Shown here: positions 1 to 64,000 of the stretch, one piece after another | How positions within the stretch are numbered: position 1 is the stretch's first letter | Layout: every line of letters starts with the position of its first letter | Assembly: GCA_049650865.1 (NCBI GenBank) | Contig: JBASAY010000211.1 | Coordinates: 43,095 to 107,094 of the forward strand | DNA: 64,000 nucleotides | Reading direction: 5' to 3' | Source of the DNA: Tunicatimonas sp. | Lineage (GTDB): Bacteria > Bacteroidota > Bacteroidia > Cytophagales > Cyclobacteriaceae | Position numbers and translations under genes: made by a program | Notes under the pieces: generated by a model | Told to the model about the DNA's origin: nothing | Databases searched by the model: none | Seen by the model: the letters and a program-made list of their open reading frames with translations, nothing else

Positions 1-1607
1 TCGCGCCGGTCGGGTGGTGGCGCCGCCGGTGCTTGGCGAATGGTCAGGGTATCAATGGTCGAGTTGATCAGCGGTCCAATAAGCTGGTCATCATCTATTT
101 GAGCGATTGAGTCTCGTAATTGCTCTACTGCCGAGTTCCGACTAGCGGTTGCCAAAGCCCCCAGTAATCTTCGTTGGTCTTCTGCTTTGTTGGCTGCCCG
201 CAGACTGTCGATATATACTTGGGTGCGCTGCGCCCGCTGTACCCGGGCCACACTATCGTTGCGCTGCTGGTAGAAGATTACGCTGTCTACCAATTGCTCT
301 CGGTCGATTGGAATACTTAGTTCAACCTCATCGAGGCGGTCATTCCAGGTGAGCGCGCTATCGTAGGCAATGGGTAGGTAATACAGCGTATCATAACTGA
401 GCAGTATACTGTCGGTGCTTACCGCCACCACCGGTTTGCTAAAGGTAATCTTGCTTTTTATTACCTCACTAATGGCGTCGCTGCCTACCTCAAACTGAGT
501 ACTAAACGCTTCTGTTTTTCGGCGACTCTCCGTGAAACGGATGTAAAAAGTACTGTCCCGAACTGCCTGATCGGTAGAGTCGACTGCGGTAAGTACGGTG
601 CGCAAGCTATCCTGACGTAGGGTGTTATACACCCGAATCACCTTTTTTTGGTCCTGAAAGTTGTGAAACAGATAGCGGGGGCGGTTGATTGTGGTGATTT
701 CCAGAGAGTCTACCCTTTCTTGGGTACCTGCTTCTACGTCGGTGGTATCTACGGTTAAGCGATACCTGTCCAGTCCCTTATTAAATTTAAACTCGTAGTA
801 TTGTCCCGTAGCCCGGCTACTCTGCAGTATCAAGGGCTGAACGTTCTTGCGGTTTATCGGAATGGTTAGCGCTGAAAGATCAAGTCGCGTCAGTGAGTCC
901 TGCGCCTCAACCTCCGGAGCCAGTTTACCAATAAACAATGTGTCGGCGATAAACCCGTACGGTTCTTTGTTAGATTCTACCTTGAGGTTGCTATTGGCAT
1001 CCTGGTACGCATAGGCGCGGTACAAGCCAGGTTTTATGTAACGAATGGTATACGCACCTTCCTCGTTAGTTTTAGCGAAGTAGCTGGGTGGTCCGGTAAA
1101 TAGATCTAGGGTATCGCGCACATCGTAGAGCGCCACGACGGCTTCTTCCTGGGGTTGCTGATTGAGCAGTTGGCGAACTGTGCCCTGAATTTTAAAGGAG
1201 TCTATGTAGTCACCGGTGCTAAAGGCGACGATCGCATTCTCCGCTTTGTTTCCTTCGGATAGATCCTGTATTGCCTCACCGAAGTTAAACGTATAGGTAG
1301 TACTATCCAGCAGGTCTTCTTCCAGATTGATGTATACCCGGTTTTTTCTGACGCTAAAGTCATAATCCTCTATTGGAGGAGTCACGATGAGCTCCTTCTT
1401 TAGGTTGCGGGCATCAATAAGCTCATTGAAGGTTAGCGTGATTTCGTTCCCCCTAAAGTTTACGGCTTCTAGCGCGGGGGTTGTGCTAACCAGGGTGGGC
1501 GGGATGGTGTCCTTCTCTCCCCCGGTAGGCACTCCCCGTCTGGCGCACGATGCTACCGAAATCAGTACCATCCAGGTAATAATCAGCCAATATTGGTTTT
1601 TGTGCAT
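1..1607 (-). CDS. Ig-like (SbsA/Big_5-type) domain lipoprotein, 3' end outside the window
   Basis: Absent from the ORF track because it runs off the window. Reverse-strand ATG at 1607-1605, and in my hand translation the frame stays open to base 1. The N-terminus MHKNQYWLIITWMVLISVASC looks like a signal peptide plus lipobox Cys. The following DTIPPTLVSTTPALEAVNFRGNEITLTFNE resembles Ig-like domains of Bacteroidota lipoproteins. Confidence 0.6.
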   Translation of the reverse strand, partial: MHKNQYWLIITWMVLISVASCARRGVPTGGEKDTIPPTLVSTTPALEAVNFRGNEITLTFNELIDARNLKKELIVTPPIEDYDFSVRKNRVYINLEEDLLDSTTYTFNFGEAIQDLSEGNKAENAIVAFSTGDYIDSFKIQGTVRQLLNQQPQEEAVVALYDVRDTLDLFTGPPSYFAKTNEEGAYTIRYIKPGLYRAYAYQDANSNLKVESNKEPYGFIADTLFIGKLAPEVEAQDSLTRLDLSALTIPINRKNVQPLILQSSRATGQYYEFKFNKGLDRYRLTVDTTDVEAGTQERVDSLEITTINRPRYLFHNFQDQKKVIRVYNTLRQDSLRTVLTAVDSTDQAVRDSTFYIRFTESRRKTEAFSTQFEVGSDAISEVIKSKITFSKPVVAVSTDSILLSYDTLYYLPIAYDSALTWNDRLDEVELSIPIDREQLVDSVIFYQQRNDSVARVQRAQRTQVYIDSLRAANKAEDQRRLLGALATASRNSAVEQLRDSIAQIDDDQLIGPLINSTIDTLTIRQAPAAPPPDRR

Positions 1608-1662
1608 TGCTTCTTTGTTGTTTTGATACCAACGCTGCAGTGATAGATTCCTTGCCAAAGAA

Positions 1663-1691
1663 AAGCCTGTTCTGTGAAACAAAACAGGCTT
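1663..1691 (-). terminator. Putative rho-independent terminator downstream of mnmG
   Basis: Inverted repeat aagcctgtt / aacaggctt (9-bp stem, 11-nt loop) lies 25 nt past the mnmG stop. It is followed by a T-rich tract on the minus strand. Confidence 0.5.
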
Positions 1692-1715
1692 GAACGATAG
1701 GTTGGAAAACTTTAC

Positions 1716-3581
1716 TTACTTACCGAGGTAGATCATTACTACCGATATGTCGGCCGGCGAAACACCGCTAATGCGGGCGGCTTGCCCCAGTGTTGCTGGC
1801 TTTACATTCATTAATTTCTCTCGGGCTTCCGTCGACATTGCTTTAATTGCCTTATAGTCAATTTCTTCCGGAATGCGATATGCATCCAGGCTTTCTACCC
1901 GCTCGGCGTGGAGCCGCTCCTTTTCAATATAGGTTTCGTATTTCGTAACAATCTCTACTTGTTCTAAGCTATCCTGATCGAACTCATCGAAGTAGTCGTC
2001 TAGCTCGGCACTTAGCGTCCGTAGCGTTGCAATCGATATCTCGGGACGTTTGAGAAGCTGCTTTACCGAAATTTTTTCCTTTATCGTTGCCGTCGGCAAA
2101 GCATCCAAAGCGTCGTTGATGTCGTCGGGAGCCGCCTTCATCTTCTCGATGTCACGACTTATCTCAGTTACCGCGTTTTGTTTGTCGAATACTTTTTCCA
2201 AACGAGCATCATCAACCATTCCGATTTGGTGCGCCCGCTGGCTTAGGCGAAGATCGGCGTTATCCTGGCGGAGCAGCAGTCGGAACTCGGCGCGAGAGGT
2301 GAACATCCGGTAGGGCTCATCGGTACCCTTGGTAACTAGGTCATCAATCAGTACTCCAATATAGGCTTCTGAACGCTTCAGGATCAGTGGTTCCTGGTTA
2401 GTCACTTTCTGGTGGGCATTGATTCCCGCCATTAGTCCCTGCGAGGCCGCTTCTTCGTAGCCCGTGGTACCGTTAATTTGCCCCGCAAAGAATAGATTTT
2501 TTACCAGCTTCGTTTCTAGCGAAAGCGTAAGTTGGGTTGGCGGAAAGTAGTCGTACTCGATGGCATAGCCCGGCCTAAAGAGCTTTGCCTGCGAGAATCC
2601 CGGTATGTGGCGAATCGCTTGTAGCTGAACCTCTTCTGGAAGAGATGTGGAAAATCCGTTTACGTACACCTCAACGGTGTCCCACCCCTCGGGCTCCACG
2701 AAAATCTGATGGCGATCACGCTCTGCAAATCGACTAATCTTATCCTCAATCGACGGACAATAGCGCGGGCCCTGCCCCCGAATTCTTCCGTTGAACATAG
2801 GAGAGCGGTCGAAACCGGTTTCTAGAATTTCGTGAACGCGCGGATTGGTATACGTAATATGGCAACTCCGTTGGTTCTTAACGGGCGGCGTATTGGTAAA
2901 CGAAAATTTCCCGGGATGCTCATCGCCCGGTTGTTCTTCCATCTGGCGATAGTCTAACGAGCGTCCGTCTACCCGGGGCGGGGTACCCGTCTTCATTCGG
3001 CCCGAGGTGAATCCCAGTGAGACCAACTGCTCGGTAATTCCTCGGGAGGCACGTTCACCGGACCGCCCCCCTCCCATTTGCCGGTCGCCAATGTGAATGA
3101 GTCCGTTCAGGAACGTACCGTTGGTTAGCACCACACTGTGGGCTTTAATTTCCAGTCCCAGCTGGGTCTTCACGCCTACTACCTGATCACCCGCTACTAA
3201 AATTTCGGTAACCATCTCCTGACGGAAGTCCAGGTTAGGAATACTTTCCAGGGCCAATCGCCACGCTTCACCGAAGCGAGCTCGGTCGTTCTGCGTACGC
3301 GGACTCCACATGGCGGGTCCTTTAGAGCGGTTGAGCATCCGGAACTGAATGGTTGACTGGTCGGAGACAATACCTGACCAACCGCCGAGCGCATCAATTT
3401 CACGGACGATTTGCCCCTTGGCTACTCCGCCCATGGCGGGGTTGCACGACATCTGACCAATTTTAGTCATGTCCATGGTGATCAGCAATACGCTAGAGCC
3501 CATGGTTGCCGCGGCGGCGGCCGCTTCGTTGCCCGCGTGCCCCCCTCCTACTACAATTACATCGTATTCTTTTGGTGTCAT
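1716..3581 (-). CDS. mnmG: tRNA uridine 5-carboxymethylaminomethyl modification enzyme MnmG (GidA)
   Basis: 621 aa. FAD-binding N-terminus YDVIVVGGGHAGNEAA, and full-length resemblance to GidA/MnmG (e.g. GQINGTTGYEEAA, PATLGQAARISGVSPADI). Confidence 0.97.
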   Translation of the reverse strand: MTPKEYDVIVVGGGHAGNEAAAAAATMGSSVLLITMDMTKIGQMSCNPAMGGVAKGQIVREIDALGGWSGIVSDQSTIQFRMLNRSKGPAMWSPRTQNDRARFGEAWRLALESIPNLDFRQEMVTEILVAGDQVVGVKTQLGLEIKAHSVVLTNGTFLNGLIHIGDRQMGGGRSGERASRGITEQLVSLGFTSGRMKTGTPPRVDGRSLDYRQMEEQPGDEHPGKFSFTNTPPVKNQRSCHITYTNPRVHEILETGFDRSPMFNGRIRGQGPRYCPSIEDKISRFAERDRHQIFVEPEGWDTVEVYVNGFSTSLPEEVQLQAIRHIPGFSQAKLFRPGYAIEYDYFPPTQLTLSLETKLVKNLFFAGQINGTTGYEEAASQGLMAGINAHQKVTNQEPLILKRSEAYIGVLIDDLVTKGTDEPYRMFTSRAEFRLLLRQDNADLRLSQRAHQIGMVDDARLEKVFDKQNAVTEISRDIEKMKAAPDDINDALDALPTATIKEKISVKQLLKRPEISIATLRTLSAELDDYFDEFDQDSLEQVEIVTKYETYIEKERLHAERVESLDAYRIPEEIDYKAIKAMSTEAREKLMNVKPATLGQAARISGVSPADISVVMIYLGK

Positions 3582-3614
3582 TTTCTGTGTTGAGTTTCGC
3601 CCGAATAACGTTTG

Positions 3615-4061
3615 CTAGCTAGGTGTTCCACGTGGAACGTAGTGATCCACGGCGGATAGATACTGATCTTCTAACGCTCGCATACGGGTCTTTTGTTCAG
3701 CCGAATCGTCGGCATAACCAATTAAATGGAGTAGTCCGTGAACCATTACTCGAACCAACTCGTGCTGCGTAGAAACGTTAAACTGAGTGCTGTTGTCCGC
3801 AACTCTGTCAACGCTAAGGTAAATATCGCCCACTATCGGATCGCTCGGATCATCTCGATAATCAAAGGTAATCACATCCGTGAAATAGTCGTGGTCGAGA
3901 TACTGCTGGTTGATCTGAAGAAGAGAATGGTCGGAGCAAAAAATATAAGTAAGCTCTTCAATGGGGGATTTTTCTAATTGAGCAACGTGCAGCAGCCAGT
4001 TGGCAATTGCTGACTCGTTGGCAAGCGTAAAGGGAACGTCGTCGGCACAGAAGCTGATCAT
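3615..4061 (-). CDS. ybeY: rRNA maturation RNase YbeY
   Basis: 148 aa with the zinc-binding motif HGLLHLIGYAD. Its start overlaps the stop of the upstream gene by 4 nt (ATGA). Confidence 0.95.
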   Translation of the reverse strand: MISFCADDVPFTLANESAIANWLLHVAQLEKSPIEELTYIFCSDHSLLQINQQYLDHDYFTDVITFDYRDDPSDPIVGDIYLSVDRVADNSTQFNVSTQHELVRVMVHGLLHLIGYADDSAEQKTRMRALEDQYLSAVDHYVPRGTPS

Positions 4062-4462
4062 CCGCTAACGTAGAAAACCAGCTCTACGGTACAACCGCTG
4101 TTACGAAAGGTAACTTCGTCGCACAAGTGCTTCATCAAAAAGATGCCCCGGCCGCCCGGCTGTTCTAAGTGCTCCGGCGCAGTGGGATCAGGAAGATCTC
4201 TATGATCAAAACCTGAACCTTCGTCACGAACCAAAAATACAATGGCGCTATCCTTCATCTGCAACGTAAGGTGCACGTTCTTTTTAACATCCCCCTTATT
4301 TCCGTGGCGAATGGCATTGTTTACCGATTCGGTGACCGCCACAATAATGTTCCCGTAAATGTCATCAGACAAATGAAACTCGTCCTTCACGTTATCAATA
4401 AAACTCTCGATGATCCGAATGTTGTCGGCCATTGAGGGAATTTGGATAGATATTTCGTTCAT
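4058..4462 (-). CDS. HATPase_c-type ATP-binding protein, RsbW/SpoIIAB-like anti-sigma factor or Ser kinase
   Basis: 134 aa. N-box ESVNNAIRHGN, G1 DEGSGF, G2 GGRGIFLMK. Confidence 0.75.
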   Translation of the reverse strand: MNEISIQIPSMADNIRIIESFIDNVKDEFHLSDDIYGNIIVAVTESVNNAIRHGNKGDVKKNVHLTLQMKDSAIVFLVRDEGSGFDHRDLPDPTAPEHLEQPGGRGIFLMKHLCDEVTFRNSGCTVELVFYVSG

Positions 4463-4464
4463 AA

Positions 4465-7400
4465 TTACTCGAGGCGTTTGAAATACTCGTTAGCTTCATT
4501 TTTGTAGTACGGATTTAAACGAACCGGTACCGTCTTTAGAAGCTCAATCTCTTGCTCCTTCAGTTTTATATACTCATCAAAGCGCTCCAAGGTTCGCTGT
4601 TCGTAGTCATCCTTGGCCGTTTCGCCCTTCCTTTTGTTATCAAGTTCTTGCTCTCGCATCGATTCTTCTGCTTTAAGCAGCCGGGTCATGATTTGCTTCT
4701 GCCGTTCAATCAACTCCAGAGTAAGCTTCTTATTCACCAGGTCTTGCTCAGTCTGCTCCATCTGCTTCGCAATTTCATCACCGGTGCCCCCGCCGCCTTC
4801 CGACTCTTCCTGGCCTTGCATCTCTTCCATGGCCTGCCGGATCTTCTCCTGCTGCTGCGCTAGTTTGGCAAGCTCTTCTGACAATGCTCGTCCCGATTTA
4901 CCGCTCTTCTTAAGCTCCTGAATGTCCTGATTGAGCTGCTTCTGCAGTTCGCTTAGGTTCATGTTAGAGCGGGTGTTGCCCTGCTTTTGCTGGGGCTTCC
5001 CCATCGCATCGGCCATCTGCTGCTGCATCTGACTAAGAACATCGTTGAGCAGTAGCGCTAGATTATTAATGGAAGTCATCGCAAACTGCTGCTCTCCAAT
5101 TGCCTTGAACTGCTGACGCTCGCGCAGCGATTCTACGCTATTTTCCATGTACTTGTTCATGTCTTTTACCTCACGGGTAACAAACGACTGAATCTGAAAC
5201 ACCCGATTGGCCAACGCCAACAGACTATCTTCAATAATCTGAGCATCATCCATCAGCTTAAGTTGCTCCTGCGACAAATCTATAAACCGAGGGTCATTCT
5301 GTTTCACGTCGCGAAAGTCTTTCATTACCTTTTCTTGATCAAAAGACAGCGTGATCAGGTTATCCAGAATATTGCGCAGGTTGTCCATATCTTCCTGCAT
5401 GGATTCCATCTCCATGCCCTGCTGCATTTGCTGCATCTTCTGCGCCATTTGCTGCATTTTCTGGGCGCTCTTCTGCTGCGACTTTTGCGCTTTGTTACGT
5501 TTCTTCTCGTCTAAAGCCTCCTTGGCTTGTTGCTGCTCTTCCTGAATTTGTTCCTGGTCCTCGCTAAAGTCTTCCATCGGTGAGGGGTTCTTGAGGTCCT
5601 GATTCATCTCCTGCATCTCTTTCATCTCCTCCTGCATTTCCTCAAATTCTTCGTTAAGCGATTCCTGCTGCTCACTCAGTTGCTCGGTGTCTTCAGCTTT
5701 GTCGTCCGTTTTATCGGCTAGCTCCTCTTGCTCTTCAGCCAGTTCGTTCAACTGCTGCTCGAGGTCTTCCAGCTTCATGTCCAGTTTCATACGCTTGAAT
5801 AACTCGAGTGCCCGCTCCAGTTCTTCTTCCAGGTTTTGCTCCTGGTCATTAATCTGCTGCAACTTCTCTTGCATCTGGTCAATGTCCTGCTGCTCGTCCA
5901 GAAGCTTCTTTAGCTCTTCGTACATCTTCTTGGTCTCCTCATCAAGCAGTTCGTCCATCAGGTTTTGCAATTGGCTAATTTGCTTCTGCATCTTCTCGCT
6001 GCGCTCGTCAAACTGCTCGCGCTGCTGATTCATCAGTTCATTCTGTTTCTGCAGTTCCTGAAGCTGCTTCTCCAGTGCTTCGCGTTGCTTCAAAATGTCT
6101 TCAAGCTTCTGTTTGTCCTGCCAGTTGAGTTCTTTTTTTCCTCGTAGCTTTTTCTCCAGGTCATCAACTGCTTCTTCGAGCTGTTCGGCTTGCTGAACGG
6201 TGTTACTAATCTTCGTTTGCGTCTCCGAGGAAGACTTATCAAGATTTTCCCGAACGGTTTTCTGGTCGGGTACCTGGAAAACGTAGGTGCTGGTCTTGGT
6301 AGATTTGTAGCCATTAATGGCGTCATTGTCCCATACCTTCAGAAAGTAGCGAATCTTGTCGCCTGGCTTGAGGCGCAACGTATCGACGTTCCACTGGTGA
6401 TAGTAACTCTGCGTGTTCTGCTTGCGGTTGATTGGTAGGTCGTAGGCCCGGTACCGAGCGGGCGTATCGGAGTCGTTTTCATCCGACTCAAATTTGTAGA
6501 ACAGGGCTAAGCGCGCTAAGCCGTAGTCATCGGATACATTGCCCCCCAGCACCAAAAACTGGTACAGCGTGGTATCCTGCATTTGGTCTAGCGATATCTC
6601 AGGGTGGCGGTCAGGTACGACGTCCAGCAGATAACGAATCTTCCGAAGGTTGCTACTGTACTGGTTCTTGAGGTCAACACGGTAGTGGTCGGTGGCTAAT
6701 GCCTGTTTTTTAAAGGTGAAGGAAGCGTCATCGCTGGGTGAAAGCTGATACGTCTCATTACTTTTTTCAAACGTAAGCGCCATGCTATCGGCCGCCAACG
6801 TGCCGAACCGCCAGCTGATCTCAGTACCCTCGGGCACCTGAAGGTTTCCTACGTTCTCAATACGCTCGTCCTTGCGCTTTAGATAATCCGGATAATCTAA
6901 GTACACACTAAAGTTTTTCAGGTTGGGGCGGTCTACCACCGTGATGTCGTAGGTAGCACTAGAGAACCCGGCGGCCTCGATGTAGTAGGTAGTGTTGCGC
7001 TGAAGGTTCTGAAATACGTGTTCGTACACTCCCTCGCTGTCGGGCAGCATCCTAAACCGCCGCCCCGAAGCGTTGAGGTATACTTTGTCGGGCAGTGAAC
7101 TGCCGGAAAGGCGGAGCCGCACCGGAAAGTCTTCGTTCTTGAAAGCAGTAACCGATCCGGTTTCGACGTCGAACGAGAAGGGAGCTTCCGGCCGATACTC
7201 TTTGTTAAAATTCACGATCCGCGTGGTGCCCTCTGAGAAGAACTGGGGGACGAACAAGAGTAGGATGGCAATAATAGCTGTAGGCAGCGCCAGGTAGCGC
7301 AGGTAGCGTAAGTTCTTCTTCAGATTGATAGCCAGCGGAAACGGTACCACCGAAAGCTGTTGGGTGCGGTGGGCGATGCTGGCCAGCACCAGTGAATTGT

Positions 7401-7776
7401 CGGCTCGAGAGCTTGCCCGGTTCAGCTGCACCATGTTGAGAAGCTTGTCCTGCACGTCGGGAAAGTGGCCGCCCACCCCGCGCGCTGCCTCCTCGTCGCT
7501 CATCTGGCGCGCGGAGAAGGCCAGGCGAAGCAGTGGCGCCAGCACCCATCGGTACAAGAAGAAGGCAAAAACCGACAGAAATAAAAACAAAAGGGTAGCG
7601 CGACCAATAGAGTTAAGACGCGCAGTGTACTCGATAGAATTGAGCAGCAGGTATACCGACAGCACCAGGGCGCCAAAGTAAATGCTACCGCGAAGCAGCT
7701 GATTGACGTAGAACTTTCGCTTGTAGCGCTGCAGTTGCCGAAGGATGCTGTTAAAATCTGATGATGCTTGAGCCAT
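4465..7776 (-). CDS. Large membrane-anchored coiled-coil protein with a Q/E/K/M-rich low-complexity region (possibly DUF4175-like)
   Basis: 1103 aa. Two or three N-terminal hydrophobic helices (IYFGALVLSVYLLL, ATLLFLFLSVFAFFLY, LALPTAIIAILLLFV). A beta-rich middle part. About 450 aa of heptad-like EQ-rich sequence including MQQMAQKMQQMQQGMEMESMQ. The family name is a recollection and is not verified. Confidence 0.8.
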   Translation of the reverse strand: MAQASSDFNSILRQLQRYKRKFYVNQLLRGSIYFGALVLSVYLLLNSIEYTARLNSIGRATLLFLFLSVFAFFLYRWVLAPLLRLAFSARQMSDEEAARGVGGHFPDVQDKLLNMVQLNRASSRADNSLVLASIAHRTQQLSVVPFPLAINLKKNLRYLRYLALPTAIIAILLLFVPQFFSEGTTRIVNFNKEYRPEAPFSFDVETGSVTAFKNEDFPVRLRLSGSSLPDKVYLNASGRRFRMLPDSEGVYEHVFQNLQRNTTYYIEAAGFSSATYDITVVDRPNLKNFSVYLDYPDYLKRKDERIENVGNLQVPEGTEISWRFGTLAADSMALTFEKSNETYQLSPSDDASFTFKKQALATDHYRVDLKNQYSSNLRKIRYLLDVVPDRHPEISLDQMQDTTLYQFLVLGGNVSDDYGLARLALFYKFESDENDSDTPARYRAYDLPINRKQNTQSYYHQWNVDTLRLKPGDKIRYFLKVWDNDAINGYKSTKTSTYVFQVPDQKTVRENLDKSSSETQTKISNTVQQAEQLEEAVDDLEKKLRGKKELNWQDKQKLEDILKQREALEKQLQELQKQNELMNQQREQFDERSEKMQKQISQLQNLMDELLDEETKKMYEELKKLLDEQQDIDQMQEKLQQINDQEQNLEEELERALELFKRMKLDMKLEDLEQQLNELAEEQEELADKTDDKAEDTEQLSEQQESLNEEFEEMQEEMKEMQEMNQDLKNPSPMEDFSEDQEQIQEEQQQAKEALDEKKRNKAQKSQQKSAQKMQQMAQKMQQMQQGMEMESMQEDMDNLRNILDNLITLSFDQEKVMKDFRDVKQNDPRFIDLSQEQLKLMDDAQIIEDSLLALANRVFQIQSFVTREVKDMNKYMENSVESLRERQQFKAIGEQQFAMTSINNLALLLNDVLSQMQQQMADAMGKPQQKQGNTRSNMNLSELQKQLNQDIQELKKSGKSGRALSEELAKLAQQQEKIRQAMEEMQGQEESEGGGGTGDEIAKQMEQTEQDLVNKKLTLELIERQKQIMTRLLKAEESMREQELDNKRKGETAKDDYEQRTLERFDEYIKLKEQEIELLKTVPVRLNPYYKNEANEYFKRLE

Positions 7777-7809
7777 ATTGTGAATTACTTAGTACGCGTA
7801 CGTGGATAT

Positions 7810-8580
7810 TCAGTTCGTCTGCAAGTTTAGCACTACCGGGCAGTGGTCGGAGTGCATTGCCGAGGGAAGCACCGCCGCACCCACTAATGAATTTTGTAAC
7901 GCTTGGGAGGCCATATGGTAGTCAATGCGCCAGCCCAGGTTCTTGGCCCGGGCACCCGCCCGGTAACTCCACCAACTGTAGTTGTGCGGCTCATCGTTAA
8001 AGTAGCGAAAGGTATCGATGAACCCTGCCTCTAAAAATTGACTCACCCAGGCGCGTTCCTCAGGTAAAAATCCGCTACAATTTTTGTTCCTCACCGGGTC
8101 GTGGATATCAATGGGGCGGTGGCAAATATTGTAATCACCGCTAATGATTAAACGAGGAAATTCTTGTTTTAGGTAATCAATGTACTGATAAAAATCGCGC
8201 AGCCACTGCATTTTAAACGACTGCCGCTCGTCGCCAGAACTTCCGGAAGGCATATACACGCTCATAAGCGAGAAATCCGCGAAATCAGCCCGAATCACCC
8301 GCCCTTCCCGGTCGTATACGTCCAGGCCGCAACCGTAGGTAACCGCCCGCGGACGGTGCTTGGTAAGGATCGCCACCCCGCTGTACCCTTTGCGAGAGGA
8401 AGCTTCCATCCAGTACACCTGGTAACCAAGTGCAGCGAAGTCGTCTTCATTGATCTGATCCAGCGAAGCCTTTACTTCCTGGAGACAAACCATGTCCGGG
8501 TCTTCCGCAACCAGCCACGACAAAAAGCCCTTCCGGATCGCCGCCCGAATACCGTTTACGTTGTACGAAATAATTTTCAT
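7810..8580 (-). CDS. xth: Exodeoxyribonuclease III
   Basis: 256 aa. MKIISYNVNGIRA N-terminus, C-terminal SDHCPV, and the overall ExoIII/APE1 pattern. Confidence 0.95.
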   Translation of the reverse strand: MKIISYNVNGIRAAIRKGFLSWLVAEDPDMVCLQEVKASLDQINEDDFAALGYQVYWMEASSRKGYSGVAILTKHRPRAVTYGCGLDVYDREGRVIRADFADFSLMSVYMPSGSSGDERQSFKMQWLRDFYQYIDYLKQEFPRLIISGDYNICHRPIDIHDPVRNKNCSGFLPEERAWVSQFLEAGFIDTFRYFNDEPHNYSWWSYRAGARAKNLGWRIDYHMASQALQNSLVGAAVLPSAMHSDHCPVVLNLQTN

Positions 8581-8939
8581 CTGGTATCAATGTCTAACTC
8601 CAGCGCGAAGTAGTCGATGGTGTGCATCTTTAGTAGCTTTTCTTGTTCTAGCAGGTCAAAGTGAGGCAGCTTCTTGGTCGCTTTCCAGTGGGGCCACCCC
8701 TCGGCATCCACTCCCTCGAGTTGGTAAAAGCCGGACAGAGAAAGAACCCTGCAAACGGCAATGTGCATCAGGTCCTGCTTTTCTTCTTTCGAGAAGGTCT
8801 GCCGTCCCCTACCGAGTTCCTGCACGCCGATTAAGAAAAGCACGGCATTCAGGTCGGCGGGGCGCTTGCCGATGCGGGCTTCTAACTCGTTGAGCAAACC
8901 GTTCCACTGTCTTTCTAGCGATAAATCCTTCTGGTACAT
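8577..8939 (-). CDS. Hypothetical protein
   Basis: 120-aa ORF whose stop overlaps the xth start by 4 nt, suggesting co-transcription. No recognisable motif. Confidence 0.55.
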   Translation of the reverse strand: MYQKDLSLERQWNGLLNELEARIGKRPADLNAVLFLIGVQELGRGRQTFSKEEKQDLMHIAVCRVLSLSGFYQLEGVDAEGWPHWKATKKLPHFDLLEQEKLLKMHTIDYFALELDIDTR

Positions 8940-9068
8940 AGCAGTCGTTTAAGAAGATAACCCAACTCATTTCCCGTACTTCTTACCTCCGTGGTCTCTG
9001 AGGACAAACCCACCGCAATATCACTCGACGGTGGATTATCTTGGGATGTATCTACTATACGCGTCGTA

Positions 9069-9746
9069 ATGCTAAATGATTTTGTTTCGTTGTTATTTCC
9101 TCGCTGTTGCCTCATCAGTAATGCTCCGTTAGCCCGGGGAGAGCGGTACGTAAGCGTGGCGGCGGGGCAGGCGCTACCCCGCTTCGACCAGCAGCGCCCG
9201 CCCGAAGCAATTCGGCAGCAACTCTATACCTTTGCGCCGGTGCAGCACGCACTGGCCTATTATAAGTTTGCCCGGCACGGCGGCGTTCAACAATTGTTGC
9301 ACCACCTCAAGTACAAGAACTGCCCTGAGGTTGGGGAACTGGCGGGAATGTGGTTTGCCCACGCAATAGTGGACGCAGGATTAAAGGAAGCGTTTGATGC
9401 AATCGTGCCGGTGCCACTGCACCCCAGCAAGCGGCGGCGGCGGGGCTACAACCAGTGCGACTACGTAGCGAAGGGAATGGCCAGCGTGCTGGAGATCCCC
9501 TGGATACAGGATTCATTAATTAAAGTGAAACATAACCAATCGCAAACCCGAAAGAGTCGGTGGGAGCGCTCTGAGAACGTATCCCAGGGATTCGCGCTGC
9601 GAAACGCCGATGCGGTACAGGGCCGCCGGATACTCTTGGTAGACGACGTGATGACCACCGGCGCAACGCTGGGCGAAGGAGCCAAGGTGCTGCTAGAAGG
9701 AGGCGCCCAAGAAGTAAGTATCGCTGCACTGGCGGCGGTGCAGTAG
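9069..9746 (+). CDS. comF: ComF-family phosphoribosyltransferase-domain protein
   Basis: PRTase motif ILLVDDVMTTGATL near the C-terminus. ComF-like N-terminus MLNDFVSLLFPRCC. I prefer the internal ATG at 9069 to the track start at 8991. Confidence 0.8.
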   Translation: MLNDFVSLLFPRCCLISNAPLARGERYVSVAAGQALPRFDQQRPPEAIRQQLYTFAPVQHALAYYKFARHGGVQQLLHHLKYKNCPEVGELAGMWFAHAIVDAGLKEAFDAIVPVPLHPSKRRRRGYNQCDYVAKGMASVLEIPWIQDSLIKVKHNQSQTRKSRWERSENVSQGFALRNADAVQGRRILLVDDVMTTGATLGEGAKVLLEGGAQEVSIAALAAVQ

Positions 9747-9754
9747 CGCCAGCA

Positions 9755-10528
9755 TTACCACAGCAAGCCCAACTGGAAAGCGAAGAACAGCAAGATCATC
9801 AAACCAGCTACCGCCTTATTATCGCTCCGCATCGGAAGCAGCGCAAAGATAGCGCAGAGAATCAGAATCCAGGTGATGAAAAACCGATAGCCCTGGTACA
9901 CACCGTAGGCAGGTTTCACCCAGTACGTTCCCTGATCCCCAAACTCCGCCCGCAACAAAATGCCCAGTCCGGGCGTGGTTATCAAGGTAGCGCGATCGCC
10001 CGGCTTTACCCGAGTGATGTTTTCGTACTTAGCCGTCAGCATCCTCTGCCGAAAGAACACCTTATTGTACATACCAGTCATGGCCGCATGTCCGTAGGAT
10101 ATGGATACAACCTCATCGGGAGTTGCGCGGGGCGGCAATTGGTAGTCAACCATAAATACAAGTTGGGTAAGGGCTACCAGCGATACAATAACTACCAAAA
10201 TACGATTTACCTTGACGGTAGCTACTATCCGCCGACGCAGCATTTCTTCGGCTTCCTGCTGGGCAAACTGGCGGGCAGCGGCGCGACGGCGCTCTTGCTC
10301 TTGGGCGAAGGGGTCCGGTTGGTGGGCCGTAAAACTGCCGGTGGAAGGGGCATTAGGATCGGTTAGGTACTGATACGCCTCGGTAACCTCGATAAATCGG
10401 TCGTGGGCCGCCGGGTCGGGCGAGCGGTCGGGATGGTAGCGCTTTGCCAAACGGCGGTAGGCGCGCTTAATCTCTCGCGCACTAGCGGTTGCGGGCAGGT
10501 TGAGCACGCGCAGGTAGTGTTCTTTCAC
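9755..10528 (-). CDS. J-domain (DnaJ-like) membrane protein
   Basis: 257 aa. N-terminal J domain with the HPD motif (YRRLAKRYHPDRS). Hydrophobic helices later in the protein (ILVVIVSLVALTQLVFMV, FFITWILILCAIFALL, AGLMILLFFAFQLGLLW). Confidence 0.85.
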   Translation of the reverse strand: MKEHYLRVLNLPATASAREIKRAYRRLAKRYHPDRSPDPAAHDRFIEVTEAYQYLTDPNAPSTGSFTAHQPDPFAQEQERRRAAARQFAQQEAEEMLRRRIVATVKVNRILVVIVSLVALTQLVFMVDYQLPPRATPDEVVSISYGHAAMTGMYNKVFFRQRMLTAKYENITRVKPGDRATLITTPGLGILLRAEFGDQGTYWVKPAYGVYQGYRFFITWILILCAIFALLPMRSDNKAVAGLMILLFFAFQLGLLW

Positions 10529-10590
10529 TGGGCGAACAAAATTTCTTTATATTGCGTCTAAGCAAGAAACACCATTAACTCCAGAAAACC

Positions 10591-11766
10591 ATGAATGCAT
10601 ACATTGTGGGCGGATTGCGTACCGCCGTAGGAAAAGCTAAAAAAGGGGGATTCCGGTTCACCCGTCCCGACGACTTGGCCGTAGAAGTGATTCAGCACCT
10701 TACCAAAACTGTGGAAGGGCTCACTCCCGAATTAATTGACGATATGATTGTGGGCAACGCGGTGCCCGAAGCAGAGCAAGGCATGCAGATGGGCCGCATG
10801 ATCTCGCTGATGGCCCTGGGCAAAGAAGTGCCCGGCATGATTGTGAACCGCTACTGCGGCTCGGGCGTAGAGGCGATCAATATCGCTTCGGCACGAATCC
10901 ACGCGGGCATGGCCGACTGCATTATTGCCGGAGGTACCGAGTCGATGTCGATGGTGCCCATGATGGGCCACAAAACCGCGCTCAACTTCGAAGTGGCCAA
11001 GCAGCACCCTGAGTACTACACCAGCATGGGCCTGACCGCCGAAGAAGTAGCCAAAGACTACGACGTCTCACGCGAAGATATGGACGCTTTCGCTCTGCGC
11101 TCGAACCAGCGGGCGGTAGAAGCGATTAAAGAAGGCCGGTTCAAAGACGAAATTGTCCCGATCACCGTCAACGAAACCTACGTGGATGAGGAAGGTCGGC
11201 AGCAGGAGCGTGAGTTTGTAGTAGATACCGACGAAGGCCCCCGTGCCGATACCAGTATGGAAGCCCTGGCCAAGCTGCGCCCGGTATTTCGGCAGGGAGG
11301 CAAAGTGACCGCCGGTAACTCCTCGCAAACCTCCGATGGGGCCGCCTTCGTGCTGGTGATGTCGGAGAAACTAATGAAGCAGCTAAACGTGCAACCGCAA
11401 GCGCGCATGATGAGCTACGCGGTGGCCGGGGTAGATCCCCGCATTATGGGCATCGGTCCGGTAAAGGCTATCCCGAAGGCACTGGAACTGGCCGGACTGA
11501 AGCTCGCTGACATTGACCAGATTGAACTGAACGAAGCCTTCGCTGCCCAGGCGCTAGCGGTAGGCCGAACCTTAGACATTGATATGGACAAGCTAAATGT
11601 AAACGGCGGAGCCATCGCGCTGGGGCACCCTTTAGGTTGCAGTGGTGCCAAGCTAACCATCCAACTCATCAACGAAATGCGCCGCCGCGAGCAGAAGTAC
11701 GGGATGGTAACCGCCTGCGTGGGCGGCGGTCAGGGGGTGGCCGGAGTATTTGAGTTTTTGAATTAA
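10591..11766 (+). CDS. Acetyl-CoA C-acyltransferase (thiolase)
   Basis: 391 aa. Active-site Cys context [11 protein letters not shown], and C-terminal [18 protein letters not shown] and CVGGGQG. Confidence 0.95.
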
Positions 11767-11802
11767 GACAATTAGGAAGATTTTGTTAGACAATGAATGA
11801 AG

Positions 11803-11833
11803 CGGCAAAGCTACCAAAGGCTTTGCCGTTTTT
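11803..11833 (+). terminator. Putative rho-independent terminator after the thiolase gene
   Basis: 9-bp stem cggcaaagc / gctttgccg with an 8-nt loop, followed by TTTTT. Confidence 0.6.
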
Positions 11834-11900
11834 CGTTTTGTCCCGATATAGTAAGCATTCAAATAAGGGTTAAAAGGGCATCTAGTAAACTGACACGCTG

Positions 11901-12089
11901 TTACTTGGAGGTAGGAGCAGATGATAGTTTAGCGTATTCCCGTCTTTTGATCCGCCCTTTGTCAACCGCCTCCTGTAAGCCTTTGAATATTTCATCCATA
12001 GTCTGAACGTAGTCTTCCTCATCTTCGAAAAAACCCTCCTTAATTAGGATGGGGTCAACGTATTCCTCGGTTCTTTTCGTAGTACTCAT
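11901..12089 (-). CDS. Small acidic hypothetical protein (62 aa)
   Basis: ORF only, in an otherwise non-coding stretch and with no recognised motif. See the finding on a possible toxin-antitoxin remnant. Confidence 0.3.
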   Translation of the reverse strand: MSTTKRTEEYVDPILIKEGFFEDEEDYVQTMDEIFKGLQEAVDKGRIKRREYAKLSSAPTSK

Positions 12090-12371
12090 AAAATGTTATC
12101 CAGTTTCTGCGAGTGCATCGGTAAGGAGATAGCAAATACAACCGATCCTGTTCCAGTTTGAAAAACGTATTGTACACTTTAGCGAGACTTTGTTGATCTG
12201 ATTAACCCGGCCTATTTCTTCGTACTCCAAGCGATAGAGAATCTAGTTTGGTTTAATTAGCAATGGTAAAGAACAACATTCTAGGGCATTGTGAAAAATA
12301 TTACTAGCCATAGCTTATTTTCTAAATCTCCGTATTCCTGTTACCTTTAGCGGAAGTTTAGTCTCCGCAGT

Positions 12372-15300
12372 ATGCCCAAAGTCCTCACCTACCATAACCT
12401 TACCCACGGCGAACACTGGTTTCCGGCCGACCCCTACGGCAAACGACAAATCGACGCCATCAGCGACCCCGAGGGGGGCAACACCGAGCAGCCTCCTACT
12501 TCTATTCCGAGTCCGTTTGCGCGTATCGACCTGGTGCGCACCGCCTTTAAGAACATTGTGAAAGACCGTAAACTGCTGGGCAATAAAGTCGACCGGAAGT
12601 TAGTAGCCGAGTGCTTCGATGTAGGCGAAGTGTTTTTTAACGTAGAGTACCTTCAGGAAAAGACCCAGATCATCACCTGGGACCGTCGGCGCGATCTGGA
12701 GGCGTTGCTTACTTCGGCCAATCCCCAGCACCGTCGCCTGGGGGAGGTGCTTCAGCTGTACCTAGAACAGGATGCCGCTACCTACAACTTCGATCAGATC
12801 GACCGGCTGCATATCGTGCAGTATAACTACAAGGTAATCGGGGGAACCTCACCGGCCACCCTGTTCTTCTCCGCGCCCAATGATCTGTCCTTCGTGGATA
12901 TTCCGATGGAACGCAATCGCTTGTTTAGCAACGACTACCCGCCCCTGTACGCCCGCAGCGCCAGCTACCAGAAGTACTGGTACGGCTTGCTTCGGTTCTT
13001 TCAGTCGGCAGGCGGCACCGTGCCAGACTTTCGGGCTTGCTTTAGTGAGGTAGCCGAGTACCTGGATGCGAACCTCGAAATCTTACGCACCGAGCAACCG
13101 GTGCTCTACGAAGAAATCAACCAATTTACCCTAACCGATTTCTACGACCACTACGCCGAATTAGACACCGGCCAGTCGGGAGACTTGGTAAAGCTACTCG
13201 GTTACCCCTTGCGCAAGAAGAAGATCGACGTGGGTTCGGTAGCTACCTCGAGCGACTTCGTGATCCAATCTTCTAAATACCAAGGGAACACTCCCCCCCT
13301 GGTGCTGCAAAACCAGCTGAACAAACCCTACCGCTACGTAAACGATACCTGGGACAGTCACGTGGCGGTTCCCTACTGGGTAGATACACCGTTGGAAGAG
13401 CGAAAGTTGCCCGGCCAAGTGATATCGTACCCCTATCTGACGGTGAGCGACTTTCTGGAGCCGTATCTCATTCGGTTGGTGTACCCGGTAAACGAGCAGA
13501 AATTCTTCGACGGCAACGTAGGGCGAACCAAAGAGCAGAAGGGGTTCATCCTGCCCATAAAGCCTGCCTTCTTCGACTACTTCGACGTGGCGGATTTGCG
13601 GGGAAGCGTGCCCGGAGGCAAAAAGTTTTTCGAGATGGAGCCCCGGGCGGCCGGAGGGGTACGGGTAACGCTGCGCGTTCCGGTAAAGCAGGACTATATC
13701 ACGCTAGAGCGCATCTACCTCTCCTCTATCAGCGAGGGCGACGGTCTAACGCCCGACGAAGAAAATAACAAGGGAGTAGTGATTGACAGTCAGTTCGGTG
13801 TAACCCTCTATCCGTTTATCAAGATGCGCGGCAAGGCCGACCCGGCCCACTACCGGGTGCAACTCATCGACCGCGACGTAAGTCCCTACAACAAGCACCA
13901 CCGCTACCAACTGCGGTTCTTCCAGAACCAGGACAATCAGGAGGTCAAGATAGAAGCGCAGCAGCAGCGCAGTAACAAGCAGCTGGACGACCGGGCTACC
14001 TCGCAGTACTATGTGCTTGAGGATGAATTTGACTACATCCAGGTGCAGAATCAGGTGGCCCAGGGAATTATTATCCCGAAGTTCCCGGAGTACCACCGCG
14101 GCAACGATGCCTTTAGCTTCGCTATCGACTTTGGCACCACCAATACCCACGTGGAGTACCAGGTGAACGACCGCGACCCGCGCCCCTTCGACATCACCGA
14201 TGACGACGTGCAGATTGCTACGCTGCACGACCCTGAGTTTGCTGACGCCAGCGCCGACTTCGGGGGCAGCGGAGCCACCCTGATTCGGGATCTGATCCCG
14301 CAGGAGTTTCTGCCGCGTTACCTGGGACCGGGCTACGAGCACTACTTTCCGCAGCGCACCGTGCTGGGCGAAAGCAAGAACCTGGACCTGGAGCAGACTA
14401 CCTACGCCCTGGCGGACTTCAACATTCCTTTCGCTTACGGTAAGCGTCCCATCAACGGCAACGTGCGCATCAGCAGCGACCTGAAGTGGTCGAACTACAC
14501 CAAGAATACCGACGATCGGCGCCGGGTGGAAGCGTTCTTTGAGAACCTGCTGCTGCTCATTCGTAATAAGGTGCTGCTCAACCGGGGCAACTTAGCGAAG
14601 ACGCGCATTATTTGGTTTTACCCGTCGAGCATGCTGCCCAACCGGCGTAGCAGCCTGGAGAGCACCTGGACCAAACTGGTGCACCGCTACATTACCCCCG
14701 AGCGCGATCCGATTAAACTATCCGAGAGCATCGCTCCCTTCTACTTCTACAAAAACAAGATGGGGCGTAGCGCCGCCGACAAACCCGCCGTGGGCATCGA
14801 CATCGGGGGGGGCACCACCGATATCGTGGTGTTCCAGAACAACCAGCCCGTGCTGCTCACGTCGTTTCGCTTTGCGGCCAACGCCCTGTTCGGCGACGGC
14901 TTTAATGGTTCGGTGATCACCAACGGATTCGTAAGGCGCTATGCCGATCTCATCGACAAAACCCTCACGATCGTTGACCCCAATACCGCCGACTACCTGC
15001 GCGAGAACTCGCGGGAGATGATCAGCTTCCTGTTTGAACTAGAGAACAACGATCGCTACGCCAAACTGCTGCCTATTTCCTTTAGCAGCTTACTGAAGGA
15101 AGATGAAGATCTGAAAATTTTGTTTGTGGTGTTCTACGGTGCTATCATCTATCACCTGGCGCAACTGATGAAGGCGGCCAACCTGGCAATGCCCCGCAAC
15201 ATTTTGTTCAGCGGACGCGGTTCTAAGGTGATCAACATTACCGACAGCAACCTACGACTGGATAGCTTGACGGTGCTCACGCAGAAAATCTTCGAGAAAG

Positions 15301-15788
15301 TATTTCAGCAAAGCGCCTCGCAAATTGAACTGGTTCAGTACGAACGGCCAAAGGAGATTACCTGCAAGGGTGGGCTGCTGAGCGAGAATCCGGTAGATAT
15401 CGATGATATCAAAAAGGTGCTACTCGGGGCCGGACAACAGTTTGTTATTCCTGAGAAGGCCATCAAGTACCCGGACATCGACGACCGGACGCTTACTCGG
15501 GTAGTAAATGAGGTAGATCAGTTTCTTAAGTTACTGTTTGAAGTGCACGACGAGTACAACTTCTCGCACCATTTCGGGGTGAACCCTACTTACTTAAATC
15601 GCTATCGAGCCTGGCTAACGACTGATTTGATGGAGTACCTAAAATCCGGACACCAGATGAAACTCGATGAGCTAGCCGGTAATCAGAACGTAAACGTAGA
15701 GGAAACCCTGTTCTTCTATCCTTTGGTGGGGGGGCTCAACCGCTTAGCCTACAAGATTGCCACCGAGCTCAGCGAGGTAGAACAGTGA
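12372..15788 (+). CDS. Giant Hsp70/actin-fold (ASKHA) ATPase-domain protein with an uncharacterised ~580-aa N-terminal region
   Basis: 1138 aa with no signal peptide or TM. Phosphate-1 motif AIDFGTTNTHVEY (nt 14121-14159). Phosphate-2 motif VGIDIGGGTTDIVVF (nt 14790-14834). Adenosine-type motif ILFSGRGSKV (nt 15201-15230). Confidence 0.9.
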   Translation: MPKVLTYHNLTHGEHWFPADPYGKRQIDAISDPEGGNTEQPPTSIPSPFARIDLVRTAFKNIVKDRKLLGNKVDRKLVAECFDVGEVFFNVEYLQEKTQIITWDRRRDLEALLTSANPQHRRLGEVLQLYLEQDAATYNFDQIDRLHIVQYNYKVIGGTSPATLFFSAPNDLSFVDIPMERNRLFSNDYPPLYARSASYQKYWYGLLRFFQSAGGTVPDFRACFSEVAEYLDANLEILRTEQPVLYEEINQFTLTDFYDHYAELDTGQSGDLVKLLGYPLRKKKIDVGSVATSSDFVIQSSKYQGNTPPLVLQNQLNKPYRYVNDTWDSHVAVPYWVDTPLEERKLPGQVISYPYLTVSDFLEPYLIRLVYPVNEQKFFDGNVGRTKEQKGFILPIKPAFFDYFDVADLRGSVPGGKKFFEMEPRAAGGVRVTLRVPVKQDYITLERIYLSSISEGDGLTPDEENNKGVVIDSQFGVTLYPFIKMRGKADPAHYRVQLIDRDVSPYNKHHRYQLRFFQNQDNQEVKIEAQQQRSNKQLDDRATSQYYVLEDEFDYIQVQNQVAQGIIIPKFPEYHRGNDAFSFAIDFGTTNTHVEYQVNDRDPRPFDITDDDVQIATLHDPEFADASADFGGSGATLIRDLIPQEFLPRYLGPGYEHYFPQRTVLGESKNLDLEQTTYALADFNIPFAYGKRPINGNVRISSDLKWSNYTKNTDDRRRVEAFFENLLLLIRNKVLLNRGNLAKTRIIWFYPSSMLPNRRSSLESTWTKLVHRYITPERDPIKLSESIAPFYFYKNKMGRSAADKPAVGIDIGGGTTDIVVFQNNQPVLLTSFRFAANALFGDGFNGSVITNGFVRRYADLIDKTLTIVDPNTADYLRENSREMISFLFELENNDRYAKLLPISFSSLLKEDEDLKILFVVFYGAIIYHLAQLMKAANLAMPRNILFSGRGSKVINITDSNLRLDSLTVLTQKIFEKVFQQSASQIELVQYERPKEITCKGGLLSENPVDIDDIKKVLLGAGQQFVIPEKAIKYPDIDDRTLTRVVNEVDQFLKLLFEVHDEYNFSHHFGVNPTYLNRYRAWLTTDLMEYLKSGHQMKLDELAGNQNVNVEETLFFYPLVGGLNRLAYKIATELSEVEQ

Positions 15789-15836
15789 TAAGGTAATACC
15801 TATTGATCAGCCGCCAACATCCAACCCAAGCAATCC

Positions 15837-17090
15837 ATGCGCTATCTTAAATTCCCGCTACTGTTCGTGATCTTGCTAGCGAGCAGCTCGTTTCAGGCGG
15901 GCGTAATCCGCGAAGACTTTGCCCGATGGGTAGACTACGCCGCCTGGCGGGTGGTGGATGCGTACATGCAAGACTACGTGCGGCTGCGCCCCGACATGAC
16001 CGCCGAAAAGGAAGGGTATCGATTGTTCCAAGAAACCTACAACGCAGAAAATTATAGTCTATCAAATCCCCCCCCTAGCGAAGCGGTGCGCCTGTTTCTG
16101 GTCAGCCACGACTGGCGCGGAACCGCGCTCAACCTGTACGACCCGTTGGTTGAAACCAAAGAAGCGTACCAGAATGAGTGGAGCGCAGCACAAGCTGCTG
16201 AGGTATTGCAAGAACGCATTGCGGCGGTAAGCCCCGAAGCGCTGGGAGCCCAAAGCGACGCCGACTACACCACCCTATCCACCACGAAAGAACAGCTGAC
16301 TACGGAGATTACGTCCGGCCTCGGGCAGTCCGAAGCAACCGCGGATACCGCTACCGGAGCAAACGCTGCCGAAGTCGACGCTACGGCTCTACAGGAAGAC
16401 AACACCCGTGGATTTGCGCTGCCTACGGCTTCCAATAGTCAGGGCGCCACCAATGGCGGGATGTTTAGCTACGCTATCAACCCGATCTCACTGGGAGCGG
16501 CGGTTGTGCTGTTACTCCTGCTGCTTTACTTGTTTAAGATTATTAGGGGGTTAGACCAGCGGGTAGACCAGCACAGCAAGCGCATTGAAGACCTTACCTC
16601 TCGCCTGCTCATGAGAAAGGACCCGGTATCGGCTGAGGAAGCGAAGCAGCTAAAGTCTAGGATTGCTAGTTTAGAGGAGCAACTGAAGAAGTTAACTGCT
16701 GTTCCACCGCCGCCCGCAAGACGCAGCCCCCCTCCTACCCCCCCTGCCCCCAAGGCAAAGGAGTACTACCTGTCCACTCCCAACCAAGACGGTACCTTTA
16801 ACGCTAGCTCGATGTCAGAGCAGTTTCGTCCGTCAGCCTCGGTGTACAAATTTATGGTTACGCAAAAAGATGGAGCTCACTGGGCGGAGTTTAGCGTAGC
16901 CGATGATTCGGAAGCGATGAAGGATGCACTGAGTTCACCTAATAGCTACTTGGCGCCCGTGTGTGAGAGCGAGAATGCCTACTCGCCGGGCGCTAAGCGT
17001 ATCGTAAACGTCCGCCCGGGGCGGGCGGTGCGGCAGGGCGATAAGTGGATAGTGAAATCCGAGCAGAAAGCCCGCATCCGGTATGAGTAG
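15837..17090 (+). CDS. Bitopic membrane protein: periplasmic N-domain, TM, coiled coil, Pro-rich linker, C-terminal globular domain
   Basis: 417 aa. Signal-like N-terminus MRYLKFPLLFVILLASSSFQA. T/A/S-rich spacer. TM ISLGAAVVLLLLLLYLFKII followed by basic residues. Heptad region (AEEAKQLKSRIASLEEQLKKL). PPPPARRSPPPTPPAP. A ~105-aa C-terminal domain. Confidence 0.8.
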   Translation: MRYLKFPLLFVILLASSSFQAGVIREDFARWVDYAAWRVVDAYMQDYVRLRPDMTAEKEGYRLFQETYNAENYSLSNPPPSEAVRLFLVSHDWRGTALNLYDPLVETKEAYQNEWSAAQAAEVLQERIAAVSPEALGAQSDADYTTLSTTKEQLTTEITSGLGQSEATADTATGANAAEVDATALQEDNTRGFALPTASNSQGATNGGMFSYAINPISLGAAVVLLLLLLYLFKIIRGLDQRVDQHSKRIEDLTSRLLMRKDPVSAEEAKQLKSRIASLEEQLKKLTAVPPPPARRSPPPTPPAPKAKEYYLSTPNQDGTFNASSMSEQFRPSASVYKFMVTQKDGAHWAEFSVADDSEAMKDALSSPNSYLAPVCESENAYSPGAKRIVNVRPGRAVRQGDKWIVKSEQKARIRYE

Positions 17091-18528
17091 CGTAGAGACG
17101 TTTGCGGTGGTGTGCCTGGGGGCAGCCTGGCTGGCCCAAGCGTGGTACGTTCGCCGCTTGCTAGAGCAGTTGCGCCGGTTGCGGCAGAGTGTTCCCCGCC
17201 CCGAACAACTGAGCGTGCGCCCCGTGCTCATTCCTACGGCCGCGCTAGCGCAGACCCCAGCCGAAGAATTGGCCCAACAGTACGGTACCCAACCCCCTGC
17301 CCCGCCCGCCGCTACGCCAACCATTAAAGTGTCGCTGCTGCACACCGAAACCCCGGCCGCTTCAGAACACACGCTAACCACCGCTCTCAACGGTTACTTC
17401 ATTCGTAGTCGGGGAGCGGTGGTGGACTTTACCCTGGTTCAAAATTTAACCGAGCGGCACATTCAGGTGAGTCAGCAAGACCTACGACTACAGGCGGGGT
17501 TTCCCTTGCTCATTGGGCTCGTCGCGGTGCTACTGGCGAGTACGGTGGGTCTGCTGTTTTTACCCAACCTGCCCGCGGCCCTCATCGACCGGATTGCTTT
17601 GGCCAGCACGGCCGCCCTATTTTTTAGCGGAGTGAAGTGGACGGCCGGGGCGGTACTCACCGGGGCGCTTATTACGATGATAACCCTGGGTTGGGCGTAT
17701 CCCCGCACCCGGGGCGAAGTGCTACGGCGCAAGAATAAGTTGCTTAGCCTCGTGCAGATCGAGCTACTACCTACCCTGTTTCAGGACGCCACCCACAGTT
17801 TGCAGCTACTGCAGACCAGCATTACGAGCTTCCAGCACGGTTTTGCCGATAGCATTGCGTCGCTACAGGAGATGGTTAGCCGCAACTTTGATACGTTGAA
17901 GGCGCAGGAGCGTATTGCTGAGGCGCTGCAGAAAGTAGACGTGATGAAGCTGACCAACGCCACCGTAGATATGTTCGAGACGCTCGACCGAAGCGGTAGC
18001 GAACTGAAAAAGTTTCGCGACTACCTGTCTGAAATGAACCACCTGGTGGCCAGCACTACCGCCCTTAACGAAAAGGTGAACCAATTTCTTTACCGTACCG
18101 ACCATTTGGAAACCATTGCCGAGAAGGTGAAGGGAACCCTAGACCAGAACGATCGCCTGCACCACTTTATCGCTTCGCACTTTTCGGAACTGGAAAGCCG
18201 GGGGCACTTGATACAGCAAGCGGTAGTGAAAGTAGACGATGTACTAGACAAAAGCCTGGGCGAACTGATGGAACACACCCAACACAAGATTCGGGCGATC
18301 CGCGACTTGTCGGCGCAGGAAGAAAATCAACTGCTCAAAACCTACGAAGAAAATAAGCACGTATTTGGCAAGCTAGCCCGCATTGATGACCTACACCAGA
18401 ACTTTACTGCGTATAAGAGCCAGAATCTGGAAACCCAGCGGCAGATGCTGGAACAACTTCAAATCCTTACAGAACATCTGACTAAAGCTGGCGGCGGCGG
18501 ATTCCTCAAAAAATTATTTGGTTCGTAA
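17083..18528 (+). CDS. Polytopic membrane protein with a long C-terminal coiled-coil tail
   Basis: 481 aa. The start overlaps the upstream stop by 8 nt (ATGAGTAG). TM1 FAVVCLGAAWLAQAWYV followed by RRLLEQLRRLR. Pro-rich QPPAPPAATP. TMs FPLLIGLVAVLLASTVGLLFL and ALFFSGVKWTAGAVLTGALITMITLGWAY. About 260 aa of helical, heptad-like sequence. Confidence 0.8.
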   Translation: MSSVETFAVVCLGAAWLAQAWYVRRLLEQLRRLRQSVPRPEQLSVRPVLIPTAALAQTPAEELAQQYGTQPPAPPAATPTIKVSLLHTETPAASEHTLTTALNGYFIRSRGAVVDFTLVQNLTERHIQVSQQDLRLQAGFPLLIGLVAVLLASTVGLLFLPNLPAALIDRIALASTAALFFSGVKWTAGAVLTGALITMITLGWAYPRTRGEVLRRKNKLLSLVQIELLPTLFQDATHSLQLLQTSITSFQHGFADSIASLQEMVSRNFDTLKAQERIAEALQKVDVMKLTNATVDMFETLDRSGSELKKFRDYLSEMNHLVASTTALNEKVNQFLYRTDHLETIAEKVKGTLDQNDRLHHFIASHFSELESRGHLIQQAVVKVDDVLDKSLGELMEHTQHKIRAIRDLSAQEENQLLKTYEENKHVFGKLARIDDLHQNFTAYKSQNLETQRQMLEQLQILTEHLTKAGGGGFLKKLFGS

Positions 18529-18551
18529 GCGAATTTGGTTAATGTTGCGTT

Positions 18552-19301
18552 ATGCGAATGATGAGAGACTGGATCTGGACGCTCGCGATTTCGTGTTTAC
18601 TTTCTGGTTGCCAGAGCTGCTCGCGCTCGGCCCAAAAAGCCCAGGAGCATCATCGGCCCACGGTAAACAAGACCCTTTCTGAAAAGGTGTTAGTAGACGC
18701 CCCAACCCCTTCTATCCCCCTTAATGATGTAGTGCCGGTACGAGAAGAATCGCTGGCCGAAATTATCGCCCGGGCGGAACCCTGCGTTTTCGTGGTGCAC
18801 ACCTATAACCGCAAGGGCAAACGTATTGGCCAGGGAACGGGGTTCTTTATTGAGGATTCGGGCGTTGGGGTGAGCAACTATCACGTATTCGAGAAAGGAA
18901 GACGCTGGCAGATTCGCACGACCGATGGGCAAACGCACGCGGTAAAGCGGATCATGTACCAGAGCAAGAAGTTCGACTACGTGGTGTTCCAGGTAGACAC
19001 CCGGCAGCGCATGCCCTACCTTTCTTTGGGCGACATGGCACCCATGAAGGGAGAAGATATTGTAGTGCTAGGCAACCCCCGGGGGTTGGAAAGTACCGCC
19101 TCCCGCGGAATCGTTTCGTCTATTCGCGACTACCGGGGGCAAGAAAGCGCAATCATTCAGGTGGATGCCGCTATCTCGCCAGGGAGCAGTGGCAGCCCGG
19201 TGATGAACCGGCAAGGGGAAGTGGTTGGCATTGCTACTATGAAGGTGAACGGCTGCGAAAGCTGCAATTACGCATTCAACATTAATCTGCTCAACCACTA
19301 A
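18552..19301 (+). CDS. Trypsin-like (S1/HtrA-like, no PDZ) serine protease lipoprotein
   Basis: 249 aa. Lipobox LLSGC. Putative triad contexts: His in VSNYHVF (nt 18882-18884), Asp in FDYVVFQVD, Ser in ISPGSSGSPVMN (nt 19173-19208). Confidence 0.85.
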   Translation: MRMMRDWIWTLAISCLLSGCQSCSRSAQKAQEHHRPTVNKTLSEKVLVDAPTPSIPLNDVVPVREESLAEIIARAEPCVFVVHTYNRKGKRIGQGTGFFIEDSGVGVSNYHVFEKGRRWQIRTTDGQTHAVKRIMYQSKKFDYVVFQVDTRQRMPYLSLGDMAPMKGEDIVVLGNPRGLESTASRGIVSSIRDYRGQESAIIQVDAAISPGSSGSPVMNRQGEVVGIATMKVNGCESCNYAFNINLLNH

Positions 19302-19341
19302 CTGCGCTGCCCCCCGTAGCTACCTTACGTCTCCCCCTGCT

Positions 19342-19917
19342 ATGATTCTACTCAGGACAATCAGTATTGTCTTATGCTACATTGGCTTCAGTTTTCCTAG
19401 TACGGCCCAATCGTTCCGGGCTCACGCGGTACTGGGACTCAATGCCGCCCAGATCGACGGCGACGGGTTATGGGGTTATAATCAAGCAGGAATTCTGGGG
19501 GGCGTAAAGGTTGCTCTTCCTTTGTCCGATGCCATTTCGGCCCAAGCGGGGATGCTCTACAGCGCTAAGGGGAGCCGCTTTAGTGAGTTTGAGCCATTCT
19601 CTATCTGGCGACTTACCTACCTAGAGCTTCCGGTAGAGGTACAGGGGCGTTTGGTAAATAAGGTGTATCTATTCGGCGGATTGTCTCCAAACTACCTTAT
19701 TAAGGCCCAGCAGGAAAATGCCTCCGGTTTCACCGCCGATCGTTCTAGCTACCGATCCTTTGATTTGTGCTTCACCGCCGGGATTCTCTACCGGTTTGCC
19801 GACAATGCAGGCGTGCAGGCCCGGGTGAGCGATGGATTACGGAGCAGCAACAATTTTCAGTACCTACGTAATAGGGTGCTTAGCTTCGCGTTGGTGTACT
19901 ATTTCTCAGACGAATAG
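19342..19917 (+). CDS. Small outer-membrane beta-barrel protein (porin-family-like)
   Basis: 191 aa. Signal peptide ending STAQS. Alternating hydrophobic beta-strand pattern and aromatic-rich C-terminal strand LSFALVYYF. Confidence 0.7.
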   Translation: MILLRTISIVLCYIGFSFPSTAQSFRAHAVLGLNAAQIDGDGLWGYNQAGILGGVKVALPLSDAISAQAGMLYSAKGSRFSEFEPFSIWRLTYLELPVEVQGRLVNKVYLFGGLSPNYLIKAQQENASGFTADRSSYRSFDLCFTAGILYRFADNAGVQARVSDGLRSSNNFQYLRNRVLSFALVYYFSDE

Positions 19918-20001
19918 CACTTTTTTTTGCTCAATGAGCGTAAACAGCAAGCAGGATGTAAGAATTATGCCATTTAATTATACTTTCATATAATTTATTT
20001 G

Positions 20002-20009
20002 TACTTTTG
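20002..20009 (+). promoter_or_regulatory. Candidate Bacteroidota -7 promoter box (TAnnTTTG)
   Basis: TACTTTTG lies 26 nt upstream of the ATG at 20035, in an AT-rich 117-nt gap. The -33 element is unclear. Confidence 0.35.
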
Positions 20010-20034
20010 AAGAGTAATACTTCATAAAGTACTC

Positions 20035-22269
20035 ATGAAAGATATAATAGTTTATTCAATCAACAGGCAAACTCGCAGCTTAGCGAGTTGCCAAAAGGGC
20101 GCCCATCGGTCTATTCGGCACCTATTGTTAACCCTTTTGTGTTTGGCGGGACTGGTCAAGCAGACCCAGGCGCAAACCGACACCATCCACTGGATGCCCC
20201 CGGTGTGGGAGAACCGAGGGGCCACTACCCGGGTGCTTCCGGTGCAGATGCAGATTACCACAGAATTTGCGTCTGCCCAAGTTAATGTCACCCTCTCTGA
20301 TGGGACTCCTATTGCTTCTCAAACCATTATGGCCGGTCAGCCCTGGATATTTCCGCTCAGTACTGTGCAGGGAATGACCTTTGAGGCTAACGTAGCTGAG
20401 AAGGACAAAGGGATTCTAATCCACTCAGACGTACCCGTGCGGGTCTACTGCCAGGGCGTGTCCCGGGCAAACCAGTACTTTGTTACCCTAAAGGGAAGGC
20501 ACGCGTTGGGAACTGAGTTTTACGCGGGTTCACAAACCCTTATTCGCGACGGTGCGTGGCCGGGTACTGACTTCGGTCACTACGACCTGCACTTCGTTTC
20601 GGTGATGGCTACCGAAGACGACACGAAGGTTACCATCACTCCCCCTAATGGAATCGTACTGTTCGGAGGAAACCAGCCCGTGGAAGTTATCCTCAACAAG
20701 CACGAAACCTATTTGGTCCGCAACACCTCATCAAAAGGGCCTAACTCTGATAACGTGGCGAACAACTTGACGGGCTCGCACATCGAGGCCAGTAAACCCG
20801 TAGCGGTGCTGTCGGGAGGGCAGCACCAGAAGCTAATAGATTCGAAGGATGCCGACGCGGGCGTCGACCAGTTGGTTCCCCTGCGGGGCAACGGCTTCTA
20901 CTCTATCGGCCGCCAGTACGTGGTTATCAAAGGGTCAACCGAGAATATTAGTGCGGTAAACCCCGACTACGCTACCATTATTGGCACGCAAGACCAAACG
21001 GACATCTACGTAGACGGTGACCCGACTCCGGTGGCTACCATCGGCGCCGGAGAGTATTATAACTACGTGCTACCCGGACAAGCGAGCGATATTGGTACCC
21101 CCCACTACATTGAAACCAGTAAGGAAGCGTATCTGTACCATTTCTCAGGCATCCGCCGCCAGGAACTCGGTATGGTGCTCGTACCATCGATTGAGTGCAC
21201 CGGCAACCGCTACATCGAGTACACCAAGCTAGGCGATACCGCCTACCACAACGTGGTGCATATCACGGCTCCCATCAAAGCCTTTGAAACTTCTACCAGC
21301 CTTACCATCAACGGGCTGCCCTACACCAACTTCGACGCAACAGTTAGTCCGGTACCGGGCCGCAACGATTGGGCAACCATCAGCTTCGGTGAGGCAAAGT
21401 CGCTAAGTAACCACGCGCCCCTGCCCGAAAACATCGTAGTAGAATCGAACGTATCGTTTCACCTGTCAATCATCGCGGGCAACCGGTATGGTGCTTCCTA
21501 CGGATACTTGGCCGGATTCACCGCATCGCTAGAGGTGCTAGACCCCCGCGACCTGCTGCCTACCGATATGTACGTAGTGGATACGGTGATGCAGGGTGCC
21601 ACGCACGAGCACTGCCTGGAACTGGCAAGTTGCGACGAAGAATCAAAGATTGTGGGCGTAGCCCCAGGAAGCCACACCAAAGAGGCGGAACAACTCACCG
21701 CCCGCTGTCTCACCTATACCGCATCAAGCGACTACGTGGGTGGCGACACGCTGCTAGTAACGGTAAACAACCGCGCGGGTATTCCCCGCCAAGTTCGGCT
21801 TATCTATCAAGTAGAGGCCCTACCGAAACAGGATAGCGTAGTGGTAGAAGATTCGGTAGTTACCACGCCTCCGATGGTAGTGGAAGCCCCCACCCCGCCG
21901 GATACGACAATGGTGAGTGAAGAAGGTCAGGAAGAGGAAGAAGTAGAAGAACAAGAGCAAGAAACTGAGTGTGACCAGGAACTGGCGATTTCAGAGGGTT
22001 TCTCACCGAACGGCGACGGTAATAACGAAACGTGGTACATCCGCGGCATTACCTGCTACCCCAACAACGAGGTAACGGTTTACAATCGCTGGGGAAGCTT
22101 GGTGTACCAGACCGCCGCCTACGACAACGTGACCCGGCGGTGGAACGGCCGAACCCAGGGCGGAGCGCTAGCAAGCAACCGCGGCCTCCCCTTCGGCACC
22201 TACTACTTCATCGTGAACCTGGGCGACGGTAGTCCGCTTCGCAAGGGCTACGTAGTGGTCCACCCGTAA
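20035..22269 (+). CDS. Secreted T9SS cargo protein with a type-B (gliding motility-associated) C-terminal sorting domain
   Basis: 744 aa with a signal peptide. The last ~90 aa (GFSPNGDGNNETWYIRGI...VYNRWGSLVYQ...WNG...LPFGTYYFIV) fit the type-B CTD pattern. Acidic linker EEGQEEEEVEEQEQE. The N-terminal ~500 aa possibly resembles an IgGFc-binding-like beta domain (unverified). Confidence 0.85.
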   Translation: MKDIIVYSINRQTRSLASCQKGAHRSIRHLLLTLLCLAGLVKQTQAQTDTIHWMPPVWENRGATTRVLPVQMQITTEFASAQVNVTLSDGTPIASQTIMAGQPWIFPLSTVQGMTFEANVAEKDKGILIHSDVPVRVYCQGVSRANQYFVTLKGRHALGTEFYAGSQTLIRDGAWPGTDFGHYDLHFVSVMATEDDTKVTITPPNGIVLFGGNQPVEVILNKHETYLVRNTSSKGPNSDNVANNLTGSHIEASKPVAVLSGGQHQKLIDSKDADAGVDQLVPLRGNGFYSIGRQYVVIKGSTENISAVNPDYATIIGTQDQTDIYVDGDPTPVATIGAGEYYNYVLPGQASDIGTPHYIETSKEAYLYHFSGIRRQELGMVLVPSIECTGNRYIEYTKLGDTAYHNVVHITAPIKAFETSTSLTINGLPYTNFDATVSPVPGRNDWATISFGEAKSLSNHAPLPENIVVESNVSFHLSIIAGNRYGASYGYLAGFTASLEVLDPRDLLPTDMYVVDTVMQGATHEHCLELASCDEESKIVGVAPGSHTKEAEQLTARCLTYTASSDYVGGDTLLVTVNNRAGIPRQVRLIYQVEALPKQDSVVVEDSVVTTPPMVVEAPTPPDTTMVSEEGQEEEEVEEQEQETECDQELAISEGFSPNGDGNNETWYIRGITCYPNNEVTVYNRWGSLVYQTAAYDNVTRRWNGRTQGGALASNRGLPFGTYYFIVNLGDGSPLRKGYVVVHP

Positions 22270-22300
22270 TCAAACTTCTCAGCATTAAGAAAAGCAAGCT

Positions 22301-23257
22301 ATGTATAAATTCTATATCCATTCACTTATTCATCGGCGGTTCGTCAGCATGCTACTCGTGGCTGCGCTGACTACCACCGCTGCCTACGCGCAGCAGCAGG
22401 CGATGTTTACCCAGTATATGTTTAACGGATTGGCCCTGAATCCCGCCTACGCAGGTAGTCACGAAGCAATCAGCCTTACGGCGCTGGGCCGCGAACAGTG
22501 GAGCGGCCTGCCGGGCAGCCCTAGCACCCAGACGTTTGCCGCCCACGCCCCCCTCCGCTTTAGCAGAGCTTCGGTAGGGCTGTTGCTCTCGCGCGATGAC
22601 CAGGACGTATCGCGGCAGCACGGCGTGTTTGCTTCCTACGCCTACCGCATTCCGGTGGCGAAGGGGCAGCTAGCCCTGGGGTTGCAGGGAGGATTTACCC
22701 AGGCCCGCACTGCCCTGACCTCACTGCAGATCGTGACTCCGGGAGATGCTCCGGACCCCACTTTCGGTCAGGACCTCAATACTGGTCTGTTGCCTAACAT
22801 AGGAGCAGGATTATACTATCATACTGAACGCTTCTATCTAGGCTTGTCGGTTCCCCAACTGATTGACCACCAGCTAGAGCAGGAGGGAGCGCTCACCGAG
22901 CAAGCACAATTGGTAAGGCACTACTTCCTAACCGGCGGCTACGTTTTTGATCTAAATCCATCTCTGAAGTTTAAGCCCAACTTTCTGATAAAATCTGTGC
23001 CGGGCGCTCCGGTAGAGGCAGATTTTAACGCCAACCTGCTGATTCGTGAAACCCTGTGGGTAGGGCTTGGCTACCGCTCGTTCGACGCGCTTAACGCACT
23101 GGTGCAGTTGCAGATCAGTCCGGCCCTGGCGGTGGGTTACGCCTACGACTATACGGTGAGCGGACTACGCGAAGTGCAGTCAGGCTCTCACGAGCTAATG
23201 CTTAACTACACCATCAGACTGTCTAAAGAATCTGTTTTGTCACCCCGATACTTTTAA
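22301..23257 (+). CDS. PorP/SprF-family type IX secretion system membrane protein
   Basis: 318 aa. Signal peptide, then the hallmark QQQAMFTQYMFNGLALNPAYAG. Confidence 0.9.
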   Translation: MYKFYIHSLIHRRFVSMLLVAALTTTAAYAQQQAMFTQYMFNGLALNPAYAGSHEAISLTALGREQWSGLPGSPSTQTFAAHAPLRFSRASVGLLLSRDDQDVSRQHGVFASYAYRIPVAKGQLALGLQGGFTQARTALTSLQIVTPGDAPDPTFGQDLNTGLLPNIGAGLYYHTERFYLGLSVPQLIDHQLEQEGALTEQAQLVRHYFLTGGYVFDLNPSLKFKPNFLIKSVPGAPVEADFNANLLIRETLWVGLGYRSFDALNALVQLQISPALAVGYAYDYTVSGLREVQSGSHELMLNYTIRLSKESVLSPRYF

Positions 23258-23258
23258 T

Positions 23259-25448
23259 ATGATGAAGTACAGCTATATATTACTCCTCTCACTACTGTGG
23301 ACAGTAGCCCCGGCGGAGGCCAGCGAATCGGCTAGTTCGAAGCTGCCCCGCAAAGAGCAACGCGCCGATGACTTGTTCCAACGACAATCGTTTCAGTCGG
23401 CGGCGACTCTCTACGAATCTTTGCTTGCCCGGGATGAAAGCAACGTGCGGGTCCATCTGAAGGCGGCCGAAAGCTACTACGCGCTCAACGATCCTCAGCG
23501 CGCGGCTGAGCACTACGGCTACGCTTCGTGGACTGTCGATGCCCAGCACGTTTTGGCGCACCACCGTTGGCACTACGCCCAAACCCTGGTGCGTACGGGG
23601 CAACTGGCCCAGGCCGAGCAGATGCTGACGACCTACCTGGCAGAAGTGCCCGACCACCAGGCGGCGCAAAACCTGCTGGTTGGACTGCAGCAGCGGGCAG
23701 ACTTCTACGCTGATTCGGCGCAGTATACGTTAGAAGCGCTAAACAGCAACAGCTCCGAAGCTGATTTCAGCCCCGCATTCTACCAAGACGGACTTGTGTT
23801 TGCCTCGAGCCGACAAGAAAAAGGCTACCAGAAGACGTACCACCGTGATTTGGGAGCGTATTTGCACCTATTCTACACTCCGCTGGCGAACCAGCAATCC
23901 GCTGATACAGCGCAGCGCCTGTTCGGTAAGCGCTTTGTGTCGTTGCACCAGGGACCTGCCGTGTTCTTTGCTAACGATAGCAAGATGCTGCTAACCACCA
24001 ATAATCCCTCGTTTAAGAAAGACCGTGGTCAGCCCGTGTCGTTCAATCGCCTTCAGCTACTGTACGCTGAGAAGACCAAAGAAGGTACGTGGACTGAGCC
24101 CGTTACCCTCCCGTTTAATAGTACGGAGCATTCAGTAGGGCACCCGGCCGTTACGGCCGACGGGGCGCAACTGTACTTTTGCTCAGACCGTCCGGGCGGC
24201 TTCGGCGGAACCGATCTGTACGTGAGCCGGTACGAAAACGGAACGTGGAGCGAACCGATTAATCTGGGCGAACGGGTAAATACCGATGGTGATGAGATGT
24301 TCCCCTTCGTACACAATGATCAAACCTTGTACTTTGCCTCTACCGGCCACCCTGGTTTAGGCGGATTGGATGTGTTTAAAATAGACTTGTCTTTGAGTGA
24401 TACCTCGGCAATACATAACTTAGGATATCCGATCAATACGTCGGAAGATGACTTTGGAATGATCTTACGGGCCGACGGAAAATCAGGTTACGTGTCGTCG
24501 CACCGGGCTGGGCATGACAATATATATCAGTTTAACGCCCCTTCGGAAGTGCCTAAGGGCATTCCCCTGGTTGTAGAAGTAATCGATGGGCTTACCAACC
24601 AACCTATCCCTGACGTTCGCTTGTTCTTAAAGCGACTAGTTATGAACAGCCTGTTAGAGAGTGCCACTGATTCGCTGGGCCGGATTTACTTAACCGCCGC
24701 CGAGAATGCGATATACGATCTGTCGGGCGAACTGAACGGGCGATACTGGAACCACCCGCCGATCAATACCCAGGGAATGAAAAGGGATGAAGAAAACGTC
24801 GTAAAAATCTATCTATTCAATGAGGTAACCGACTTCGACGCGATGGATGTAGTTATCTTTGATCGCTACCACGACGACGGAGACGTGCTGGTGAGCATGA
24901 ACCAGCGGCTTTTCCGCTGGAGCGAAGAGAACGGACAGTGCTACTTATCAAGCGAAAACCGCAAAATTCTACTGAGTAGAACAAGCCAAGATCGCACTGA
25001 GCCAGTAGGATTACTAGAAAAGGTAGAGCAGGTATTTGAAGAGGGCGGAATTGCGCTGCGATCTATCACCACCATCGAGAACGTGTTCTTCAACTTTGAC
25101 CGCAGCGCACTACGAGCCGACGCGCAAAAAACCTTGGAGAAGCTCGTTTCGGTGATAGAGCGTTACCCCCTACTACGGGTGAACCTAAGCGGCCACACCG
25201 ACAGCCGAGGAACCGATGGGTACAATGATCAACTGTCGGAACGCCGTTCAAAGTCGGTGGTAAATTACCTGCTAGAGCAGGGTATCGCCCCAGAACGGTT
25301 GCAAGAGAGCCACTGGGGTGAGCAGCGGTTGGTGAACCACTGTTCGGACGGGGTGCGGTGCACCGCCGAGCAGCACCAGAGCAACCGGCGGGTGGCATTC
25401 GGAATCCAGGATTTCCTGGCCCCACCGGAGTTGGTAGCGGCCGACTGA
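23259..25448 (+). CDS. OmpA-family protein with TPR-like and TolB/PD40-like regions
   Basis: 729 aa. C-terminal OmpA-like peptidoglycan-binding domain (NVFFNFDRSALR...LSGHTDSRGTDGYNDQLSERRSKSVVNYL). PD40-like segments (SPAFYQDGLVFASSR, LYFCSDRPGGFGGTDLYVS). Confidence 0.9.
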   Translation: MMKYSYILLLSLLWTVAPAEASESASSKLPRKEQRADDLFQRQSFQSAATLYESLLARDESNVRVHLKAAESYYALNDPQRAAEHYGYASWTVDAQHVLAHHRWHYAQTLVRTGQLAQAEQMLTTYLAEVPDHQAAQNLLVGLQQRADFYADSAQYTLEALNSNSSEADFSPAFYQDGLVFASSRQEKGYQKTYHRDLGAYLHLFYTPLANQQSADTAQRLFGKRFVSLHQGPAVFFANDSKMLLTTNNPSFKKDRGQPVSFNRLQLLYAEKTKEGTWTEPVTLPFNSTEHSVGHPAVTADGAQLYFCSDRPGGFGGTDLYVSRYENGTWSEPINLGERVNTDGDEMFPFVHNDQTLYFASTGHPGLGGLDVFKIDLSLSDTSAIHNLGYPINTSEDDFGMILRADGKSGYVSSHRAGHDNIYQFNAPSEVPKGIPLVVEVIDGLTNQPIPDVRLFLKRLVMNSLLESATDSLGRIYLTAAENAIYDLSGELNGRYWNHPPINTQGMKRDEENVVKIYLFNEVTDFDAMDVVIFDRYHDDGDVLVSMNQRLFRWSEENGQCYLSSENRKILLSRTSQDRTEPVGLLEKVEQVFEEGGIALRSITTIENVFFNFDRSALRADAQKTLEKLVSVIERYPLLRVNLSGHTDSRGTDGYNDQLSERRSKSVVNYLLEQGIAPERLQESHWGEQRLVNHCSDGVRCTAEQHQSNRRVAFGIQDFLAPPELVAAD

Positions 25449-25487
25449 TCTAAGTAACCCCATCAGGGTGTCGCCCTGGGAGAAGCG

Positions 25488-27293
25488 CTATTCTTCCAGG
25501 GCGATGCCCATTTTTGCCATCAGCTTGCTGGCGTTGAAACTCTGGCATACCCCCTCGCGCAACTGATAATCAAAATGAATTTCATCCTGCTCGATGGTAC
25601 TCGTGAAGCTGTAGTTCTTCACTTTGAGTAGGGACTCTTCCAGCTTTCCCAGTTCAAGGTCGTGCGTAGATACAAAGCCGGTGGCTTCCAACTGACTGAG
25701 TTGCTTAATGAGCGAGGCGGCCCCGTGATGCCGGTCTTGTGAGTTGGTTCCCTTAAGAATCTCGTCAAGCATAAACAGCACCGGCACTTCCGGGGCTTGC
25801 AGTAGATCGAGCAGCTGCCGCAGTCGGCGCAGTTCGGCGTAGAACGACGACACATTCTCCTCAAGCGAGTCTTGGGTGCGCATGCTGGTAAACACCTGTA
25901 AAACGGATACTTCAAACCGCTCGGCGCATACCGGGGCTCCCGCCAGCGCTAGCACCACATTTACCCCTACGGTTCGCAAAAAAGTGCTCTTTCCCGACAT
26001 ATTTGAGCCGGTGATGATTGTGATTGTTCCCCGGTCTTGCATCACAAAATCGTTGGCTACGCGTTGTGCGGAGGGAATCAGGCAGTGGCCCAAGCCTTGG
26101 GCACTCAGCCGAAACCGCTGGTCGGAGATGGTAGGAAAAGCAAAGGTTGGATGCGCAAATGCGAAGCTGGCGATGCTGCTCAGCGCCTCAACCTGGCTCA
26201 TCCCGGCAAACCACTGGGCAACGTCTCCCTGCACCCGCTGCTTCCAGCGGTCGGCCTGTAGTAACCAAGACACATCGAGCAGCAGTACCACATTGAAAAT
26301 ATGGTAGAATAGATTAGCCCGCGCGTCAAAGTTCTCCAGAATGTACCGCAAGCGGCTAATTTGACGAGACGCGGGTACCCCCTGGTGGTACAGTTCTTCC
26401 CGGATGCGTTGCAGCAGCGGAGAGGTAAACGACTGCCCTTCTACGCTGACAAACATATGCTGATAGGCCCGCAGTACGGCGACACTCTGCGCGGTTTTCC
26501 GGTGCGTTACCAACGCTACTTCGGCGGTTGTCCACAAAATGATACCGTTGATCGCCAGCAGTCCAATAACGACATAGCCCGGTAGGGCGGTGGTAAAGTA
26601 GAGAATAATGGCCAGCGTAGCGAGCAGTGCCAATCCGTAACACAGCCCTTGGTAGAGTTTGGGCCGCTTCAGCGCGGGGGGCTCATTCATCCACGTGAGT
26701 AGCGTAGCAAGATTTTCGTCCGAAGCCACGTACTGAAGACCGTAGGCCTGGAAAGTCTGGCGCCAGTCGGTGCGTTGCTCCATTTCCTGCACGGCTTCCT
26801 GCCGCTCCAGGAGGGTTGCCTTGGGGGAGGGCGCGAGCAGCCATCGGGCAAGCATTGCCTTTCCGGCTTGGGTAGCACTTCGGTTAATGAGTTGAAACAA
26901 AGAATGATCTCCGAAAATATCAAGGTCTCCGCTGTAGGAGTGCTGGGAGGTCTGGAAAGCTTTTCCCGCGTCAAAGCCGTCGAACCGCAGGGCTAAGCGC
27001 TGCAACTCGTGCTCATTCACTAGCTTAAGGGTTAGCTGTTGATCTCGCCGCTGCCGCAGGCGGTTGTGGTACCGGATGAGCGCGGGGAAACCCACCGCGA
27101 ATACCAAGAAGAGAATAAGAAAACCGTCATCGTTGCGGGCGTTGGCGAGGTACACCAGCCCTACCAGGGCAAACACAAAGACCAGCGTACGAACAACGGA
27201 TAGGTAGTTGAAGCGTTGAGCGGCACGGCTGGCTTGGCGCTGGTAGTGGGCGGCCTTTTGGGTAAATACCGCACTAGGTTGTGAAGGGGACAT
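25488..27293 (-). CDS. Membrane-anchored MutS-family (domain V) ATPase
   Basis: 601 aa. Walker A GSNMSGKST. Walker B/MutS signature FMLDEILKGTN, and STHDLEL. Hydrophobic helices near the N-terminus and mid-protein. I could not recognise a mismatch-binding or Smr domain. Confidence 0.85.
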   Translation of the reverse strand: MSPSQPSAVFTQKAAHYQRQASRAAQRFNYLSVVRTLVFVFALVGLVYLANARNDDGFLILFLVFAVGFPALIRYHNRLRQRRDQQLTLKLVNEHELQRLALRFDGFDAGKAFQTSQHSYSGDLDIFGDHSLFQLINRSATQAGKAMLARWLLAPSPKATLLERQEAVQEMEQRTDWRQTFQAYGLQYVASDENLATLLTWMNEPPALKRPKLYQGLCYGLALLATLAIILYFTTALPGYVVIGLLAINGIILWTTAEVALVTHRKTAQSVAVLRAYQHMFVSVEGQSFTSPLLQRIREELYHQGVPASRQISRLRYILENFDARANLFYHIFNVVLLLDVSWLLQADRWKQRVQGDVAQWFAGMSQVEALSSIASFAFAHPTFAFPTISDQRFRLSAQGLGHCLIPSAQRVANDFVMQDRGTITIITGSNMSGKSTFLRTVGVNVVLALAGAPVCAERFEVSVLQVFTSMRTQDSLEENVSSFYAELRRLRQLLDLLQAPEVPVLFMLDEILKGTNSQDRHHGAASLIKQLSQLEATGFVSTHDLELGKLEESLLKVKNYSFTSTIEQDEIHFDYQLREGVCQSFNASKLMAKMGIALEE

Positions 27294-27390
27294 AAGATGG
27301 GGATAAATCTGCTTCAGGAATACGAAACTATGCGCTGGGCGGCACCAACTGGCTAGGCAAGATATAAAACGTTAGCCGCGCCGGGCTAAT

Positions 27391-28605
27391 TTGCTATATT
27401 TGGGGGTGAATCTACTAGAAATTAGCCAAACCTTCGGTACGCCCCTGTACGTGTACGACGCCGACAAGATTATTTCCCAAATTAACGTGCTGAAGCAAGC
27501 GTTTGCTGATCCGCGGGTGCGCTTTAAGTACGCTGCCAAAGCACTTACCAACCAGTCGATCCTCAAGTTGATCAAACAGCAGGGAATAGAACTTGACGTA
27601 GTATCTATTGAAGAAGCCCGCTTGGGTTTGTTAGCCGGGTTTGCTCCCTCCGAAATCATGTACACTCCAAGTGGAGTGCCCTTCGACGAGATTGTTGCGG
27701 GAGTAGAACTTGGGGTGCAGATCAATATCGACAACTTGTCCCAGCTAAAGCAGTTCGGCAAGCGATACGGTAGCGAGGTGCCCTGCTGCCTGCGGTTTAA
27801 CCCGAACGTGATGGCGGGGGGGAACCGCAATATTTCAGTGGGTCACGCCTACTCTAAGTTTGGTATTCCGTTCGCTCAGCTTGATGCTATTCTAGCGATC
27901 GTTCGGGAGTATCAAATACGAATCAACGGGATACACATCCACACCGGCTCAGATATTAAAGATGTTGATGCGTTTATTCAGGGGGCCGAGCGCTTGTTCG
28001 ACACCGCCCAGCATTTTAACCAGCTAGACTTTATCGACCTGGGCAGTGGGTTTAAAGTGCCTTACCAAGCCGACGACGCCTCTACCAACTTAGAGGAACT
28101 GGGGCGGCGGTTGCTCCCCATTTTTGATACTTTCAGTAAGCAGTACGGGCGTCCGCTTACCCTGTGGTTCGAGCCCGGTAAGTTCCTCGTTAGCACCAGT
28201 GGGCAGTTGCTGGCCCGAGTCAACGTAGTGAAAGAAAACCCGAATGTGACTTTCGTAAGCCTTGATACCGGGTTCAACCACTTGATTCGACCCATGATGT
28301 ACGGCGCTTACCACACCATTGAGAACTTATCCAACCCCGAAGGGAATCCCCGTACCTATACGGTGGTGGGCTACATTTGCGAAACAGACACCTTCGCGAG
28401 CGAGCGGACGCTGCCCGAAGTGCGGCCGGGTGATATTCTGGCCTTTAAAAACGCCGGGGCCTACGGGTACAGTATGGCCTCGAACTACAACAGCCGCCCT
28501 CGTCCCGCTGAGGTATTGTTTCACCGGGGGGAGGCTAAACTCATCCGCCAGCGCGAGTCGCTAGAGGATTTGCTGCGCAACCAGATCGACGTGTCAATAG
28601 ACTAG
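27391..28605 (+). CDS. lysA: Diaminopimelate decarboxylase
   Basis: 404 aa. PLP-Lys context FKYAAKALTN, plus HIHTGS, EPGKFLV and CETDTF. The start is uncertain: TTG at 27391 or 27400, or GTG at 27406. Confidence 0.93.
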   Translation: MLYLGVNLLEISQTFGTPLYVYDADKIISQINVLKQAFADPRVRFKYAAKALTNQSILKLIKQQGIELDVVSIEEARLGLLAGFAPSEIMYTPSGVPFDEIVAGVELGVQINIDNLSQLKQFGKRYGSEVPCCLRFNPNVMAGGNRNISVGHAYSKFGIPFAQLDAILAIVREYQIRINGIHIHTGSDIKDVDAFIQGAERLFDTAQHFNQLDFIDLGSGFKVPYQADDASTNLEELGRRLLPIFDTFSKQYGRPLTLWFEPGKFLVSTSGQLLARVNVVKENPNVTFVSLDTGFNHLIRPMMYGAYHTIENLSNPEGNPRTYTVVGYICETDTFASERTLPEVRPGDILAFKNAGAYGYSMASNYNSRPRPAEVLFHRGEAKLIRQRESLEDLLRNQIDVSID

Positions 28606-28612
28606 CAAGATT

Positions 28613-29452
28613 ATGCACCGCGTCCCGCCTCTTTTCTTGCTAGCCCCTGTTCGATGCTTCACCACCGCCTTACTGCTGCTGTCAGTACTCGGCAACTCCT
28701 GGGCACAGACGCGCCCGCTTCGGCCTCGGTACGTCAATCTGGGAGTGGGCTACACCCTGCCTAAGTTTCTGGACAAAAGCTTTTCGGCGCTGCGGTACTG
28801 GGGGCACGCCGGTTCGGTAAGCGGGGGGCTCACCTGGGCCAATTCAGATACTACCGCGCGCCACAACGGGCAGCTGCGCTTCGACTACGGGCAGATGACC
28901 GCTTTTGACTTCGCGTTTGCCGACTTGAATTCATTTCGTTTTGAAGGGCACTATAGTTACGAAAAACAACTGCCTCAGCCGCACGAGCGCTTGCTTTGGT
29001 ACGTAGGCGGTAATTTTAGCGGACTATGGACGCTTTGGCAGTTTCAGAACTTCTCGAACAATGCTTTTAACAACAGCTTCTACTTTTCGCTAAGTCCGCA
29101 AACCACGCTGGAGTACCCCTTCCGACTCTGGAAGCGCCGCTTCGTGGCTTCATATTCAACATTTATCCCCTTGCTTACCTTTGCGGTTCGCCCGTCGTAC
29201 GGCACCACGCGCTTTCCTGAGTTTCTGGACGATGAGCGCGAAGAGCCGGTGCAACAATTTATTGAGAGCGGGCGGTTGGCCACGCTCAATCGCTTCTTCC
29301 GCTACAGCAACACCCTGGCGCTAGAGTACGCCCTGCGAAACGCCAACCGCCTACGCCTAAGTTACACCTGGGACTACCTGCGCTACCGCGAGCTCCGGGT
29401 GGTGCAGGCGGCTTCTCACAATATTACGCTGGCCACGATGTTTAACTTCTAA
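28613..29452 (+). CDS. Hypothetical outer-membrane beta-barrel-like protein
   Basis: 279 aa. Signal peptide ending SWAQ, aromatic-rich alternating pattern, C-terminal Phe (TMFNF). Confidence 0.6.
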   Translation: MHRVPPLFLLAPVRCFTTALLLLSVLGNSWAQTRPLRPRYVNLGVGYTLPKFLDKSFSALRYWGHAGSVSGGLTWANSDTTARHNGQLRFDYGQMTAFDFAFADLNSFRFEGHYSYEKQLPQPHERLLWYVGGNFSGLWTLWQFQNFSNNAFNNSFYFSLSPQTTLEYPFRLWKRRFVASYSTFIPLLTFAVRPSYGTTRFPEFLDDEREEPVQQFIESGRLATLNRFFRYSNTLALEYALRNANRLRLSYTWDYLRYRELRVVQAASHNITLATMFNF

Positions 29453-29501
29453 ACAGAAAAGCAACATGCGATTAACATTGGCAACTGGCTGGCGAAGCGG
29501 C

Positions 29502-30557
29502 ATGAGCAAATTCTGGCTACTTCTACTCATCGCCTTCTTGGGGTGTGAAGAAGCCTTTATCCGCGAAGAGTACCAGGATAACGCAGTGGATGTCTTCAAC
29601 TCTCTCTGGACCGAAGTAGACGAGAACTACGCGTCCTTTGATGTCCGGGGCATTGACTGGGATGCGGTTTACGCACAAAACCGGCCCCGCGTAGAAGATG
29701 GCATGCGCAACGACTCGCTCTTCAACGTGCTGGCCGACATGCTGTTTGTCTTGCAAGACGGACACGTGAACCTTCAGGCGGGGTTTGATCTGTCTCGCAA
29801 CTGGGAATGGTACCTCGACTTTCCGCAGAACTTCGACTATCGCTTGGTAGAGCGCAACTACCTGGAGGAAGACCACCAAATCTCGGGTCCGTTTCGTCAC
29901 CAAATGATCGACTCTATCGGCTACGTATACTACCGCAGCTTCGAAAACACGGTGAGCGAGTCGGTTTTTGATTACGTGCTGCGCCGCTACTCGAGCCGGG
30001 TAGAAAACGGCGATACCACCATTGTAAAGGGATTAATTATCGACGTGCGCGACAACGGGGGCGGCAGCCTGAGCAACGTAGAAGAGATGGTAAGCCGGTT
30101 TACCGACGAAAAGAAGCTGGTGCACTACTGGCAGTATAAGGACGGGCCGGGGCACAATGATTTTACCGAGCGCATCCCGAAGTACGTTGAGCCGAAGGGC
30201 GACTTTCAGTACCAGGCTCCCGTGATCGTACTGGCCAACCGAAGCTGCTACAGCGCCACCAACTTCTTTGTGCAGATGATGAAAAGCCTCGGTAGAAACA
30301 TTATTGTGATGGGCGACCGTACGGGCGGCGGGGGCGGCTTGCCTGTGAATCGGGAGCTACCCAATGGTTGGACCTACCGTTTCTCTTCTACCGTCACCAC
30401 GACGGTAGCTGGAGAAAACATCGAGCTCGGGGTGGATCCCGACGAGCGAGTTGATATGACGGAGGAGGATCGACAGGAAGGTAGGGATACAATTATAGAA
30501 GCAGCATTAGGTAGAATCAAGGAAGCCTATCAACGAGCGATTGATCAGAACTCATAG
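29502..30557 (+). CDS. S41-family peptidase (tail-specific protease-like) lipoprotein
   Basis: Ser context VLANRSCYSATNFF and GDRTGGGGG. I prefer the ATG at 29502 (MSKFWLLLLIAFLGC lipobox) to the track start at 29466. Confidence 0.8.
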   Translation: MSKFWLLLLIAFLGCEEAFIREEYQDNAVDVFNSLWTEVDENYASFDVRGIDWDAVYAQNRPRVEDGMRNDSLFNVLADMLFVLQDGHVNLQAGFDLSRNWEWYLDFPQNFDYRLVERNYLEEDHQISGPFRHQMIDSIGYVYYRSFENTVSESVFDYVLRRYSSRVENGDTTIVKGLIIDVRDNGGGSLSNVEEMVSRFTDEKKLVHYWQYKDGPGHNDFTERIPKYVEPKGDFQYQAPVIVLANRSCYSATNFFVQMMKSLGRNIIVMGDRTGGGGGLPVNRELPNGWTYRFSSTVTTTVAGENIELGVDPDERVDMTEEDRQEGRDTIIEAALGRIKEAYQRAIDQNS

Positions 30558-30579
30558 GGATGGCGGCTTAGCCAGGAAG

Positions 30580-31401
30580 CTAAAACAACTCTAGAATCTT
30601 TTTAAGGGTAACCAGTAGCACAAACCCGATAAAGCACCAAGTGATAACGTTGGAGGAAACCCGCCGCGCCACCCATACGCCTAGCGGGGAGCCGAGCAGT
30701 ACGCCAAGCGACAAAACCCCCGAAATAGGGAACACAATGTAGCCAAACTGCCCCGGCATGATGGTGCTCTGTGGTTGGTCGATGAGGTTATAGATCGTGA
30801 TGCCCAGCGAGGCAATAAAGATTACTCCCAGAGAAATAGACTTCGCCCGCTTAATATCCAGGTGCAGCCCGGCGGTAAGCATCGGCACGGTGATGGTGCC
30901 GCCCCCCAAACCCGATAGCGCACTCATCGCTCCTGAAGTGGCCCCGGTAATCACGTACCACCGCTGCGCATTTGCCACCGGCTGCTGAAACAACAGGTTG
31001 CCGTACTTTCGCGAAAGGGCACCGAGCAAAATGATAAGCAAGAAAAAAATGGTGACTGCCGTGAACAACTGCTTAGAGTACAGTGGAGTGTTTACAAAGG
31101 CAAACAGTAGTAAGAAAGCCGTAAAAACCGCACTGAGGCCCACTATGACCACCTCACGCCAGTAGAAATCTTTGGTGCGAAGCAGCGACAGGCTTCCGGA
31201 GAAGGCGGCCACGGTGGTGCCAAAGATGGAGTTTGCAATTACATACTGCGCAAGCTCCTCTTCCCCAACGCCTATCTGCAGCATAACCGCGGGCAAAACC
31301 AGGATGTAGATGATGCCCCCGCCAATACCTAAAAAACCGGCTAGGAATCCACCTCCCAAGCCGGCTATTATCAATTCAGTATAAAGGACTGTTTCGCTCA
31401 A
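30580..31401 (-). CDS. TauE/SafE-family anion exporter
   Basis: 273 aa, polytopic. Repeated GxGGG motifs (GLGGGFLAGFLGIGGG; LSGLGGGTITVP). Confidence 0.85.
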   Translation of the reverse strand: MSETVLYTELIIAGLGGGFLAGFLGIGGGIIYILVLPAVMLQIGVGEEELAQYVIANSIFGTTVAAFSGSLSLLRTKDFYWREVVIVGLSAVFTAFLLLFAFVNTPLYSKQLFTAVTIFFLLIILLGALSRKYGNLLFQQPVANAQRWYVITGATSGAMSALSGLGGGTITVPMLTAGLHLDIKRAKSISLGVIFIASLGITIYNLIDQPQSTIMPGQFGYIVFPISGVLSLGVLLGSPLGVWVARRVSSNVITWCFIGFVLLVTLKKILELF

Positions 31402-31407
31402 TAATTG

Positions 31408-33066
31408 CTATTCGCCCTGCAGAATGCTTTGGTAACGAGAAGCATCGTTAAGCACCTCAACCGCCGCCTGCATCATTAAATCGTCGTCAAAAGAAGCTTC
31501 GATTTTCCCCTCAGCCAAGTGGTAACGCGACACAATATCTTCTTCCAGAAGCTCTTTAATTTCCTCTTGGTGCTTGGTCAAATCTAACTCCTTATCGTGC
31601 TGCACCTGCTCGCGCAATGAGGCGATCTGCTCTTTGATGTTATCGTAGTATTTCTCGTCCTGCGAAATCTCCGTCAGGTCATCAATCGTTTGCTCTACTT
31701 CGGTAACGTAATCGTAATCCTTGTCCTTGATCCACTCCACAAACTCAGCGTACTCGGCGTCATTCATGGCGAATTCGTTAGACTTAGGAGCTTCCGGGTG
31801 CTCGTAGAAGTACTTCGTGGCGTAGTCGAAGATCAAGCTTTTGGCGTACAAACTTACCGAGATCGGGGCTAACTTCTTAGACTTCACCAGAATGTCCGGT
31901 TTGATACCGCCGCCGTCGTATACCAGGCGCCCACGGCCGGTCTGGAAAGCCGTCTTTAATGAATCGGGCACGCGTCCTACACTGCCGTCGGTATGGCGGT
32001 TGCTGTAGTCGATGGCCTGTATACACCGCCCGCTGGGGGTGTAGTACTTGGCGGTGGTTACCTTAAGTTGCGAGTTATAGGTGAGTGGTCGGGTGGCTTG
32101 CACCAGGCCCTTGCCGAAGGTCTTCTCGCCTACCAGCACCGCCCGGTCGTAATCTTGCAGCACGCCCGATACGATCTCAGCGGCCGAAGCGCTACGACTG
32201 CTGGTGAGTACCACCAGGGGAATCTCCGTATCCACTGGGCTGTCTAGTGCGCGGTAGGTCTTGTTCCAGTCCTTCACTTTGCCCTTGGTACTTACTACCT
32301 CCGACCCTTTGGGGATAAAGGTGTTAGAAACGTTCACTGACTCGCTCAGTAGTCCGCCGGGATTATCGCGCACGTCGAAGATAATCTTCTCCGCACCGTC
32401 GCCCTTCAATTTCTTCAGCGCTTTCTCTACCTCTCGCCCGGCCCCGGTGGTAAAGTTGCTCAGCTTAATGTACCCAATGTTGTCGGTTACCATGCCTGAG
32501 TAGGGCACGTTGTTCACCGTGATGCGCTCGCGCTTGATAGAAACCGGCAGTTCGTATTCTTCGCCGTAGCGCTTGATGGTAACGGTAAGGTCGGTGTTGG
32601 CCTGCCCCTTGAGTAGTTTGCTAATGTCTTCTACTGATTTACCGATTACGTTTACCTCGCCAATGCGCACAATCTCATCGCCAATTTTGAGCCCCCCCTT
32701 TTCGGCCGGAAAGCCCCGGTAGGGCATCAGCACCATATTGCGCCCGTTGCGTTTACCAATAATGGCCCCAATACCGCCGTACTGTCCGGTGGTCATGGTG
32801 CGGTAGTCCTCAATATCGTCTTCCGGAATGTAGTTCGTGTAGGGGTCCAGTGACTTAAGCATCGCGTCGATGCCCACTTTTACGAGTTTATTGGGATTTA
32901 CCTCGTCTACGTAATAGGTGTTCACTTCTTTAAAGAGGGTGGCGAAGATGTCAAGGTTCTTGGCAATGGCAAAGTAGTGATCGCCCGGACCACGGAAAGC
33001 AACAAGGGTGATTAAAGAAATAGATACAACAACGAATGACAATCTGCCCAATCTTTTAGCACTCAT
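31408..33066 (-). CDS. ctp: Carboxy-terminal processing peptidase (S41A) with a PDZ domain
   Basis: 552 aa. PDZ (GGLKIGDEIVRIG), Ser context SSRSASAAEIVSG, Lys context GEKTFGKGLVQ. Confidence 0.92.
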   Translation of the reverse strand: MSAKRLGRLSFVVVSISLITLVAFRGPGDHYFAIAKNLDIFATLFKEVNTYYVDEVNPNKLVKVGIDAMLKSLDPYTNYIPEDDIEDYRTMTTGQYGGIGAIIGKRNGRNMVLMPYRGFPAEKGGLKIGDEIVRIGEVNVIGKSVEDISKLLKGQANTDLTVTIKRYGEEYELPVSIKRERITVNNVPYSGMVTDNIGYIKLSNFTTGAGREVEKALKKLKGDGAEKIIFDVRDNPGGLLSESVNVSNTFIPKGSEVVSTKGKVKDWNKTYRALDSPVDTEIPLVVLTSSRSASAAEIVSGVLQDYDRAVLVGEKTFGKGLVQATRPLTYNSQLKVTTAKYYTPSGRCIQAIDYSNRHTDGSVGRVPDSLKTAFQTGRGRLVYDGGGIKPDILVKSKKLAPISVSLYAKSLIFDYATKYFYEHPEAPKSNEFAMNDAEYAEFVEWIKDKDYDYVTEVEQTIDDLTEISQDEKYYDNIKEQIASLREQVQHDKELDLTKHQEEIKELLEEDIVSRYHLAEGKIEASFDDDLMMQAAVEVLNDASRYQSILQGE

Positions 33067-33082
33067 AAGCGACGAACGTAGT

Positions 33083-33454
33083 TTACAGTTTCACTTTATT
33101 TAAACGACCAATAGAATCCTTTATTTTTGACTCGATGTTCTGGTAGGTGGCTGGCTCTCTAGCAATATAGATATATGCTTGCAAAAAGTGAACATCTTTA
33201 TTTGGGCTGTAAGGTAATTGGTGTTTGTGCAATCGGTAGGCTTCGCGCATCTGTCGCTTGATGCGATTTCGATCGATGGCTTTTTTGAAATTACGGCGGG
33301 ACACCGTAAAAAGTGCTTGGTGCTGGGCTACTTCCGAGGAGGGTAGGTAGACCAGTTTGATCGGAAAAAAGTTATACGATTTTCCCTGATCGAACAATTT
33401 TTTGATCAGCTTCTGCTGGTGAAGGCGCTCACGCTTCGGAAAAGTTTTCCGCAC
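33083..33454 (-). CDS. rnpA: Ribonuclease P protein component
   Basis: 123 aa, basic, with the RNR motif region SRRNFKKAIDRNRIKRQMRE. Located directly downstream of rpmH. Confidence 0.9.
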   Translation of the reverse strand: MRKTFPKRERLHQQKLIKKLFDQGKSYNFFPIKLVYLPSSEVAQHQALFTVSRRNFKKAIDRNRIKRQMREAYRLHKHQLPYSPNKDVHFLQAYIYIAREPATYQNIESKIKDSIGRLNKVKL

Positions 33455-33573
33455 AGTAGCAGGGGGGATAACCTTACCCGAAAAACTGTTCGGTGAAAGG
33501 TTTCGGGGGGAATGCGAGAAAAGAAAAGGGGATGACTGTAAGGTTCGTAGGGGAAAACAAAGCGAGGAAGGAC

Positions 33574-33732
33574 TTACTGTTTGTGCCTTCTCTCGCTAGA
33601 TACGGACAGCTTTTTTCTGCCTTTGCTGCGTCGCCGGGCCAGTACGGACCGACCGCTGGCAGAAGCCATACGTTCGCGAAAGCCGTGCTTGTTTCTGCGC
33701 TTGCGCTGAGAGGGTTGGAATGTGCGTTTCAT
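33574..33732 (-). CDS. rpmH: 50S ribosomal protein L34
   Basis: Absent from the ORF track. My reverse-strand translation gives [52 protein letters not shown], a typical L34. The rpmH-rnpA order is classic. Confidence 0.9.
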
Positions 33733-33852
33733 AGGAGGAGCTTTTAAATTAGGGCTGCAAATATAGGAGTTTCATCCGAAAAGAGAAAGGCTTTGGGGTA
33801 ATTGCTGCTCAGGAGATTTTACTATCTTGCCCGCCCAATAACTCACAGAGAC

Positions 33853-36348
33853 ATGAAGGTTCTTAAGTTCGGTGGCACTTCGGTAGGTTCGGCCGACAGT
33901 ATTAAGGCGGTGGCCGACATTGTGGAGGACTACCAGCAGCAAAAAGTGGCCTGCGCCGTGGTGGTATCAGCGATGGGGGGCATCACCGACCGACTAATCG
34001 CCCTGAGCCAGCAGGCTGCCGCCGGAAACGAAGCGTACGTAGAACTGCTCAAAGAGCTTGAGGAGCACCACTTTGCCACCGCCCGAGCGCTAATTGGGGT
34101 ACAACGCCAAAGCCGAACGTTTGCCTACCTGAAGACGCTACTCAACGAACTGGATGACCTGCTGCACGGAGTGTTTTTGCTGCGGGAGTGTTCGGCCCGC
34201 TCACTAGATTTGGTATCGAGTTTCGGAGAACGCTTGTCTGCGTATTTGATTAGTCAGTACCTGGACGAACGGGGGGTGGCGGCCGAATTCTTAGACGCGC
34301 GCCGCATTATTGTTACCAACCAGGACTTTAACAACGCCAAGGTAAATTTTTCGGCAACCGATCAGCAAATCAAGAAGCACTTCGCGCAGCACCCGGCCCT
34401 ACAGGTGGTAACAGGGTTCATTGCCGCTACTCCTGATCAGGAAACCACAACCCTGGGGCGGGGCGGATCAGACTATACCGCATCAATTCTGGGCGCAGCA
34501 CTAGACGCCGAGGAGATTGAAATCTGGACCGACGTAGACGGAGTGATGACCGCCGACCCCCGGCAGGTGTCGGCCGCCTTCTCGCTCGACTCAATCTCGT
34601 ACATTGAGGCCATGGAGATGTCGCACTTCGGAGCAAAGGTAATCTACCCCCCCACCATGCTGCCGGTGTTGAACAAGAATATTCCCCTGCGCATTCGCAA
34701 CACTTTTCACCGGGAGTTTCCGGGCACGGTTATCCGCCGCGATCCGTATTCGTCGGTTATCAATGAGGCGCTCAAGACCAATAAGACGCCTGCTGTGAAG
34801 GGAATTTCTTCCATCAAGGAGGTGGCGCTACTCGCACTGCAGGGAAGTGGCATGATCGGTATTCCGGGAATCTCATCGCGACTTTTCGGAGCTTTGGCCC
34901 GCCGGAAGATCAACGTGATCATGATCACGCAGGCATCATCAGAGCACACCATCACCTTTGTGGTGAGTCCCGCCGATGCCCAGGCCGCCGAGCGCACGAT
35001 GCAAGAAGAATTCACGCCGGAGATAGCTGCCGGTAAGATAGACACTCCCTTAGTAGAAGCCGAACGATCTATTGTGGCCATTATCGGCGAGAATATGCGG
35101 CAAACGCCGGGCATTTCCGGTAAGTTGTTCAGCGCCCTGGGCCGCAACGGTATCAACGTCCGCGCTATTGCGCAAGGGTCATCGGAGGTCAACCTTTCGG
35201 CGGTGATCGAGCGGCGCAACCTCTCGAAGGCGCTCAACACCGTACACGAGGCATTCTTCTTGTCCGAACGAAAGACGCTAAACGTGTTCATGGCGGGTAT
35301 TGGGTTAATCGGAAAGACCTTACTGCAGCAGATTAACCAGCAGGATGCCTACCTACTTGAGAACCGGTTGCTGCGCATCAACTTCGTTGGGTTGGCGAAC
35401 AGCAAAAAGATGGTGCTGGACGAGGCGGGTATTGACCCCGGCGAGTGGCGGCAAGCGCTAGAAAGTGAGGGGAAAGCCAGCGATGTGCAGTCGTTTGTTA
35501 CCCAGATGCGGCAGATGAACCTCCCTAATTCGGTATTTATAGACTGCACCGCGAGCGAAGCCGTTGTGCAGTTTTACTCGGAAGTGCTGCAATCGTCCAT
35601 TTCTGTGGTAACCCCTAACAAGCTAGCCAACTCTCGCTCTTACACCGACTATCAACAGCTGAAGCGCCACGCCATGCAGGCAGGAGTCAAGTTCCTTTAC
35701 GAAACCAACGTAGGGGCCGGGCTGCCGGTAATCCGCGTGTTGCAAGATTTAAAAGACAGTGGCGATCGGGTGCATAAGATAGAAGGAGTGCTATCCGGAA
35801 CGCTATCGTACTTGTTCAACTCATTCACCGAGGGAACCTCCTTCAGTGAAGTGGTTCGCCAAGCGCAGGAGAAAGGATTTACCGAACCTGACCCGCGCGA
35901 TGACCTAAACGGGATGGACGTGGCCCGCAAGATTCTGATTTTAGCCCGGGAGATTGGGGTGCCGCTGGAGCTAGATGATGTGGTTATCGAGAATATTCTA
36001 CCCGAAGCCTGTCGGCAAGCTCCTACCACGGAAGCGTTCTTTGAGACACTTCGCGAAAACGACGGGCTATTTGAGAAGCGCCGCCAACAGGCCGACGCCG
36101 CAGGGCAACGGTTACGGTTTATTGCTACGTTAGAAAACCAGCGGGCGTCGGTAGAGCTAGTGGCAGTGAATGACGCACACCCTTTCTACACCCTATCGGG
36201 AAGTGATAATGTGATCTCGTATACCACCGACCGCTACCGCGAGCGACCGCTGGTCGTTAAAGGTCCGGGAGCCGGGGCTGAAGTAACCGCCGCCGGGGTA
36301 TTTGCGGACCTGATAAGTATTAGCAACTACCTGTATCAGGACTACTAA
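33853..36348 (+). CDS. thrA: Bifunctional aspartokinase / homoserine dehydrogenase
   Basis: The aspartokinase N-terminus MKVLKFGGTSVG is at the internal ATG 33853. ACT-like middle region. C-terminal homoserine dehydrogenase part (NVGAGLPVI, GVLSGTLSY). Confidence 0.95.
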   Translation: MKVLKFGGTSVGSADSIKAVADIVEDYQQQKVACAVVVSAMGGITDRLIALSQQAAAGNEAYVELLKELEEHHFATARALIGVQRQSRTFAYLKTLLNELDDLLHGVFLLRECSARSLDLVSSFGERLSAYLISQYLDERGVAAEFLDARRIIVTNQDFNNAKVNFSATDQQIKKHFAQHPALQVVTGFIAATPDQETTTLGRGGSDYTASILGAALDAEEIEIWTDVDGVMTADPRQVSAAFSLDSISYIEAMEMSHFGAKVIYPPTMLPVLNKNIPLRIRNTFHREFPGTVIRRDPYSSVINEALKTNKTPAVKGISSIKEVALLALQGSGMIGIPGISSRLFGALARRKINVIMITQASSEHTITFVVSPADAQAAERTMQEEFTPEIAAGKIDTPLVEAERSIVAIIGENMRQTPGISGKLFSALGRNGINVRAIAQGSSEVNLSAVIERRNLSKALNTVHEAFFLSERKTLNVFMAGIGLIGKTLLQQINQQDAYLLENRLLRINFVGLANSKKMVLDEAGIDPGEWRQALESEGKASDVQSFVTQMRQMNLPNSVFIDCTASEAVVQFYSEVLQSSISVVTPNKLANSRSYTDYQQLKRHAMQAGVKFLYETNVGAGLPVIRVLQDLKDSGDRVHKIEGVLSGTLSYLFNSFTEGTSFSEVVRQAQEKGFTEPDPRDDLNGMDVARKILILAREIGVPLELDDVVIENILPEACRQAPTTEAFFETLRENDGLFEKRRQQADAAGQRLRFIATLENQRASVELVAVNDAHPFYTLSGSDNVISYTTDRYRERPLVVKGPGAGAEVTAAGVFADLISISNYLYQDY

Positions 36349-36361
36349 CGAGACAAAAAAA

Positions 36362-36387
36362 AGAGCTTGATCGGTGGATCAAGCTCT
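36362..36387. terminator. Bidirectional hairpin terminator between convergent thrA and the GldJ/K-like gene
   Basis: Perfect 11-bp stem agagcttgatc / gatcaagctct with loop ggtg. Flanked by an A-run upstream and a T-run downstream. Confidence 0.7.
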
Positions 36388-36407
36388 CCTTTTAGAATTG
36401 AAGTGAA

Positions 36408-37625
36408 TTAGTAGTTGGTTCCGGCGCGAATCATGGCGCAGCGGAAACCAATACTCGCGGTAGCCGAATCCTGCTCGATGTAGCGGCGCGTACCAGGTGA
36501 TAGCCAGTAGGCAACGTCGGCCCATGACCCACCTTTGTACACCCGTAGCTCGTTAGTTACCAGTGAGTTATAATCACCCGTGAAGCGCGGGTTCCTTTCA
36601 CTATCGTAGCCACTTTCCGGATCGTCCGTTCCGTCACGGCGAATCGGGTTGAGGTCACTAAAATCTTGGTACGACAACGGGCGGTATACGTCTAATACCC
36701 ACTCGTTCACGTTGCCCGCCATGTTGTATAAGCCAAAATCGTTGGGCGGATACTCGTACACGTAGTCTGTGATCATCGCACCGTCGTTCAATTTACCGGC
36801 GATACCGGCGTAATCGCCTCGGCCGCGCTTAAAGTTGGCTAAGAAACCACCCATCGACTTACCGTAGGGGTTACGCGTAGCGTGGCCGTCCCAGGGGTAG
36901 ATGCGCTGGTTGGTATGGTTTTCATCCAGATACTGCGTACCGATTAGCGCCTTAGCAGCGTACTCCCACTCTGCCTCGGTGGGCAAGCGGAAATCAGGAA
37001 GCACTACTCCACTTTCTAACGGGATGCGTCCTCCTTCAGGTACCGAAACATCCAGACCCGACTCTTCGGCTAGTTTTTCGTTTACTACCGATGTTCTCCA
37101 GCGGCAGTAGTCGTTGGCTTGTCGCCAGCTTACCCCTACTACGGGGAAGAAGCGGAAACCGGGATAGCGAAGATAATGGTTTTCGTAAGGGTCGTTAAAA
37201 GCCAAATCACGACGCCACACGGTGGTATCGGGCAGGGCCGAACGGTAAAACTCAGTGGTAGAGTCCTGATGCACGTCGAAAAGGTACTCTAACCAGTGGA
37301 TGTTGGCCACCTCGGTTTGGTCCATATAGAAGGACGCAACCGTAACGGTACGCTCGAGGTTGTCGCGCGAACCCATCAAATCTTCTTCGTAACTACCCAT
37401 TACGAAGCGGCCTCCTTCGATGTACACCATGTCAGGAGCTTCGGGCTGGCCCTCGTACTCCTCTAGGGTGAAATTGCCCTCCACATTGTACTCGATCCCC
37501 GTTTTGGCACTCGAGGGGCCGGGGTTGGTACTAGTGGGCTGGTTTCTGCCGCCACAGGCAACAAGGGTCGCTGCTCCAAGGGCGACGGATGCCGCGCTGA
37601 ACGCGTGTCTAAACAATTGCTTCAT
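36408..37625 (-). CDS. GldJ/GldK-family SUMF1/FGE-domain lipoprotein
   Basis: 405 aa. Lipobox TLVAC. FGE-sulfatase-like segments (MVYIEGGRFVMGS, NMAGNVNEWV, YKGGSWAD, GFRCA). I cannot separate GldJ from GldK by eye. Confidence 0.8.
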   Translation of the reverse strand: MKQLFRHAFSAASVALGAATLVACGGRNQPTSTNPGPSSAKTGIEYNVEGNFTLEEYEGQPEAPDMVYIEGGRFVMGSYEEDLMGSRDNLERTVTVASFYMDQTEVANIHWLEYLFDVHQDSTTEFYRSALPDTTVWRRDLAFNDPYENHYLRYPGFRFFPVVGVSWRQANDYCRWRTSVVNEKLAEESGLDVSVPEGGRIPLESGVVLPDFRLPTEAEWEYAAKALIGTQYLDENHTNQRIYPWDGHATRNPYGKSMGGFLANFKRGRGDYAGIAGKLNDGAMITDYVYEYPPNDFGLYNMAGNVNEWVLDVYRPLSYQDFSDLNPIRRDGTDDPESGYDSERNPRFTGDYNSLVTNELRVYKGGSWADVAYWLSPGTRRYIEQDSATASIGFRCAMIRAGTNY

Positions 37626-37866
37626 AACCTGTTTTATTAATAATCTGATGATGCTTGGGGCTAAACTACGCTAACTATATAAATAAAATAAGATCGCCCT
37701 TGCTATTAAAACTCTAAAGTCACCACTTTGGTAGCTAATAACAACCAATAGTGTAGGAAAATATCAGGATGTAAGGTCCGCTGCGAAATAAGAAACGTTG
37801 TAGTAAAGCACTATAGTGTAGCTCGATTGGGAAACGACGCGGATAAGCACAAATTATACTCCAAAA

Positions 37867-40800
37867 CTATTTTCTCCCTAAAATCTCGGACAGAATGGCG
37901 ATTGCCTCTTCTACGGTAGAAACGTTCTCGATAGACAAGATAGGCCGCTTTTTGGTTTCTTTCATCTGGCAGCGCTTGGGGTGCTGCTGCACGTACTGAA
38001 GGATGTTTCCGAAAATATCGGAGTTCACGTACTCAGGGTCATCAGTGCGAGCAAAGTAACCCTTCATGCGGCTGCTCTTGAGCGTTAGCTTCTCAAAACC
38101 CAGCTGTTCGGCCAACCACCGCAGCCGCACGGTGCTGATTAGCTCCAGCACCGGTTCGGGTAGCGGGCCGAATCGATCTTCTAGCATCACTTTAAACTCC
38201 TGAAGGGCCGCTTTATCCCTAATGTTATCGAGGCGGGAGTAGATACGCAGGCGTTCGGTGGTGCTACTGATGTAGGTCTCCGGAATGATCACCTCGAGGT
38301 CGGTTTCAATAGAACAGTCTTGCACCAGCGGCTTGATGGTTTCGCTGAGCTCACGCACAAACAAATCTTTGAAGTCGTTTTCCTTTAGCTCCTGAATGGC
38401 CTCGTCCAGAATTTTGTGGTACATCTCGAAGCCCAGATCAGAAATGAAGCCACTCTGCTCGGACCCCAGTAGGTTTCCGGCCCCACGGATGTCCAGGTCA
38501 CGCATGGCCACTTTGAAGCCATCGCCCAGTTCAGAAAACTCTTCTAGCGTAGACAAGCGCTTGCGGGCGTCGGCGGTGAGGCCAATGGTGGGGGGAGAAA
38601 GCAGGTAGCAGAAAGCTTTTCGGTTAGAGCGCCCTACCCTACCCCGCATCTGGTGCAAGTCGGACAGCCCAAACATGTGGGCGTTGTTGATAATAATCGT
38701 ATTCGCGTTCGGAATATCCAGTCCCGACTCGATGATGTTGGTAGACACCAGCACGTCGTGCTCTCCCTCAATAAACATCACCATGGTCTTCTCTAGCCTG
38801 GCGCCGTCCATTTGTCCGTGGGCTACCGCCACGCGGGCATCGGGCACCAGCCGAAGGATAATATTGGCAATCGACTCGATATCGCCTACGCGGTTGTGCA
38901 CAAAAAATACCTGTCCGCCCCGCCGCAGTTCGTAACTAATTGCGTCGCGAATGACGGCCTCGTTAAAGGTATGCAACTCGGTGGTAACGGGGCGCCGGTT
39001 GGGAGGCGGAGTAGCTATGATGCTAAGGTCGCGGGCCCCCATCAGGGAGAACTGCAGCGTACGCGGTATAGGCGTGGCCGTGAGGGTGAGCACATCAACG
39101 TTGACCCGCATTTCTTTGAGGCGCTCCTTTACCTTGACACCAAACTTCTGTTCCTCGTCAACAATCAGCAAGCCTAAGTTTTTAAACACCACATCTTTAT
39201 TGACGATGCGGTGGGTGCCAATCAGGATGTTTACTTCGCCCTCGGCGACGCGCTTCAAAATTGCCTTAATGTCTTTGGTAGACTTAAAGCGGTTGATGTA
39301 CTCCATCGTGATGGGGAAGTCAGACAGCCGTTCGCGCAGGGTGCGGTAGTGCTGCATGGCCAAAATGGTGGTAGGCACCAGTAGCGCCACCTGTTTGCCT
39401 TCGGTAACCGCCTTAAAGGCCGCCCGAATCGCGATTTCGGTTTTGCCAAAGCCCACGTCGCCGCAAACCAAGCGGTCCATGGGGTGCGGCTGCTCCATAT
39501 CGTACTTCACGTCTTCGGTAGCCTTGGCTTGGTCGGGGGTGTCTTCGTACATAAAAGAAGACTCTAGTTCGGCCTGCAGAAAACCGTCGGGGCTGAAAGA
39601 CGTGCCTTCAGCCGCCTTGCGTTTGGCGTACAGGCTGATCAGGTCCTTGGCGATGTCCTGTACCTTGCGCTTGGCACGCTTCTTTTTGTTGTCCCACTCG
39701 GGAGACCCCAGTTTGCTGATGGCAGGCGGTCCGGCTTCCTGGCCGCTATACTTAGAGATTTTGTGCAGGGAGTGCACTCCAACGTACAGCAGGTCATCGT
39801 CGCGGTACACCAAGCGGATAGCCTCCTGCTCGCGGCCGTTGTTGTCCATCTTTTCCATCCCGGCAAAGCGGCCCACCCCGTGGTCGATGTGCACCACGTA
39901 GTCACCTACCTTGAGCTCGCGCAGTTCTTTAAGGCTCAGCGCGCGTGACTTGCTGCGGACACCCCGGGTTTTGTAGCGGTGAAAACGGTCGAAAAGCTGG
40001 TGATCGGTGTAGCAAACAATTTTTAGAGAAGCATCCACGAAGCCCGCTCGCAAAGACGTATAGAGGGGCTCGAAGACCACCTCAGAGTTGACCTCTTCAA
40101 AGATGCGACGAAGCCGCTCAATCTGCTGCTCCGAGTCTGACGCGATCAGGTTAGTAAACCCCTGGTCGGTGTTTTCTATAAGGTTTTGAGCGAGCAGCTC
40201 GAAATTCTTGTTGAAAGAAGGCTGGGGTTGGCTCTCTATTGTAAACACCCGCTCGGTAGCCACCTGGAAGCGGTTGCCGAACTCTACGGTGGTGAATTGC
40301 GACAAGGATTCTGAAAAATGCGCTTGGGTCTCGAACAAAGCGTCGGGGCCGAAGACCACCTGGGTGTTGCCCGCCGCGTGCATAAGTTCGTCAAAGTTTT
40401 CTTCGGCCTTCGCGAAGTAGGCCTTGATAATGTCTCCGGTTTGCTGCCGATCCCGACACCACACCTGGGTATGCTCGGGAGACAGAAAATCAAGAAAAGA
40501 CTCCCGCTTCTCTTCCTGAAACTGCGTCTGCACGTTCGGAATGATGCTAATTTGGGTCAGGCCCTCCTGCGACAACTGCGAAGCCACGTCAAAGGTGCGA
40601 ATGGCCTCCACCTCATCACCAAAGAGCTCCAGGCGGTAGGGCATCTCGTTTGCGTATGAGAAAATGTCTACAATCCCTCCCCGAATGGCAAACTGCCCGG
40701 GCTCGTAAACGAAGTCGGTTTTCTCAAAGTCGTAATTTACGAGCAGTTCGCTAATAAACTGGGTGTCGATCCGTTCTCCTATACGAATAAAGAAGGTGTG

Positions 40801-41295
40801 CTTCTGAAGGGTCTCCTGATTAACCACTCGTTCGGCCAAGGCGTCGGGGTAGGTAACGATCAGGTGCTCGGGCGATGAGGAGTTCATGATGATATTCAGA
40901 ATCTCCGCCCGCATCAGTACGTTGGCGTTTTCGGTCTCATCTAGCTGGTAGGGCTTTTTAAAGGAAGCCGGATACAGCAGCACCGGTCGATGGTGCAGAT
41001 TTTGCAAGTCGTTCTGGAGGTAGGCCGCCTCTTCCTTGTCATTAACGATAAAGAGCTGGTTCTGAGGATGAATTTGGTAGATGGCACTGGCGACTACCGC
41101 ATCCATACTGCCGGTAAGGCCCTTGAGATGAACCGTCTGCGAGGTGGCGTTGGTAATTAACGAAGCAAGGGTTTGAACAAAGCTATCCTGGGTGTACTGA
41201 TTGAGTAAATCCTTCGTCTGCACGCGCGGCCGGTTACTTTCGGTGGGAGATAAATTACAGATTATCAGAACTAGCCACTCATAAATATGTTTCAC
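37867..41295 (-). CDS. mfd: Transcription-repair coupling factor
   Basis: 1142 aa. CarD-like VGDYVVHIDHGVGRF. Helicase motifs GDVGFGKTE and DEEQKFGV. The TRG region. Confidence 0.95.
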   Translation of the reverse strand: MKHIYEWLVLIICNLSPTESNRPRVQTKDLLNQYTQDSFVQTLASLITNATSQTVHLKGLTGSMDAVVASAIYQIHPQNQLFIVNDKEEAAYLQNDLQNLHHRPVLLYPASFKKPYQLDETENANVLMRAEILNIIMNSSSPEHLIVTYPDALAERVVNQETLQKHTFFIRIGERIDTQFISELLVNYDFEKTDFVYEPGQFAIRGGIVDIFSYANEMPYRLELFGDEVEAIRTFDVASQLSQEGLTQISIIPNVQTQFQEEKRESFLDFLSPEHTQVWCRDRQQTGDIIKAYFAKAEENFDELMHAAGNTQVVFGPDALFETQAHFSESLSQFTTVEFGNRFQVATERVFTIESQPQPSFNKNFELLAQNLIENTDQGFTNLIASDSEQQIERLRRIFEEVNSEVVFEPLYTSLRAGFVDASLKIVCYTDHQLFDRFHRYKTRGVRSKSRALSLKELRELKVGDYVVHIDHGVGRFAGMEKMDNNGREQEAIRLVYRDDDLLYVGVHSLHKISKYSGQEAGPPAISKLGSPEWDNKKKRAKRKVQDIAKDLISLYAKRKAAEGTSFSPDGFLQAELESSFMYEDTPDQAKATEDVKYDMEQPHPMDRLVCGDVGFGKTEIAIRAAFKAVTEGKQVALLVPTTILAMQHYRTLRERLSDFPITMEYINRFKSTKDIKAILKRVAEGEVNILIGTHRIVNKDVVFKNLGLLIVDEEQKFGVKVKERLKEMRVNVDVLTLTATPIPRTLQFSLMGARDLSIIATPPPNRRPVTTELHTFNEAVIRDAISYELRRGGQVFFVHNRVGDIESIANIILRLVPDARVAVAHGQMDGARLEKTMVMFIEGEHDVLVSTNIIESGLDIPNANTIIINNAHMFGLSDLHQMRGRVGRSNRKAFCYLLSPPTIGLTADARKRLSTLEEFSELGDGFKVAMRDLDIRGAGNLLGSEQSGFISDLGFEMYHKILDEAIQELKENDFKDLFVRELSETIKPLVQDCSIETDLEVIIPETYISSTTERLRIYSRLDNIRDKAALQEFKVMLEDRFGPLPEPVLELISTVRLRWLAEQLGFEKLTLKSSRMKGYFARTDDPEYVNSDIFGNILQYVQQHPKRCQMKETKKRPILSIENVSTVEEAIAILSEILGRK

Positions 41296-41327
41296 TAGGA
41301 GCCCCCTAGCTCAATTACGAAACAGCT

Positions 41328-41957
41328 ATGCAAAACCAGAACAAAAACACCCAGAAGGCCAGCCCGCAAAACGTGATGGATCGTCTGGAAAAGCTACATC
41401 CCCATAAAACGCTTTTGTATTTGGCAATCTTCGGAAGTTGTCTGCTGTTCGGGTTTCTGATTACGGCGTATGCGGTGAAGACCGATCACAATACGTTTAT
41501 CAACTTTCGGTTTCCCAAGTCGTTTATCGTGAGCTTGGTGCTACTGCTTTTCTCCAGTTTCTCAATCTCTAAAGCCCTGGGTGCTTTCCGAGACGACGAC
41601 ATGGAAGCGCTGAAGCAATCGTTGGGTCTTACCCTATTGTTGGGGTTGGGATTCACCATCAGCCAGTACGTAGGGTGGTACGAGCTTAACCAGTCTAAAA
41701 TCTATTTGTCGGGTGAGGTATCGGGATCGTACCTTTATATCATCTCGGGACTGCACGTGTTGCACCTGGCGGCGGGGCTGGTGTTTTTAACCGTAACCTA
41801 CACGCACGTAAGCAATGTTTCGCGTGATCAGGTAAAGCGATTGATTATGGTAACCAACCCGTACCAACGCATCAAATTGGAAATGCTGACGGTATACTGG
41901 CACTTCGTGGATATTCTGTGGGTAGTGCTATTCTTTTACTTCCTGTTTAGTTTCTAA
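41328..41957 (+). CDS. Heme-copper oxidase subunit III-family membrane protein
   Basis: 209 aa, about 5 TM. Segments LYIISGLHVLHLAAGLVFL and YWHFVDILWVVLFFYF are typical of the CoxIII family. No other cox genes nearby. Confidence 0.8.
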   Translation: MQNQNKNTQKASPQNVMDRLEKLHPHKTLLYLAIFGSCLLFGFLITAYAVKTDHNTFINFRFPKSFIVSLVLLLFSSFSISKALGAFRDDDMEALKQSLGLTLLLGLGFTISQYVGWYELNQSKIYLSGEVSGSYLYIISGLHVLHLAAGLVFLTVTYTHVSNVSRDQVKRLIMVTNPYQRIKLEMLTVYWHFVDILWVVLFFYFLFSF

Positions 41958-42914
41958 CTTCTTCCGGTAAGTAGTTAACGAGTTATCGCTTACCCGCTGT
42001 TGACCACTATAGTACCGGTCGCTAATGCGTGGAGCCGGAAGTCCTTCTTTAAAGATTGTCGGCGCTCGAAACACCCGGGCCTCATCCCACCAACCCTGGT
42101 CCAGGAGAAAGTTAAGTAAGGTGGCCCCACCCTCAACCAGCACCGATTCAATTCCTCGGGCGTACAGGTCGTTCAGCACAAAACGTACTCGGTCTGGCCA
42201 GGATAGATAATCACCGGGCACTAGTGCGAACTCCAGATTTGGGCTAACTTCTTCTCGCTGATTGTTATAATACAAAGTAGGTTGCGACTGATCAAAGATG
42301 TGTAACTCCTCAGGCAGTTGGAGGGATGGATCTACAACGATGCGAAGCGGATCAGGACCCCTCCAAAAACGTACGTTGAGCCGTGGGTTATCGTGAAGAT
42401 ACGTAGTCTTACCTACCCAGATGGCCGCTTCTTGTGACCGCCACTGGTGCACCAGGCGGCGAGCGTGGGCATTACTGATCCAATAAGGCGCCGAAGAAGA
42501 AGGAGCCATAAATCCATCGGCCGTTTCGGCCCACTTTAGCAATAGGTAGGGGCGTTTTTGTTGTTGCCCGGTAAGAAAACGGCGGTTAACATAGAGCGCT
42601 TCGGACTGCACCGAACTGTCTGAAGCGTCGGCTAAATAAAAATTATCTACCCGAAGGGTAGCGCAGAAGGTAGTAAGCTCTTGCTCAGAAGAAAAAGGAT
42701 TAGTACTTAGGTAGAGGCTGCTTTGATTAAGCACTACGGGTTGAGGCTCAGACAACGCGGTGGTCGAGCTACCTTCGGCTACTACGCCTTGATCGTTCGC
42801 TAAGACCCACCCCAACCGCGGCCCCCGAGCGGTAGGGCGTGATCCGGCAACCACCAAATCTAATGTACGGCGAAGAAGGACCGACTGAGCGTTTATCTTA
42901 TTGTAGTCATTCAT
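41928..42914 (-). CDS. RibD-like protein: apparently intact pyrimidine reductase domain, degenerate deaminase domain
   Basis: 328 aa. Reductase part RPYLLLKWAETADGFMA...WISNAHARRLVHQWR...DNPRLNV...VEGGATLL. The N-terminal part aligns by eye to the RibD deaminase domain but lacks HAE and PCxxC. Confidence 0.8.
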   Translation of the reverse strand: MNDYNKINAQSVLLRRTLDLVVAGSRPTARGPRLGWVLANDQGVVAEGSSTTALSEPQPVVLNQSSLYLSTNPFSSEQELTTFCATLRVDNFYLADASDSSVQSEALYVNRRFLTGQQQKRPYLLLKWAETADGFMAPSSSAPYWISNAHARRLVHQWRSQEAAIWVGKTTYLHDNPRLNVRFWRGPDPLRIVVDPSLQLPEELHIFDQSQPTLYYNNQREEVSPNLEFALVPGDYLSWPDRVRFVLNDLYARGIESVLVEGGATLLNFLLDQGWWDEARVFRAPTIFKEGLPAPRISDRYYSGQQRVSDNSLTTYRKKLETKQEVKE

Positions 42915-42943
42915 GAGTTAAGTGCCGCAAGAAGTACACAACT

Positions 42944-43810
42944 ATGCCTCAAGTATACAAACTTAAAGAACTACAGATTCAACTACGGGATAAACTAACT
43001 CCCGACGCTGGCGGACCGGAAGAAGCAACCGTGATGGCCAGCTGGTTGCTAGAGCACTTTCTATTCGTAAGCCGCACCGAGTTGCTACTTAACGCATCGG
43101 TGAATATTTCATCCGAAACCTTACAGCGCATCAATGAGGCGGTAGTCCGCTTACGCAAGCAAGAGCCTATTCAGTACGTGCTGGGCGAAGCCGACTTCTA
43201 CGGCCGAACGTTTATGGTATCGCCCAACGTACTCATCCCCCGGCGAGAAACCGAGGAACTGGTAGCGTTGGTGAAGCAGGAAAATCAGCAAACGGAATTG
43301 TCTGTGCTGGACGTGGGCACCGGAAGCGGTTGCGTTGCGGTCACTTTGGCAAAGGAGCTCAACGCGCCCCGAGTACACGCCTTCGACATAAGCGAGGCTG
43401 CGGTACGCATAGCCCAAGGCAACGCCGTTCACCACCAGGCAGACGTTGCCTTCGTCGTTGGAGACTTGTTCGATGAGCAACTTTCGGTGCCTAGTCCGTT
43501 TGACGTGGTGGTGAGTAATCCGCCCTACGTCCGGCGAAGCGAAGCCGCAGCAATGGCCGACCGGGTGGTGCGTTACGAACCGGGGCAGGCGCTCTTTGTA
43601 AGCGATGCCGACCCACTGCGCTACTACCGCGAAATTGCGCACAGGTGCTGCCAAGGGTGGCTGCAGTCGGGAGGGAGAGTATACCTGGAGATCAACGAAT
43701 CGTTGGGAGCAGAAGTAATGCAAGTGCTAAAAAACGAACACTTTACCAGAGTAATCTTACACAAAGACCTGCAGAGGAAAGAACGATTTGTGTCGGCGAT
43801 ACTATTATGA
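42944..43810 (+). CDS. prmC: Peptide chain release factor N5-glutamine methyltransferase
   Basis: 288 aa. SAM motif VLDVGTGSGCVA and catalytic VVSNPPYV. Confidence 0.92.
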   Translation: MPQVYKLKELQIQLRDKLTPDAGGPEEATVMASWLLEHFLFVSRTELLLNASVNISSETLQRINEAVVRLRKQEPIQYVLGEADFYGRTFMVSPNVLIPRRETEELVALVKQENQQTELSVLDVGTGSGCVAVTLAKELNAPRVHAFDISEAAVRIAQGNAVHHQADVAFVVGDLFDEQLSVPSPFDVVVSNPPYVRRSEAAAMADRVVRYEPGQALFVSDADPLRYYREIAHRCCQGWLQSGGRVYLEINESLGAEVMQVLKNEHFTRVILHKDLQRKERFVSAILL

Positions 43811-43900
43811 TACGCTCGTAATAGCTACTTTTGCGATTGTTAGGTATCGTAGTAGCCTTTAGTGTGTTTCATTCGGTAAAGAAATTTAGTGTATATCTAG

Positions 43901-44491
43901 TTGAGTAATCTCTATCCCATATTCGATACGCTGGTGAGCACGCAGCAAAAAGAAGCGCTGCTGGTCCAGCGGGGGCGGGTGGTCTGGCTGGTCGGCTTGT
44001 CCGGTTCGGGCAAAAGCACCCTAGCCCGCGCTGCCGAACATACCCTGCATGACCAGCGTAAGGTAACCATGCTGCTGGATGGAGACAACCTGCGTACTGG
44101 GGTAAATAACAACCTAGGATTTAGCCAAGAGGACCGGCAGGAAAACATCCGCCGCGCTGCCGAAGTGGCTAAGCTCTTCGCCGGGGCGGGCGTAATCACG
44201 CTCTGCTCTATGATCACTCCCACCGCTGCACTGCGCGAATTGGCTAAGTCTGTTATCGGTTCAAGCTACTTCGAGGTGTACGTAGACTGTCCGCTAGAGG
44301 TATGCGAGCAGCGCGACGTGAAGGGATTGTACGCCAAGGCCCGCCGTGGGGAGATCAACGACTTCACCGGCGTGAGTGCGCCCTTTGAGCCGCCCCAGCA
44401 GCCTGACCTACGCCTGCGTACCAACCAACAATCTTTAGAAGAGAGCCATCAATTACTGATAGACGCTATCCTGAAAATTACTACTTTATGA
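43901..44491 (+). CDS. cysC: Adenylylsulfate kinase
   Basis: 196 aa. P-loop GLSGSGKST and LDGDNLR. TTG start as given by the track. Confidence 0.92.
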   Translation: MSNLYPIFDTLVSTQQKEALLVQRGRVVWLVGLSGSGKSTLARAAEHTLHDQRKVTMLLDGDNLRTGVNNNLGFSQEDRQENIRRAAEVAKLFAGAGVITLCSMITPTAALRELAKSVIGSSYFEVYVDCPLEVCEQRDVKGLYAKARRGEINDFTGVSAPFEPPQQPDLRLRTNQQSLEESHQLLIDAILKITTL

Positions 44492-45393
44492 TCTCCTACA
44501 GTCTTACTCATCTGCAACAGTTAGAAGCCGAAGCGATCTTCATCATGCGCGAAGTGGCCGCCCAGTTTGAGCGCCCGGTGCTACTCTTCTCGGGAGGCAA
44601 AGATTCTATCGTAATGGTGCGCCTGGCGCAGAAAGCTTTCTGGCCTGCCAAGCTGCCCTTCCCCCTGCTGCACATCGACACGGGCCACAACTTCCCCGAA
44701 ACCATTGCCTTTCGCGACGAACTCGTTGATCAACTTGGGGCTACTTTACAAGTACGCTACGTACAGGATTCTATCGACCAGGGCCGTGCCGTAGAAGAGA
44801 AGGGGCCAAACCCGAGCCGCAATGGCTTGCAAACGATCACGCTGCTAGAAGCGCTGGAAGAACTAAAGGTGGATGCGGCTTTTGGCGGGGCGCGTCGTGA
44901 CGAAGAGAAGGCCCGCGCTAAAGAACGCTTTTTCTCGCACCGCGACGAGTTTGGGCAGTGGAACCCGCGGCAACAGCGCCCGGAGCTGTGGAATCTATTC
45001 AACGGCCGAAAGAACGTAGGCGAGCACTTTCGGGTGTTTCCCCTCAGTAACTGGACCGAGATGGACGTGTGGCAGTACATTGCCGCTGAGCAACTGTCCA
45101 TTCCCCCCATCTATTTTGCCCACTCTCGCCCGGTAGTGGAGCGCGACGGGGTGCTGCTGGCCCAGTCAGAGTTCATTACCCTGATGAAGGACGAAGCCTA
45201 TCAGGATCGGCAGGTGCGCTTCCGTACGGTAGGCGATATGACCTGCACGGGGGCGGTAGCGTCACCGGCCAGTAATCTGGAAGCGATTATCGCTGAGGTG
45301 GCCGCCGCCAAGGTGACCGAACGGGGCGGGCGGGCCGACGACAAGCGCTCGGAAGCCGCCATGGAAGACCGCAAGAAGCAGGGATACTTTTGA
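44488..45393 (+). CDS. cysD: Sulfate adenylyltransferase subunit 2
   Basis: 301 aa. PP-loop LFSGGKDS. Full-length CysD-like sequence. 4-nt overlap with cysC. Confidence 0.95.
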   Translation: MISYSLTHLQQLEAEAIFIMREVAAQFERPVLLFSGGKDSIVMVRLAQKAFWPAKLPFPLLHIDTGHNFPETIAFRDELVDQLGATLQVRYVQDSIDQGRAVEEKGPNPSRNGLQTITLLEALEELKVDAAFGGARRDEEKARAKERFFSHRDEFGQWNPRQQRPELWNLFNGRKNVGEHFRVFPLSNWTEMDVWQYIAAEQLSIPPIYFAHSRPVVERDGVLLAQSEFITLMKDEAYQDRQVRFRTVGDMTCTGAVASPASNLEAIIAEVAAAKVTERGGRADDKRSEAAMEDRKKQGYF

Positions 45394-45397
45394 GATT

Positions 45398-45437
45398 TGA
45401 GATATGAGATAAGAAATGTAAAAAGAGAAGAGTGAGG
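45398..45437. repeat. Left arm of an imperfect inverted repeat flanking the four-helix-bundle gene
   Basis: Three blocks: tgagatatgagataaga, aaatgtaaaa and gagtgagg. They recur in the same order in the reverse complement of 45810-45869. Confidence 0.4.
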
Positions 45438-45457
45438 TGAGGGATTGAAAAAGGGGT

Positions 45458-45808
45458 GTGATGGAGACGGACTTGAAACAGCGAACCAAAGAATACGCAT
45501 TGGCAATTCTTCGCTTATGCGCTACGCTACCTAAAAGCGAAGTGGGAAGAGTGATTAGTCGGCAGTTGCTGCGCTCAGGCACTTCAGTAGGAGCCAATAC
45601 GCGGGCAGCTTTCAGAGGCAGAAGTAAAAAAGAGTTCATTGCTAAACTAGGCATCGTCATTGAAGAAGCCGACGAAAGTCTTTATTGGTTAGAACTGCTT
45701 ACTGCAGGAGAGATTATCAATAAAGACCTTAACATTAGCGCTCTGATGCAGGAAACCGAAGAATTACTTGCCATTTTCGTATCTATAAAAGTCAAGCATA
45801 AAGTATAA
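45458..45808 (+). CDS. Four-helix-bundle protein ('23S rRNA intervening sequence protein' / TIGR02436-like)
   Basis: 116 aa. Family-typical segments RQLLRSGTSVGANTRAAFRGRSKKEFIAKLGIVIEEADESLYWLELL. Confidence 0.85.
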   Translation: MMETDLKQRTKEYALAILRLCATLPKSEVGRVISRQLLRSGTSVGANTRAAFRGRSKKEFIAKLGIVIEEADESLYWLELLTAGEIINKDLNISALMQETEELLAIFVSIKVKHKV

Positions 45809-45809
45809 G

Positions 45810-45869
45810 CCTCACTCATATTTTAAAGTTTCGCATTTCACATTTTTGAGTCTCTAATCTCATCTCTCA
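45810..45869. repeat. Right arm of an imperfect inverted repeat flanking the four-helix-bundle gene
   Basis: cctcactc (45810-45817), atttcacattt (45835-45845) and tctaatctcatctctca (45853-45869). The last block is a 15/17 reverse-complement match to 45398-45414. Confidence 0.4.
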
Positions 45870-45885
45870 CCTTTCATATTTTCTT

Positions 45886-47175
45886 ATGACTTCTCAAGAA
45901 ATCGACATACCAACCAATCAGCAGTACCTCACCATGGACTTGCTGCGTTTCACTACCGCGGGTAGCGTAGACGACGGCAAAAGCACGCTAATCGGACGGC
46001 TGTTGTACGATAGTAAAGCTATCTTCGAGGATCAGCTGGACGCCGTAGAACGGGCTAGTACCAGTGCGGGCGATGCCCACGTAAATTTGGCGCTGCTTAC
46101 CGACGGCTTGCGCGACGAGCGCGAGCAGGGCATTACCATTGACGTAGCCTACCGCTACTTTGCCACCCCCCGGCGCAAATTCATTATCGCCGACACTCCG
46201 GGTCACATTCAGTACACCCGCAACATGGTGACCGGGGCCTCAACGGCCAACCTGGCTATCGTGCTGGTGGATGCCCGCCACGGAGTAGTAGAGCAAACCT
46301 GCCGCCACGCCTTTATCGCCTCGCTGCTGCGTATTCAGCACCTCATCCTATGCGTGAACAAGATGGATTTAGTAGACTACGGCGAAGAAGCGTTTACTAA
46401 AATCAGAGAAGAGTTTGCGCAGTTCAGTTCCAAACTAAATATTCCCGACATTATCTACCTCCCGATCAGTGCGCTGAAGGGCGACAACGTGGTGCACAAA
46501 TCAGAGAACATGCCCTGGTACGGGGGGGGTAGCTTGCTCTATACCCTAGAGAACGTACAGGTAAGCAGCGACTACAACCTAGTAGATTCGCGCTTTCCGG
46601 TGCAGCGCATCATCCGGCCGCAGTCGGACGACTATCATGATTACCGCAGCTACGCCGGTCGGGTGGCCGGCGGGGTATTTAAACCCGGCGATGAGGTAAT
46701 TGCTTTGCCATCGGGACTAACTACTACAGTGGCATCCATAGACACCATTGATGGGGAGCTACAGGAAGCGTACCCACCCATGTCGGTAGCCCTACGGCTG
46801 AGCGACGATATAGACGTGACGCGGGGCGACATGCTGGCCAAACCCGACAACCAACCTACGGTGGGGCAAGATGTAGACCTGATGGTGTGCTGGCTGCACG
46901 AGAAAGCCTTGGTACCGGGGGGCAAGTACACTCTGCGGCACACTACTCAAGAAGCACGGTGCATTGTTAAAGAGGTGAAGTATAAAGTGGATATCAACAC
47001 GCTGCACCGCAGCGAGGATGACAAAAATATCGGTTTGAACGACATTGGCCGCATCCGTATCCGCACCACCACTCCCCTGCTCTACGATAGCTACCAGAAG
47101 AACCGCACGACCGGCAGTTTAATCCTTATCGATGAATTTACGAATGAAACCTTGGGGGCGGGCATGATTATTTGA
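45886..47175 (+). CDS. cysN: Sulfate adenylyltransferase subunit 1 (GTPase)
   Basis: 429 aa. G1 GSVDDGKSTL, G3 DTPGH, G4 NKMD. Confidence 0.95.
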   Translation: MTSQEIDIPTNQQYLTMDLLRFTTAGSVDDGKSTLIGRLLYDSKAIFEDQLDAVERASTSAGDAHVNLALLTDGLRDEREQGITIDVAYRYFATPRRKFIIADTPGHIQYTRNMVTGASTANLAIVLVDARHGVVEQTCRHAFIASLLRIQHLILCVNKMDLVDYGEEAFTKIREEFAQFSSKLNIPDIIYLPISALKGDNVVHKSENMPWYGGGSLLYTLENVQVSSDYNLVDSRFPVQRIIRPQSDDYHDYRSYAGRVAGGVFKPGDEVIALPSGLTTTVASIDTIDGELQEAYPPMSVALRLSDDIDVTRGDMLAKPDNQPTVGQDVDLMVCWLHEKALVPGGKYTLRHTTQEARCIVKEVKYKVDINTLHRSEDDKNIGLNDIGRIRIRTTTPLLYDSYQKNRTTGSLILIDEFTNETLGAGMII

Positions 47176-47194
47176 CTTCATGCGTTGGTGATGC

Positions 47195-47938
47195 ATGAAG
47201 CAGTTTATAGTGGTTTGGGTCGTGCTGTTTGGTTTCTTCAGCGCTTTTGCGCAAGAACCTGCCCCTACGGTCTACTTTATTGGTGGGTCTACTACCTCAG
47301 AGTATCCGCCCGAACGCTACCCCCGAATGGGATGGGGACAAGCGATGCCTCGTTTCTTTACCTCAGAAGTGCGCTTCTCTAACCAGGCTGCTGAGGGGCG
47401 GAGTACCAAGAGCTTTCGCGACGAAGGACGGTGGCAGGTTATTTTAGATAGTTTACAACCAGGCGACTACGTTTTTATCCAGTTTGGGCACAATGACCAA
47501 AAAGAGCACCGCCCGAAGTTATATACCAAGCCCTTTACTACTTTTGCGGATAATCTTCGCCGCTACGTAGAAGAAATCCGCAGCAAGCAAGCTACTCCCG
47601 TACTGGTCACTTCCATTCATCGGCGAAGGTTCGACAAAATCGGACGGGTTAAAAATTCGTTAGGACTCTATCCGGCTGCTATGCGTAAAGTTGCTCATGA
47701 GCTTACGGTGCCTCTAGTGGACCTACACGCAGCCTCCGAAGTGCTAATGAACGAATTGGGTCCGGAAGGAAGCAAAAAACTTTTTATGTGGCTAAAACCC
47801 GGTGAACATCAGAACTACCCGGAAGGAGTTGAAGACAATACGCATCTTACCGAAGCTGGGGCAATGGCCATGGCGGCGGCGGCGGTGCAAGACCTTAAAC
47901 GTAACGGCGTAGCCTTAATAAGTTACTTAAGAGATTAA
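47195..47938 (+). CDS. SGNH/GDSL-family esterase, rhamnogalacturonan acetylesterase-like
   Basis: 247 aa with a signal peptide. Block I YFIGGST, block III IQFGHND, block V DNTHLTEAGA. Confidence 0.85.
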   Translation: MKQFIVVWVVLFGFFSAFAQEPAPTVYFIGGSTTSEYPPERYPRMGWGQAMPRFFTSEVRFSNQAAEGRSTKSFRDEGRWQVILDSLQPGDYVFIQFGHNDQKEHRPKLYTKPFTTFADNLRRYVEEIRSKQATPVLVTSIHRRRFDKIGRVKNSLGLYPAAMRKVAHELTVPLVDLHAASEVLMNELGPEGSKKLFMWLKPGEHQNYPEGVEDNTHLTEAGAMAMAAAAVQDLKRNGVALISYLRD

Positions 47939-47968
47939 CCAAAAATTTAACTTTTTGACAATTTTACT

Positions 47969-47976
47969 TAATTTTG
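47969..47976 (+). promoter_or_regulatory. Candidate Bacteroidota -7 promoter box (TAnnTTTG)
   Basis: TAATTTTG lies 48 nt upstream of the MBOAT gene start, in an AT-rich gap. Confidence 0.35.
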
Positions 47977-48023
47977 TGTAATTTTTAATTCAATCAATCA
48001 CAACAGATTGTCAGTAGTACTCG

Positions 48024-49454
48024 ATGCTCTTTAATTCTTACATTTTTCTTCTATTCGCCGGACTAGTACTGCCGCTATTCTTTGCAGTTCCCCGCCGGTA
48101 CCGAAACCACTATTTGCTCATAGTCAGCTATATCTTTTACGGATACTGGGACTGGCGATTTTGTGGGCTACTCGCGTTCTCGACGGTTTCAGACTTCTTT
48201 TTAGGTCAGAAATTACATGATGCACCAAATGATCAGCAGCGGAAGATATTCCTATGGTCTAGCATCCTTATCAACTTAGGGGTATTGTTTTCCTTTAAGT
48301 ACTTTAACTTTTTCATCGACAGCTTTCAGGGGATGGTAGCGCCACTGGGTGCTGACCTAGATTTTTTGCACCTCACCATCATCTTACCGGTAGGGATATC
48401 GTTTTACACCTTCCAGACGATGTCTTATACTATTGATATCTACCGGCGCAACCTGACGCCCGCTCGTTCGCTGGTAGACTTTGGATTGTTCGTAGCCTTT
48501 TTTCCGCAACTCGTGGCCGGGCCCATAGAAAAGGCCAAGCATCTACTACCGCAAATTGTTGATAAACCGCTGCCTACGAAGGCGCAGATAAGAGAGGGGA
48601 TTACGTTGATCATCATTGGATTCTTCAAAAAGGTGATGATTGGCGACACCACCGGCCGGTTTGTGGATCGGGTGTTTGGCGAGATGGATGCCTTTAGTTC
48701 GGGCGAGCTGCTTACAGCACTGGTGTTGTTCTCAATCCAGATTTACGCCGACTTTTCAGGATACAGCAGTATCGCCCGGGGATTGGCAAAAATATTAGGC
48801 ATCGAGTTGATTCGTAACTTTGAGCAGCCGTACCTCTCGGCCAATATCAGCGAGTTTTGGCGACGGTGGCACATCTCGCTCGGAGCGTGGATTAAAGATT
48901 ACATATACATTCCGTTGGGAGGAAACCGGCGGGGTGAGGTTAGAACCTACGTAAACTTAGTGATTACCATGGTGCTAATCGGGCTGTGGCACGGGGCGAG
49001 CTGGACCTTCGTGGTGTACGGACTGCTCAACGGAGTATACTTAGTGGTGCACCGGTTCTTGCTTAACGGAGGCAAAATAGCCGGAAGGTACACGTACCGC
49101 GGGGTTCGTAGCTTCTTGTTTTTTGTGGGAAGCGTGCTGTTTACCAACGTATTGGTGATGATTACCCGCATATTCTTTCGGTCGCCAACGTTCTCGGATG
49201 CTGCGTATTTCGTGCAGAAAATTGTGCAGTGGGAAAGTAGTCCCATCACCGCTGATCTGATTTTTATGTCGGTAACGTTTGCCGTTATGACGTTTGCCCT
49301 GGATATCATTGAGTACTATACCCGCCGTCACGACTATATTTTGCAAATCAAGTGGCGGCCGGTGCGTTACGGAGTGTTAACTTCCTTGTTCTTTGTGGTT
49401 CTGGTGTATATGTTTCAGTATAAGCCTTTGCCATTTATTTATTTTCAGTTCTAA
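48024..49454 (+). CDS. MBOAT-family O-acyltransferase (AlgI/PatA/DltB-like)
   Basis: 476 aa, polytopic. The conserved region includes FWRRWHISLGAWIKDYIYIPLGGNR and LIGLWHGASW (catalytic His context). Confidence 0.92.
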   Translation: MLFNSYIFLLFAGLVLPLFFAVPRRYRNHYLLIVSYIFYGYWDWRFCGLLAFSTVSDFFLGQKLHDAPNDQQRKIFLWSSILINLGVLFSFKYFNFFIDSFQGMVAPLGADLDFLHLTIILPVGISFYTFQTMSYTIDIYRRNLTPARSLVDFGLFVAFFPQLVAGPIEKAKHLLPQIVDKPLPTKAQIREGITLIIIGFFKKVMIGDTTGRFVDRVFGEMDAFSSGELLTALVLFSIQIYADFSGYSSIARGLAKILGIELIRNFEQPYLSANISEFWRRWHISLGAWIKDYIYIPLGGNRRGEVRTYVNLVITMVLIGLWHGASWTFVVYGLLNGVYLVVHRFLLNGGKIAGRYTYRGVRSFLFFVGSVLFTNVLVMITRIFFRSPTFSDAAYFVQKIVQWESSPITADLIFMSVTFAVMTFALDIIEYYTRRHDYILQIKWRPVRYGVLTSLFFVVLVYMFQYKPLPFIYFQF

Positions 49455-50551
49455 TGAAGTACGTAAAATTTTTACTGGTATTCTTTCTTACCGTACTTGC
49501 AATAATGCTCGTACTGGAAGGATACATTCGAGGGGCGCGCATCGAGTCTTCGCTTAACACCGACGTGGACCCCGAGGTAGGGCGAATAAGGTTAGCAAAC
49601 GCCCAGTACATTTTCTACAATGAGGGGATGTCTATTGGTGAGTTTAACGAATACGGTTACATCGGACCGGCGTATCCCCCTAGCAAGCCCGCTAATACGG
49701 TGCGGATAGCCTTACTGGGAGACTCTTACACCGAAGGCTTATATATGGCCGAGGAACGGCACTTTCGCTCGCTGCTAGAAAACGCGTTGCGGGAAAAGTA
49801 TCAGGATAAAACCATTCAGATTCTAAATTTTGGCCGAAGCGGATTCGACCTTTCTGATATGTACGCTTACGAGGAGAATTTCGTATCACAGTTTAACCCC
49901 GACCTGGTGTTGTACTTAATCAATCCGTTCGACTTCCTACAGAGAAATACCGATCCGCTGGTGCCCTACTGGTACCTAGAGAATGATTCGCTCAAACTAA
50001 ATACCAAGTTTAAGCAGGGGAGTGATCTTAAAACGTACCAATTGGTAAAGGGAGCTTTACAGAAAAGCGCACTGCTCCAGATGCTGAAAAATGCGTATAA
50101 TCTAGCCAAGAGCGATGAGGCACCGGTTATAGTCTTGGATAAACTAGCCCCCGCTCGCGAGGATAAGCTGGCGCATCTAAAGCAAAATTACCAGATGGAA
50201 GACATTGCTAAGGAGAAAGTATCGCAGCGAATCATCAGGCGCCTTAGCAAACGCTCTGATGTGGTGATCATTAATCGTGGTAAGGAACCCTGGCCGCACG
50301 CGTTGATACAATGGTCAGGAGTTGATTCTGCTCAATTTATTGACATGGGGCCCCTCTTCGTGCGTCTACGCGATAATGGTCACCAAACACGCTACTGGAA
50401 GGCAACCAACCAAACCGGCCACTGGAACGTGAAAACGCAAGGATACGTGAGTACTTTTTTATCAGCTCGGCTGGATACAATCATCCGGAAAAAGCAGAAG
50501 TTTCTGACCAACCGAAGAGAAACATCTTTTAAATCAACGGCCACTAATTAG
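49454..50551 (+). CDS. SGNH-like partner protein of the MBOAT acyltransferase (AlgJ/AlgX/PatB-like role inferred)
   Basis: 365 aa with an N-terminal TM anchor. GDS block IALLGDSYTEG. The start shares 1 nt with the MBOAT stop (TAATG). Confidence 0.65.
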   Translation: MKYVKFLLVFFLTVLAIMLVLEGYIRGARIESSLNTDVDPEVGRIRLANAQYIFYNEGMSIGEFNEYGYIGPAYPPSKPANTVRIALLGDSYTEGLYMAEERHFRSLLENALREKYQDKTIQILNFGRSGFDLSDMYAYEENFVSQFNPDLVLYLINPFDFLQRNTDPLVPYWYLENDSLKLNTKFKQGSDLKTYQLVKGALQKSALLQMLKNAYNLAKSDEAPVIVLDKLAPAREDKLAHLKQNYQMEDIAKEKVSQRIIRRLSKRSDVVIINRGKEPWPHALIQWSGVDSAQFIDMGPLFVRLRDNGHQTRYWKATNQTGHWNVKTQGYVSTFLSARLDTIIRKKQKFLTNRRETSFKSTATN

Positions 50552-53500
50552 TAGTTGCCAAACGGCGAGCTACTGCCGAGTGCTTAAAGTAAATCCAGTC
50601 TACTGATACCCCTGCTTCTTCGGGGCTTTCTTCAGGAAGAGCCGCAACCACGTGTAGTTGCTGCTGCCCGGGCGGCATATCATCCACCGGAATGGTAACC
50701 TCAGTCCAGTTAGTAGCCCCTTGCGTGTCAGGAACCTCAACGGTACCGACTACTTTACCATCCTTTAGCTTCACGGTGATACTGGCTCCGGCTGTGGTGG
50801 CGGCCACCCGCAGATTAAGTGCGCTCACGTCGCGGAAATCAACGCTATCAAAAACCAGATAGCTTCCGTCCTTCATGCGGTCAACGTACGAATAGCCGAA
50901 CTCAGGAGCATTGCGAACACGCGCATTAAACTTTTCGCTAAAGGCTTCGGCTTGCATTCTAGCGTCACGCAGAACAACTCGTTGGGTGCGGGTAATTGGT
51001 TCGGTATTCTCACCACCTTTGTCGGTGTAGCTGGCGGTTAGCTCGTACTGCCCACCGACGTCATCGGGTTGGATGGTTCCGGCTAGTGGCACCGAAGATC
51101 GCTCGTCTAGCGACAGAATATAATCAACGATATATCCAGCCTCTTGCTCCGATACCGCCTGGGCAGGCATCGCGCGTTCGCCCCAGTTTCCTTTGCCGCC
51201 CTTCAGCACCTTATTTACCAGCATACTGGTCGTCTCAGCGTTGCGCTCGTAGCGGGCAGCCACTGCGTTGTAGGCTGGTCCTACCGACTGTTTCTCGTAC
51301 GAGTGACACGCTTTGCAACCGCTGCTTTCAATGAGGGTAAAACCACTAGTTACCATCTTATGGCCTAAATCGTCGGTGCCGTCGGCGGCCGGAACAAAGT
51401 TGTAGGCGAAGTTAACTGCTTGAACGTCGATGCTTCCTTTGGTTAGGCTACCGTCTTCTCGGTCGTCTACCTTCACCTGATACTTGATGGGAACTCCCTC
51501 CCAGTAAAAGGAGGAGTTAGACGCTAGCGCGATGTCTACGGCGGGGGGATCGTTGCCCACCTCAACTTCTAAAATCTTGGTAGTGCTCGCTCCGGCCTGA
51601 TCCACCACGGTTAGCCGAACCGGGTACTTTCCGGCCTTCTCAAACGTATACTCGGGGTTAGCCTCTTCTGATTGTACCCCTTCGCCCTCAAACGTCCACT
51701 GGTAGCTAAGCGCATCATCAGCGTCGTAGTCAAAGCTACCCTCGCTTGAGAAGGAAGCGGTAAAGGGGGCGGCGCCCATCGTTTGGTTAACCGCAAGTTG
51801 CGCGATAGGCGGGCGGTTGCCCTCGGAGTAATCAATGCGCGACAGCATCGCACCGGGGTTGGCCGCAAACCAGTCGCTTCCGTATTCTAGCAGGTACAGC
51901 TCGCCGTTCGGGCCAAGCTCAAGGTCGATCAGGTGGTTAAAGGTTTCTGACTCCATGAAAGGCTCAATGCGCGTCAGATCACCATTCGCATCCAGCGTAA
52001 GCGCTTTGATCCACCCGCGCATCCAGTCGTACACAAACACCTTGTTGTCGTAGTAGTCGGGCAAGCGCTTGTGCCCGTAGGGAAACATCTCGGCGTGGTA
52101 GGTGGGCCCAGCCATCGCGTTGCGCCCCCCCTTGCCCAGCGAAGGAAACTCGGGAGACACATCGTACGGATACCAAAGCAGTGCTTTCTGAAAGGGAGGC
52201 AGCACCTCGGCACCCGTGTTGTTGGGCGAGCGGTTGACCGGGGCGGCGGGGTCGTAGTAGGCACCGATCTCACTAGTAGCGAAGTTATAGTCGGGGTAAG
52301 CCTGGTTGCCGCGGAAGTAGGGCCAGCCGAAGTTGCCGGCGGCTTTAGCCTGATTGACCTCATCGTAACCCCGGGGACCGCGTTCGCTATCCTCGCGCGC
52401 GTCGTTGCCCACGTCGCCCCAGTAGAGCCAACCCGTAGCCTGGTCAACGCTGATGCGGTAGGAGTTGCGGGTGCCCATGGTGTAGATCTCCGGTCGACCA
52501 CCCGAACCGTCTTTCGCAAACAAATTATCGTCAGGAATATCGTAGCTGGCATCATCGTTTACGCGGATGCGCAGCACCTTGCCGCGCAGGTCGTTGGTAT
52601 TGCCCGACGAGCCCTGGGCGTCGAAGGGAGCGCGACCGGGGCGCTCGTCGATGGGTGCGTAGCCGTCGGACTCGAAAGGATTAGTATCATCGCCGGTAGA
52701 GAGAAAGAGGTTGCCATCGGGACCGAAGGTAATAGAGCCGCCGGTGTGGCAGCACTGCTCGCGCTGCACATCGACGGTAAGGATGAGCTTTTCGGATGAC
52801 ATGATGAGGCTATCGCCCAGCAGCAGGAAGCGCGATAGGTGCTGTACGGGTTTGTCGCCCGCGGGCGAATAGTACATGTAAATCCAGTGGTTGCGATAGA
52901 AGTCCGGGTCGCAGGCAATGCCCATCAGTCCGTCTTCAAACTTGGTGTGCACGTCGAGCTGCGCAATCTGCTTATGCGATTCGGTTTCAGGATCGTAGAG
53001 GATCACCGCCCCCTTGCGTTGGGTAAATACTACCTTGCCATCGGGCAGCACGGTGAGTTCGGTAGGTTCTTCCAGGGGGCCGGGCACCAGTACGTGCTTC
53101 ACGAAGCGGCTGTCCTCGGGCACCGGCAACGAACTAGCCCGCTGGTAGTCTAGATCGTTGTCGCCGATGACAAAGTCGATACCTTCGGCAATGAGTTCCG
53201 CTTCGCGAGGAGAGAACAAATCAGCTGATACTTTTTCGCCATTTAGATAGAAGACGTTGCCGCCGTCGTATTCCCGCTCAATTACATTAATGCCTTCTTC
53301 ACTTCGCTCACCCTCCTCGTTGGCCATCAGTTCTACGGGCATTTCCTCAAAGGTTTGGTCTTCGGAGGCCTCACCCGTACGAATGCCTAACAAACCCTCG
53401 TACCAGGGCCAAGTATATCTAGTGTTAATGGGCGAAGCCACGCCCACGAACCCGCCGCCCGCCTGGACAAAGCGCTCTACACTGTTTTGCTGCTTAATAT

Positions 53501-53798
53501 CTAGTGAATCAACCAGGGCGTTAAGAAACACCACCGCACTGTAATTCACTAGATTGTCTTCGCTGAGTAGTATAGCTCGCTGGGTAGTATCTACCTGAAA
53601 CTGCTGCTCTTGCCCCACTTCCTGGATCACCTTTACGCCAGCGGGTACGCTACCCCCGGTGGGTTGGTAGAAGACCAGCACCTTCCGTTCGCGTTCGTTC
53701 TGACAAGATAGAAGGGTCAAAAAGCTCAGGCCAAGACATAGGGAAGAGAGAAACGTTCGCATAGCAAGCAGATAAAGTGACTGTAGAAAATGAGGCAC
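50544..53798 (-). CDS. Multidomain ThuA-like / PQQ-dependent sugar dehydrogenase / PKD / cytochrome c / carbohydrate-binding-module protein
   Basis: 1084 aa with a signal peptide. ThuA-like N-terminus (KVLVFYQPTGG...FVQAGGGFVGV). Beta-propeller sugar-dehydrogenase part (HTGGSITFGPDGNLFLSTGD). PKD (YQWTFEGEG...YPVRLTVVD). Heme motif CKACH (nt 51303-51317). C-terminal CBM-like domain. Confidence 0.88.
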   Translation of the reverse strand: MPHFLQSLYLLAMRTFLSSLCLGLSFLTLLSCQNERERKVLVFYQPTGGSVPAGVKVIQEVGQEQQFQVDTTQRAILLSEDNLVNYSAVVFLNALVDSLDIKQQNSVERFVQAGGGFVGVASPINTRYTWPWYEGLLGIRTGEASEDQTFEEMPVELMANEEGERSEEGINVIEREYDGGNVFYLNGEKVSADLFSPREAELIAEGIDFVIGDNDLDYQRASSLPVPEDSRFVKHVLVPGPLEEPTELTVLPDGKVVFTQRKGAVILYDPETESHKQIAQLDVHTKFEDGLMGIACDPDFYRNHWIYMYYSPAGDKPVQHLSRFLLLGDSLIMSSEKLILTVDVQREQCCHTGGSITFGPDGNLFLSTGDDTNPFESDGYAPIDERPGRAPFDAQGSSGNTNDLRGKVLRIRVNDDASYDIPDDNLFAKDGSGGRPEIYTMGTRNSYRISVDQATGWLYWGDVGNDAREDSERGPRGYDEVNQAKAAGNFGWPYFRGNQAYPDYNFATSEIGAYYDPAAPVNRSPNNTGAEVLPPFQKALLWYPYDVSPEFPSLGKGGRNAMAGPTYHAEMFPYGHKRLPDYYDNKVFVYDWMRGWIKALTLDANGDLTRIEPFMESETFNHLIDLELGPNGELYLLEYGSDWFAANPGAMLSRIDYSEGNRPPIAQLAVNQTMGAAPFTASFSSEGSFDYDADDALSYQWTFEGEGVQSEEANPEYTFEKAGKYPVRLTVVDQAGASTTKILEVEVGNDPPAVDIALASNSSFYWEGVPIKYQVKVDDREDGSLTKGSIDVQAVNFAYNFVPAADGTDDLGHKMVTSGFTLIESSGCKACHSYEKQSVGPAYNAVAARYERNAETTSMLVNKVLKGGKGNWGERAMPAQAVSEQEAGYIVDYILSLDERSSVPLAGTIQPDDVGGQYELTASYTDKGGENTEPITRTQRVVLRDARMQAEAFSEKFNARVRNAPEFGYSYVDRMKDGSYLVFDSVDFRDVSALNLRVAATTAGASITVKLKDGKVVGTVEVPDTQGATNWTEVTIPVDDMPPGQQQLHVVAALPEESPEEAGVSVDWIYFKHSAVARRLATTN

Positions 53799-53959
53799 GG
53801 AAATTAGCGCCTATTTGGATACAAAACCAGAAAGGTTATAAAATTAGTTTCTCGTAAGCCACTTGTTTTGCGACTATGTAAGCGAGGGCCAACAGCTTGT
53901 CTGACTGAAGGTAGCAAGAAACTAGGAAAAGAAGAGGCCGGTTAGCGGGCTAATATGCA

Positions 53960-54421
53960 TTATGAAGCTGACAGCACGCTTTCTTTCGCCCGTCGTTTCT
54001 TTTTTCTGCCCCTTTTTGTGATAACGATCCCACTGACCAAAGTGGCCAAGCCTACTCCAGCGATAACCCCGTAGCGAGTTGCTTCGTCTGAAACATTTCG
54101 TCCAGCAATAGGTGCTAGCGTAGCAATAGTAATCATACCCAAACAACCCACCACAATGGCTCCTCCGCCAATCCCTACCAGGCTATACCCACCAATAAGC
54201 TGCCTGTTGGCCTGTTTGTTAGCCCTCAAAGCACTTTGCAGAGTACTGTTTACCGGCGGATTGTTCCATCGATAGTCGCGGGCCGGGAAATCCTGCCGTT
54301 CCAACCATCGAGTCTGGCGTTCAACCTCTCGGAGGGTAGGATACGAAGTGCTTTGTCCGTACCCGATTCCACTCCAGGCAAGCAGTAAAACGATGGGCCA
54401 GACGGCCGCGCGTTGTTTCAT
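53960..54421 (-). CDS. Hypothetical membrane protein
   Basis: 153 aa. Signal peptide, two Gly-rich hydrophobic segments, basic tail KRGRKKKRRAK. Confidence 0.5.
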   Translation of the reverse strand: MKQRAAVWPIVLLLAWSGIGYGQSTSYPTLREVERQTRWLERQDFPARDYRWNNPPVNSTLQSALRANKQANRQLIGGYSLVGIGGGAIVVGCLGMITIATLAPIAGRNVSDEATRYGVIAGVGLATLVSGIVITKRGRKKKRRAKESVLSAS

Positions 54422-54527
54422 AGGTATGACCCGATTAAGTACAGAAACCAGACTCTACCTACCAACAAAAGGTTGGAAACCCAACTGCTCAATCATGAAC
54501 CCACCACTAGGGGGCCGTAAGTTGCCC

Positions 54528-56366
54528 CTACTCGTACAATACCTGATGCCATTCCTTAAGCTGAGCGGGGTCTAGCTTGATTACCTTTCGGTCGTAGGTC
54601 ATCAGGCCGTTTACTTCTATCTCTACGTCGGTGGTTTGGGTATACACCGCCGCCGAAAGCCCCTTTGCTAGCAGCGGTTTTAGATCCTGAATCAGCTGCT
54701 GATAGCGCTCCGCCAGGGCTGCCTGATCCTCAAAGCTACGGTATCCCCAGTTGTCCTTTTCCTGCCAGGTGTGGCCTTCCATCGGCAGCCCCAATCCGCC
54801 GTACTCTCCCAATACCAAGGCACGCTCCTGACCAAACAAATCGGGGCGGGGCATCTCCGGGTCGGGATAGTTATGAACGTCCAGGATGTGACCTACCGGG
54901 AAGAAGTTGCCGCCGCTGGCGCTGTTCACCAGCCGCGTGGTGTCGTACTGCATGGTCCATTCGGTAATCTCCTCGGTCTTAAACTGCCCCCAAGCTTCGT
55001 TGAAGGGTACCCACACCACAATGGACGGGAAGTTGTAGAAAGCATCCATGATTGCCTGCCATTCGGTGCGGAATATCTCTTCCGACTCGGCGGTACGATC
55101 GCGCTCAGTGCCGCCAATCACGCCCGGACGGGAGTTCCAATCGTTGCCCATGTCCCCGCTGGGCATGTCTTGCCACACTAGCAGCCCCACACTGTCGCAG
55201 TAGTAGTACCAGCGGGCTGGCTCCACCTTCACGTGCTTGCGAATCATGTTGAAGCCCATTTCTTTGGTCTTGACAATATCGAAAAGTAGCGCCTCGTCGG
55301 TAGGAGCAGTGTAGAGTCCATCGGGCCACCAGCCCTGGTCGAGCGGACCGTACTGAAACAACACTTCGTTGTTCAGTAGCATTCGTTGGGTACCCTCATC
55401 GTTGGGAGCCATACTGCTTTTGCGCAGTGCGGAGTAGCTTGTCACTTGGTCTACCACCTTACCTCGGCGGAGCAGCGCGATCTCCAGATCGTAGAGGTGC
55501 GGATTGTCGGGCGTCCACCGGATTGGATTGTCGAGACGAAGCACCGCCGCCTGATCAGCGCCTACGGTTTGTTCGGCTACGGTGGCGGAGCCGTCCAGCA
55601 CCTTAACCCGCAGTTGGTCATCGGGTCGAGCGTTTTCTACCTGGGCACCAATGGTAAACGAAGATGCGTCGAGGTTTGGCGTGTTCTTGGTTGAGGCAAT
55701 GTAGGTGTCGGGCACCACTTCTAGCCAGACGGTTTGCCAAATGCCCGTTACCGGAGTGTACCAGATTCTCTGGGGCTGATTTATCTGTTTGCCCCGGGGC
55801 TGGGGTCCGTCGTCGGTAGGGTCCCACACCCGCACCACCAGTTCCTGCGCATCTTTTCCATTGATTTGCTCCGTAACGTCGAACGAAAAGGGATCGTAGC
55901 CGCCCCGGTGGGTGCCTACCTCTTGCCCGTTAAGGTAGACCTGCGCCTCCCAGTCGACCGCCCCGAAGTGAAGCAGCACCCGCTTGCCACGCTTCATCGA
56001 GGGCGGCGTGAAGGTGGTTTGGTACCATAGCACGCTGTCGTTCCCCACGCGCTGGCCCACGCCCGACAGTGCCGACTCTACGGCGAAGGGCACGAGGATC
56101 TGGCCTTGATACTCCTGGGGTTGCGCTTGGTCTTTTTCCTGGATACGGTATTGCCACAGACCGTTGAGATTTTGCCAGTTAGGGCGCACCAGCTGCGGCC
56201 GTGGGTAGGCAGGCAGGGGATTTTGCGGGTCTACATCGGCGGCCCACGGGGTCAGGATTTTGGTGTCTATCGCCCGCCACGCTGGGCCCTGAGCTTGAGA
56301 AAACGTAGGTTGAGACAGGCAAAGTATCAATAAGAAGGCAGGGATGTTAAAATGGGAATAGGTCAT
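54528..56366 (-). CDS. Glycoside hydrolase family 2 protein
   Basis: GH2-like sugar-binding, Ig-like and TIM-barrel order. Acid/base context VPFNEAWGQ and nucleophile context LGEYGG. I prefer the start at 56366 (MTYSHFNIPAFLLILCL signal peptide) to 56423. Confidence 0.88.
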   Translation of the reverse strand: MTYSHFNIPAFLLILCLSQPTFSQAQGPAWRAIDTKILTPWAADVDPQNPLPAYPRPQLVRPNWQNLNGLWQYRIQEKDQAQPQEYQGQILVPFAVESALSGVGQRVGNDSVLWYQTTFTPPSMKRGKRVLLHFGAVDWEAQVYLNGQEVGTHRGGYDPFSFDVTEQINGKDAQELVVRVWDPTDDGPQPRGKQINQPQRIWYTPVTGIWQTVWLEVVPDTYIASTKNTPNLDASSFTIGAQVENARPDDQLRVKVLDGSATVAEQTVGADQAAVLRLDNPIRWTPDNPHLYDLEIALLRRGKVVDQVTSYSALRKSSMAPNDEGTQRMLLNNEVLFQYGPLDQGWWPDGLYTAPTDEALLFDIVKTKEMGFNMIRKHVKVEPARWYYYCDSVGLLVWQDMPSGDMGNDWNSRPGVIGGTERDRTAESEEIFRTEWQAIMDAFYNFPSIVVWVPFNEAWGQFKTEEITEWTMQYDTTRLVNSASGGNFFPVGHILDVHNYPDPEMPRPDLFGQERALVLGEYGGLGLPMEGHTWQEKDNWGYRSFEDQAALAERYQQLIQDLKPLLAKGLSAAVYTQTTDVEIEVNGLMTYDRKVIKLDPAQLKEWHQVLYE

Positions 56367-56427
56367 GTTAATGGCTGAATTCTTGGTTAATGACATAAAA
56401 CGAAGATGATTACTTGGCAGCAATAAA

Positions 56428-56448
56428 AAACCCGCCAGCAGCGGGTTT
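56428..56448 (-). terminator. Putative terminator downstream of the DUF1080 gene
   Basis: 8-bp stem aaacccgc / gcgggttt with a 5-nt loop. Flanked by A and T runs. Confidence 0.6.
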
Positions 56449-56470
56449 AATAATAAGCAAGAAGGGCAAT

Positions 56471-57208
56471 TTACAATTCCTTCACCCGAATATTGCGAAA
56501 CGACACCTCGTCGCCGTGGTCCTGTAAGGCGATATGCCCTTCTTTGGCCAAACCATAGGCGGGAAATTTAGCGAATTTGCTGTTGGCTACCATCTCCTCC
56601 CATTCGGGAGTCCACAGTTCGTACTCCACTACCTTCTCGCCGTTCAGGTAATGCTCCACTTGGCCATTGTTCACCACCAAGCGAGTTTCGTTCCACTCTC
56701 CGGCGGGCCGCACGGTTTCTACGGTCGACTTTTGCAGGTCGTAGTTGTCACCGGCGCGGTGCTTCTCGATTTTGGCGTCGGCGTGGCGCTCGTTGTCCAG
56801 CAGCTGATACTCGGGACCGGTGTGGTAGGTAGCGCCCAGCGTGTCGGCCTCAGCCACGTGAAACATCAGTCCGCTGTTGCCACCTTCTGAAATCTTCCAC
56901 TCCATCTCAAAAGCAAAGTCGTCGTACTCTTCCTTGGTAATTAGGTCGCCGCCGCCCTTGCCGGTGAGCGTGAGCACACCGTCCTCCAGCACCCAGGCAG
57001 AGCCAATGGTATCAGCTTTGAAGTTGCGCCAGTGGTCAAGCGCCGTGAGGTCTTGCCACTCGCCCTCTTCATCCACGGTGGCCCCGGCATCATCAATAAG
57101 CTCCACGTCTTCGGTGGCCGCTACGCGTTCGGGATTGGAATTGCAGGCGGCTAGGCCGTAGATTACCAGTCCACTCATCAGAAAATTAATACTCAAAGAT
57201 TTGGTCAT
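56471..57208 (-). CDS. DUF1080-family (3-keto-disaccharide hydrolase-like, LamG fold) lipoprotein
   Basis: 245 aa. Lipobox GLAAC. Family-typical C-terminus GHIALQDHGDEVSFRNIRVKEL. Confidence 0.85.
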   Translation of the reverse strand: MTKSLSINFLMSGLVIYGLAACNSNPERVAATEDVELIDDAGATVDEEGEWQDLTALDHWRNFKADTIGSAWVLEDGVLTLTGKGGGDLITKEEYDDFAFEMEWKISEGGNSGLMFHVAEADTLGATYHTGPEYQLLDNERHADAKIEKHRAGDNYDLQKSTVETVRPAGEWNETRLVVNNGQVEHYLNGEKVVEYELWTPEWEEMVANSKFAKFPAYGLAKEGHIALQDHGDEVSFRNIRVKEL

Positions 57209-57219
57209 CGTAGTATGTG

Positions 57220-58272
57220 TTATAGTCCTAAAATTTGTTTGTTCGTCTCGTCGTCTACCTGCCCCCCGGCGAAGTCATCGAAGGCGCGCTCGGTGACGCG
57301 GATCAGGTGGGCACTCACGAAGTCGGCCCCCTCGGCAGCTCCCTGCTCGGGGTGCTTCATAAAGTCTTCCCACTCCACCACGGCCCAGCCGTCGTAATCG
57401 TACTGGGCCAGCTTGGTAAACACCGCGCCAAAGTCCACCTGTCCGTCGCCCGTTGAGCGGAAGCGGCCCGGTCGGTCGGCCCACGAGGCATAGCCACCGT
57501 ACACGCCCGACTTACCATTCGGATTGAACTCAGCATCCTTCACGTGGAACATCTTAATAAACTCGTGGTACAGGTCAATATTTGCCAGATAGTCGAGCTG
57601 CTGGAGGATGTAATGGCTCGGGTCGTAGAGCATCTTCACCCGCTGGTGGTTGCCGGTGGCCTCTAGGAAGCGCTCGAAGGTAGCCCCGTCGTGCAGGTCT
57701 TCTCCGGGATGAATTTCGTAGCAGACGTATACCCCCTGCTCATCGAAAGCGTTGAGAATGGGCGTCCAGCGATCGGCTAGCTCCTTAAAAGCCATTTCGA
57801 CCAAACCGGCAGGGCGCTGGGGCCAGGGGTACATAAAGGGCCAGGCCAAGGCACCCGAGAAGGTAGCGTGCACGTCTACGCCAAAGTTGCGACTGGCCTT
57901 GGCCGCTAGCATCATTTGATTTACCGCCCACTCGGTGCGGGCTTTGGGGTTGCCGTGCACCTCGGCCGGGGCGAAGGCGTCAAACATAGTATCGTAGGCA
58001 GGATGTACGGCTACCAGCTGACCCTGCAGGTGCGTAGAGAGTTCGGTGATTTCTACTCCAACTTCCTGGGCCACGCCCTTCAGCTCATCGCAGTAGTCTT
58101 TGCTGTCGGCGGCCTTCTGCAGATCGATGCAGCGCGGATTGAAGGTGGGCACTTGTACGCCCTTATAGCCGACACCCGCCATCCACTGGCAAGCATTCTC
58201 AAACGTATCAAACGGTGGTTCGTCACCCATAAATTGGGCTAAAAAGATGGCGGGTCCTTTGATGTTCTTCAT
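57220..58272 (-). CDS. Sugar phosphate isomerase/epimerase (xylose isomerase-like TIM barrel)
   Basis: 350 aa. The overall pattern is typical of the AP_endonuc_2/TIM-barrel family (YEIHPGEDL, MFHVKDA). Confidence 0.85.
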   Translation of the reverse strand: MKNIKGPAIFLAQFMGDEPPFDTFENACQWMAGVGYKGVQVPTFNPRCIDLQKAADSKDYCDELKGVAQEVGVEITELSTHLQGQLVAVHPAYDTMFDAFAPAEVHGNPKARTEWAVNQMMLAAKASRNFGVDVHATFSGALAWPFMYPWPQRPAGLVEMAFKELADRWTPILNAFDEQGVYVCYEIHPGEDLHDGATFERFLEATGNHQRVKMLYDPSHYILQQLDYLANIDLYHEFIKMFHVKDAEFNPNGKSGVYGGYASWADRPGRFRSTGDGQVDFGAVFTKLAQYDYDGWAVVEWEDFMKHPEQGAAEGADFVSAHLIRVTERAFDDFAGGQVDDETNKQILGL

Positions 58273-58293
58273 GGGTTCAGGTTGGTTAGAGGA

Positions 58294-59265
58294 TTAAAAA
58301 GCTTGCTCGATCTTCCGGAACAAGTCTTTATAGACAGGATCGCGGCGCACGTAAGTAGCCACCCGGTAGGGCGGGCGCGCATCATCGAAGCGATAGGTAA
58401 GCTCGTCGGTGAGGATGGGCGTGCTGCGTACTTCAGTGTTAAACCAGGTTGAATCGATCAGGTAAGCCACCGCCGAAATGTCCCAGATCACCTTTGACCA
58501 CCCAAAATGGTCTTGGTGGTACTCTTTGAAAATCTCTACCAGATAGTCACCAATCTCACCTTTACCCGCCAGGTAGGTTTCTACCTCAGGCACGGTGGTG
58601 AGTAGGTGCGAGGTGACGGATAGGGTAGGCAACTGAATGAGCGGCACCCCCGAGTCGAACAATACTTGCGAGGCCAGTACGTCTTGTTGCAGGTTAAACT
58701 CATGGGCGGTGGGCCAGTTGAGCCCTTTGCCTCCGAGCCACACCACCACAATCTTGTTGACCAACGAAGGTTCGAGCAACAGCGCCGAAGCCACGTTGGT
58801 GGGCGCCCCTACGGTAAGTACGTACAGTGGCTCTTCCGACGCCTGGGCCCGCCGGATCAAATCGCGGGTTGCATCACTCTCGATGGGTTGGTCCAAGCTC
58901 TCAAGAAAACCCGCCGACCCGCGGTGCACCAGTCCGTCGGCGGGACGCTGCATTTTATCGAGCAGGCGCAGAATTTCTTCGTAGCTCTTCTCCATACCGT
59001 CGGCGGCGCTCTCGGAGCGGTCGTTCAGAAAAGGAGCCGCGTAAATGGCTTCGATGGTCATCTGCTCGGGAGAGAGCAGGGCGTAGACTAGGGCAAACTG
59101 ATCGTCTATTTCGTTATAGGTATCAGTATCCAACACGGCTGTAACGGGACCGCGCGGAGCTTGCAGACGAGAAAGGCGCTCTGCCTCAGGCAAAGCAGGG
59201 AAGGTTTGGGCAGAAGCAGGCGGAAGCACCAGAAAAACGCTAAGCGTAATTAACAGGAATCGCAT
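58294..59265 (-). CDS. Nucleoside hydrolase (IUNH family), secreted
   Basis: 323 aa with a signal peptide. The N-terminal Asp cluster VLDTDTYNEIDDQFAL matches the DxDxxxDD fingerprint. Confidence 0.9.
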   Translation of the reverse strand: MRFLLITLSVFLVLPPASAQTFPALPEAERLSRLQAPRGPVTAVLDTDTYNEIDDQFALVYALLSPEQMTIEAIYAAPFLNDRSESAADGMEKSYEEILRLLDKMQRPADGLVHRGSAGFLESLDQPIESDATRDLIRRAQASEEPLYVLTVGAPTNVASALLLEPSLVNKIVVVWLGGKGLNWPTAHEFNLQQDVLASQVLFDSGVPLIQLPTLSVTSHLLTTVPEVETYLAGKGEIGDYLVEIFKEYHQDHFGWSKVIWDISAVAYLIDSTWFNTEVRSTPILTDELTYRFDDARPPYRVATYVRRDPVYKDLFRKIEQAF

Positions 59266-59300
59266 AGGTTGTTATTGAGTTCATACTTTGCCCCGTGCGC

Positions 59301-60662
59301 TTACATCATCATCTCCATCTCGTCGATGTTAACCACCCGCACGTTGGTTTTTGCGTCGGCCAGCACAAACTGGCGCTTGGGATAAGACATTTGGGTGAGG
59401 TGGTCGGTCATCACTTGCATGGTCGCTTCGTAGGCCACCCGGTGGTCTTGCTTGATGGGCTCCGACGGGGGCATATCAATGGTAAGCGCATCTACCGCCC
59501 GGCCGTTCTTCCACACGCGGTAGTCCAGGTGCGGGCCGGTAGAGATACCGGTGCTGCCCACGTAGCCAATAATGTCACCTTGCTTCACGCGCTTGCCCAC
59601 CTTAATGTCTTCCCCGTACTTCGACAGGTGCATATAGCCAGTGGTGTAGGTGTTATTGTGCCGAATCTTCACGTAGTTGCCCGCCCCACCGCTGTAGCGA
59701 GCCTTAATTACCTTGCCATCGCCTACGGCCCGTACCGGGGTACCAATGGGGGCGGCATAATCAATGCCGTGGTGCGGGCGGCGCACGTGCAGCACAGGGT
59801 GCAGACGACTGTTGGAAAAGCGAGAGCTAATGCGGGTGTACTTTAGCGGAGCCTTCAGGAAGGCTTTACGAAGGCTGTTGCCTTCTTCATCGAAGTAATC
59901 GGTACGGCCCTGCTGGTCGTAGTAGAAGGCATAGTAGCTCTCTTGATCCCGCTCAAAGTGGGCAGCCAGCACCTTGCCCACGCCTACCGGCTCGTTTTTA
60001 ATGCGAATCTCCTCGTAGATCATCTTAAAGCGGTCGCCTTTCTGTACTTTAAACAAGTCGAGCTGCCAGGCGTAAATGTCCGATAGCTGATAGGCCAGAT
60101 CGGGCGAGGCGTTGCCGTCGGCCAGGGTCTGGTAGATCGAGTAATCGATGATACCCGCAAACTCGCGCACGACCGTATCGATCTTATGCTGCTCCTGGTA
60201 GATGCTCACCGTGTCGGTAAGGTCAAACACCACGTAGTCGAGCCGGTTGGGTTCGTAGATAAAGTACTGCGCGGTGCGGGCCGAATCGTTACTGCACAAC
60301 ACGGTGTAACCTTTGTCCATCCTGATCTTACGAACGTCGAACACCTCGCGCGACTTCTTCGCCAGGCGATCAATGAGTCCTAAAGAGATGTTATAACGTC
60401 GCAAGATTTGCGAGAGGTACTCGTTAGGCTGGATGGTAGCCTCTACTACCTTAAAAGTGTCGACGTTGATGCCGAAAAGATACTCAGGATCGGGAGTTGC
60501 CGGGGCGGCGGGAACCATCGATGCCAGCACCACACTGTCGGGAGGAGGAACGGGGAGCACCCGGTGCGTGGGGTAGGTAGCCAGGGTAGAATAAATAGCA
60601 ATGCCCGCGACCAGCGGAAAGGCAAGTACTGATAAATGACCGACGGTGTGCTTTCTTTTCAA
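59301..60662 (-). CDS. M23-family metallopeptidase
   Basis: 453 aa with an N-terminal TM. Motifs HHGIDYAAPIGTPV and GSTGISTGPHLDY. Confidence 0.9.
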   Translation of the reverse strand: MKRKHTVGHLSVLAFPLVAGIAIYSTLATYPTHRVLPVPPPDSVVLASMVPAAPATPDPEYLFGINVDTFKVVEATIQPNEYLSQILRRYNISLGLIDRLAKKSREVFDVRKIRMDKGYTVLCSNDSARTAQYFIYEPNRLDYVVFDLTDTVSIYQEQHKIDTVVREFAGIIDYSIYQTLADGNASPDLAYQLSDIYAWQLDLFKVQKGDRFKMIYEEIRIKNEPVGVGKVLAAHFERDQESYYAFYYDQQGRTDYFDEEGNSLRKAFLKAPLKYTRISSRFSNSRLHPVLHVRRPHHGIDYAAPIGTPVRAVGDGKVIKARYSGGAGNYVKIRHNNTYTTGYMHLSKYGEDIKVGKRVKQGDIIGYVGSTGISTGPHLDYRVWKNGRAVDALTIDMPPSEPIKQDHRVAYEATMQVMTDHLTQMSYPKRQFVLADAKTNVRVVNIDEMEMMM

Positions 60663-61005
60663 GTTGGTGGATTTAGCAGTGGTTTATTGTCAATAAGGAA
60701 TATAAGCGGCTTCAAAATTAAGACTAAGTGTGAGAAAACGGTACGCAGCCCGCACTTAATTTGTCGGTAATTTTAGCGAAATTCTGCCCTGATGAAAGGA
60801 TACAAAGATCAATTAGAAACATGTAAAGAAAGGCCGTAAGACTTCGGTTAAGCATGTTTCGAGTAATGCACCAATTGGCCAGTGCTACTAAGCATCAACT
60901 CAGCACATTAGTTCTTCAGTTAAGCGTTAAACTATAGGAGTTGTTTATAGTTTTATACGTTGGGATGTTCCCTGGCGAGCGCTTCAACGGGACGTAAACT
61001 CTCTT

Positions 61006-61013
61006 TATATTTG
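61006..61013 (+). promoter_or_regulatory. Candidate Bacteroidota -7 promoter box (TAnnTTTG)
   Basis: TATATTTG lies 21 nt upstream of the sucA ATG. Confidence 0.35.
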
Positions 61014-61033
61014 CCCAACATTTCACCTCAATA

Positions 61034-63769
61034 ATGGATCAATACTCCTATATATCTAACGCTCACGTCAATTACATCGACGAACTGTACCAATCGTACC
61101 AGCAAGACCCTGCCTCGGTAGATGAGAGTTGGCAGAAGTTTTTCGAAGGCTTTAACTTTTCGCAAGAAAAATACAACGGAAACGGGCGGGCCAATGGGGT
61201 AGCCTCTGCCGAGGGCGCCATAGACACCCGTGAGGTCAGCGTGCGCAAGCTAATTCGTAACTACCGGCGGCGCGGACATCTGGAGTCGAAGACCAACCCG
61301 GTGCGCGAGCGCGTGAACCGCCACGCCGAACTGGGCATCGAGCACTACGGACTCACCGAGGCTGACCTGGATCAGGAGTTTGAGGCAGGCAACGAAATTG
61401 GTATTGGACGCGCCACCCTGCGGCGCATCATCGAAGTGCTGCGGCAGGTGTACGTGGGCCCCATCGGCTTTGAGTATACCTACATCCGCAGTCGCGAGGT
61501 GGTGGAGTGGATGAAACACAAGGCCGAGCAGGAGAGCATCAAGTATGACCCTAGCGACGAAGAGAAGCGGCAGATTCTGTACATGCTCAACGAGGCGGTG
61601 GTGTTCGAAAACTTTCTGCACACCAAGTACTTGGGGCAAAAGCGCTTCTCGCTGGAAGGGGGGGAAACCACCATTCCGGCCCTCGACGCCATCATCGACG
61701 AGGCCTCGACCCGCGGGGTAAAGGAAGTGGTGATCGGCATGGCCCACCGGGGGCGGCTCAACGTGCTGGCCAACATTATGGGCAAAACCTACGAGCAGAT
61801 CTTCAATGAGTTTGAGGGCACCGCCGAGCCCAACCAGTCGCACGGCGACGGCGACGTAAAGTACCACCTGGGCTATTCGGCCGAGGTAGATACCCCCTCG
61901 GGCAACAAGATAAATCTGAAACTTACCCCCAACCCCTCGCACCTAGAGGCAGTAGACCCAGTGGTGGAAGGTTTTGTACGGGCCAAGGCCGACCGGCAGT
62001 ACGATAACGACTACGACCAGGTGATGCCCATCCTGATCCACGGCGACGCCGCCCTGGCCGGGCAGGGCATCGTCTACGAGATTGCCCAGATGTCGCAGCT
62101 GGAGGGTTACTACACCGGGGGCACCATCCACTTCGTGATCAACAACCAGGTGGGCTTTACTACCGACTTCGACGAGGCCCGCTCGAGTGTGTACTCTACC
62201 GACGTGGCCAAGGTGGTGGATGCCCCCGTGATGCACGTAAACGGCGACGATCCCGAAGCCGTGGTGTTCTGCGTGCGGACCGCCGTGGAGTTTCGGCAGA
62301 AATTTAACCGGGACATCTACATCGATATGGTGTGCTACCGCCGCCACGGGCACAACGAGAGCGATGAGCCTAAGTTTACCCAACCTTCGCTCTACAACAT
62401 TATATCCGATCACCCAAATCCCCGGGAAATCTACAACAAGAAACTCATCGAGCGGGGTGAGGTAGACGCTAAGCTGGCCGAAAAAATGGACACTGAGTTC
62501 CGTAGCCTGCTGCAAGATCGTCTTAATATGGTAAAGCAGAAGCCCCTGCCCTACTACTACCAAGAGGTGGAGCAGGAGTGGCGCGACCTGCGGCGGGCCG
62601 AAGAGAAAGATTTTGAGAAGTCGCCCGAGACGGGAGTAGCTCAAAAAATAATTGACCAGGTGGCGAAGGCGCTTACGACCTTGCCCGATGACTTTAAGCC
62701 GATTCGCCAGATTGAGCGGCAGTTTAAGCAGCGCCAGGAGATATTCTTTGAGAACAAAGTGCTTAACTGGGCCGCCGCCGAGCTGCTGGCCTACGGCACC
62801 ATTTTGGCCGAAGGCAAGCTGGTTCGAGTGGCCGGGCAAGATACCCAGCGCGGCACCTTCTCGCACCGGCACGCCGTGATCCACGATGCCGAAACCAACG
62901 AGGCGTATACCAATCTAGACCACGTTAGCGACGGTCAGGGGCAGTTTCATATTTACAACTCGTTACTGTCCGAATACGGAGCGCTGGGCTTCGAGTTTGG
63001 CTACGCCATGGCCAATCCCAACGCCCTGGTGGTATGGGAGGCCCAGTTTGGCGACTTTGCCAACGGAGCGCAGGTGATGGTAGACCAGTTTATCACCACC
63101 TCCGAAACCAAGTGGCAACGCATGAGCGGGCTGATACTGCTGCTGCCGCACGGCTACGAGGGACAGGGGCCGGAGCACTCTAATGCCCGCCCCGAGCGGT
63201 ACCTGCAACTTAGTGCCGACTTAAACATCGTTGTTGCCAACATTACTGAGCCGTCTAACTTCTTCCACGCCCTGCGCCGCCAGCTGGCGTGGCCGTTCCG
63301 CAAGCCGCTGGTGGTCATGTCGCCCAAATCGCTGTTCCGCCACCCTAAAGTGATGTCGCCGCTCGAGGAATTCACGAAAGGGCACTTCCGCGAGGTGATC
63401 GACGACGCTTACGCCAAACCGGCCAAATCGGTGACGAAGGTATTGCTCTGCTCTGGCAAGATCTACTATGACCTGCAGGAGCGGCAGGAGAAGGACAAAC
63501 GAAAGGATATTGCGATTATTCGCTTGGAGCAATTGCATCCCTTTCCGGAGAAACAAGTAACCAAACTGCTGATGAAGTACAAAGCAGCTAAAGTGTATTG
63601 GGTACAAGAGGAACCAGAAAATATGGGCTACTGGGCGTTTATTCTGCGTACCTACCGGCAGGTGGAGCTTGAGATTATCTCGCGTGAGCCCAGTGCCTCA
63701 CCGGCCACCGGCTACGGGAAGCTGCACACCCAGGAGCAGGAAGAAATCATTAGCAAAGCGTTGGCTTAG
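61034..63769 (+). CDS. sucA: 2-oxoglutarate dehydrogenase E1 component
   Basis: 911 aa. Full-length E1o-like sequence (GMAHRGRLNVLAN, IHGDAALAGQGIV, LLLPHGYEGQGPEHS). Confidence 0.97.
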   Translation: MDQYSYISNAHVNYIDELYQSYQQDPASVDESWQKFFEGFNFSQEKYNGNGRANGVASAEGAIDTREVSVRKLIRNYRRRGHLESKTNPVRERVNRHAELGIEHYGLTEADLDQEFEAGNEIGIGRATLRRIIEVLRQVYVGPIGFEYTYIRSREVVEWMKHKAEQESIKYDPSDEEKRQILYMLNEAVVFENFLHTKYLGQKRFSLEGGETTIPALDAIIDEASTRGVKEVVIGMAHRGRLNVLANIMGKTYEQIFNEFEGTAEPNQSHGDGDVKYHLGYSAEVDTPSGNKINLKLTPNPSHLEAVDPVVEGFVRAKADRQYDNDYDQVMPILIHGDAALAGQGIVYEIAQMSQLEGYYTGGTIHFVINNQVGFTTDFDEARSSVYSTDVAKVVDAPVMHVNGDDPEAVVFCVRTAVEFRQKFNRDIYIDMVCYRRHGHNESDEPKFTQPSLYNIISDHPNPREIYNKKLIERGEVDAKLAEKMDTEFRSLLQDRLNMVKQKPLPYYYQEVEQEWRDLRRAEEKDFEKSPETGVAQKIIDQVAKALTTLPDDFKPIRQIERQFKQRQEIFFENKVLNWAAAELLAYGTILAEGKLVRVAGQDTQRGTFSHRHAVIHDAETNEAYTNLDHVSDGQGQFHIYNSLLSEYGALGFEFGYAMANPNALVVWEAQFGDFANGAQVMVDQFITTSETKWQRMSGLILLLPHGYEGQGPEHSNARPERYLQLSADLNIVVANITEPSNFFHALRRQLAWPFRKPLVVMSPKSLFRHPKVMSPLEEFTKGHFREVIDDAYAKPAKSVTKVLLCSGKIYYDLQERQEKDKRKDIAIIRLEQLHPFPEKQVTKLLMKYKAAKVYWVQEEPENMGYWAFILRTYRQVELEIISREPSASPATGYGKLHTQEQEEIISKALA

Positions 63770-63852
63770 CGTAAGCAAAACAGCGAGACAACAACATGAA
63801 TCAGCGAGTGCAGGAATTAAACACTCGCTAAAAATACGATAAAGAGACTTGT

Positions 63853-64000
63853 ATGAGCTTAGAAATAAAAATCCCCACCGTCGGCGAATCCATCACCGAA
63901 GTGACCATTGCCGAGTGGATAAAATCTGATGGCGACGCCGTAGAGATGGACGAAGTAATTGCCGAACTGGAATCGGACAAAGCCACCTTCGAGCTTACCG
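63853..64000 (+). CDS. sucB: Dihydrolipoyllysine-residue succinyltransferase (E2o), N-terminal fragment
   Basis: My translation [48 protein letters not shown] is a lipoyl domain containing the ESDKA lipoyl-Lys motif. It runs off the window. Confidence 0.9.

Follow-up and report, generated by a model that had tools for sequence, protein, structure and literature searches.

Genes A-B-C(-D) of the window, the 64,000-nt stretch of Tunicatimonas sp. DNA analyzed here (contig JBASAY010000211.1), make up the distal half, here separated from the rest, of a Bacteroidota operon that is both conserved and horizontally mobile. The first-pass annotation had grouped them, together with a gene E, into a five-gene cluster around a giant ATPase. 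The five open reading frames (ORFs) and their spacing (A-B, 48 nt; B-C, an 8-nt overlap; C-D, 23 nt; D-E, 40 nt) are as it reported, as is the 117-nt gap 3′ of E. The features of the region are:

11901-12089, minus strand: 62-aa ORF upstream of A
12318..12371, plus strand: conserved 54-nt block directly 5′ of the A start codon
12372-15788, plus strand: gene A, 1138 aa
12372..12521, plus strand: A residues 1-50, N-terminal peptide with strong conservation and predicted disorder
12522..14111, plus strand: A residues ~51-580, predicted α/β region followed by β-sandwich domains
14112..15788, plus strand: A residues ~581-1138, predicted actin/ASKHA-fold ATPase domain
15837-17090, plus strand: gene B, 417 aa
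~16749-17090, plus strand: conserved C-terminal domain of B, ~110 aa
17083-18528, plus strand: gene C, 481 aa
18552-19301, plus strand: gene D, 249 aa
19342-19917, plus strand: gene E, 191 aa

Neighborhood clustering of 80 genome loci (66 for upstream counts and 60 for downstream counts; more than 80 related loci overall) reveals a common operon order of U3, U2, U1, A, B, C, and X6, followed by exported proteases and nucleases. The partners that join A through C are:

U3: exported lipoprotein
U2: small membrane protein
U1: putative tubulin/FtsZ-superfamily GTPase, ~490 aa
X6: MotB/ZorB-like peptidoglycan binder

Upstream of A, U1 is present in 61/66 loci, U2 in 57/66, and U3 in 58/66; downstream, B is present in 58/60, C in 46/60, X6 in 36/60, and X7 in 26/60. 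Junctions throughout the operon are 2 to 19 nt or overlaps (U1-A median, 6 nt), and the B-C overlap is kept in 42/50 loci. The proposed five-gene cluster is thereby redrawn: A-B-C is conserved and translationally coupled, and the expected linkage to A homologs holds for B and C, but D accompanies the system in only 11/60 loci and E in 5/60. Nor is the cluster a unit in itself, as the U3-U2-U1 half of the operon lies elsewhere in the chromosome. That five unrelated genes adjoin by accident is hardly credible; E, and less so D, are conserved as partners only among close relatives, but A-B-C order, spacing, and overlap are kept across classes and even phyla. Accidental adjacency of A-B-C is refuted by the neighborhood analysis; for E it is possible. 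U1 is placed with the tubulins by HMM scores that stay below threshold (Pfam Tubulin_2/Tubulin, E 1e-5 to 7e-4; precomputed PF13809 on many homologs) and by T1, T3, and T4 loop motifs that align with FtsZ; hhalign against one FtsZ sequence gave a probability of 1.3%. The N-terminal 580 residues of A, as well as B, U2, and U3, match nothing known.

The window lineage carries the operon as three chromosomal loci: purKE-U3-U2, U1, and A-B-C-D-E. In L002, a 6.26-Mb contig places A at ~1.635 Mb, U1 at ~1.985 Mb, and purK-purE-U3-U2 at ~2.53 Mb; U1 fragments WA958_22110 and WA958_11285 share the MAG locus-tag prefix of the window A gene (WA958_19700). An undivided purK-purE-U3-U2-U1-A-B-C-D arrangement is found in L004, L006, and L015. 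The split, together with the loss of X6 and of the GLxGT motif of C, could mean that the window cluster is a decaying or repurposed remnant in which A through D no longer work as the ancestral system, and decay does occur in another lineage, where insertions interrupt U1 and C (L020). We nevertheless judge this reading very unlikely. All five window ORFs are intact and under purifying selection; dN/dS against two 90%-identical relatives, approximate because dS is near saturation, is 0.04 for A, 0.09 to 0.11 for B, 0.11 to 0.14 for C, 0.04 for D, and ~0.1 for E. U1, U2, and U3 are intact in sister genomes. The X6-less, motif-less state is common to the whole family-level clade, including the three genomes with the undivided operon, and therefore represents an old, stable variant rather than recent decay.

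The 54-nt block 5′ of A is near-invariant in the window, L001, L002, L003, and L007, and sequence farther upstream is unalignable. The block matches no family in Rfam and is a candidate promoter or 5′ leader gained after the operon split; within it, TACCTTTA, which comes close to TAnnTTTG, may be a Bacteroidetes -7 motif. The 282-nt upstream gap described earlier stands if the 62-aa minus-strand ORF, for which a family search found no match, is counted as a gene; otherwise, 605 nt separate A from the thiolase gene. The 282 nt are AT-rich as described (38% G+C versus ~55% locally). The promoter-like boxes proposed 3′ of E are present (19967-19994 and 20021-20048) but not above chance, with 7 matches observed in the region versus 5.6 ± 2.4 expected.

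The AlphaFold2 model of A residues ~581 through 1138 (pLDDT 80) agrees with the predicted ASKHA fold, of the actin/MreB/Hsp70 nucleotide-binding domain (NBD) type. The top Foldseek matches are MreB (E 2e-9, probability 1.0), actin, ParM, MamK, and the Hsp70 NBD (E 2e-9 to 6e-7; TM to target ~0.5). The phosphate-1 (DFGTTNTH, 586-593), phosphate-2 (DIGGGTTD, 810-817), and adenosine (FSGRGSK, 946-952) motifs are intact and invariant across 58 sequences; Pfam gives sub-threshold FtsA and Ppx-GppA matches at residues 802 through 866. The description of A as a "giant Hsp70/actin-fold" protein thus keeps its nucleotide-binding fold, but A has no Hsp70 substrate-binding domain, and the nearest structures to the model are MreB, actin, and ParM. 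Residues ~51 through 580 are modeled with a pLDDT of 82; they have no sequence match in Pfam, NCBIfam, PADLOC, or the PDB, and Foldseek against the PDB returned generic Ig-like sandwiches only (TM ~0.12, best E 5e-4) and no ZorC/ZorD-like fold. In the N-terminal peptide, W16, I27, P33, G35, T43, and P46 through A50 are invariant in 58 homologs, while residues 1 through 45 have a pLDDT <50 in both structure models; we infer that this peptide is a candidate partner-docking motif. Clustered at 50% identity, the A family falls into 2101 groups; among the 150 best listed, nearly all are ~1100 to 1200 aa and align end to end, with a few N-terminally truncated or extended exceptions.

B behaves as the bitopic inner-membrane protein that had been predicted, with a signal-like segment (6-24) and a transmembrane (TM) helix at ~218-240 by hydropathy. 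A variable periplasmic N-domain is followed by the TM segment, a cytoplasmic coiled coil, a Pro-rich linker, and a C-domain to which conservation is confined (invariant P315, C376, G395, and W404) and which has no match in Pfam or the PDB. By analogy only, the portion after the TM segment is laid out like ZipA.

C has a membrane region (approximately residues 1 through 215) and a cytoplasmic coiled-coil tail of ~260 to 265 aa, the profile of which matches coiled-coil proteins only. The membrane segments and tail described earlier were recovered, but C is not the anonymous protein it had seemed: on the evidence of its sequence family, it is a diverged MotA/ExbB/ZorA-family membrane protein. Pfam MotA_ExbB is matched by 19/39 family members (best E 7e-6), the window copy not being among them, and a C ortholog matches PADLOC ZorA2 at 1.6e-4. 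The usual partner, X6, matches ZorB1 at 3e-15 and combines an OmpA-type domain with a plug/TM region bearing an Asp-containing FTDLMT motif, which we take to align with the channel Asp region of MotB. In the window lineage, X6 is absent and C is without the MotA-type GLxGT channel motif. Motif and partner covary among loci (both, 35; neither, 9; motif only, 2; partner only, 0). The stator module is missing in 14/60 loci and in Prevotella F0039, though the core U3-U2-U1-A-B is present, so that sensing of the Zorya kind cannot be what defines the system.

Each of the variable 3′ genes codes for a hydrolase that has a signal peptide or is a lipoprotein: D, the retropepsin-like X7, the SNase X8, and an EEP nuclease. 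D matches Trypsin_2 (E 1e-27), carries a lipobox (LSGC, residues 17-20) and the motifs NYH(111)V, FD(142)Y, and GSS(213)GSP, and fits its description as a lipoprotein trypsin-like serine protease; it has no PDZ domain, DegP/HtrA models matching the protease domain only and far under cutoffs. D, whose 11 loci 3′ of the system include the distant L045 and L064 and the mobile-element copies L088, L089, and L091, is a lineage-restricted accessory and a candidate output component. E matches OMP_b-brl_2 (E 2e-13), in line with a small outer-membrane β-barrel, but its membership in the system is doubtful. All five loci with E after the system are from genus-level relatives; it lies downstream of D only in L001, L002, L003, and L007, and L004, L005, L006, L008, and L015 instead have an E-like gene on the other strand, upstream, which adjoins purK in L004 and L015, where that flank is resolved. 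All other lineages lack it; E is a neighbor within this Cytophagales clade only. The proposed presence of products in every envelope compartment holds for cytoplasm, inner membrane, and periplasm, but the outer-membrane component is not conserved with the system.

With hydrolases exported and components spanning the envelope, the system could be an export, uptake, or cargo-loading apparatus in which the NTPases and stator-like unit power delivery or activation of lipoprotein proteases and nucleases, so as to scavenge nutrients, take up or process DNA, or antagonize neighboring cells. In Bacteroidota, 5:2 motors (GldLM) energize secretion and gliding, which counts for such a role. We consider it quite unlikely, however: neither a secretin nor a system-conserved outer-membrane channel was found among the loci, D has no T9SS signal, E is clade-restricted, sequence and fold searches found no likeness to PilM/N/O, T2SS, or T4SS parts, and the core U3-U2-U1-A-B often occurs without any hydrolase gene.

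We tentatively favor a sensor/effector machine that spans the envelope, is driven by nucleotides, and follows Zorya-like logic, engaged in envelope surveillance against invaders (defense or conflict) rather than housekeeping, a role that is possible rather than probable. Nothing in these results contradicts the signaling, defense, or surface-remodeling functions suggested in the first-pass annotation. The complete system is carried as cargo on IMG/VR contigs L088, L089, and L091, lying between a relaxase and tyrosine integrases; on L092, it directly adjoins phage tail-fiber and baseplate genes; and it occurs outside Bacteroidota in Leptospiraceae and Balneolaceae. This mobile-element cargo and cross-phylum spread count for a defense role, as do the variable 3′ hydrolases, a few flanking RM and Cas1 genes, and the precedent of ZorAB, shown experimentally to be an invasion sensor with a signaling tail (PMC11946911). 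Against it count the persistence of an intact system after scatter over ~0.9 Mb, which is unusual for defense islands; hydrolases that are predicted to be exported, not cytoplasmic as in Zorya; the neighbors in the window (thiolase, J-domain protein, and T9SS genes); flanks that are mostly housekeeping among the loci; and the absence of PADLOC matches among core proteins. The products would form one envelope-spanning assembly. From the inner membrane, B would expose its conserved cytoplasmic domain and C its coiled-coil tail of ~40 nm, and these would recruit or regulate the cytoplasmic NTPases A and U1, A possibly via its disordered N-terminal peptide. In a nucleotide-dependent manner, A and U1 would assemble or change conformation, and B, U2, and U3 would couple this to exported hydrolases, D among them. 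Where the system is complete, a C5-X6(2)-type unit would act as an ion-driven, wall-anchored sensor or motor as in Zorya; in the window genome, C would serve solely as a scaffold.

As the main alternative, the same machine could be physiological, an accessory cytoskeletal or membrane-remodeling device in which U1 resembles FtsZ, A resembles FtsA, B is a ZipA-like tether, and C/X6 is a TolQR/MotAB-like energizer joining inner membrane to wall, with the exported hydrolases remodeling the envelope, for instance as vesicles form, cell shape changes, or the surface turns over. The close adjacency of tubulin-like U1 and actin-like A, the ZipA-like order of B (charged/coiled region, Pro-rich linker, globular C-domain), and a weak match of the C profile to TolQ in the PDB (E 0.28) are consistent with this, and Tubulin_2/FtsZl1 operons with OmpA-like genes have already been proposed to act in membrane remodeling (PMC2875224). 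Flanks, too, are mostly housekeeping (148 flanking proteins sampled, with a handful of RM/Cas matches and no proper background), purK-purE synteny is stable across the family-level clade, every part was kept after the operon scattered, and the core is strongly constrained. We hold this reading to be somewhat unlikely, given the patchy, low-prevalence spread, cross-phylum transfer, and carriage on an integrative mobilizable element; nucleases (SNase and EEP) are odd membrane-remodeling tools, and homology to FtsA, ZipA, and Tol proteins is below significance.

As in the first-pass annotation, the combination was not recognized as a described system: no family library, defense catalog, or literature search matched, and the core proteins have no match in PADLOC. 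The compartment order (cytoplasmic actin-fold protein, two inner-membrane proteins, lipoprotein, and outer-membrane protein) recalls PilM-PilN-PilO-PilP-PilQ, but there is no homology to Pil components, and E, a small barrel of the 8-10-strand type rather than a secretin, is not a conserved part of the system. The predicted DO-GTPase/GAP1 conflict systems of Kaur et al. 2020 likewise co-encode tubulin- and Hsp70/actin-superfamily NTPases with membrane components and peptidases; the defining DO-GTPase and GAP1 are absent here, and those systems occur in Firmicutes and Actinobacteria, where their HSP70 comes with GrpE and DnaJ (PMC7159879). The FtsZl1 (Tubulin_2)/vWA/OmpA operons predicted by Makarova and Koonin in 2010 (PMC2875224) also pair a Tubulin_2-type GTPase with membrane or periplasmic proteins, often of the OmpA family, and are patchy and never experimentally characterized. 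In contrast, U1 is ~490 aa long and has neither the coiled coil nor the helical C-domain seen in FtsZl1 proteins, which are ~1000 aa, U3 has no detectable vWA domain, and no P-loop GTPase is linked. Neither an A-like protein nor any genus with this operon appears in the family lists and neighborhoods of that study (PMC2875224). The FtsZl1 of Bacteroides caccae, at 913 aa, has another gene context. FtsZ-FtsA-ZipA with Tol-Pal offers an analogy of parts, namely two NTPases (one tubulin-like, one actin-like), a bitopic tether in which a Pro-rich linker leads to a globular C-domain, and a peptidoglycan-bound TolQR/MotAB-type energizer, but significant similarity to FtsA, ZipA, and Tol proteins is lacking, A has an extra 580-aa N-terminal region, and the system here is accessory and mobile. 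Zorya, which comprises a ZorA5B2 motor and ZorC/D, E, or F/G effectors, differs in that HMM and fold searches found no equivalent of ZorC, ZorD, ZorE, ZorF, or ZorG here, the partners instead being a tubulin-like GTPase and a giant actin-fold ATPase; the C tail is ~265 aa, versus ~70 nm for the ZorA tail; the stator module is dispensable; and the window system has no ZorB and has lost the channel motif, with hydrolases exported. The likeness to Zorya lies in a MotA/ExbB-type C family with a long cytoplasmic coiled-coil tail, as in ZorA, a MotB/ZorB-like gene after C in 36/60 relatives, and an operon logic of membrane motor plus soluble partners.

The five plus-strand ORFs (A to E) that a first-pass annotation had placed at 12372-19917 were recovered at exactly those coordinates, and the spacing given for them was reproduced in full (A-B, 48 nt; B-C, an 8-nt overlap; C-D, 23 nt; D-E, 40 nt; 117 nt after E). 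A database record from a Tunicatimonas sp. MAG (locus tag WA958_19700) matches protein A exactly and calls it hypothetical. When codons were compared with those of two relatives (A 90% identical), the dN/dS ratios were 0.04 for A, 0.09 to 0.11 for B, 0.11 to 0.14 for C, 0.04 for D and about 0.1 for E, which are approximate as dS is near saturation. Because these ratios are low, all five genes are real and constrained. The cluster is flanked by the following features.

9755-10528, minus strand: DnaJ (J) domain membrane protein with C-terminal hydrophobic segments (Pfam E 1e-17)
11799-11832: terminator-like hairpin with a 14-bp stem, directly 3' of the thiolase gene
11901-12089, minus strand: ORF of 62 aa with no family match
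20035-25448, plus strand, three genes directly 3' of E (T9SS-type trio):
T9SS-type cargo protein with IgGFc_binding and CHU_C, 744 aa
PorP/SprF protein, 318 aa
TPR, PD40 and OmpA protein, 729 aa

The AT-rich character of the 282-nt gap described 5' of A stands (38% G+C), but its 5' edge is set by the 62-aa ORF; the thiolase gene lies 605 nt from A. Promoter-like boxes of sigma-70 type do occur in the 117-nt gap, at a frequency no higher than in shuffled sequence. Matches in the sigma-70 promoter and terminator scan were not above chance, and the sigma-70 model is in any event unsuited to Bacteroidota; an Rfam search of 11700-20100 gave no match. The T9SS-type trio also follows E in three genus-level relatives (L001, L002 and L007).

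Protein A has no above-threshold family in Pfam, NCBIfam or PADLOC. Its sub-threshold Pfam matches, FtsA and Ppx-GppA, both fall on the phosphate-2 segment DIGGGTTD, and a PDB sequence search with a 14-sequence profile found nothing beyond this motif. An AlphaFold2 model based on 58 homologues has a mean pLDDT of 80; in Foldseek searches of the PDB, residues ~581 through 1138 match MreB, actin, ParM, MamK and the Hsp70 nucleotide-binding domain with probability 1.0, at E 2e-9 to 6e-7 and a TM to target of 0.45 to 0.55. The model has the two RNaseH-like subdomains of the actin/Hsp70/sugar-kinase (ASKHA) fold, and the phosphate-1, phosphate-2 and adenosine motifs of that superfamily are present, the nucleotide motifs being invariant in the 58 homologues (D586-FGTTNT-H593, D810-IGGGTT-D817 and F946-SG-x-GS-K952). 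By predicted fold and motifs, A is thus a member of the ASKHA/actin-fold ATPase superfamily, with predicted ATPase activity. The Hsp70 label attached to it at first was not borne out, as neither Pfam HSP70 nor NCBIfam DnaK matches and the first structural neighbour is MreB. The N-terminal 584 residues, modelled separately (pLDDT 82), gave only generic Ig-like sandwiches in Foldseek against the PDB (entries to April 2026) and no ZorC/ZorD-like match. Residues 1 through 50 are among the most conserved of the protein yet predicted to be disordered, and may form a partner-docking peptide. At 50% identity the A family falls into 2101 clusters, of which 1030 have E below 1e-30; of the 150 best listed, nearly all are ~1100 to 1200 aa long and align end to end, a few truncated or extended entries excepted.

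The J-domain gene lies two genes 5' of A, a position kept only in genus-level relatives, and for that reason it is probably unrelated to the A system. A chaperone pair of Hsp70 and J-protein was accordingly set aside, linkage being confined to those relatives and A matching no Hsp70 model.

Searching species-representative genomes with a profile of A turned up at least 573 loci that encode it, spanning Cytophagales, Flavobacteriales, Chitinophagales, Sphingobacteriales and Bacteroidales as well as Balneolaceae and Leptospiraceae. We fetched 80 loci and called and clustered their ORFs. A is embedded in a same-strand operon, U3-U2-U1-A-B-C-X6-X7-X8, where the U genes lie 5' of A and the X genes 3' of C.

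Products of the conserved operon, in order, with approximate length
U3, ~500 aa, lipoprotein
U2, ~147 aa, membrane protein
U1, ~496 aa, tubulin-like GTPase (sub-threshold)
A, ~1148 aa, actin-fold ATPase (predicted)
B, ~410 aa, bitopic membrane protein
C, ~520 aa, MotA/ZorA-like
X6, ~204 aa, MotB/ZorB-like
X7, ~177 aa, retropepsin-like lipoprotein
X8, ~173 aa, SNase lipoprotein

Among loci with enough flank, U1, U2 and U3 lie 5' of A in 61, 57 and 58 of 66, respectively; on the 3' side, the counts out of 60 are 58 for B, 46 for C, 36 for X6, 26 for X7, 9 for X8, 11 for D and 5 for E. Median junctions are short (U3-U2, 6 nt; U2-U1, 19; U1-A, 6; A-B, 4.5; B-C, -8; C-X6, 2), and B and C overlap in 42 of 50 loci. 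From these counts and junctions, U3-U2-U1-A-B is therefore the universal core, C and X6 form a frequent module, and the 3' end is variable; the variable genes encode exported hydrolases (a retropepsin-like protease, an SNase, an EEP nuclease or the trypsin-like D). The A-B-C order is kept in relatives, which excludes accidental adjacency for these three genes. The five-gene proposal is partly right. A trans-envelope NTPase module exists and is undescribed, but its limits were misdrawn: D counts as an accessory, the membership of E is doubtful, and neither the tubulin-like half nor the kinship with stators had been recognised.

Several loci depart from this order. A stator-less variant in Spirosoma (six loci: L032, L038, L042, L044, L048 and L069) has U3-U2-U1-A-B followed by the retropepsin-like X7 and then X12 (~470 aa, WG_beta_rep repeat), with neither C nor X6. 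In a Polaribacter MAG (L020, ~8300-16500), inserted ORFs interrupt both U1 and C and leave each as two ORFs; a 353-aa opposite-strand ORF lies within U1, and two of 296 aa lie around C. The pattern looks like the result of IS insertion, with the system decaying in that genome. L001 has a 350-aa ORF inserted between A (10001-13411) and B (14530-15801) and a 277-aa ORF just 5' of A, both missing from the window, L002 and L007 and possibly a mobile insertion.

U1 scores below the gathering threshold with two Pfam models, Tubulin_2 (E 1e-5 to 2e-5) and Tubulin (E 4e-4 to 7e-4), and PF13809 is precomputed on many of its homologues. The invariant segments GIGGTG, GNPNIGS and SIFGGTGAAGFP line up with the T1, T3 and T4 loops of FtsZ, as judged against a single FtsZ sequence for which the hhalign probability was low, and a PDB profile search gave CetZ as sole match (E 1.3). 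These sub-threshold matches point to a putative tubulin/FtsZ-superfamily GTPase. In the C family, 19 of 39 members match Pfam MotA_ExbB (best E 7e-6), the Chitinophaga orthologue (L017) matches PADLOC ZorA2 (1.6e-4), and the C profile weakly matched TolQ in the PDB, which together would place the family in MotA/ExbB/TolQ. X6 matches ZorB1 (3e-15) and OmpA and carries the motif FTDLMT, which we take to be the MotB region holding the conserved transmembrane Asp. Because of the ZorA2, MotA_ExbB and ZorB1 matches and this motif, C and X6 are assigned by homology as a Zorya/MotAB-type stator unit with a long tail. For U3, U2, B and the N-terminal half of A, HMM and profile searches detected no relatives of known function; PDB sequence-profile searches with A, B, C, U1 and U3 gave only motif-level or coiled-coil matches. 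The pattern ENSGSMDGY...ISD had suggested a vWA protein for U3, an assignment without support in Pfam, precomputed Pfam or the PDB profile search.

B comprises a signal-like segment, one transmembrane segment, a coiled coil, a Pro-rich linker and a C-terminal domain of ~110 aa; this last is the sole part conserved family-wide, and no known domain matches it. D is, as first described, a lipoprotein trypsin-like serine protease (249 aa) with the full trypsin-type motif set (Trypsin_2 E 1e-27). It lies 3' of C in the window's clade, in a Saprospiraceae locus (L045), in Pedobacter (L064) and in mobile-element copies, and looks like a recurrent accessory. Two narrower identities for D were rejected: HtrA/DegP, as the PDZ is absent and the score is 100 bits against a cut-off of 416; and membership of a magnetosome-like MamK/MamE/MamO set, as the MamE/MamO match runs through the protease domain only (34 to 59 bits against 800-bit cut-offs).

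The description of E as a small outer-membrane beta-barrel was supported, and E lies 3' of D only in genus-level relatives. In sister lineages (L004, L005, L006, L008 and L015), an E-like gene lies 5' of the system on the opposite strand, adjoining purK where the flank is resolved (L004 and L015), and all loci outside this Cytophagales clade lack it. E is thus a clade-specific neighbour of uncertain relevance. Throughout the clade an E-like gene sits beside the system but at opposite ends and strands, 5' in undivided operons and after D in split ones; a rearrangement would have kept E with A-D.

Only the window and its genus-level relatives (L001, L002, L003 and L007) lack U3-U2-U1 5' of A, and the thiolase gene stands there instead. 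By tblastn, no homologues of U1-U3 or X6-X8 occur anywhere in the window. The U genes nevertheless persist elsewhere in this lineage: two partial U1 proteins (WA958_22110 and WA958_11285) share the MAG prefix of the window's A. On the 6.26-Mb contig of L002, U1 stands alone ~350 kb from A, and purK-purE-U3-U2 lies ~540 kb further on, distances that assume shared coordinates for the ENA and NCBI copies of the contig. The purK-purE-U3-U2 arrangement recurs on a 656,979-bp contig, and a contig of identical length carries an A protein from the window A's own 90% cluster. More distant Cytophagales (L004, L006 and L015; A 64 to 68% identical) have the undivided order purK-purE-U3-U2-U1-A-B-C-D; the ancestral operon has therefore been split into three loci in the window's lineage. 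Among the split genomes a 54-nt block directly 5' of A is conserved and the rest of the spacer is not, and this block is probably a new promoter or leader. The solitary U1 of the window's clade has on its 3' side, at L083 11576-12815 and L081 11059-11484, a conserved 141-aa ORF and, in L083, also a Fic-domain gene; a DDE transposase fragment lies nearby in L081.

X6 is missing from the window's whole family-level clade, and the C proteins of this clade have FPLLIGLVAVLL where others near-universally have PLYLGLMGTMLG. Across loci, the MotA-type channel motif GLxGT and X6 are both present in 35 and both absent in 9, the motif occurring alone in 2 and X6 alone in 0. The window's C has a coiled-coil tail, lacks GLxGT and matches no MotA/ZorA-type HMM in Pfam or PADLOC. 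Since GLxGT and X6 co-vary and both are missing in the window's clade, the window's C probably does not work as an ion channel; a scaffold role is suggested by the conservation of its tail and by continuing constraint. Decay in the window's genome, where all five genes are constrained, is a less likely reading.

No relative of A turned up in 50,697 phage genomes, which speaks against a phage origin. Plasmid records yielded one, from Prevotella sp. oral taxon 299 F0039, on a second replicon of 1.77 Mb that carries U3-U2-U1-A-B without the stator. The system occurs in six IMG/VR contigs, two of which (L088 and L092) were examined for their flanks. In L088 the series U3-U2-U1-A-B-C-X6 is followed by a second MotB_plug protein, D and an SNase fragment, with a relaxase and a tyrosine integrase at one end of the whole and more integrase genes at the other end. 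The L088 copy thus looks like cargo of an integrative mobilisable element, and the same gene series occurs in L089 and L091. The second MotB-like gene (14734-15486; MotB_plug, E 7e-6) comes right after X6 and before the D-like trypsin protease. In L092 the core adjoins phage tail-fibre and baseplate genes, and the contig looks like prophage-adjacent chromosome. The 148 proteins flanking the operon in diverse genomes are mostly housekeeping, with a few type I/II RM proteins, one Cas1 and two transposases. The RM and Cas1 genes, counted without a proper background, are only a weak hint at defence; the housekeeping flanks sit well with an accessory membrane-remodelling or cytoskeletal role, as do the FtsZ/FtsA/ZipA/TolQR-like set of parts and the retention of all genes after scattering. 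We consider that role possible but rather improbable.

A role in defence or conflict is the reading we lean towards, tentatively, because of the ZorAB-like module, carriage on an integrative element, the patchy cross-phylum distribution and the variable nuclease and protease genes; secretion or uptake is less likely. Mechanistically, the B C-terminal domain and the C tail would bring A and U1 to the membrane or regulate them there, and nucleotide-driven assembly or conformational change could be coupled across it to the exported hydrolases via U2, U3 and the B periplasmic domain. Where the operon is complete, its C/X6 motor might provide sensing or energy, as in Zorya. We hold it an even call that the A family is an unrecognised phylum-wide class of envelope-spanning machine in which U1 and A, mostly under a Zorya/MotAB-type 5:2 motor, control exported hydrolases.

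If so, it would be either a new bacterial immune system switched by cytoskeletal polymers or an accessory cytoskeletal organelle of a new kind. More than 2000 clusters of a strongly conserved ~1150-aa actin-fold protein are annotated only as hypothetical; the fixed operon co-encodes a putative actin-like/tubulin-like pair outside cell division; and most versions appear to include a stator of Zorya type, characterised so far only as a sensor of phage invasion. Solving the system would define a new immune mechanism or prokaryotic cytoskeletal device and show what 5:2 motors couple to. The family as a whole has the greater significance and the window's reduced copy somewhat less. The window's lineage is nevertheless a natural experiment, split in three, its stator partner lost and every gene still constrained, that separates motor-dependent from motor-independent parts. 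The question is open to direct test, since carriers that can be cultured are available (Chitinophaga silvisoli, Spirosoma luteum DSM 19990, Flavobacterium akiainvivens, Pedobacter sp. Leaf41 and Prevotella sp. oral taxon 299 F0039).

Comparison with known defence systems in PADLOC gave no match for A, B, E, U1, U2 or U3 and only generic trypsin-domain or coiled-coil (LmuB) matches for C and D, and a known defence system was rejected on these results. A PilMNOPQ/T2SS-type assembly was rejected, as A-E match no PilM, PilN/O or secretin family in Pfam or NCBIfam. Makarova & Koonin 2010 (PMC2875224) predicted membrane-remodelling systems centred on FtsZl1, which is Pfam Tubulin_2, and including genes for vWA, OmpA-like and GTPase proteins; neither this operon nor its carrier genera appear in the lists and neighbourhood tables of that work. 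The FtsZl1 operon was rejected as an identity: U1 is ~490 to 500 aa, whereas FtsZl1 is ~1000 aa with a coiled coil and a helical C-terminal domain, U3 matches no vWA model, and the diverged P-loop GTPase has no counterpart in the operon. Kaur et al. (PMC7159879) described conflict systems in Firmicutes and Actinobacteria that pair tubulin and HSP70 homologues, come with GrpE and DnaJ, and are defined by DO-GTPase and GAP1, components missing here. In the full-text literature that could be searched, mostly outside subscription journals, nothing describes an actin-like/tubulin-like/stator operon in Bacteroidota; within this limited coverage the system is new, with recognisable parts from known superfamilies.

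The ZorA5B2 motor of Zorya is driven by protons and anchored to the wall, and its ~70-nm tail relays the invasion signal to ZorC and ZorD (PMC11946911). PADLOC found no effector of type I (ZorC/ZorD), type II (ZorE) or type III (ZorF/G) among A, B, U1, U2 and U3, and Foldseek of the A N-terminal region gave no ZorC/ZorD-like structure. A ZorB-like protein is missing from the window and its family-level clade and present in 36 of 60 other loci. The window's C has no ZorB-like partner; C and X6 of the full operon resemble ZorA and ZorB.

Follow-up and report, generated by a model that had tools for sequence, protein, structure and literature searches.

A large actin/Hsp70-fold ATPase marks a conserved, uncharacterised gene cluster of Bacteroidota

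Gene D and the features of its locus

The stretch of DNA that was analysed (the window; 64,000 nucleotides) carries an open reading frame, here called gene D, at positions 12372 to 15788 of the forward strand, for which the ORF call and translation gave an ATG start and a protein of 1138 aa. An earlier note had described this protein as an unplaceable N-terminal half fused to an Hsp70/actin-like ATPase core, and all of the motifs that it quoted were present and were located in the translation. The features of gene D and of its neighbours are as follows.

11799 to 11832, + strand: terminator-like hairpin (14 bp and a T-run) after the thiolase gene
12372 to 15788, + strand: gene D, cytoplasmic ASKHA (actin/Hsp70-fold) ATPase, signature protein of the cluster (large full-length family, AlphaFold2, Foldseek)
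12372 to 12512, + strand: aa 1-47, conserved N-terminal segment with W16 and D32 invariant (alignment; pLDDT below 50 in both models)
12492 to 12548, + strand: PPTSIPSPFARIDLVRTAF, aa 41-59, the most conserved block of the protein (column identity)
12519 to 13151, + strand: N-terminal alpha/beta domain, aa 50-260, without detectable relative (secondary structure of the models; PDB profile and Foldseek searches)
13152 to 14096, + strand: beta-rich region, aa 261-575, its C-terminal part like tandem Ig-like beta-sandwiches (strand-rich DSSP pattern)
14103 to 15476, + strand: ASKHA nucleotide-binding core, aa 578-1035 (Foldseek)
14121 to 14159, + strand: phosphate-1 loop AIDFGTTNTHVEY, aa 584-596, with D586, G588, T589, N591 and H593 invariant
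14259 to 14486, + strand: family-specific insert between phosphate 1 and phosphate 2, aa 630-705 (segments with pLDDT below 50)
14721 to 14741, + strand: SESIAPF, 'connect-1' segment with invariant E785 (alignment)
14790 to 14834, + strand: phosphate-2 loop VGIDIGGGTTDIVVF, aa 807-821, with D810, G812-G814, T815 and D817 invariant
15201 to 15230, + strand: adenosine motif ILFSGRGSKV, aa 944-953, with G948 and S951 invariant
15483 to 15782, + strand: C-terminal helical bundle, aa 1038-1137, not an Hsp70 substrate-binding domain (model)
15837 to 17090, + strand: gene E, 417-aa bitopic membrane protein (sequence, hydropathy)
17083 to 18528, + strand: gene F, 481-aa MotA/ExbB/ZorA-like membrane protein (homology to the F protein of locus L001)
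18552 to 19301, + strand: trypsin-like serine protease (S1/HtrA-type, no PDZ) with a lipoprotein-type signal (Pfam Trypsin_2, 1.3e-27)

The hairpin is followed by a 605-bp gap with a GC content of 40%, compared to 53% for the window, and marks the upstream boundary of the D-E-F transcription unit. The genomic context, which lay beyond the view of the earlier note, was the more interesting part of the locus: D belongs to a conserved system of several genes, among them those for a tubulin-like GTPase and a ZorAB-like stator.

Fold and conservation of the D protein

An AlphaFold2 model of D (pLDDT 78.7, pTM 0.63) was compared to known structures by Foldseek, which returned 394 PDB matches at E<=1e-3; all 50 of those listed were ASKHA proteins. 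The core (aa 578-1035) matched MreB (2.5e-9), the BiP nucleotide-binding domain (1.1e-7), actin (1.4e-7) and ParM (1.9e-7), each with a probability of 1.00. By its modelled structure, the region from aa ~578 to 1035 belongs to the actin/Hsp70 (ASKHA) superfamily, as had been proposed for the C-terminal half. The order of the motifs (phosphate 1, connect-1 Glu, phosphate 2, adenosine) was also that of MreB, ParM, actin and Hsp70. Conversely, D is about 3 times larger than these proteins, with an extra N-terminal region of 578 aa, ~100 inserted residues between the two phosphate loops and a C-terminal helical bundle; its identity to them was only 10-14%, and no Pfam model of these families matched at threshold. 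The Foldseek scores were similar for the polymerising (MreB/ParM) and clamping (Hsp70) groups, so these data do not separate the two modes of action for D.

The residues D586, G588, T589, N591, H593, E785, D810, G812-G814, T815, D817, G948 and S951 were invariant in 33 close homologues and also in 14 divergent proteins with 29-69% identity. The earlier note had considered that the nucleotide-binding residues might be lost across homologues, and they were found to be invariant instead; the catalytic residues are all conserved, and the active site is, as judged from sequence, intact. E785, which we take to be equivalent in position to the catalytic Glu in Hsp70 (NEPTAA) and MreB (EEP), was invariant together with S786 and P789 in 14 of 14 proteins. 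The distance from D586 to D810 was 224 aa, in agreement with the spacing of about 220 aa given previously. Within the insert between the two phosphate loops, P648, F659, P660, R662, N684 and F687 were invariant despite the low confidence of the model there, as was an LKW triplet (aa 704-706) that starts at the end of the insert and places W706 just beyond it (nucleotides 14487-14489); this insert may form an interaction surface.

Conservation was highest near the N terminus, where the mean column identity of aa 41-60 was 0.87 versus 0.84 for the phosphate-1 block, and I45, P46, P48, F49, A50, L54 and A58 were invariant among the 14 divergent proteins. The segment from aa 1 to 47 is a candidate partner-binding peptide. 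The N-terminal ~580 aa had been called unplaceable, and this description held up in every search of aa 1-578. A family profile found no PDB match at E<=10, Foldseek found none at E<=1e-3 in the PDB and BFVD, returning only generic tandem Ig-like sandwiches with an rmsd above 15 A, and there was no match in Pfam, NCBIfam or PADLOC. For aa 261-575, the generic Ig-like matches were weak (E>=1.1e-3, rmsd 15-20 A). Neither sequence profile nor fold search can place the family-specific region of 578 aa that precedes the ATPase core.

The C-terminal bundle consists in the model of helices at aa 1038-1062, 1072-1100 and 1115-1137. It is all that follows the core, and Pfam HSP70 matched none of 33 D members even at E<=1, consistent with the earlier observation that a DnaK-like substrate-binding domain is lacking. 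That note had also seen no transmembrane motif in the N-terminal region, and a hydropathy scan found no transmembrane helix in the whole of D. The sole hydrophobic stretch (aa 914-932) lies inside a well-modelled helix (aa 915-935; block pLDDT 91-95) in the helical part of the protein that links phosphate 2 to the adenosine motif.

The D family is large, well beyond what chance matches would give. At E<=1e-3, 1,187 homologues were found among the candidates scored, nearly all of them full length; at 50% identity the family comprised 2,113 representatives, 1,024 of which matched at E<=1e-30. Of the best 150, almost all aligned end to end, with lengths of ~1,100-1,200 aa. The word 'fused' in the earlier description is misleading, since the two halves were never found apart in the representatives listed, which argues for one ancient fixed architecture and not a recent fusion. 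The family is unnamed and has no Pfam model of its own; no family in Pfam, NCBIfam or PADLOC matched D above threshold, and no full-length match to a characterised family was found. The sub-threshold matches of D (FtsA, Ppx-GppA, EutA, hydantoinase) all fell at the phosphate-2 loop, the region also matched by Ppx, MreB and FtsA in the PDB. Pfam FtsA was the most consistent of them, found in 33 of 33 members over profile positions 1-35 of 127, followed by Ppx-GppA in 29 of 33; Hydant_A_N, Hydantoinase_A, EutA and MutL were also seen.

A conserved A-B-C-D-E-F cluster and its distribution

D is the signature subunit of a conserved and uncharacterised collinear cluster, A-B-C-D-E-F, that is present across Bacteroidota and in one Leptospiraceae-labelled MAG. 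This widespread gene cluster, marked by D, was previously undescribed. It consists of a lipoprotein (A), a small protein with three transmembrane helices (B), a Tubulin_2-type GTPase (C), D, a bitopic membrane protein (E) and a ZorA-like stator (F), to which most lineages add one or both of a ZorB-like peptidoglycan-binding subunit and a trypsin-like protease. Non-redundant loci with collinear A-B-C-D numbered 19; in most of them E, F and MotB came next, and their sources included Flavobacterium, Spirosoma, Hymenobacter, Solirubrum, Rudanella, Prevotella and Sodaliphilus as well as the Leptospiraceae-labelled MAG and IMG/VR contigs. D-E-F-MotB was visible in a Rikenellaceae locus (L015) that is cut at the contig start. 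The Prevotella and Sodaliphilus loci stop at A-B-C-D-E, with no adjacent F or MotB, and in the subclade of the window F was present with no adjacent ZorB-like gene.

C proteins are 464-537 aa long, contain T1-like GIGGTG and T4-like GGTGAAG motifs and match Pfam Tubulin in 12 of 13 members and Tubulin_2 in 9 of 13; for many C homologues an assignment to PF13809 had been precomputed. A MIDAS-like ExSGSM...D motif is present in A, for which a vWA fold was not confirmed. E, co-conserved directly 3' of D, has a signal peptide, an N-domain, a transmembrane helix (aa 217-235), a coiled coil, a Pro-rich linker and a C-terminal globule of ~100 aa that is its conserved part; from this layout, the N-domain is presumably periplasmic and the C-terminal domain is predicted to be cytoplasmic.

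Genes E and F share 8 nt, and the F protein has a helical cytoplasmic tail of ~280 aa that matched coiled coils only; P141, G145, G194 and T198 in its transmembrane helices were invariant. The F protein of the window gave no direct match to ZorA but was homologous (E=2.5e-57) to that of locus L001, which matched PADLOC ZorA2 (5.7e-8), Pfam MotA_ExbB at the cut-off and, as its best PDB match, ZorA 8QYH_A (E=0.11). Six of the 11 members of the F family matched ZorA models. The MotB-like partner matched PADLOC ZorB (3.8e-12), the only solved chains that it matched at E<=0.01 were ZorB (8QYD_F and 8VVN_B), and the FW.SY.DLMT segment with Asp at the start of the transmembrane helix was kept in 9 of 9 proteins. 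The protease is a recurrent accessory, located after F in three loci (L005, L007, L009) and after F and MotB in four (L030, L031, L033, L036).

In the Tunicatimonas lineage the cluster is split, with D-E-F-protease beside the thiolase gene (the window) and A-B-C beside purK-purE elsewhere in the same genomes. Loci with A-B-C only were found adjoining purK-purE, and C homologues included two proteins of the window's own MAG (WA958_22110 and WA958_11285; D is WA958_19700). C and D members also occurred on contigs of identical size (6,783,985, 6,443,711, 596,298 and 1,427,552 bp). The halves have been retained as separate loci after the split, and both appear to have stayed functional. Within Cytophagales, synteny of the cluster with purK/purE, thiolase and MutS2 was stable across 64-91% identity.

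The identity of D proteins was out of step with taxonomy: the Leptospiraceae-labelled copy was 43% and the Flavobacterium copy 47% identical to D, whereas that of Hymenobacter, from the order of the window, was only 31% identical. D was found in none of 50,697 phage records and in 1 of 72,556 plasmid records, a replicon of 1.77 Mb. In one variant the cluster lay between two integrase-family genes, some clusters had transposases and toxin-antitoxin genes (PIN_3 and RelE) within or next to them, and the flanks of loci L001 and L003 differed though their D proteins were 82% identical. No metabolic genes were conserved around the cluster, no nuclease or other recognisable effector domain was found in it, and no PADLOC model recognised A, B, C, D or E.

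Possible roles of the cluster

Our leading reading, which is a tentative one, is that the cluster encodes a Zorya-like machine that spans the envelope and signals to two NTPases in the cytoplasm, with a mechanism that we infer from fold and gene association. An ion-driven stator of the F5:ZorB2 type, anchored to peptidoglycan, and with it those parts of A and E that lie in the periplasm, would sense envelope disturbance, and the tail of F and the C-terminal domain of E would pass the signal to D and C. ATP binding and hydrolysis by D would produce an actin-like assembly or a conformational switch, with the GTPase C at the membrane, and the beta-sandwich-rich N-terminal half and ultra-conserved N-terminal peptide of D could be docking surfaces for partners or targets. 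The output would most likely be containment of an invader or, alternatively, membrane remodelling.

Zorya anti-phage systems combine a ZorA-ZorB 5:2 motor with cytoplasmic effectors (PMC11946911, PMC11890865), and the tail of ZorAB carries the invasion signal to these effectors (PMC11946911). The likeness lies in F, a MotA-family membrane protein with the long coiled-coil cytoplasmic tail that is a hallmark of ZorA, in a MotB-like partner that is closest to ZorB in both PADLOC and the PDB and keeps the Asp, and in motor genes that travel with cytoplasmic proteins. However, the cluster lacks homologues of ZorC, ZorD, ZorE, ZorF and ZorG; in the cytoplasm its stator would be partnered by an actin-fold ATPase and a tubulin-fold GTPase, its stator genes come last and not first, Prevotella-type loci have no adjacent stator, and the subclade of the window is without an adjacent ZorB-like gene. 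A conflict-type role is suggested by the ZorAB tail precedent, the integrase-bracketed variant, the toxin-antitoxin genes and transposases and the failure of D identity to track taxonomy. Against the Zorya-like machine stand the lack of a recognisable effector domain and of PADLOC models for A to E, a stator that is not universal and the near absence of D from phage and plasmid records; the stable housekeeping synteny and the apparently functional split halves are atypical of defence islands.

The stable synteny, the persistence of both half-clusters and the near absence of D from phage and plasmid records speak for a constitutive cytoskeletal or membrane-remodelling machine, a possible but somewhat doubtful reading in which C and D form a membrane filament or scaffold pair analogous to FtsZ-FtsA. 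Tethered via A, B and E and drawing its energy from the stator, this pair would give the envelope its shape, form vesicles or place envelope complexes, and the best structural matches of D include the filament formers MreB and ParM. The C and D genes lie side by side like those of FtsA and FtsZ, and by inference their products may likewise work on the inner membrane from its cytoplasmic side. Compared to ftsA-ftsZ, the two genes come in the opposite order, their products have diverged strongly and the neighbours are not division genes; canonical ftsA and ftsZ are presumably located elsewhere in these genomes. A remodelling role was predicted by Makarova and Koonin (2010) for operons encoding FtsZl1 (Pfam Tubulin_2), vWA and OmpA proteins (PMC2875224), which also pair a divergent Tubulin_2-type GTPase with membrane and OmpA-like peptidoglycan-binding proteins, and the MIDAS-like motif of A recalls their vWA partner. 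However, C lacks the coiled coil (a ~500-aa extension) and C-terminal domain of FtsZl1 (~1,000 aa), the vWA fold of A is unconfirmed, the P-loop GTPase or protein kinase partners of those operons were not seen in the D cluster, and no large actin-fold protein is described among the associated families B1-B9 (PMC2875224). The patchy-looking distribution, the integrase-bracketed variant, the differing flanks of L001 and L003, the independence of D identity from taxonomy and the specific resemblance of F and its partner to ZorA and ZorB also argue against this reading.

It is unlikely that D is instead a dedicated Hsp70-like chaperone or unfoldase that uses ATP to hold or remodel a client (lipoprotein A, the protease or the stator, for example) while this is assembled or exported, with its N-terminal beta-sandwich region as a client-binding module in place of the DnaK substrate-binding domain. 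The BiP match, the invariance of the catalytic Glu and both phosphate-loop Asp residues, the large beta-rich non-catalytic region and the secreted or membrane nature of the partners fit such a role, but Pfam HSP70 is absent from all 33 members, the N-terminal half does not resemble the substrate-binding domain of Hsp70, and there is no conserved J-domain or nucleotide-exchange partner; a DnaJ-domain gene at 9755-10528 was absent from the genes called next to D in L007, L008 and L025.

The earlier note had offered SrfB (PF07520) as a comparator, and this was no more than marginally right. Pfam SrfB matched 8 of 33 members (best E=7e-4), but only over 17-27 residues of the phosphate-2 loop and below the gathering score, and it did not match the window's own protein. 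SrfB, the middle component of the SrfABC cytotoxin, is likewise ~1,000 aa long and encoded in a multi-gene operon, of three genes (PMC6950479), and evidently contains a predicted ASKHA-type phosphate-2 loop mid-protein (profile positions 552-578 of 992). That D is a remote SrfB-type member of a toxin or virulence factor made of several proteins is nonetheless very improbable, given that no neighbour matched an SrfA or SrfC model and that srfABC is reported from Proteobacteria (PMC6950479) versus Bacteroidota for the D family.

Least credible of all is a metabolic ASKHA enzyme (sugar or acid kinase, exopolyphosphatase, hydantoinase/oxoprolinase or reactivase type) that neighbours membrane-protein genes by chance, for which the sub-threshold Ppx-GppA, hydantoinase, EutA and MutL matches speak: these are confined to the generic phosphate-2 loop, the top Foldseek matches are MreB, Hsp70, actin and ParM and not kinases, conserved metabolic neighbours are lacking, and the strict collinearity of D with C, E and F across the phylum points to a shared machine.

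Gene, fold and active site of the D family

The gene for D, the ASKHA (actin/Hsp70-fold) protein of the window, starts with ATG, occupies 12372..15788 (+) and encodes 1138 aa. Its product is 100% identical to WA958_19700, a hypothetical protein of the Tunicatimonas sp. MAG. The earlier note had described this reading frame and quoted four motifs from it, all of which were found, at the positions listed below. The spacing between phosphate 1 and phosphate 2, which it put at about 220 aa, was measured as 224 residues (D586 to D810), and a hydropathy scan of D returned zero transmembrane helices, where it had seen no TM motif in the first ~580 aa. The single hydrophobic stretch, aa 914-932, lies within a well-modelled helix between the phosphate-2 and adenosine motifs.

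Sequence motifs of D
aa 41-59, N-terminal motif: PPTSIPSPFARIDLVRTAF
aa 584-596, phosphate-1 motif: AIDFGTTNTHVEY
aa 807-821, phosphate-2 motif: VGIDIGGGTTDIVVF
aa 944-953, adenosine motif: ILFSGRGSKV

The D gene is real and conserved. Among the candidates scored, 1,187 homologues were found at E<=1e-3, nearly all of them full length and none of them named, and an exhaustive profile search returned 2,113 representatives at 50% identity, of which 1,024 had E<=1e-30. Of the best 150 representatives, which are about 1,100-1,200 aa long, nearly all aligned end to end. Since the homologues are nearly all full length, the two halves, which had been described as fused, form one fixed architecture and are no recent fusion. 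Searches of D against Pfam, NCBIfam and PADLOC gave nothing above threshold, with weak FtsA and Ppx-GppA matches over the phosphate-2 loop only, and when the PDB was searched by sequence, with D alone or with a profile of the full family or of the N-terminal half, either phosphate-2-loop noise or nothing came back. We found no name, Pfam model or literature description for the family. An antisense 198-aa ORF inside D (window 13746-14342, minus strand) was rejected as a gene, its apparent conservation in the related locus L005 being a shadow of D's own.

An AlphaFold2 model of D was built on a 33-sequence family alignment (45-91% identity to the window protein) and had a mean pLDDT of 78.7 and a pTM of 0.63, with low confidence confined to aa 1-47 and parts of aa 630-705. 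When the model was compared to the PDB with Foldseek, 394 matches were obtained at E<=1e-3, and all of the 50 listed were ASKHA proteins. The core matched MreB (2.5e-9), BiP/Hsp70 nucleotide-binding domains (about 1e-7), actin (1.4e-7) and ParM (1.9e-7), which bears out the ASKHA core proposed earlier for the C-terminal half and shows the duplicated RNaseH-like fold by structure comparison. A phosphate-1 loop of the DxGxxN/T type, as expected on the first beta-hairpin of an ASKHA protein, is present (AIDFGTTNTH, aa 584-593), followed in the right order by a phosphate-2 loop (DxGGGT) and an adenosine motif (GG/GxG). Residue conservation was assessed in the 33-sequence alignment and in 14 divergent proteins (29-69% identity). 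Phosphate-1 residues D586, G588, T589, N591 and H593 were the same in all 14 divergent homologues, and the invariant set also included E785 and S786, phosphate-2 residues D810, G812-G814, T815 and D817, and adenosine-motif residues G948 and S951. Loss of the nucleotide-binding residues across homologues had been named as the sign of a pseudo-ATPase; they are instead invariant from 29 to 91% identity, and the D family is therefore no pseudo-ATPase. The fold, the intact active site and the family size are direct observations, and within the ASKHA superfamily we class D as a new family with a distinct architecture.

The most conserved part of the whole protein is a 20-residue block at aa 41-60, whose mean column identity of 0.87 slightly exceeds that of the phosphate-1 loop. 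In addition, the low-confidence insert between the phosphate loops carries several invariant residues, and an invariant L704-K705-W706 triplet starts at its end. We infer that both the block and the insert are interaction surfaces. A separate model of aa 1-578 (pLDDT 75) consisted of an alpha/beta domain (about aa 50-260) and then a beta-rich region. Foldseek searches of this half against the PDB and BFVD gave no match at E<=1e-3, the weak matches being generic tandem Ig-like sandwiches, and its sequence profile found nothing in the PDB. The N-terminal half was thus as hard to place with these tools as it had been by eye, and its 578 aa are a good target for new-fold discovery.

Partner genes and their arrangement

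Loci fetched around D homologues were annotated with HMMs built in this analysis. Six genes, A to F, were collinear in 19 non-redundant loci, in each of which C directly preceded D. The cluster was found in Flavobacterium, Spirosoma, Hymenobacter, Solirubrum, Rudanella, Prevotella, Sodaliphilus, a Leptospiraceae-labelled MAG and IMG/VR contigs. The lipoprotein A carries a MIDAS-like ExSGSM...D motif, in which E57 and D152 are invariant and S59 and S61 near-invariant; B has three TM helices and about 135 aa. C (464-537 aa) has T1-like GIGGTG and T4-like GGTGAAG motifs; of its 13 members, 12 matched Pfam Tubulin and nine Tubulin_2, and the precomputed assignment PF13809 is attached to many of its database homologues. 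E is bitopic, with a signal peptide, one TM helix, a coiled coil, a linker rich in Pro and, at the C-terminus, a conserved globule of about 100 aa; a PDB profile search for its domain identity gave coiled-coil noise only.

F was compared to ZorA of the Zorya system, which has a MotA-type channel and a long coiled-coil tail. Its TM core is of the MotA type, with Pro/Gly and Gly/Thr residues that are invariant, and its tail of about 280 aa is coiled-coil-like. PADLOC ZorA models matched six of 11 F homologues (best 8e-9); the window F gave no direct match and is homologous to the matching proteins (E=2.5e-57). The top PDB match of a Flavobacterium F was ZorA, at a weak E of 0.11. The tail of ZorA is free in the cytoplasm, whereas flavobacterial F proteins (L001, 14835-16292; L011, 15072-16382) have an extra C-terminal TM helix, absent from the window F, which would return the tip of the tail to the membrane. 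In most lineages F is followed by a MotB-like protein of about 200-270 aa. This protein matched PADLOC ZorB (3.8e-12), and the only solved chains it matched at E<=0.01 were those of ZorB (8QYD_F and 8VVN_B). The Asp at the start of its TM helix is kept in all nine of the proteins examined, which come from nine related loci. ZorB itself is a MotB-type protein that has a TM Asp as well as a peptidoglycan-binding domain and is encoded beside ZorA; the window and its subclade have no such subunit, and a trypsin-like lipoprotein protease follows F there instead. Because the protease also occurs after F and two MotB paralogues in other variants, it is a recurrent component of the cluster.

Prevotella-type loci contain A-B-C-D-E, with a short E, and then a 280-aa protein with weak zinc-ribbon matches, with no adjacent stator. 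Since these loci stop at E, A to E constitute the invariant core. One such locus (L028, NC_022111.1 616284-637727) lies on a 1.77-Mb 'plasmid' of Prevotella sp. oral taxon 299 F0039, a cultured oral isolate and a potential experimental host; the cluster stretch carries no annotation in the PLSDB record. A Rikenellaceae locus that is cut at the contig start reads D-E-F-MotB.

The window itself has D, E, F, the protease and an outer-membrane beta-barrel protein on one strand, with gaps of 48, -8, 23 and 40 nt. Between this array and the upstream thiolase gene lie a strong hairpin resembling a terminator and an AT-rich gap of 605 bp. An Rfam scan of the D locus found no RNA element, and a sigma-70 promoter scan gave little information, with seven sites versus 5.2 expected by chance, other promoter types being outside the tool's coverage. 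In the window and in relatives with 82-91% identity (L007, L008 and L025), the thiolase gene is followed by D-E-F and A-B-C are missing at that place. A relative at 68% identity has the order purK-purE-A-B-C-D-E-F-protease, and two large contigs (6.44 and 6.78 Mb) have purK-purE-A-B-C without D-E-F. Furthermore, the cluster of C homologues includes two partial proteins, WA958_22110 and WA958_11285, from the window's own Tunicatimonas MAG, and members of the C and D clusters lie on contigs of equal size (6,783,985, 6,443,711, 596,298 and 1,427,552 bp). On the strength of the C proteins from this MAG and the purK-purE-A-B-C loci, loss of A-B-C in the window's lineage was rejected: both modules are retained at separate loci, and the window holds one half of a complete system. 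This split, like the gene association and the superfamilies of the partners, was observed directly. An IMG/VR contig (L036, 1-17159) has D, F, MotB and the protease, with A-B-C not recognisable in the upstream 7.9 kb, and may be a second, independent split.

Several other features surround the array. The gap upstream of D (40% GC, versus 53% for the window) contains a 62-aa acidic ORF at 11901-12089 (-) with no Pfam match; 53 of its 62 residues are identical in L007 (9346-9534, minus strand), and it could be left over from the rearrangement by which D-E-F came to this place. The 191-aa beta-barrel protein (19342-19917, plus strand) has homologues syntenic with the cluster in L007, L008 and L025, and on the opposite side, beside purK, in L005 and L009. 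A type IX secretion neighbourhood lies downstream at 20035-25448 (+). Two of the genes upstream of D, for DUF4175 and endonuclease/exonuclease/phosphatase proteins, are unrelated to the cluster as far as tested.

Genes flanking the D array in the window
4465-7776, minus strand, 1103-aa DUF4175 protein, upstream of D
7810-8580, minus strand, endonuclease/exonuclease/phosphatase-family protein, upstream of D
20035-22269, plus strand, cargo protein with a T9SS type-B C-terminal sorting domain
22301-23257, plus strand, PorP/SprF family protein
23259-25448, plus strand, PorE/CHU_0125-like OmpA protein

Possible function and rival readings

The two great families of cytoskeletal proteins are the NTPases of actin fold and those of tubulin fold. 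To our knowledge, the known cognate pair of the two in bacteria is FtsA-FtsZ, which acts in cell division. C and D are a second pair, a Tubulin_2-type GTPase and a 1,140-aa ASKHA ATPase encoded by adjacent, strongly conserved genes, which recurs across a major phylum, including human gut and oral Prevotella. The pair often comes with a Zorya-like proton motor, and the only relatives of this motor that have been characterised signal to cytoplasmic effectors that a phage has invaded. In Zorya, the ZorA5B2 motor senses the invasion and the ZorA tail relays the signal to cytoplasmic effectors (PMC11946911). By analogy, we tentatively favour, at a little under an even chance, a surveillance machine that would span the envelope: F and the ZorB-like subunit, together with A, B and E, would signal to the NTPase pair C and D. 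No PADLOC model, those of the Zorya effectors (ZorC/ZorD, ZorE, ZorF/ZorG) included, matched A, B, C, D or E, and none of the catalogued Zorya types has an actin-fold or tubulin-fold partner.

The main rival, which we consider unlikely, is a constitutive cytoskeleton-like machine for membrane remodelling, the role predicted for FtsZl1 operons (Makarova and Koonin 2010, PMC2875224). Like those operons, the system has a Tubulin_2-type GTPase, C, encoded beside D in the 19 loci and elsewhere in the window's genome. FtsZl1 also has a vWA-domain partner; A shows the MIDAS-like pattern, with VWA_2 matching one of 13 members at a weak E of 0.13 and no match in the PDB. FtsZl1 is about 1,000 aa, with an N-terminal GTPase, a long coiled coil and an alpha-helical C-domain, whereas C has no coiled-coil extension. 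D was rejected as a member of families B1-B9 of the FtsZl1 paper, none of which fits. 

We place the cluster as a new variant where Zorya-like and Tubulin_2-centred systems intersect, and no paper was found on the D family or on the A-F combination. A rather doubtful proposal is that it represents a new machine class, in which an ion-driven 5:2 ZorAB-like stator would be coupled mechanically or allosterically to two cognate NTPases of cytoskeletal fold: the tubulin-like GTPase and the giant actin-fold ATPase, the latter with a set of novel domains spanning 580 aa. If so, it would be a motor-controlled actin/tubulin module that serves immunity or envelope remodelling throughout the Bacteroidota, and no counterpart of it has been characterised experimentally. 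Solving the function would reveal either a mechanistically new branch of Zorya-type immunity, with NTPase switches as effectors in place of nucleases, or a new cytoskeleton-like envelope machine.

A dedicated Hsp70-like chaperone is less likely. Pfam HSP70 matched none of the 33 D members at E<=1, nor did NCBIfam give a match for D. Hsp70 has a C-terminal beta-sandwich substrate-binding domain and lid, and D has only a helical bundle of about 100 aa after the core. The gene at 9755-10528 (-), 1.8 kb upstream of D, codes for a protein with a DnaJ domain (aa 7-59); this is probably coincidence, because none was called beside D in L007, L008 or L025. It was thus rejected as a co-chaperone, no J-domain partner being conserved across these loci. 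Models of filament formers were also compared. Pfam FtsA matched all 33 members at 16-21 bits (cut-off 31.8) over the phosphate-2 loop only, MreB_Mbl matched five of 33 at E>=0.19, and PilM and StbA matched none of the members scanned; no MreB, ParM, FtsA or PilM model reached threshold.

A SrfB-type toxin component is likewise less likely. SrfB, which the earlier note had offered as a possible comparator, is, like D, a large protein with an embedded ASKHA-type loop, and its Pfam model (PF07520) gave weak matches in eight of 33 members (best E=7e-4; cut-off 27.1 bits). Of eight members re-scanned singly, two carried the match (16.5 and 11.8 bits), which extended over no more than 17-27 residues within the phosphate-2 loop and fell at positions 552-578 of the 992 in the profile. 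The window D did not match the model, and neither in the window nor in L001 did a neighbour match an SrfA or SrfC family. The likeness is limited to this loop, and D was rejected as a SrfB member. A metabolic ASKHA enzyme is also less likely.

Mobility of the cluster

No D homologue was found among the 50,697 records of a phage collection, and among plasmid records D occurred only on the 1.77-Mb Prevotella replicon. The full cluster was present on eight of 2.9 million IMG/VR contigs. In one group of these it lies between two integrase-family genes, and the contig L030 is 99.9% identical to L031 and L033, each from different samples. This locus had no nucleotide similarity to known phages, and its arrangement suggests that the cluster is cargo of an integrative element.

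Integrase-family genes bracketing A-B-C-D-E-F-MotB-MotB-protease in L030
3170-4396, plus strand
17280-18344, minus strand

The pattern of D identity is at odds with taxonomy. In Cytophagales, on the other hand, the cluster locus keeps synteny with housekeeping genes. Some clusters contain or adjoin toxin-antitoxin genes and transposases. A DDE transposase gene lies between B and C in L026 (4971-5945, minus strand), and in L005 and L006 a PIN_3 toxin gene (9288-9992) lies between C and D; these mobile or selfish insertions leave the cluster undestroyed. A small ORF of 99 aa, which may encode an antitoxin, precedes the PIN_3 gene.
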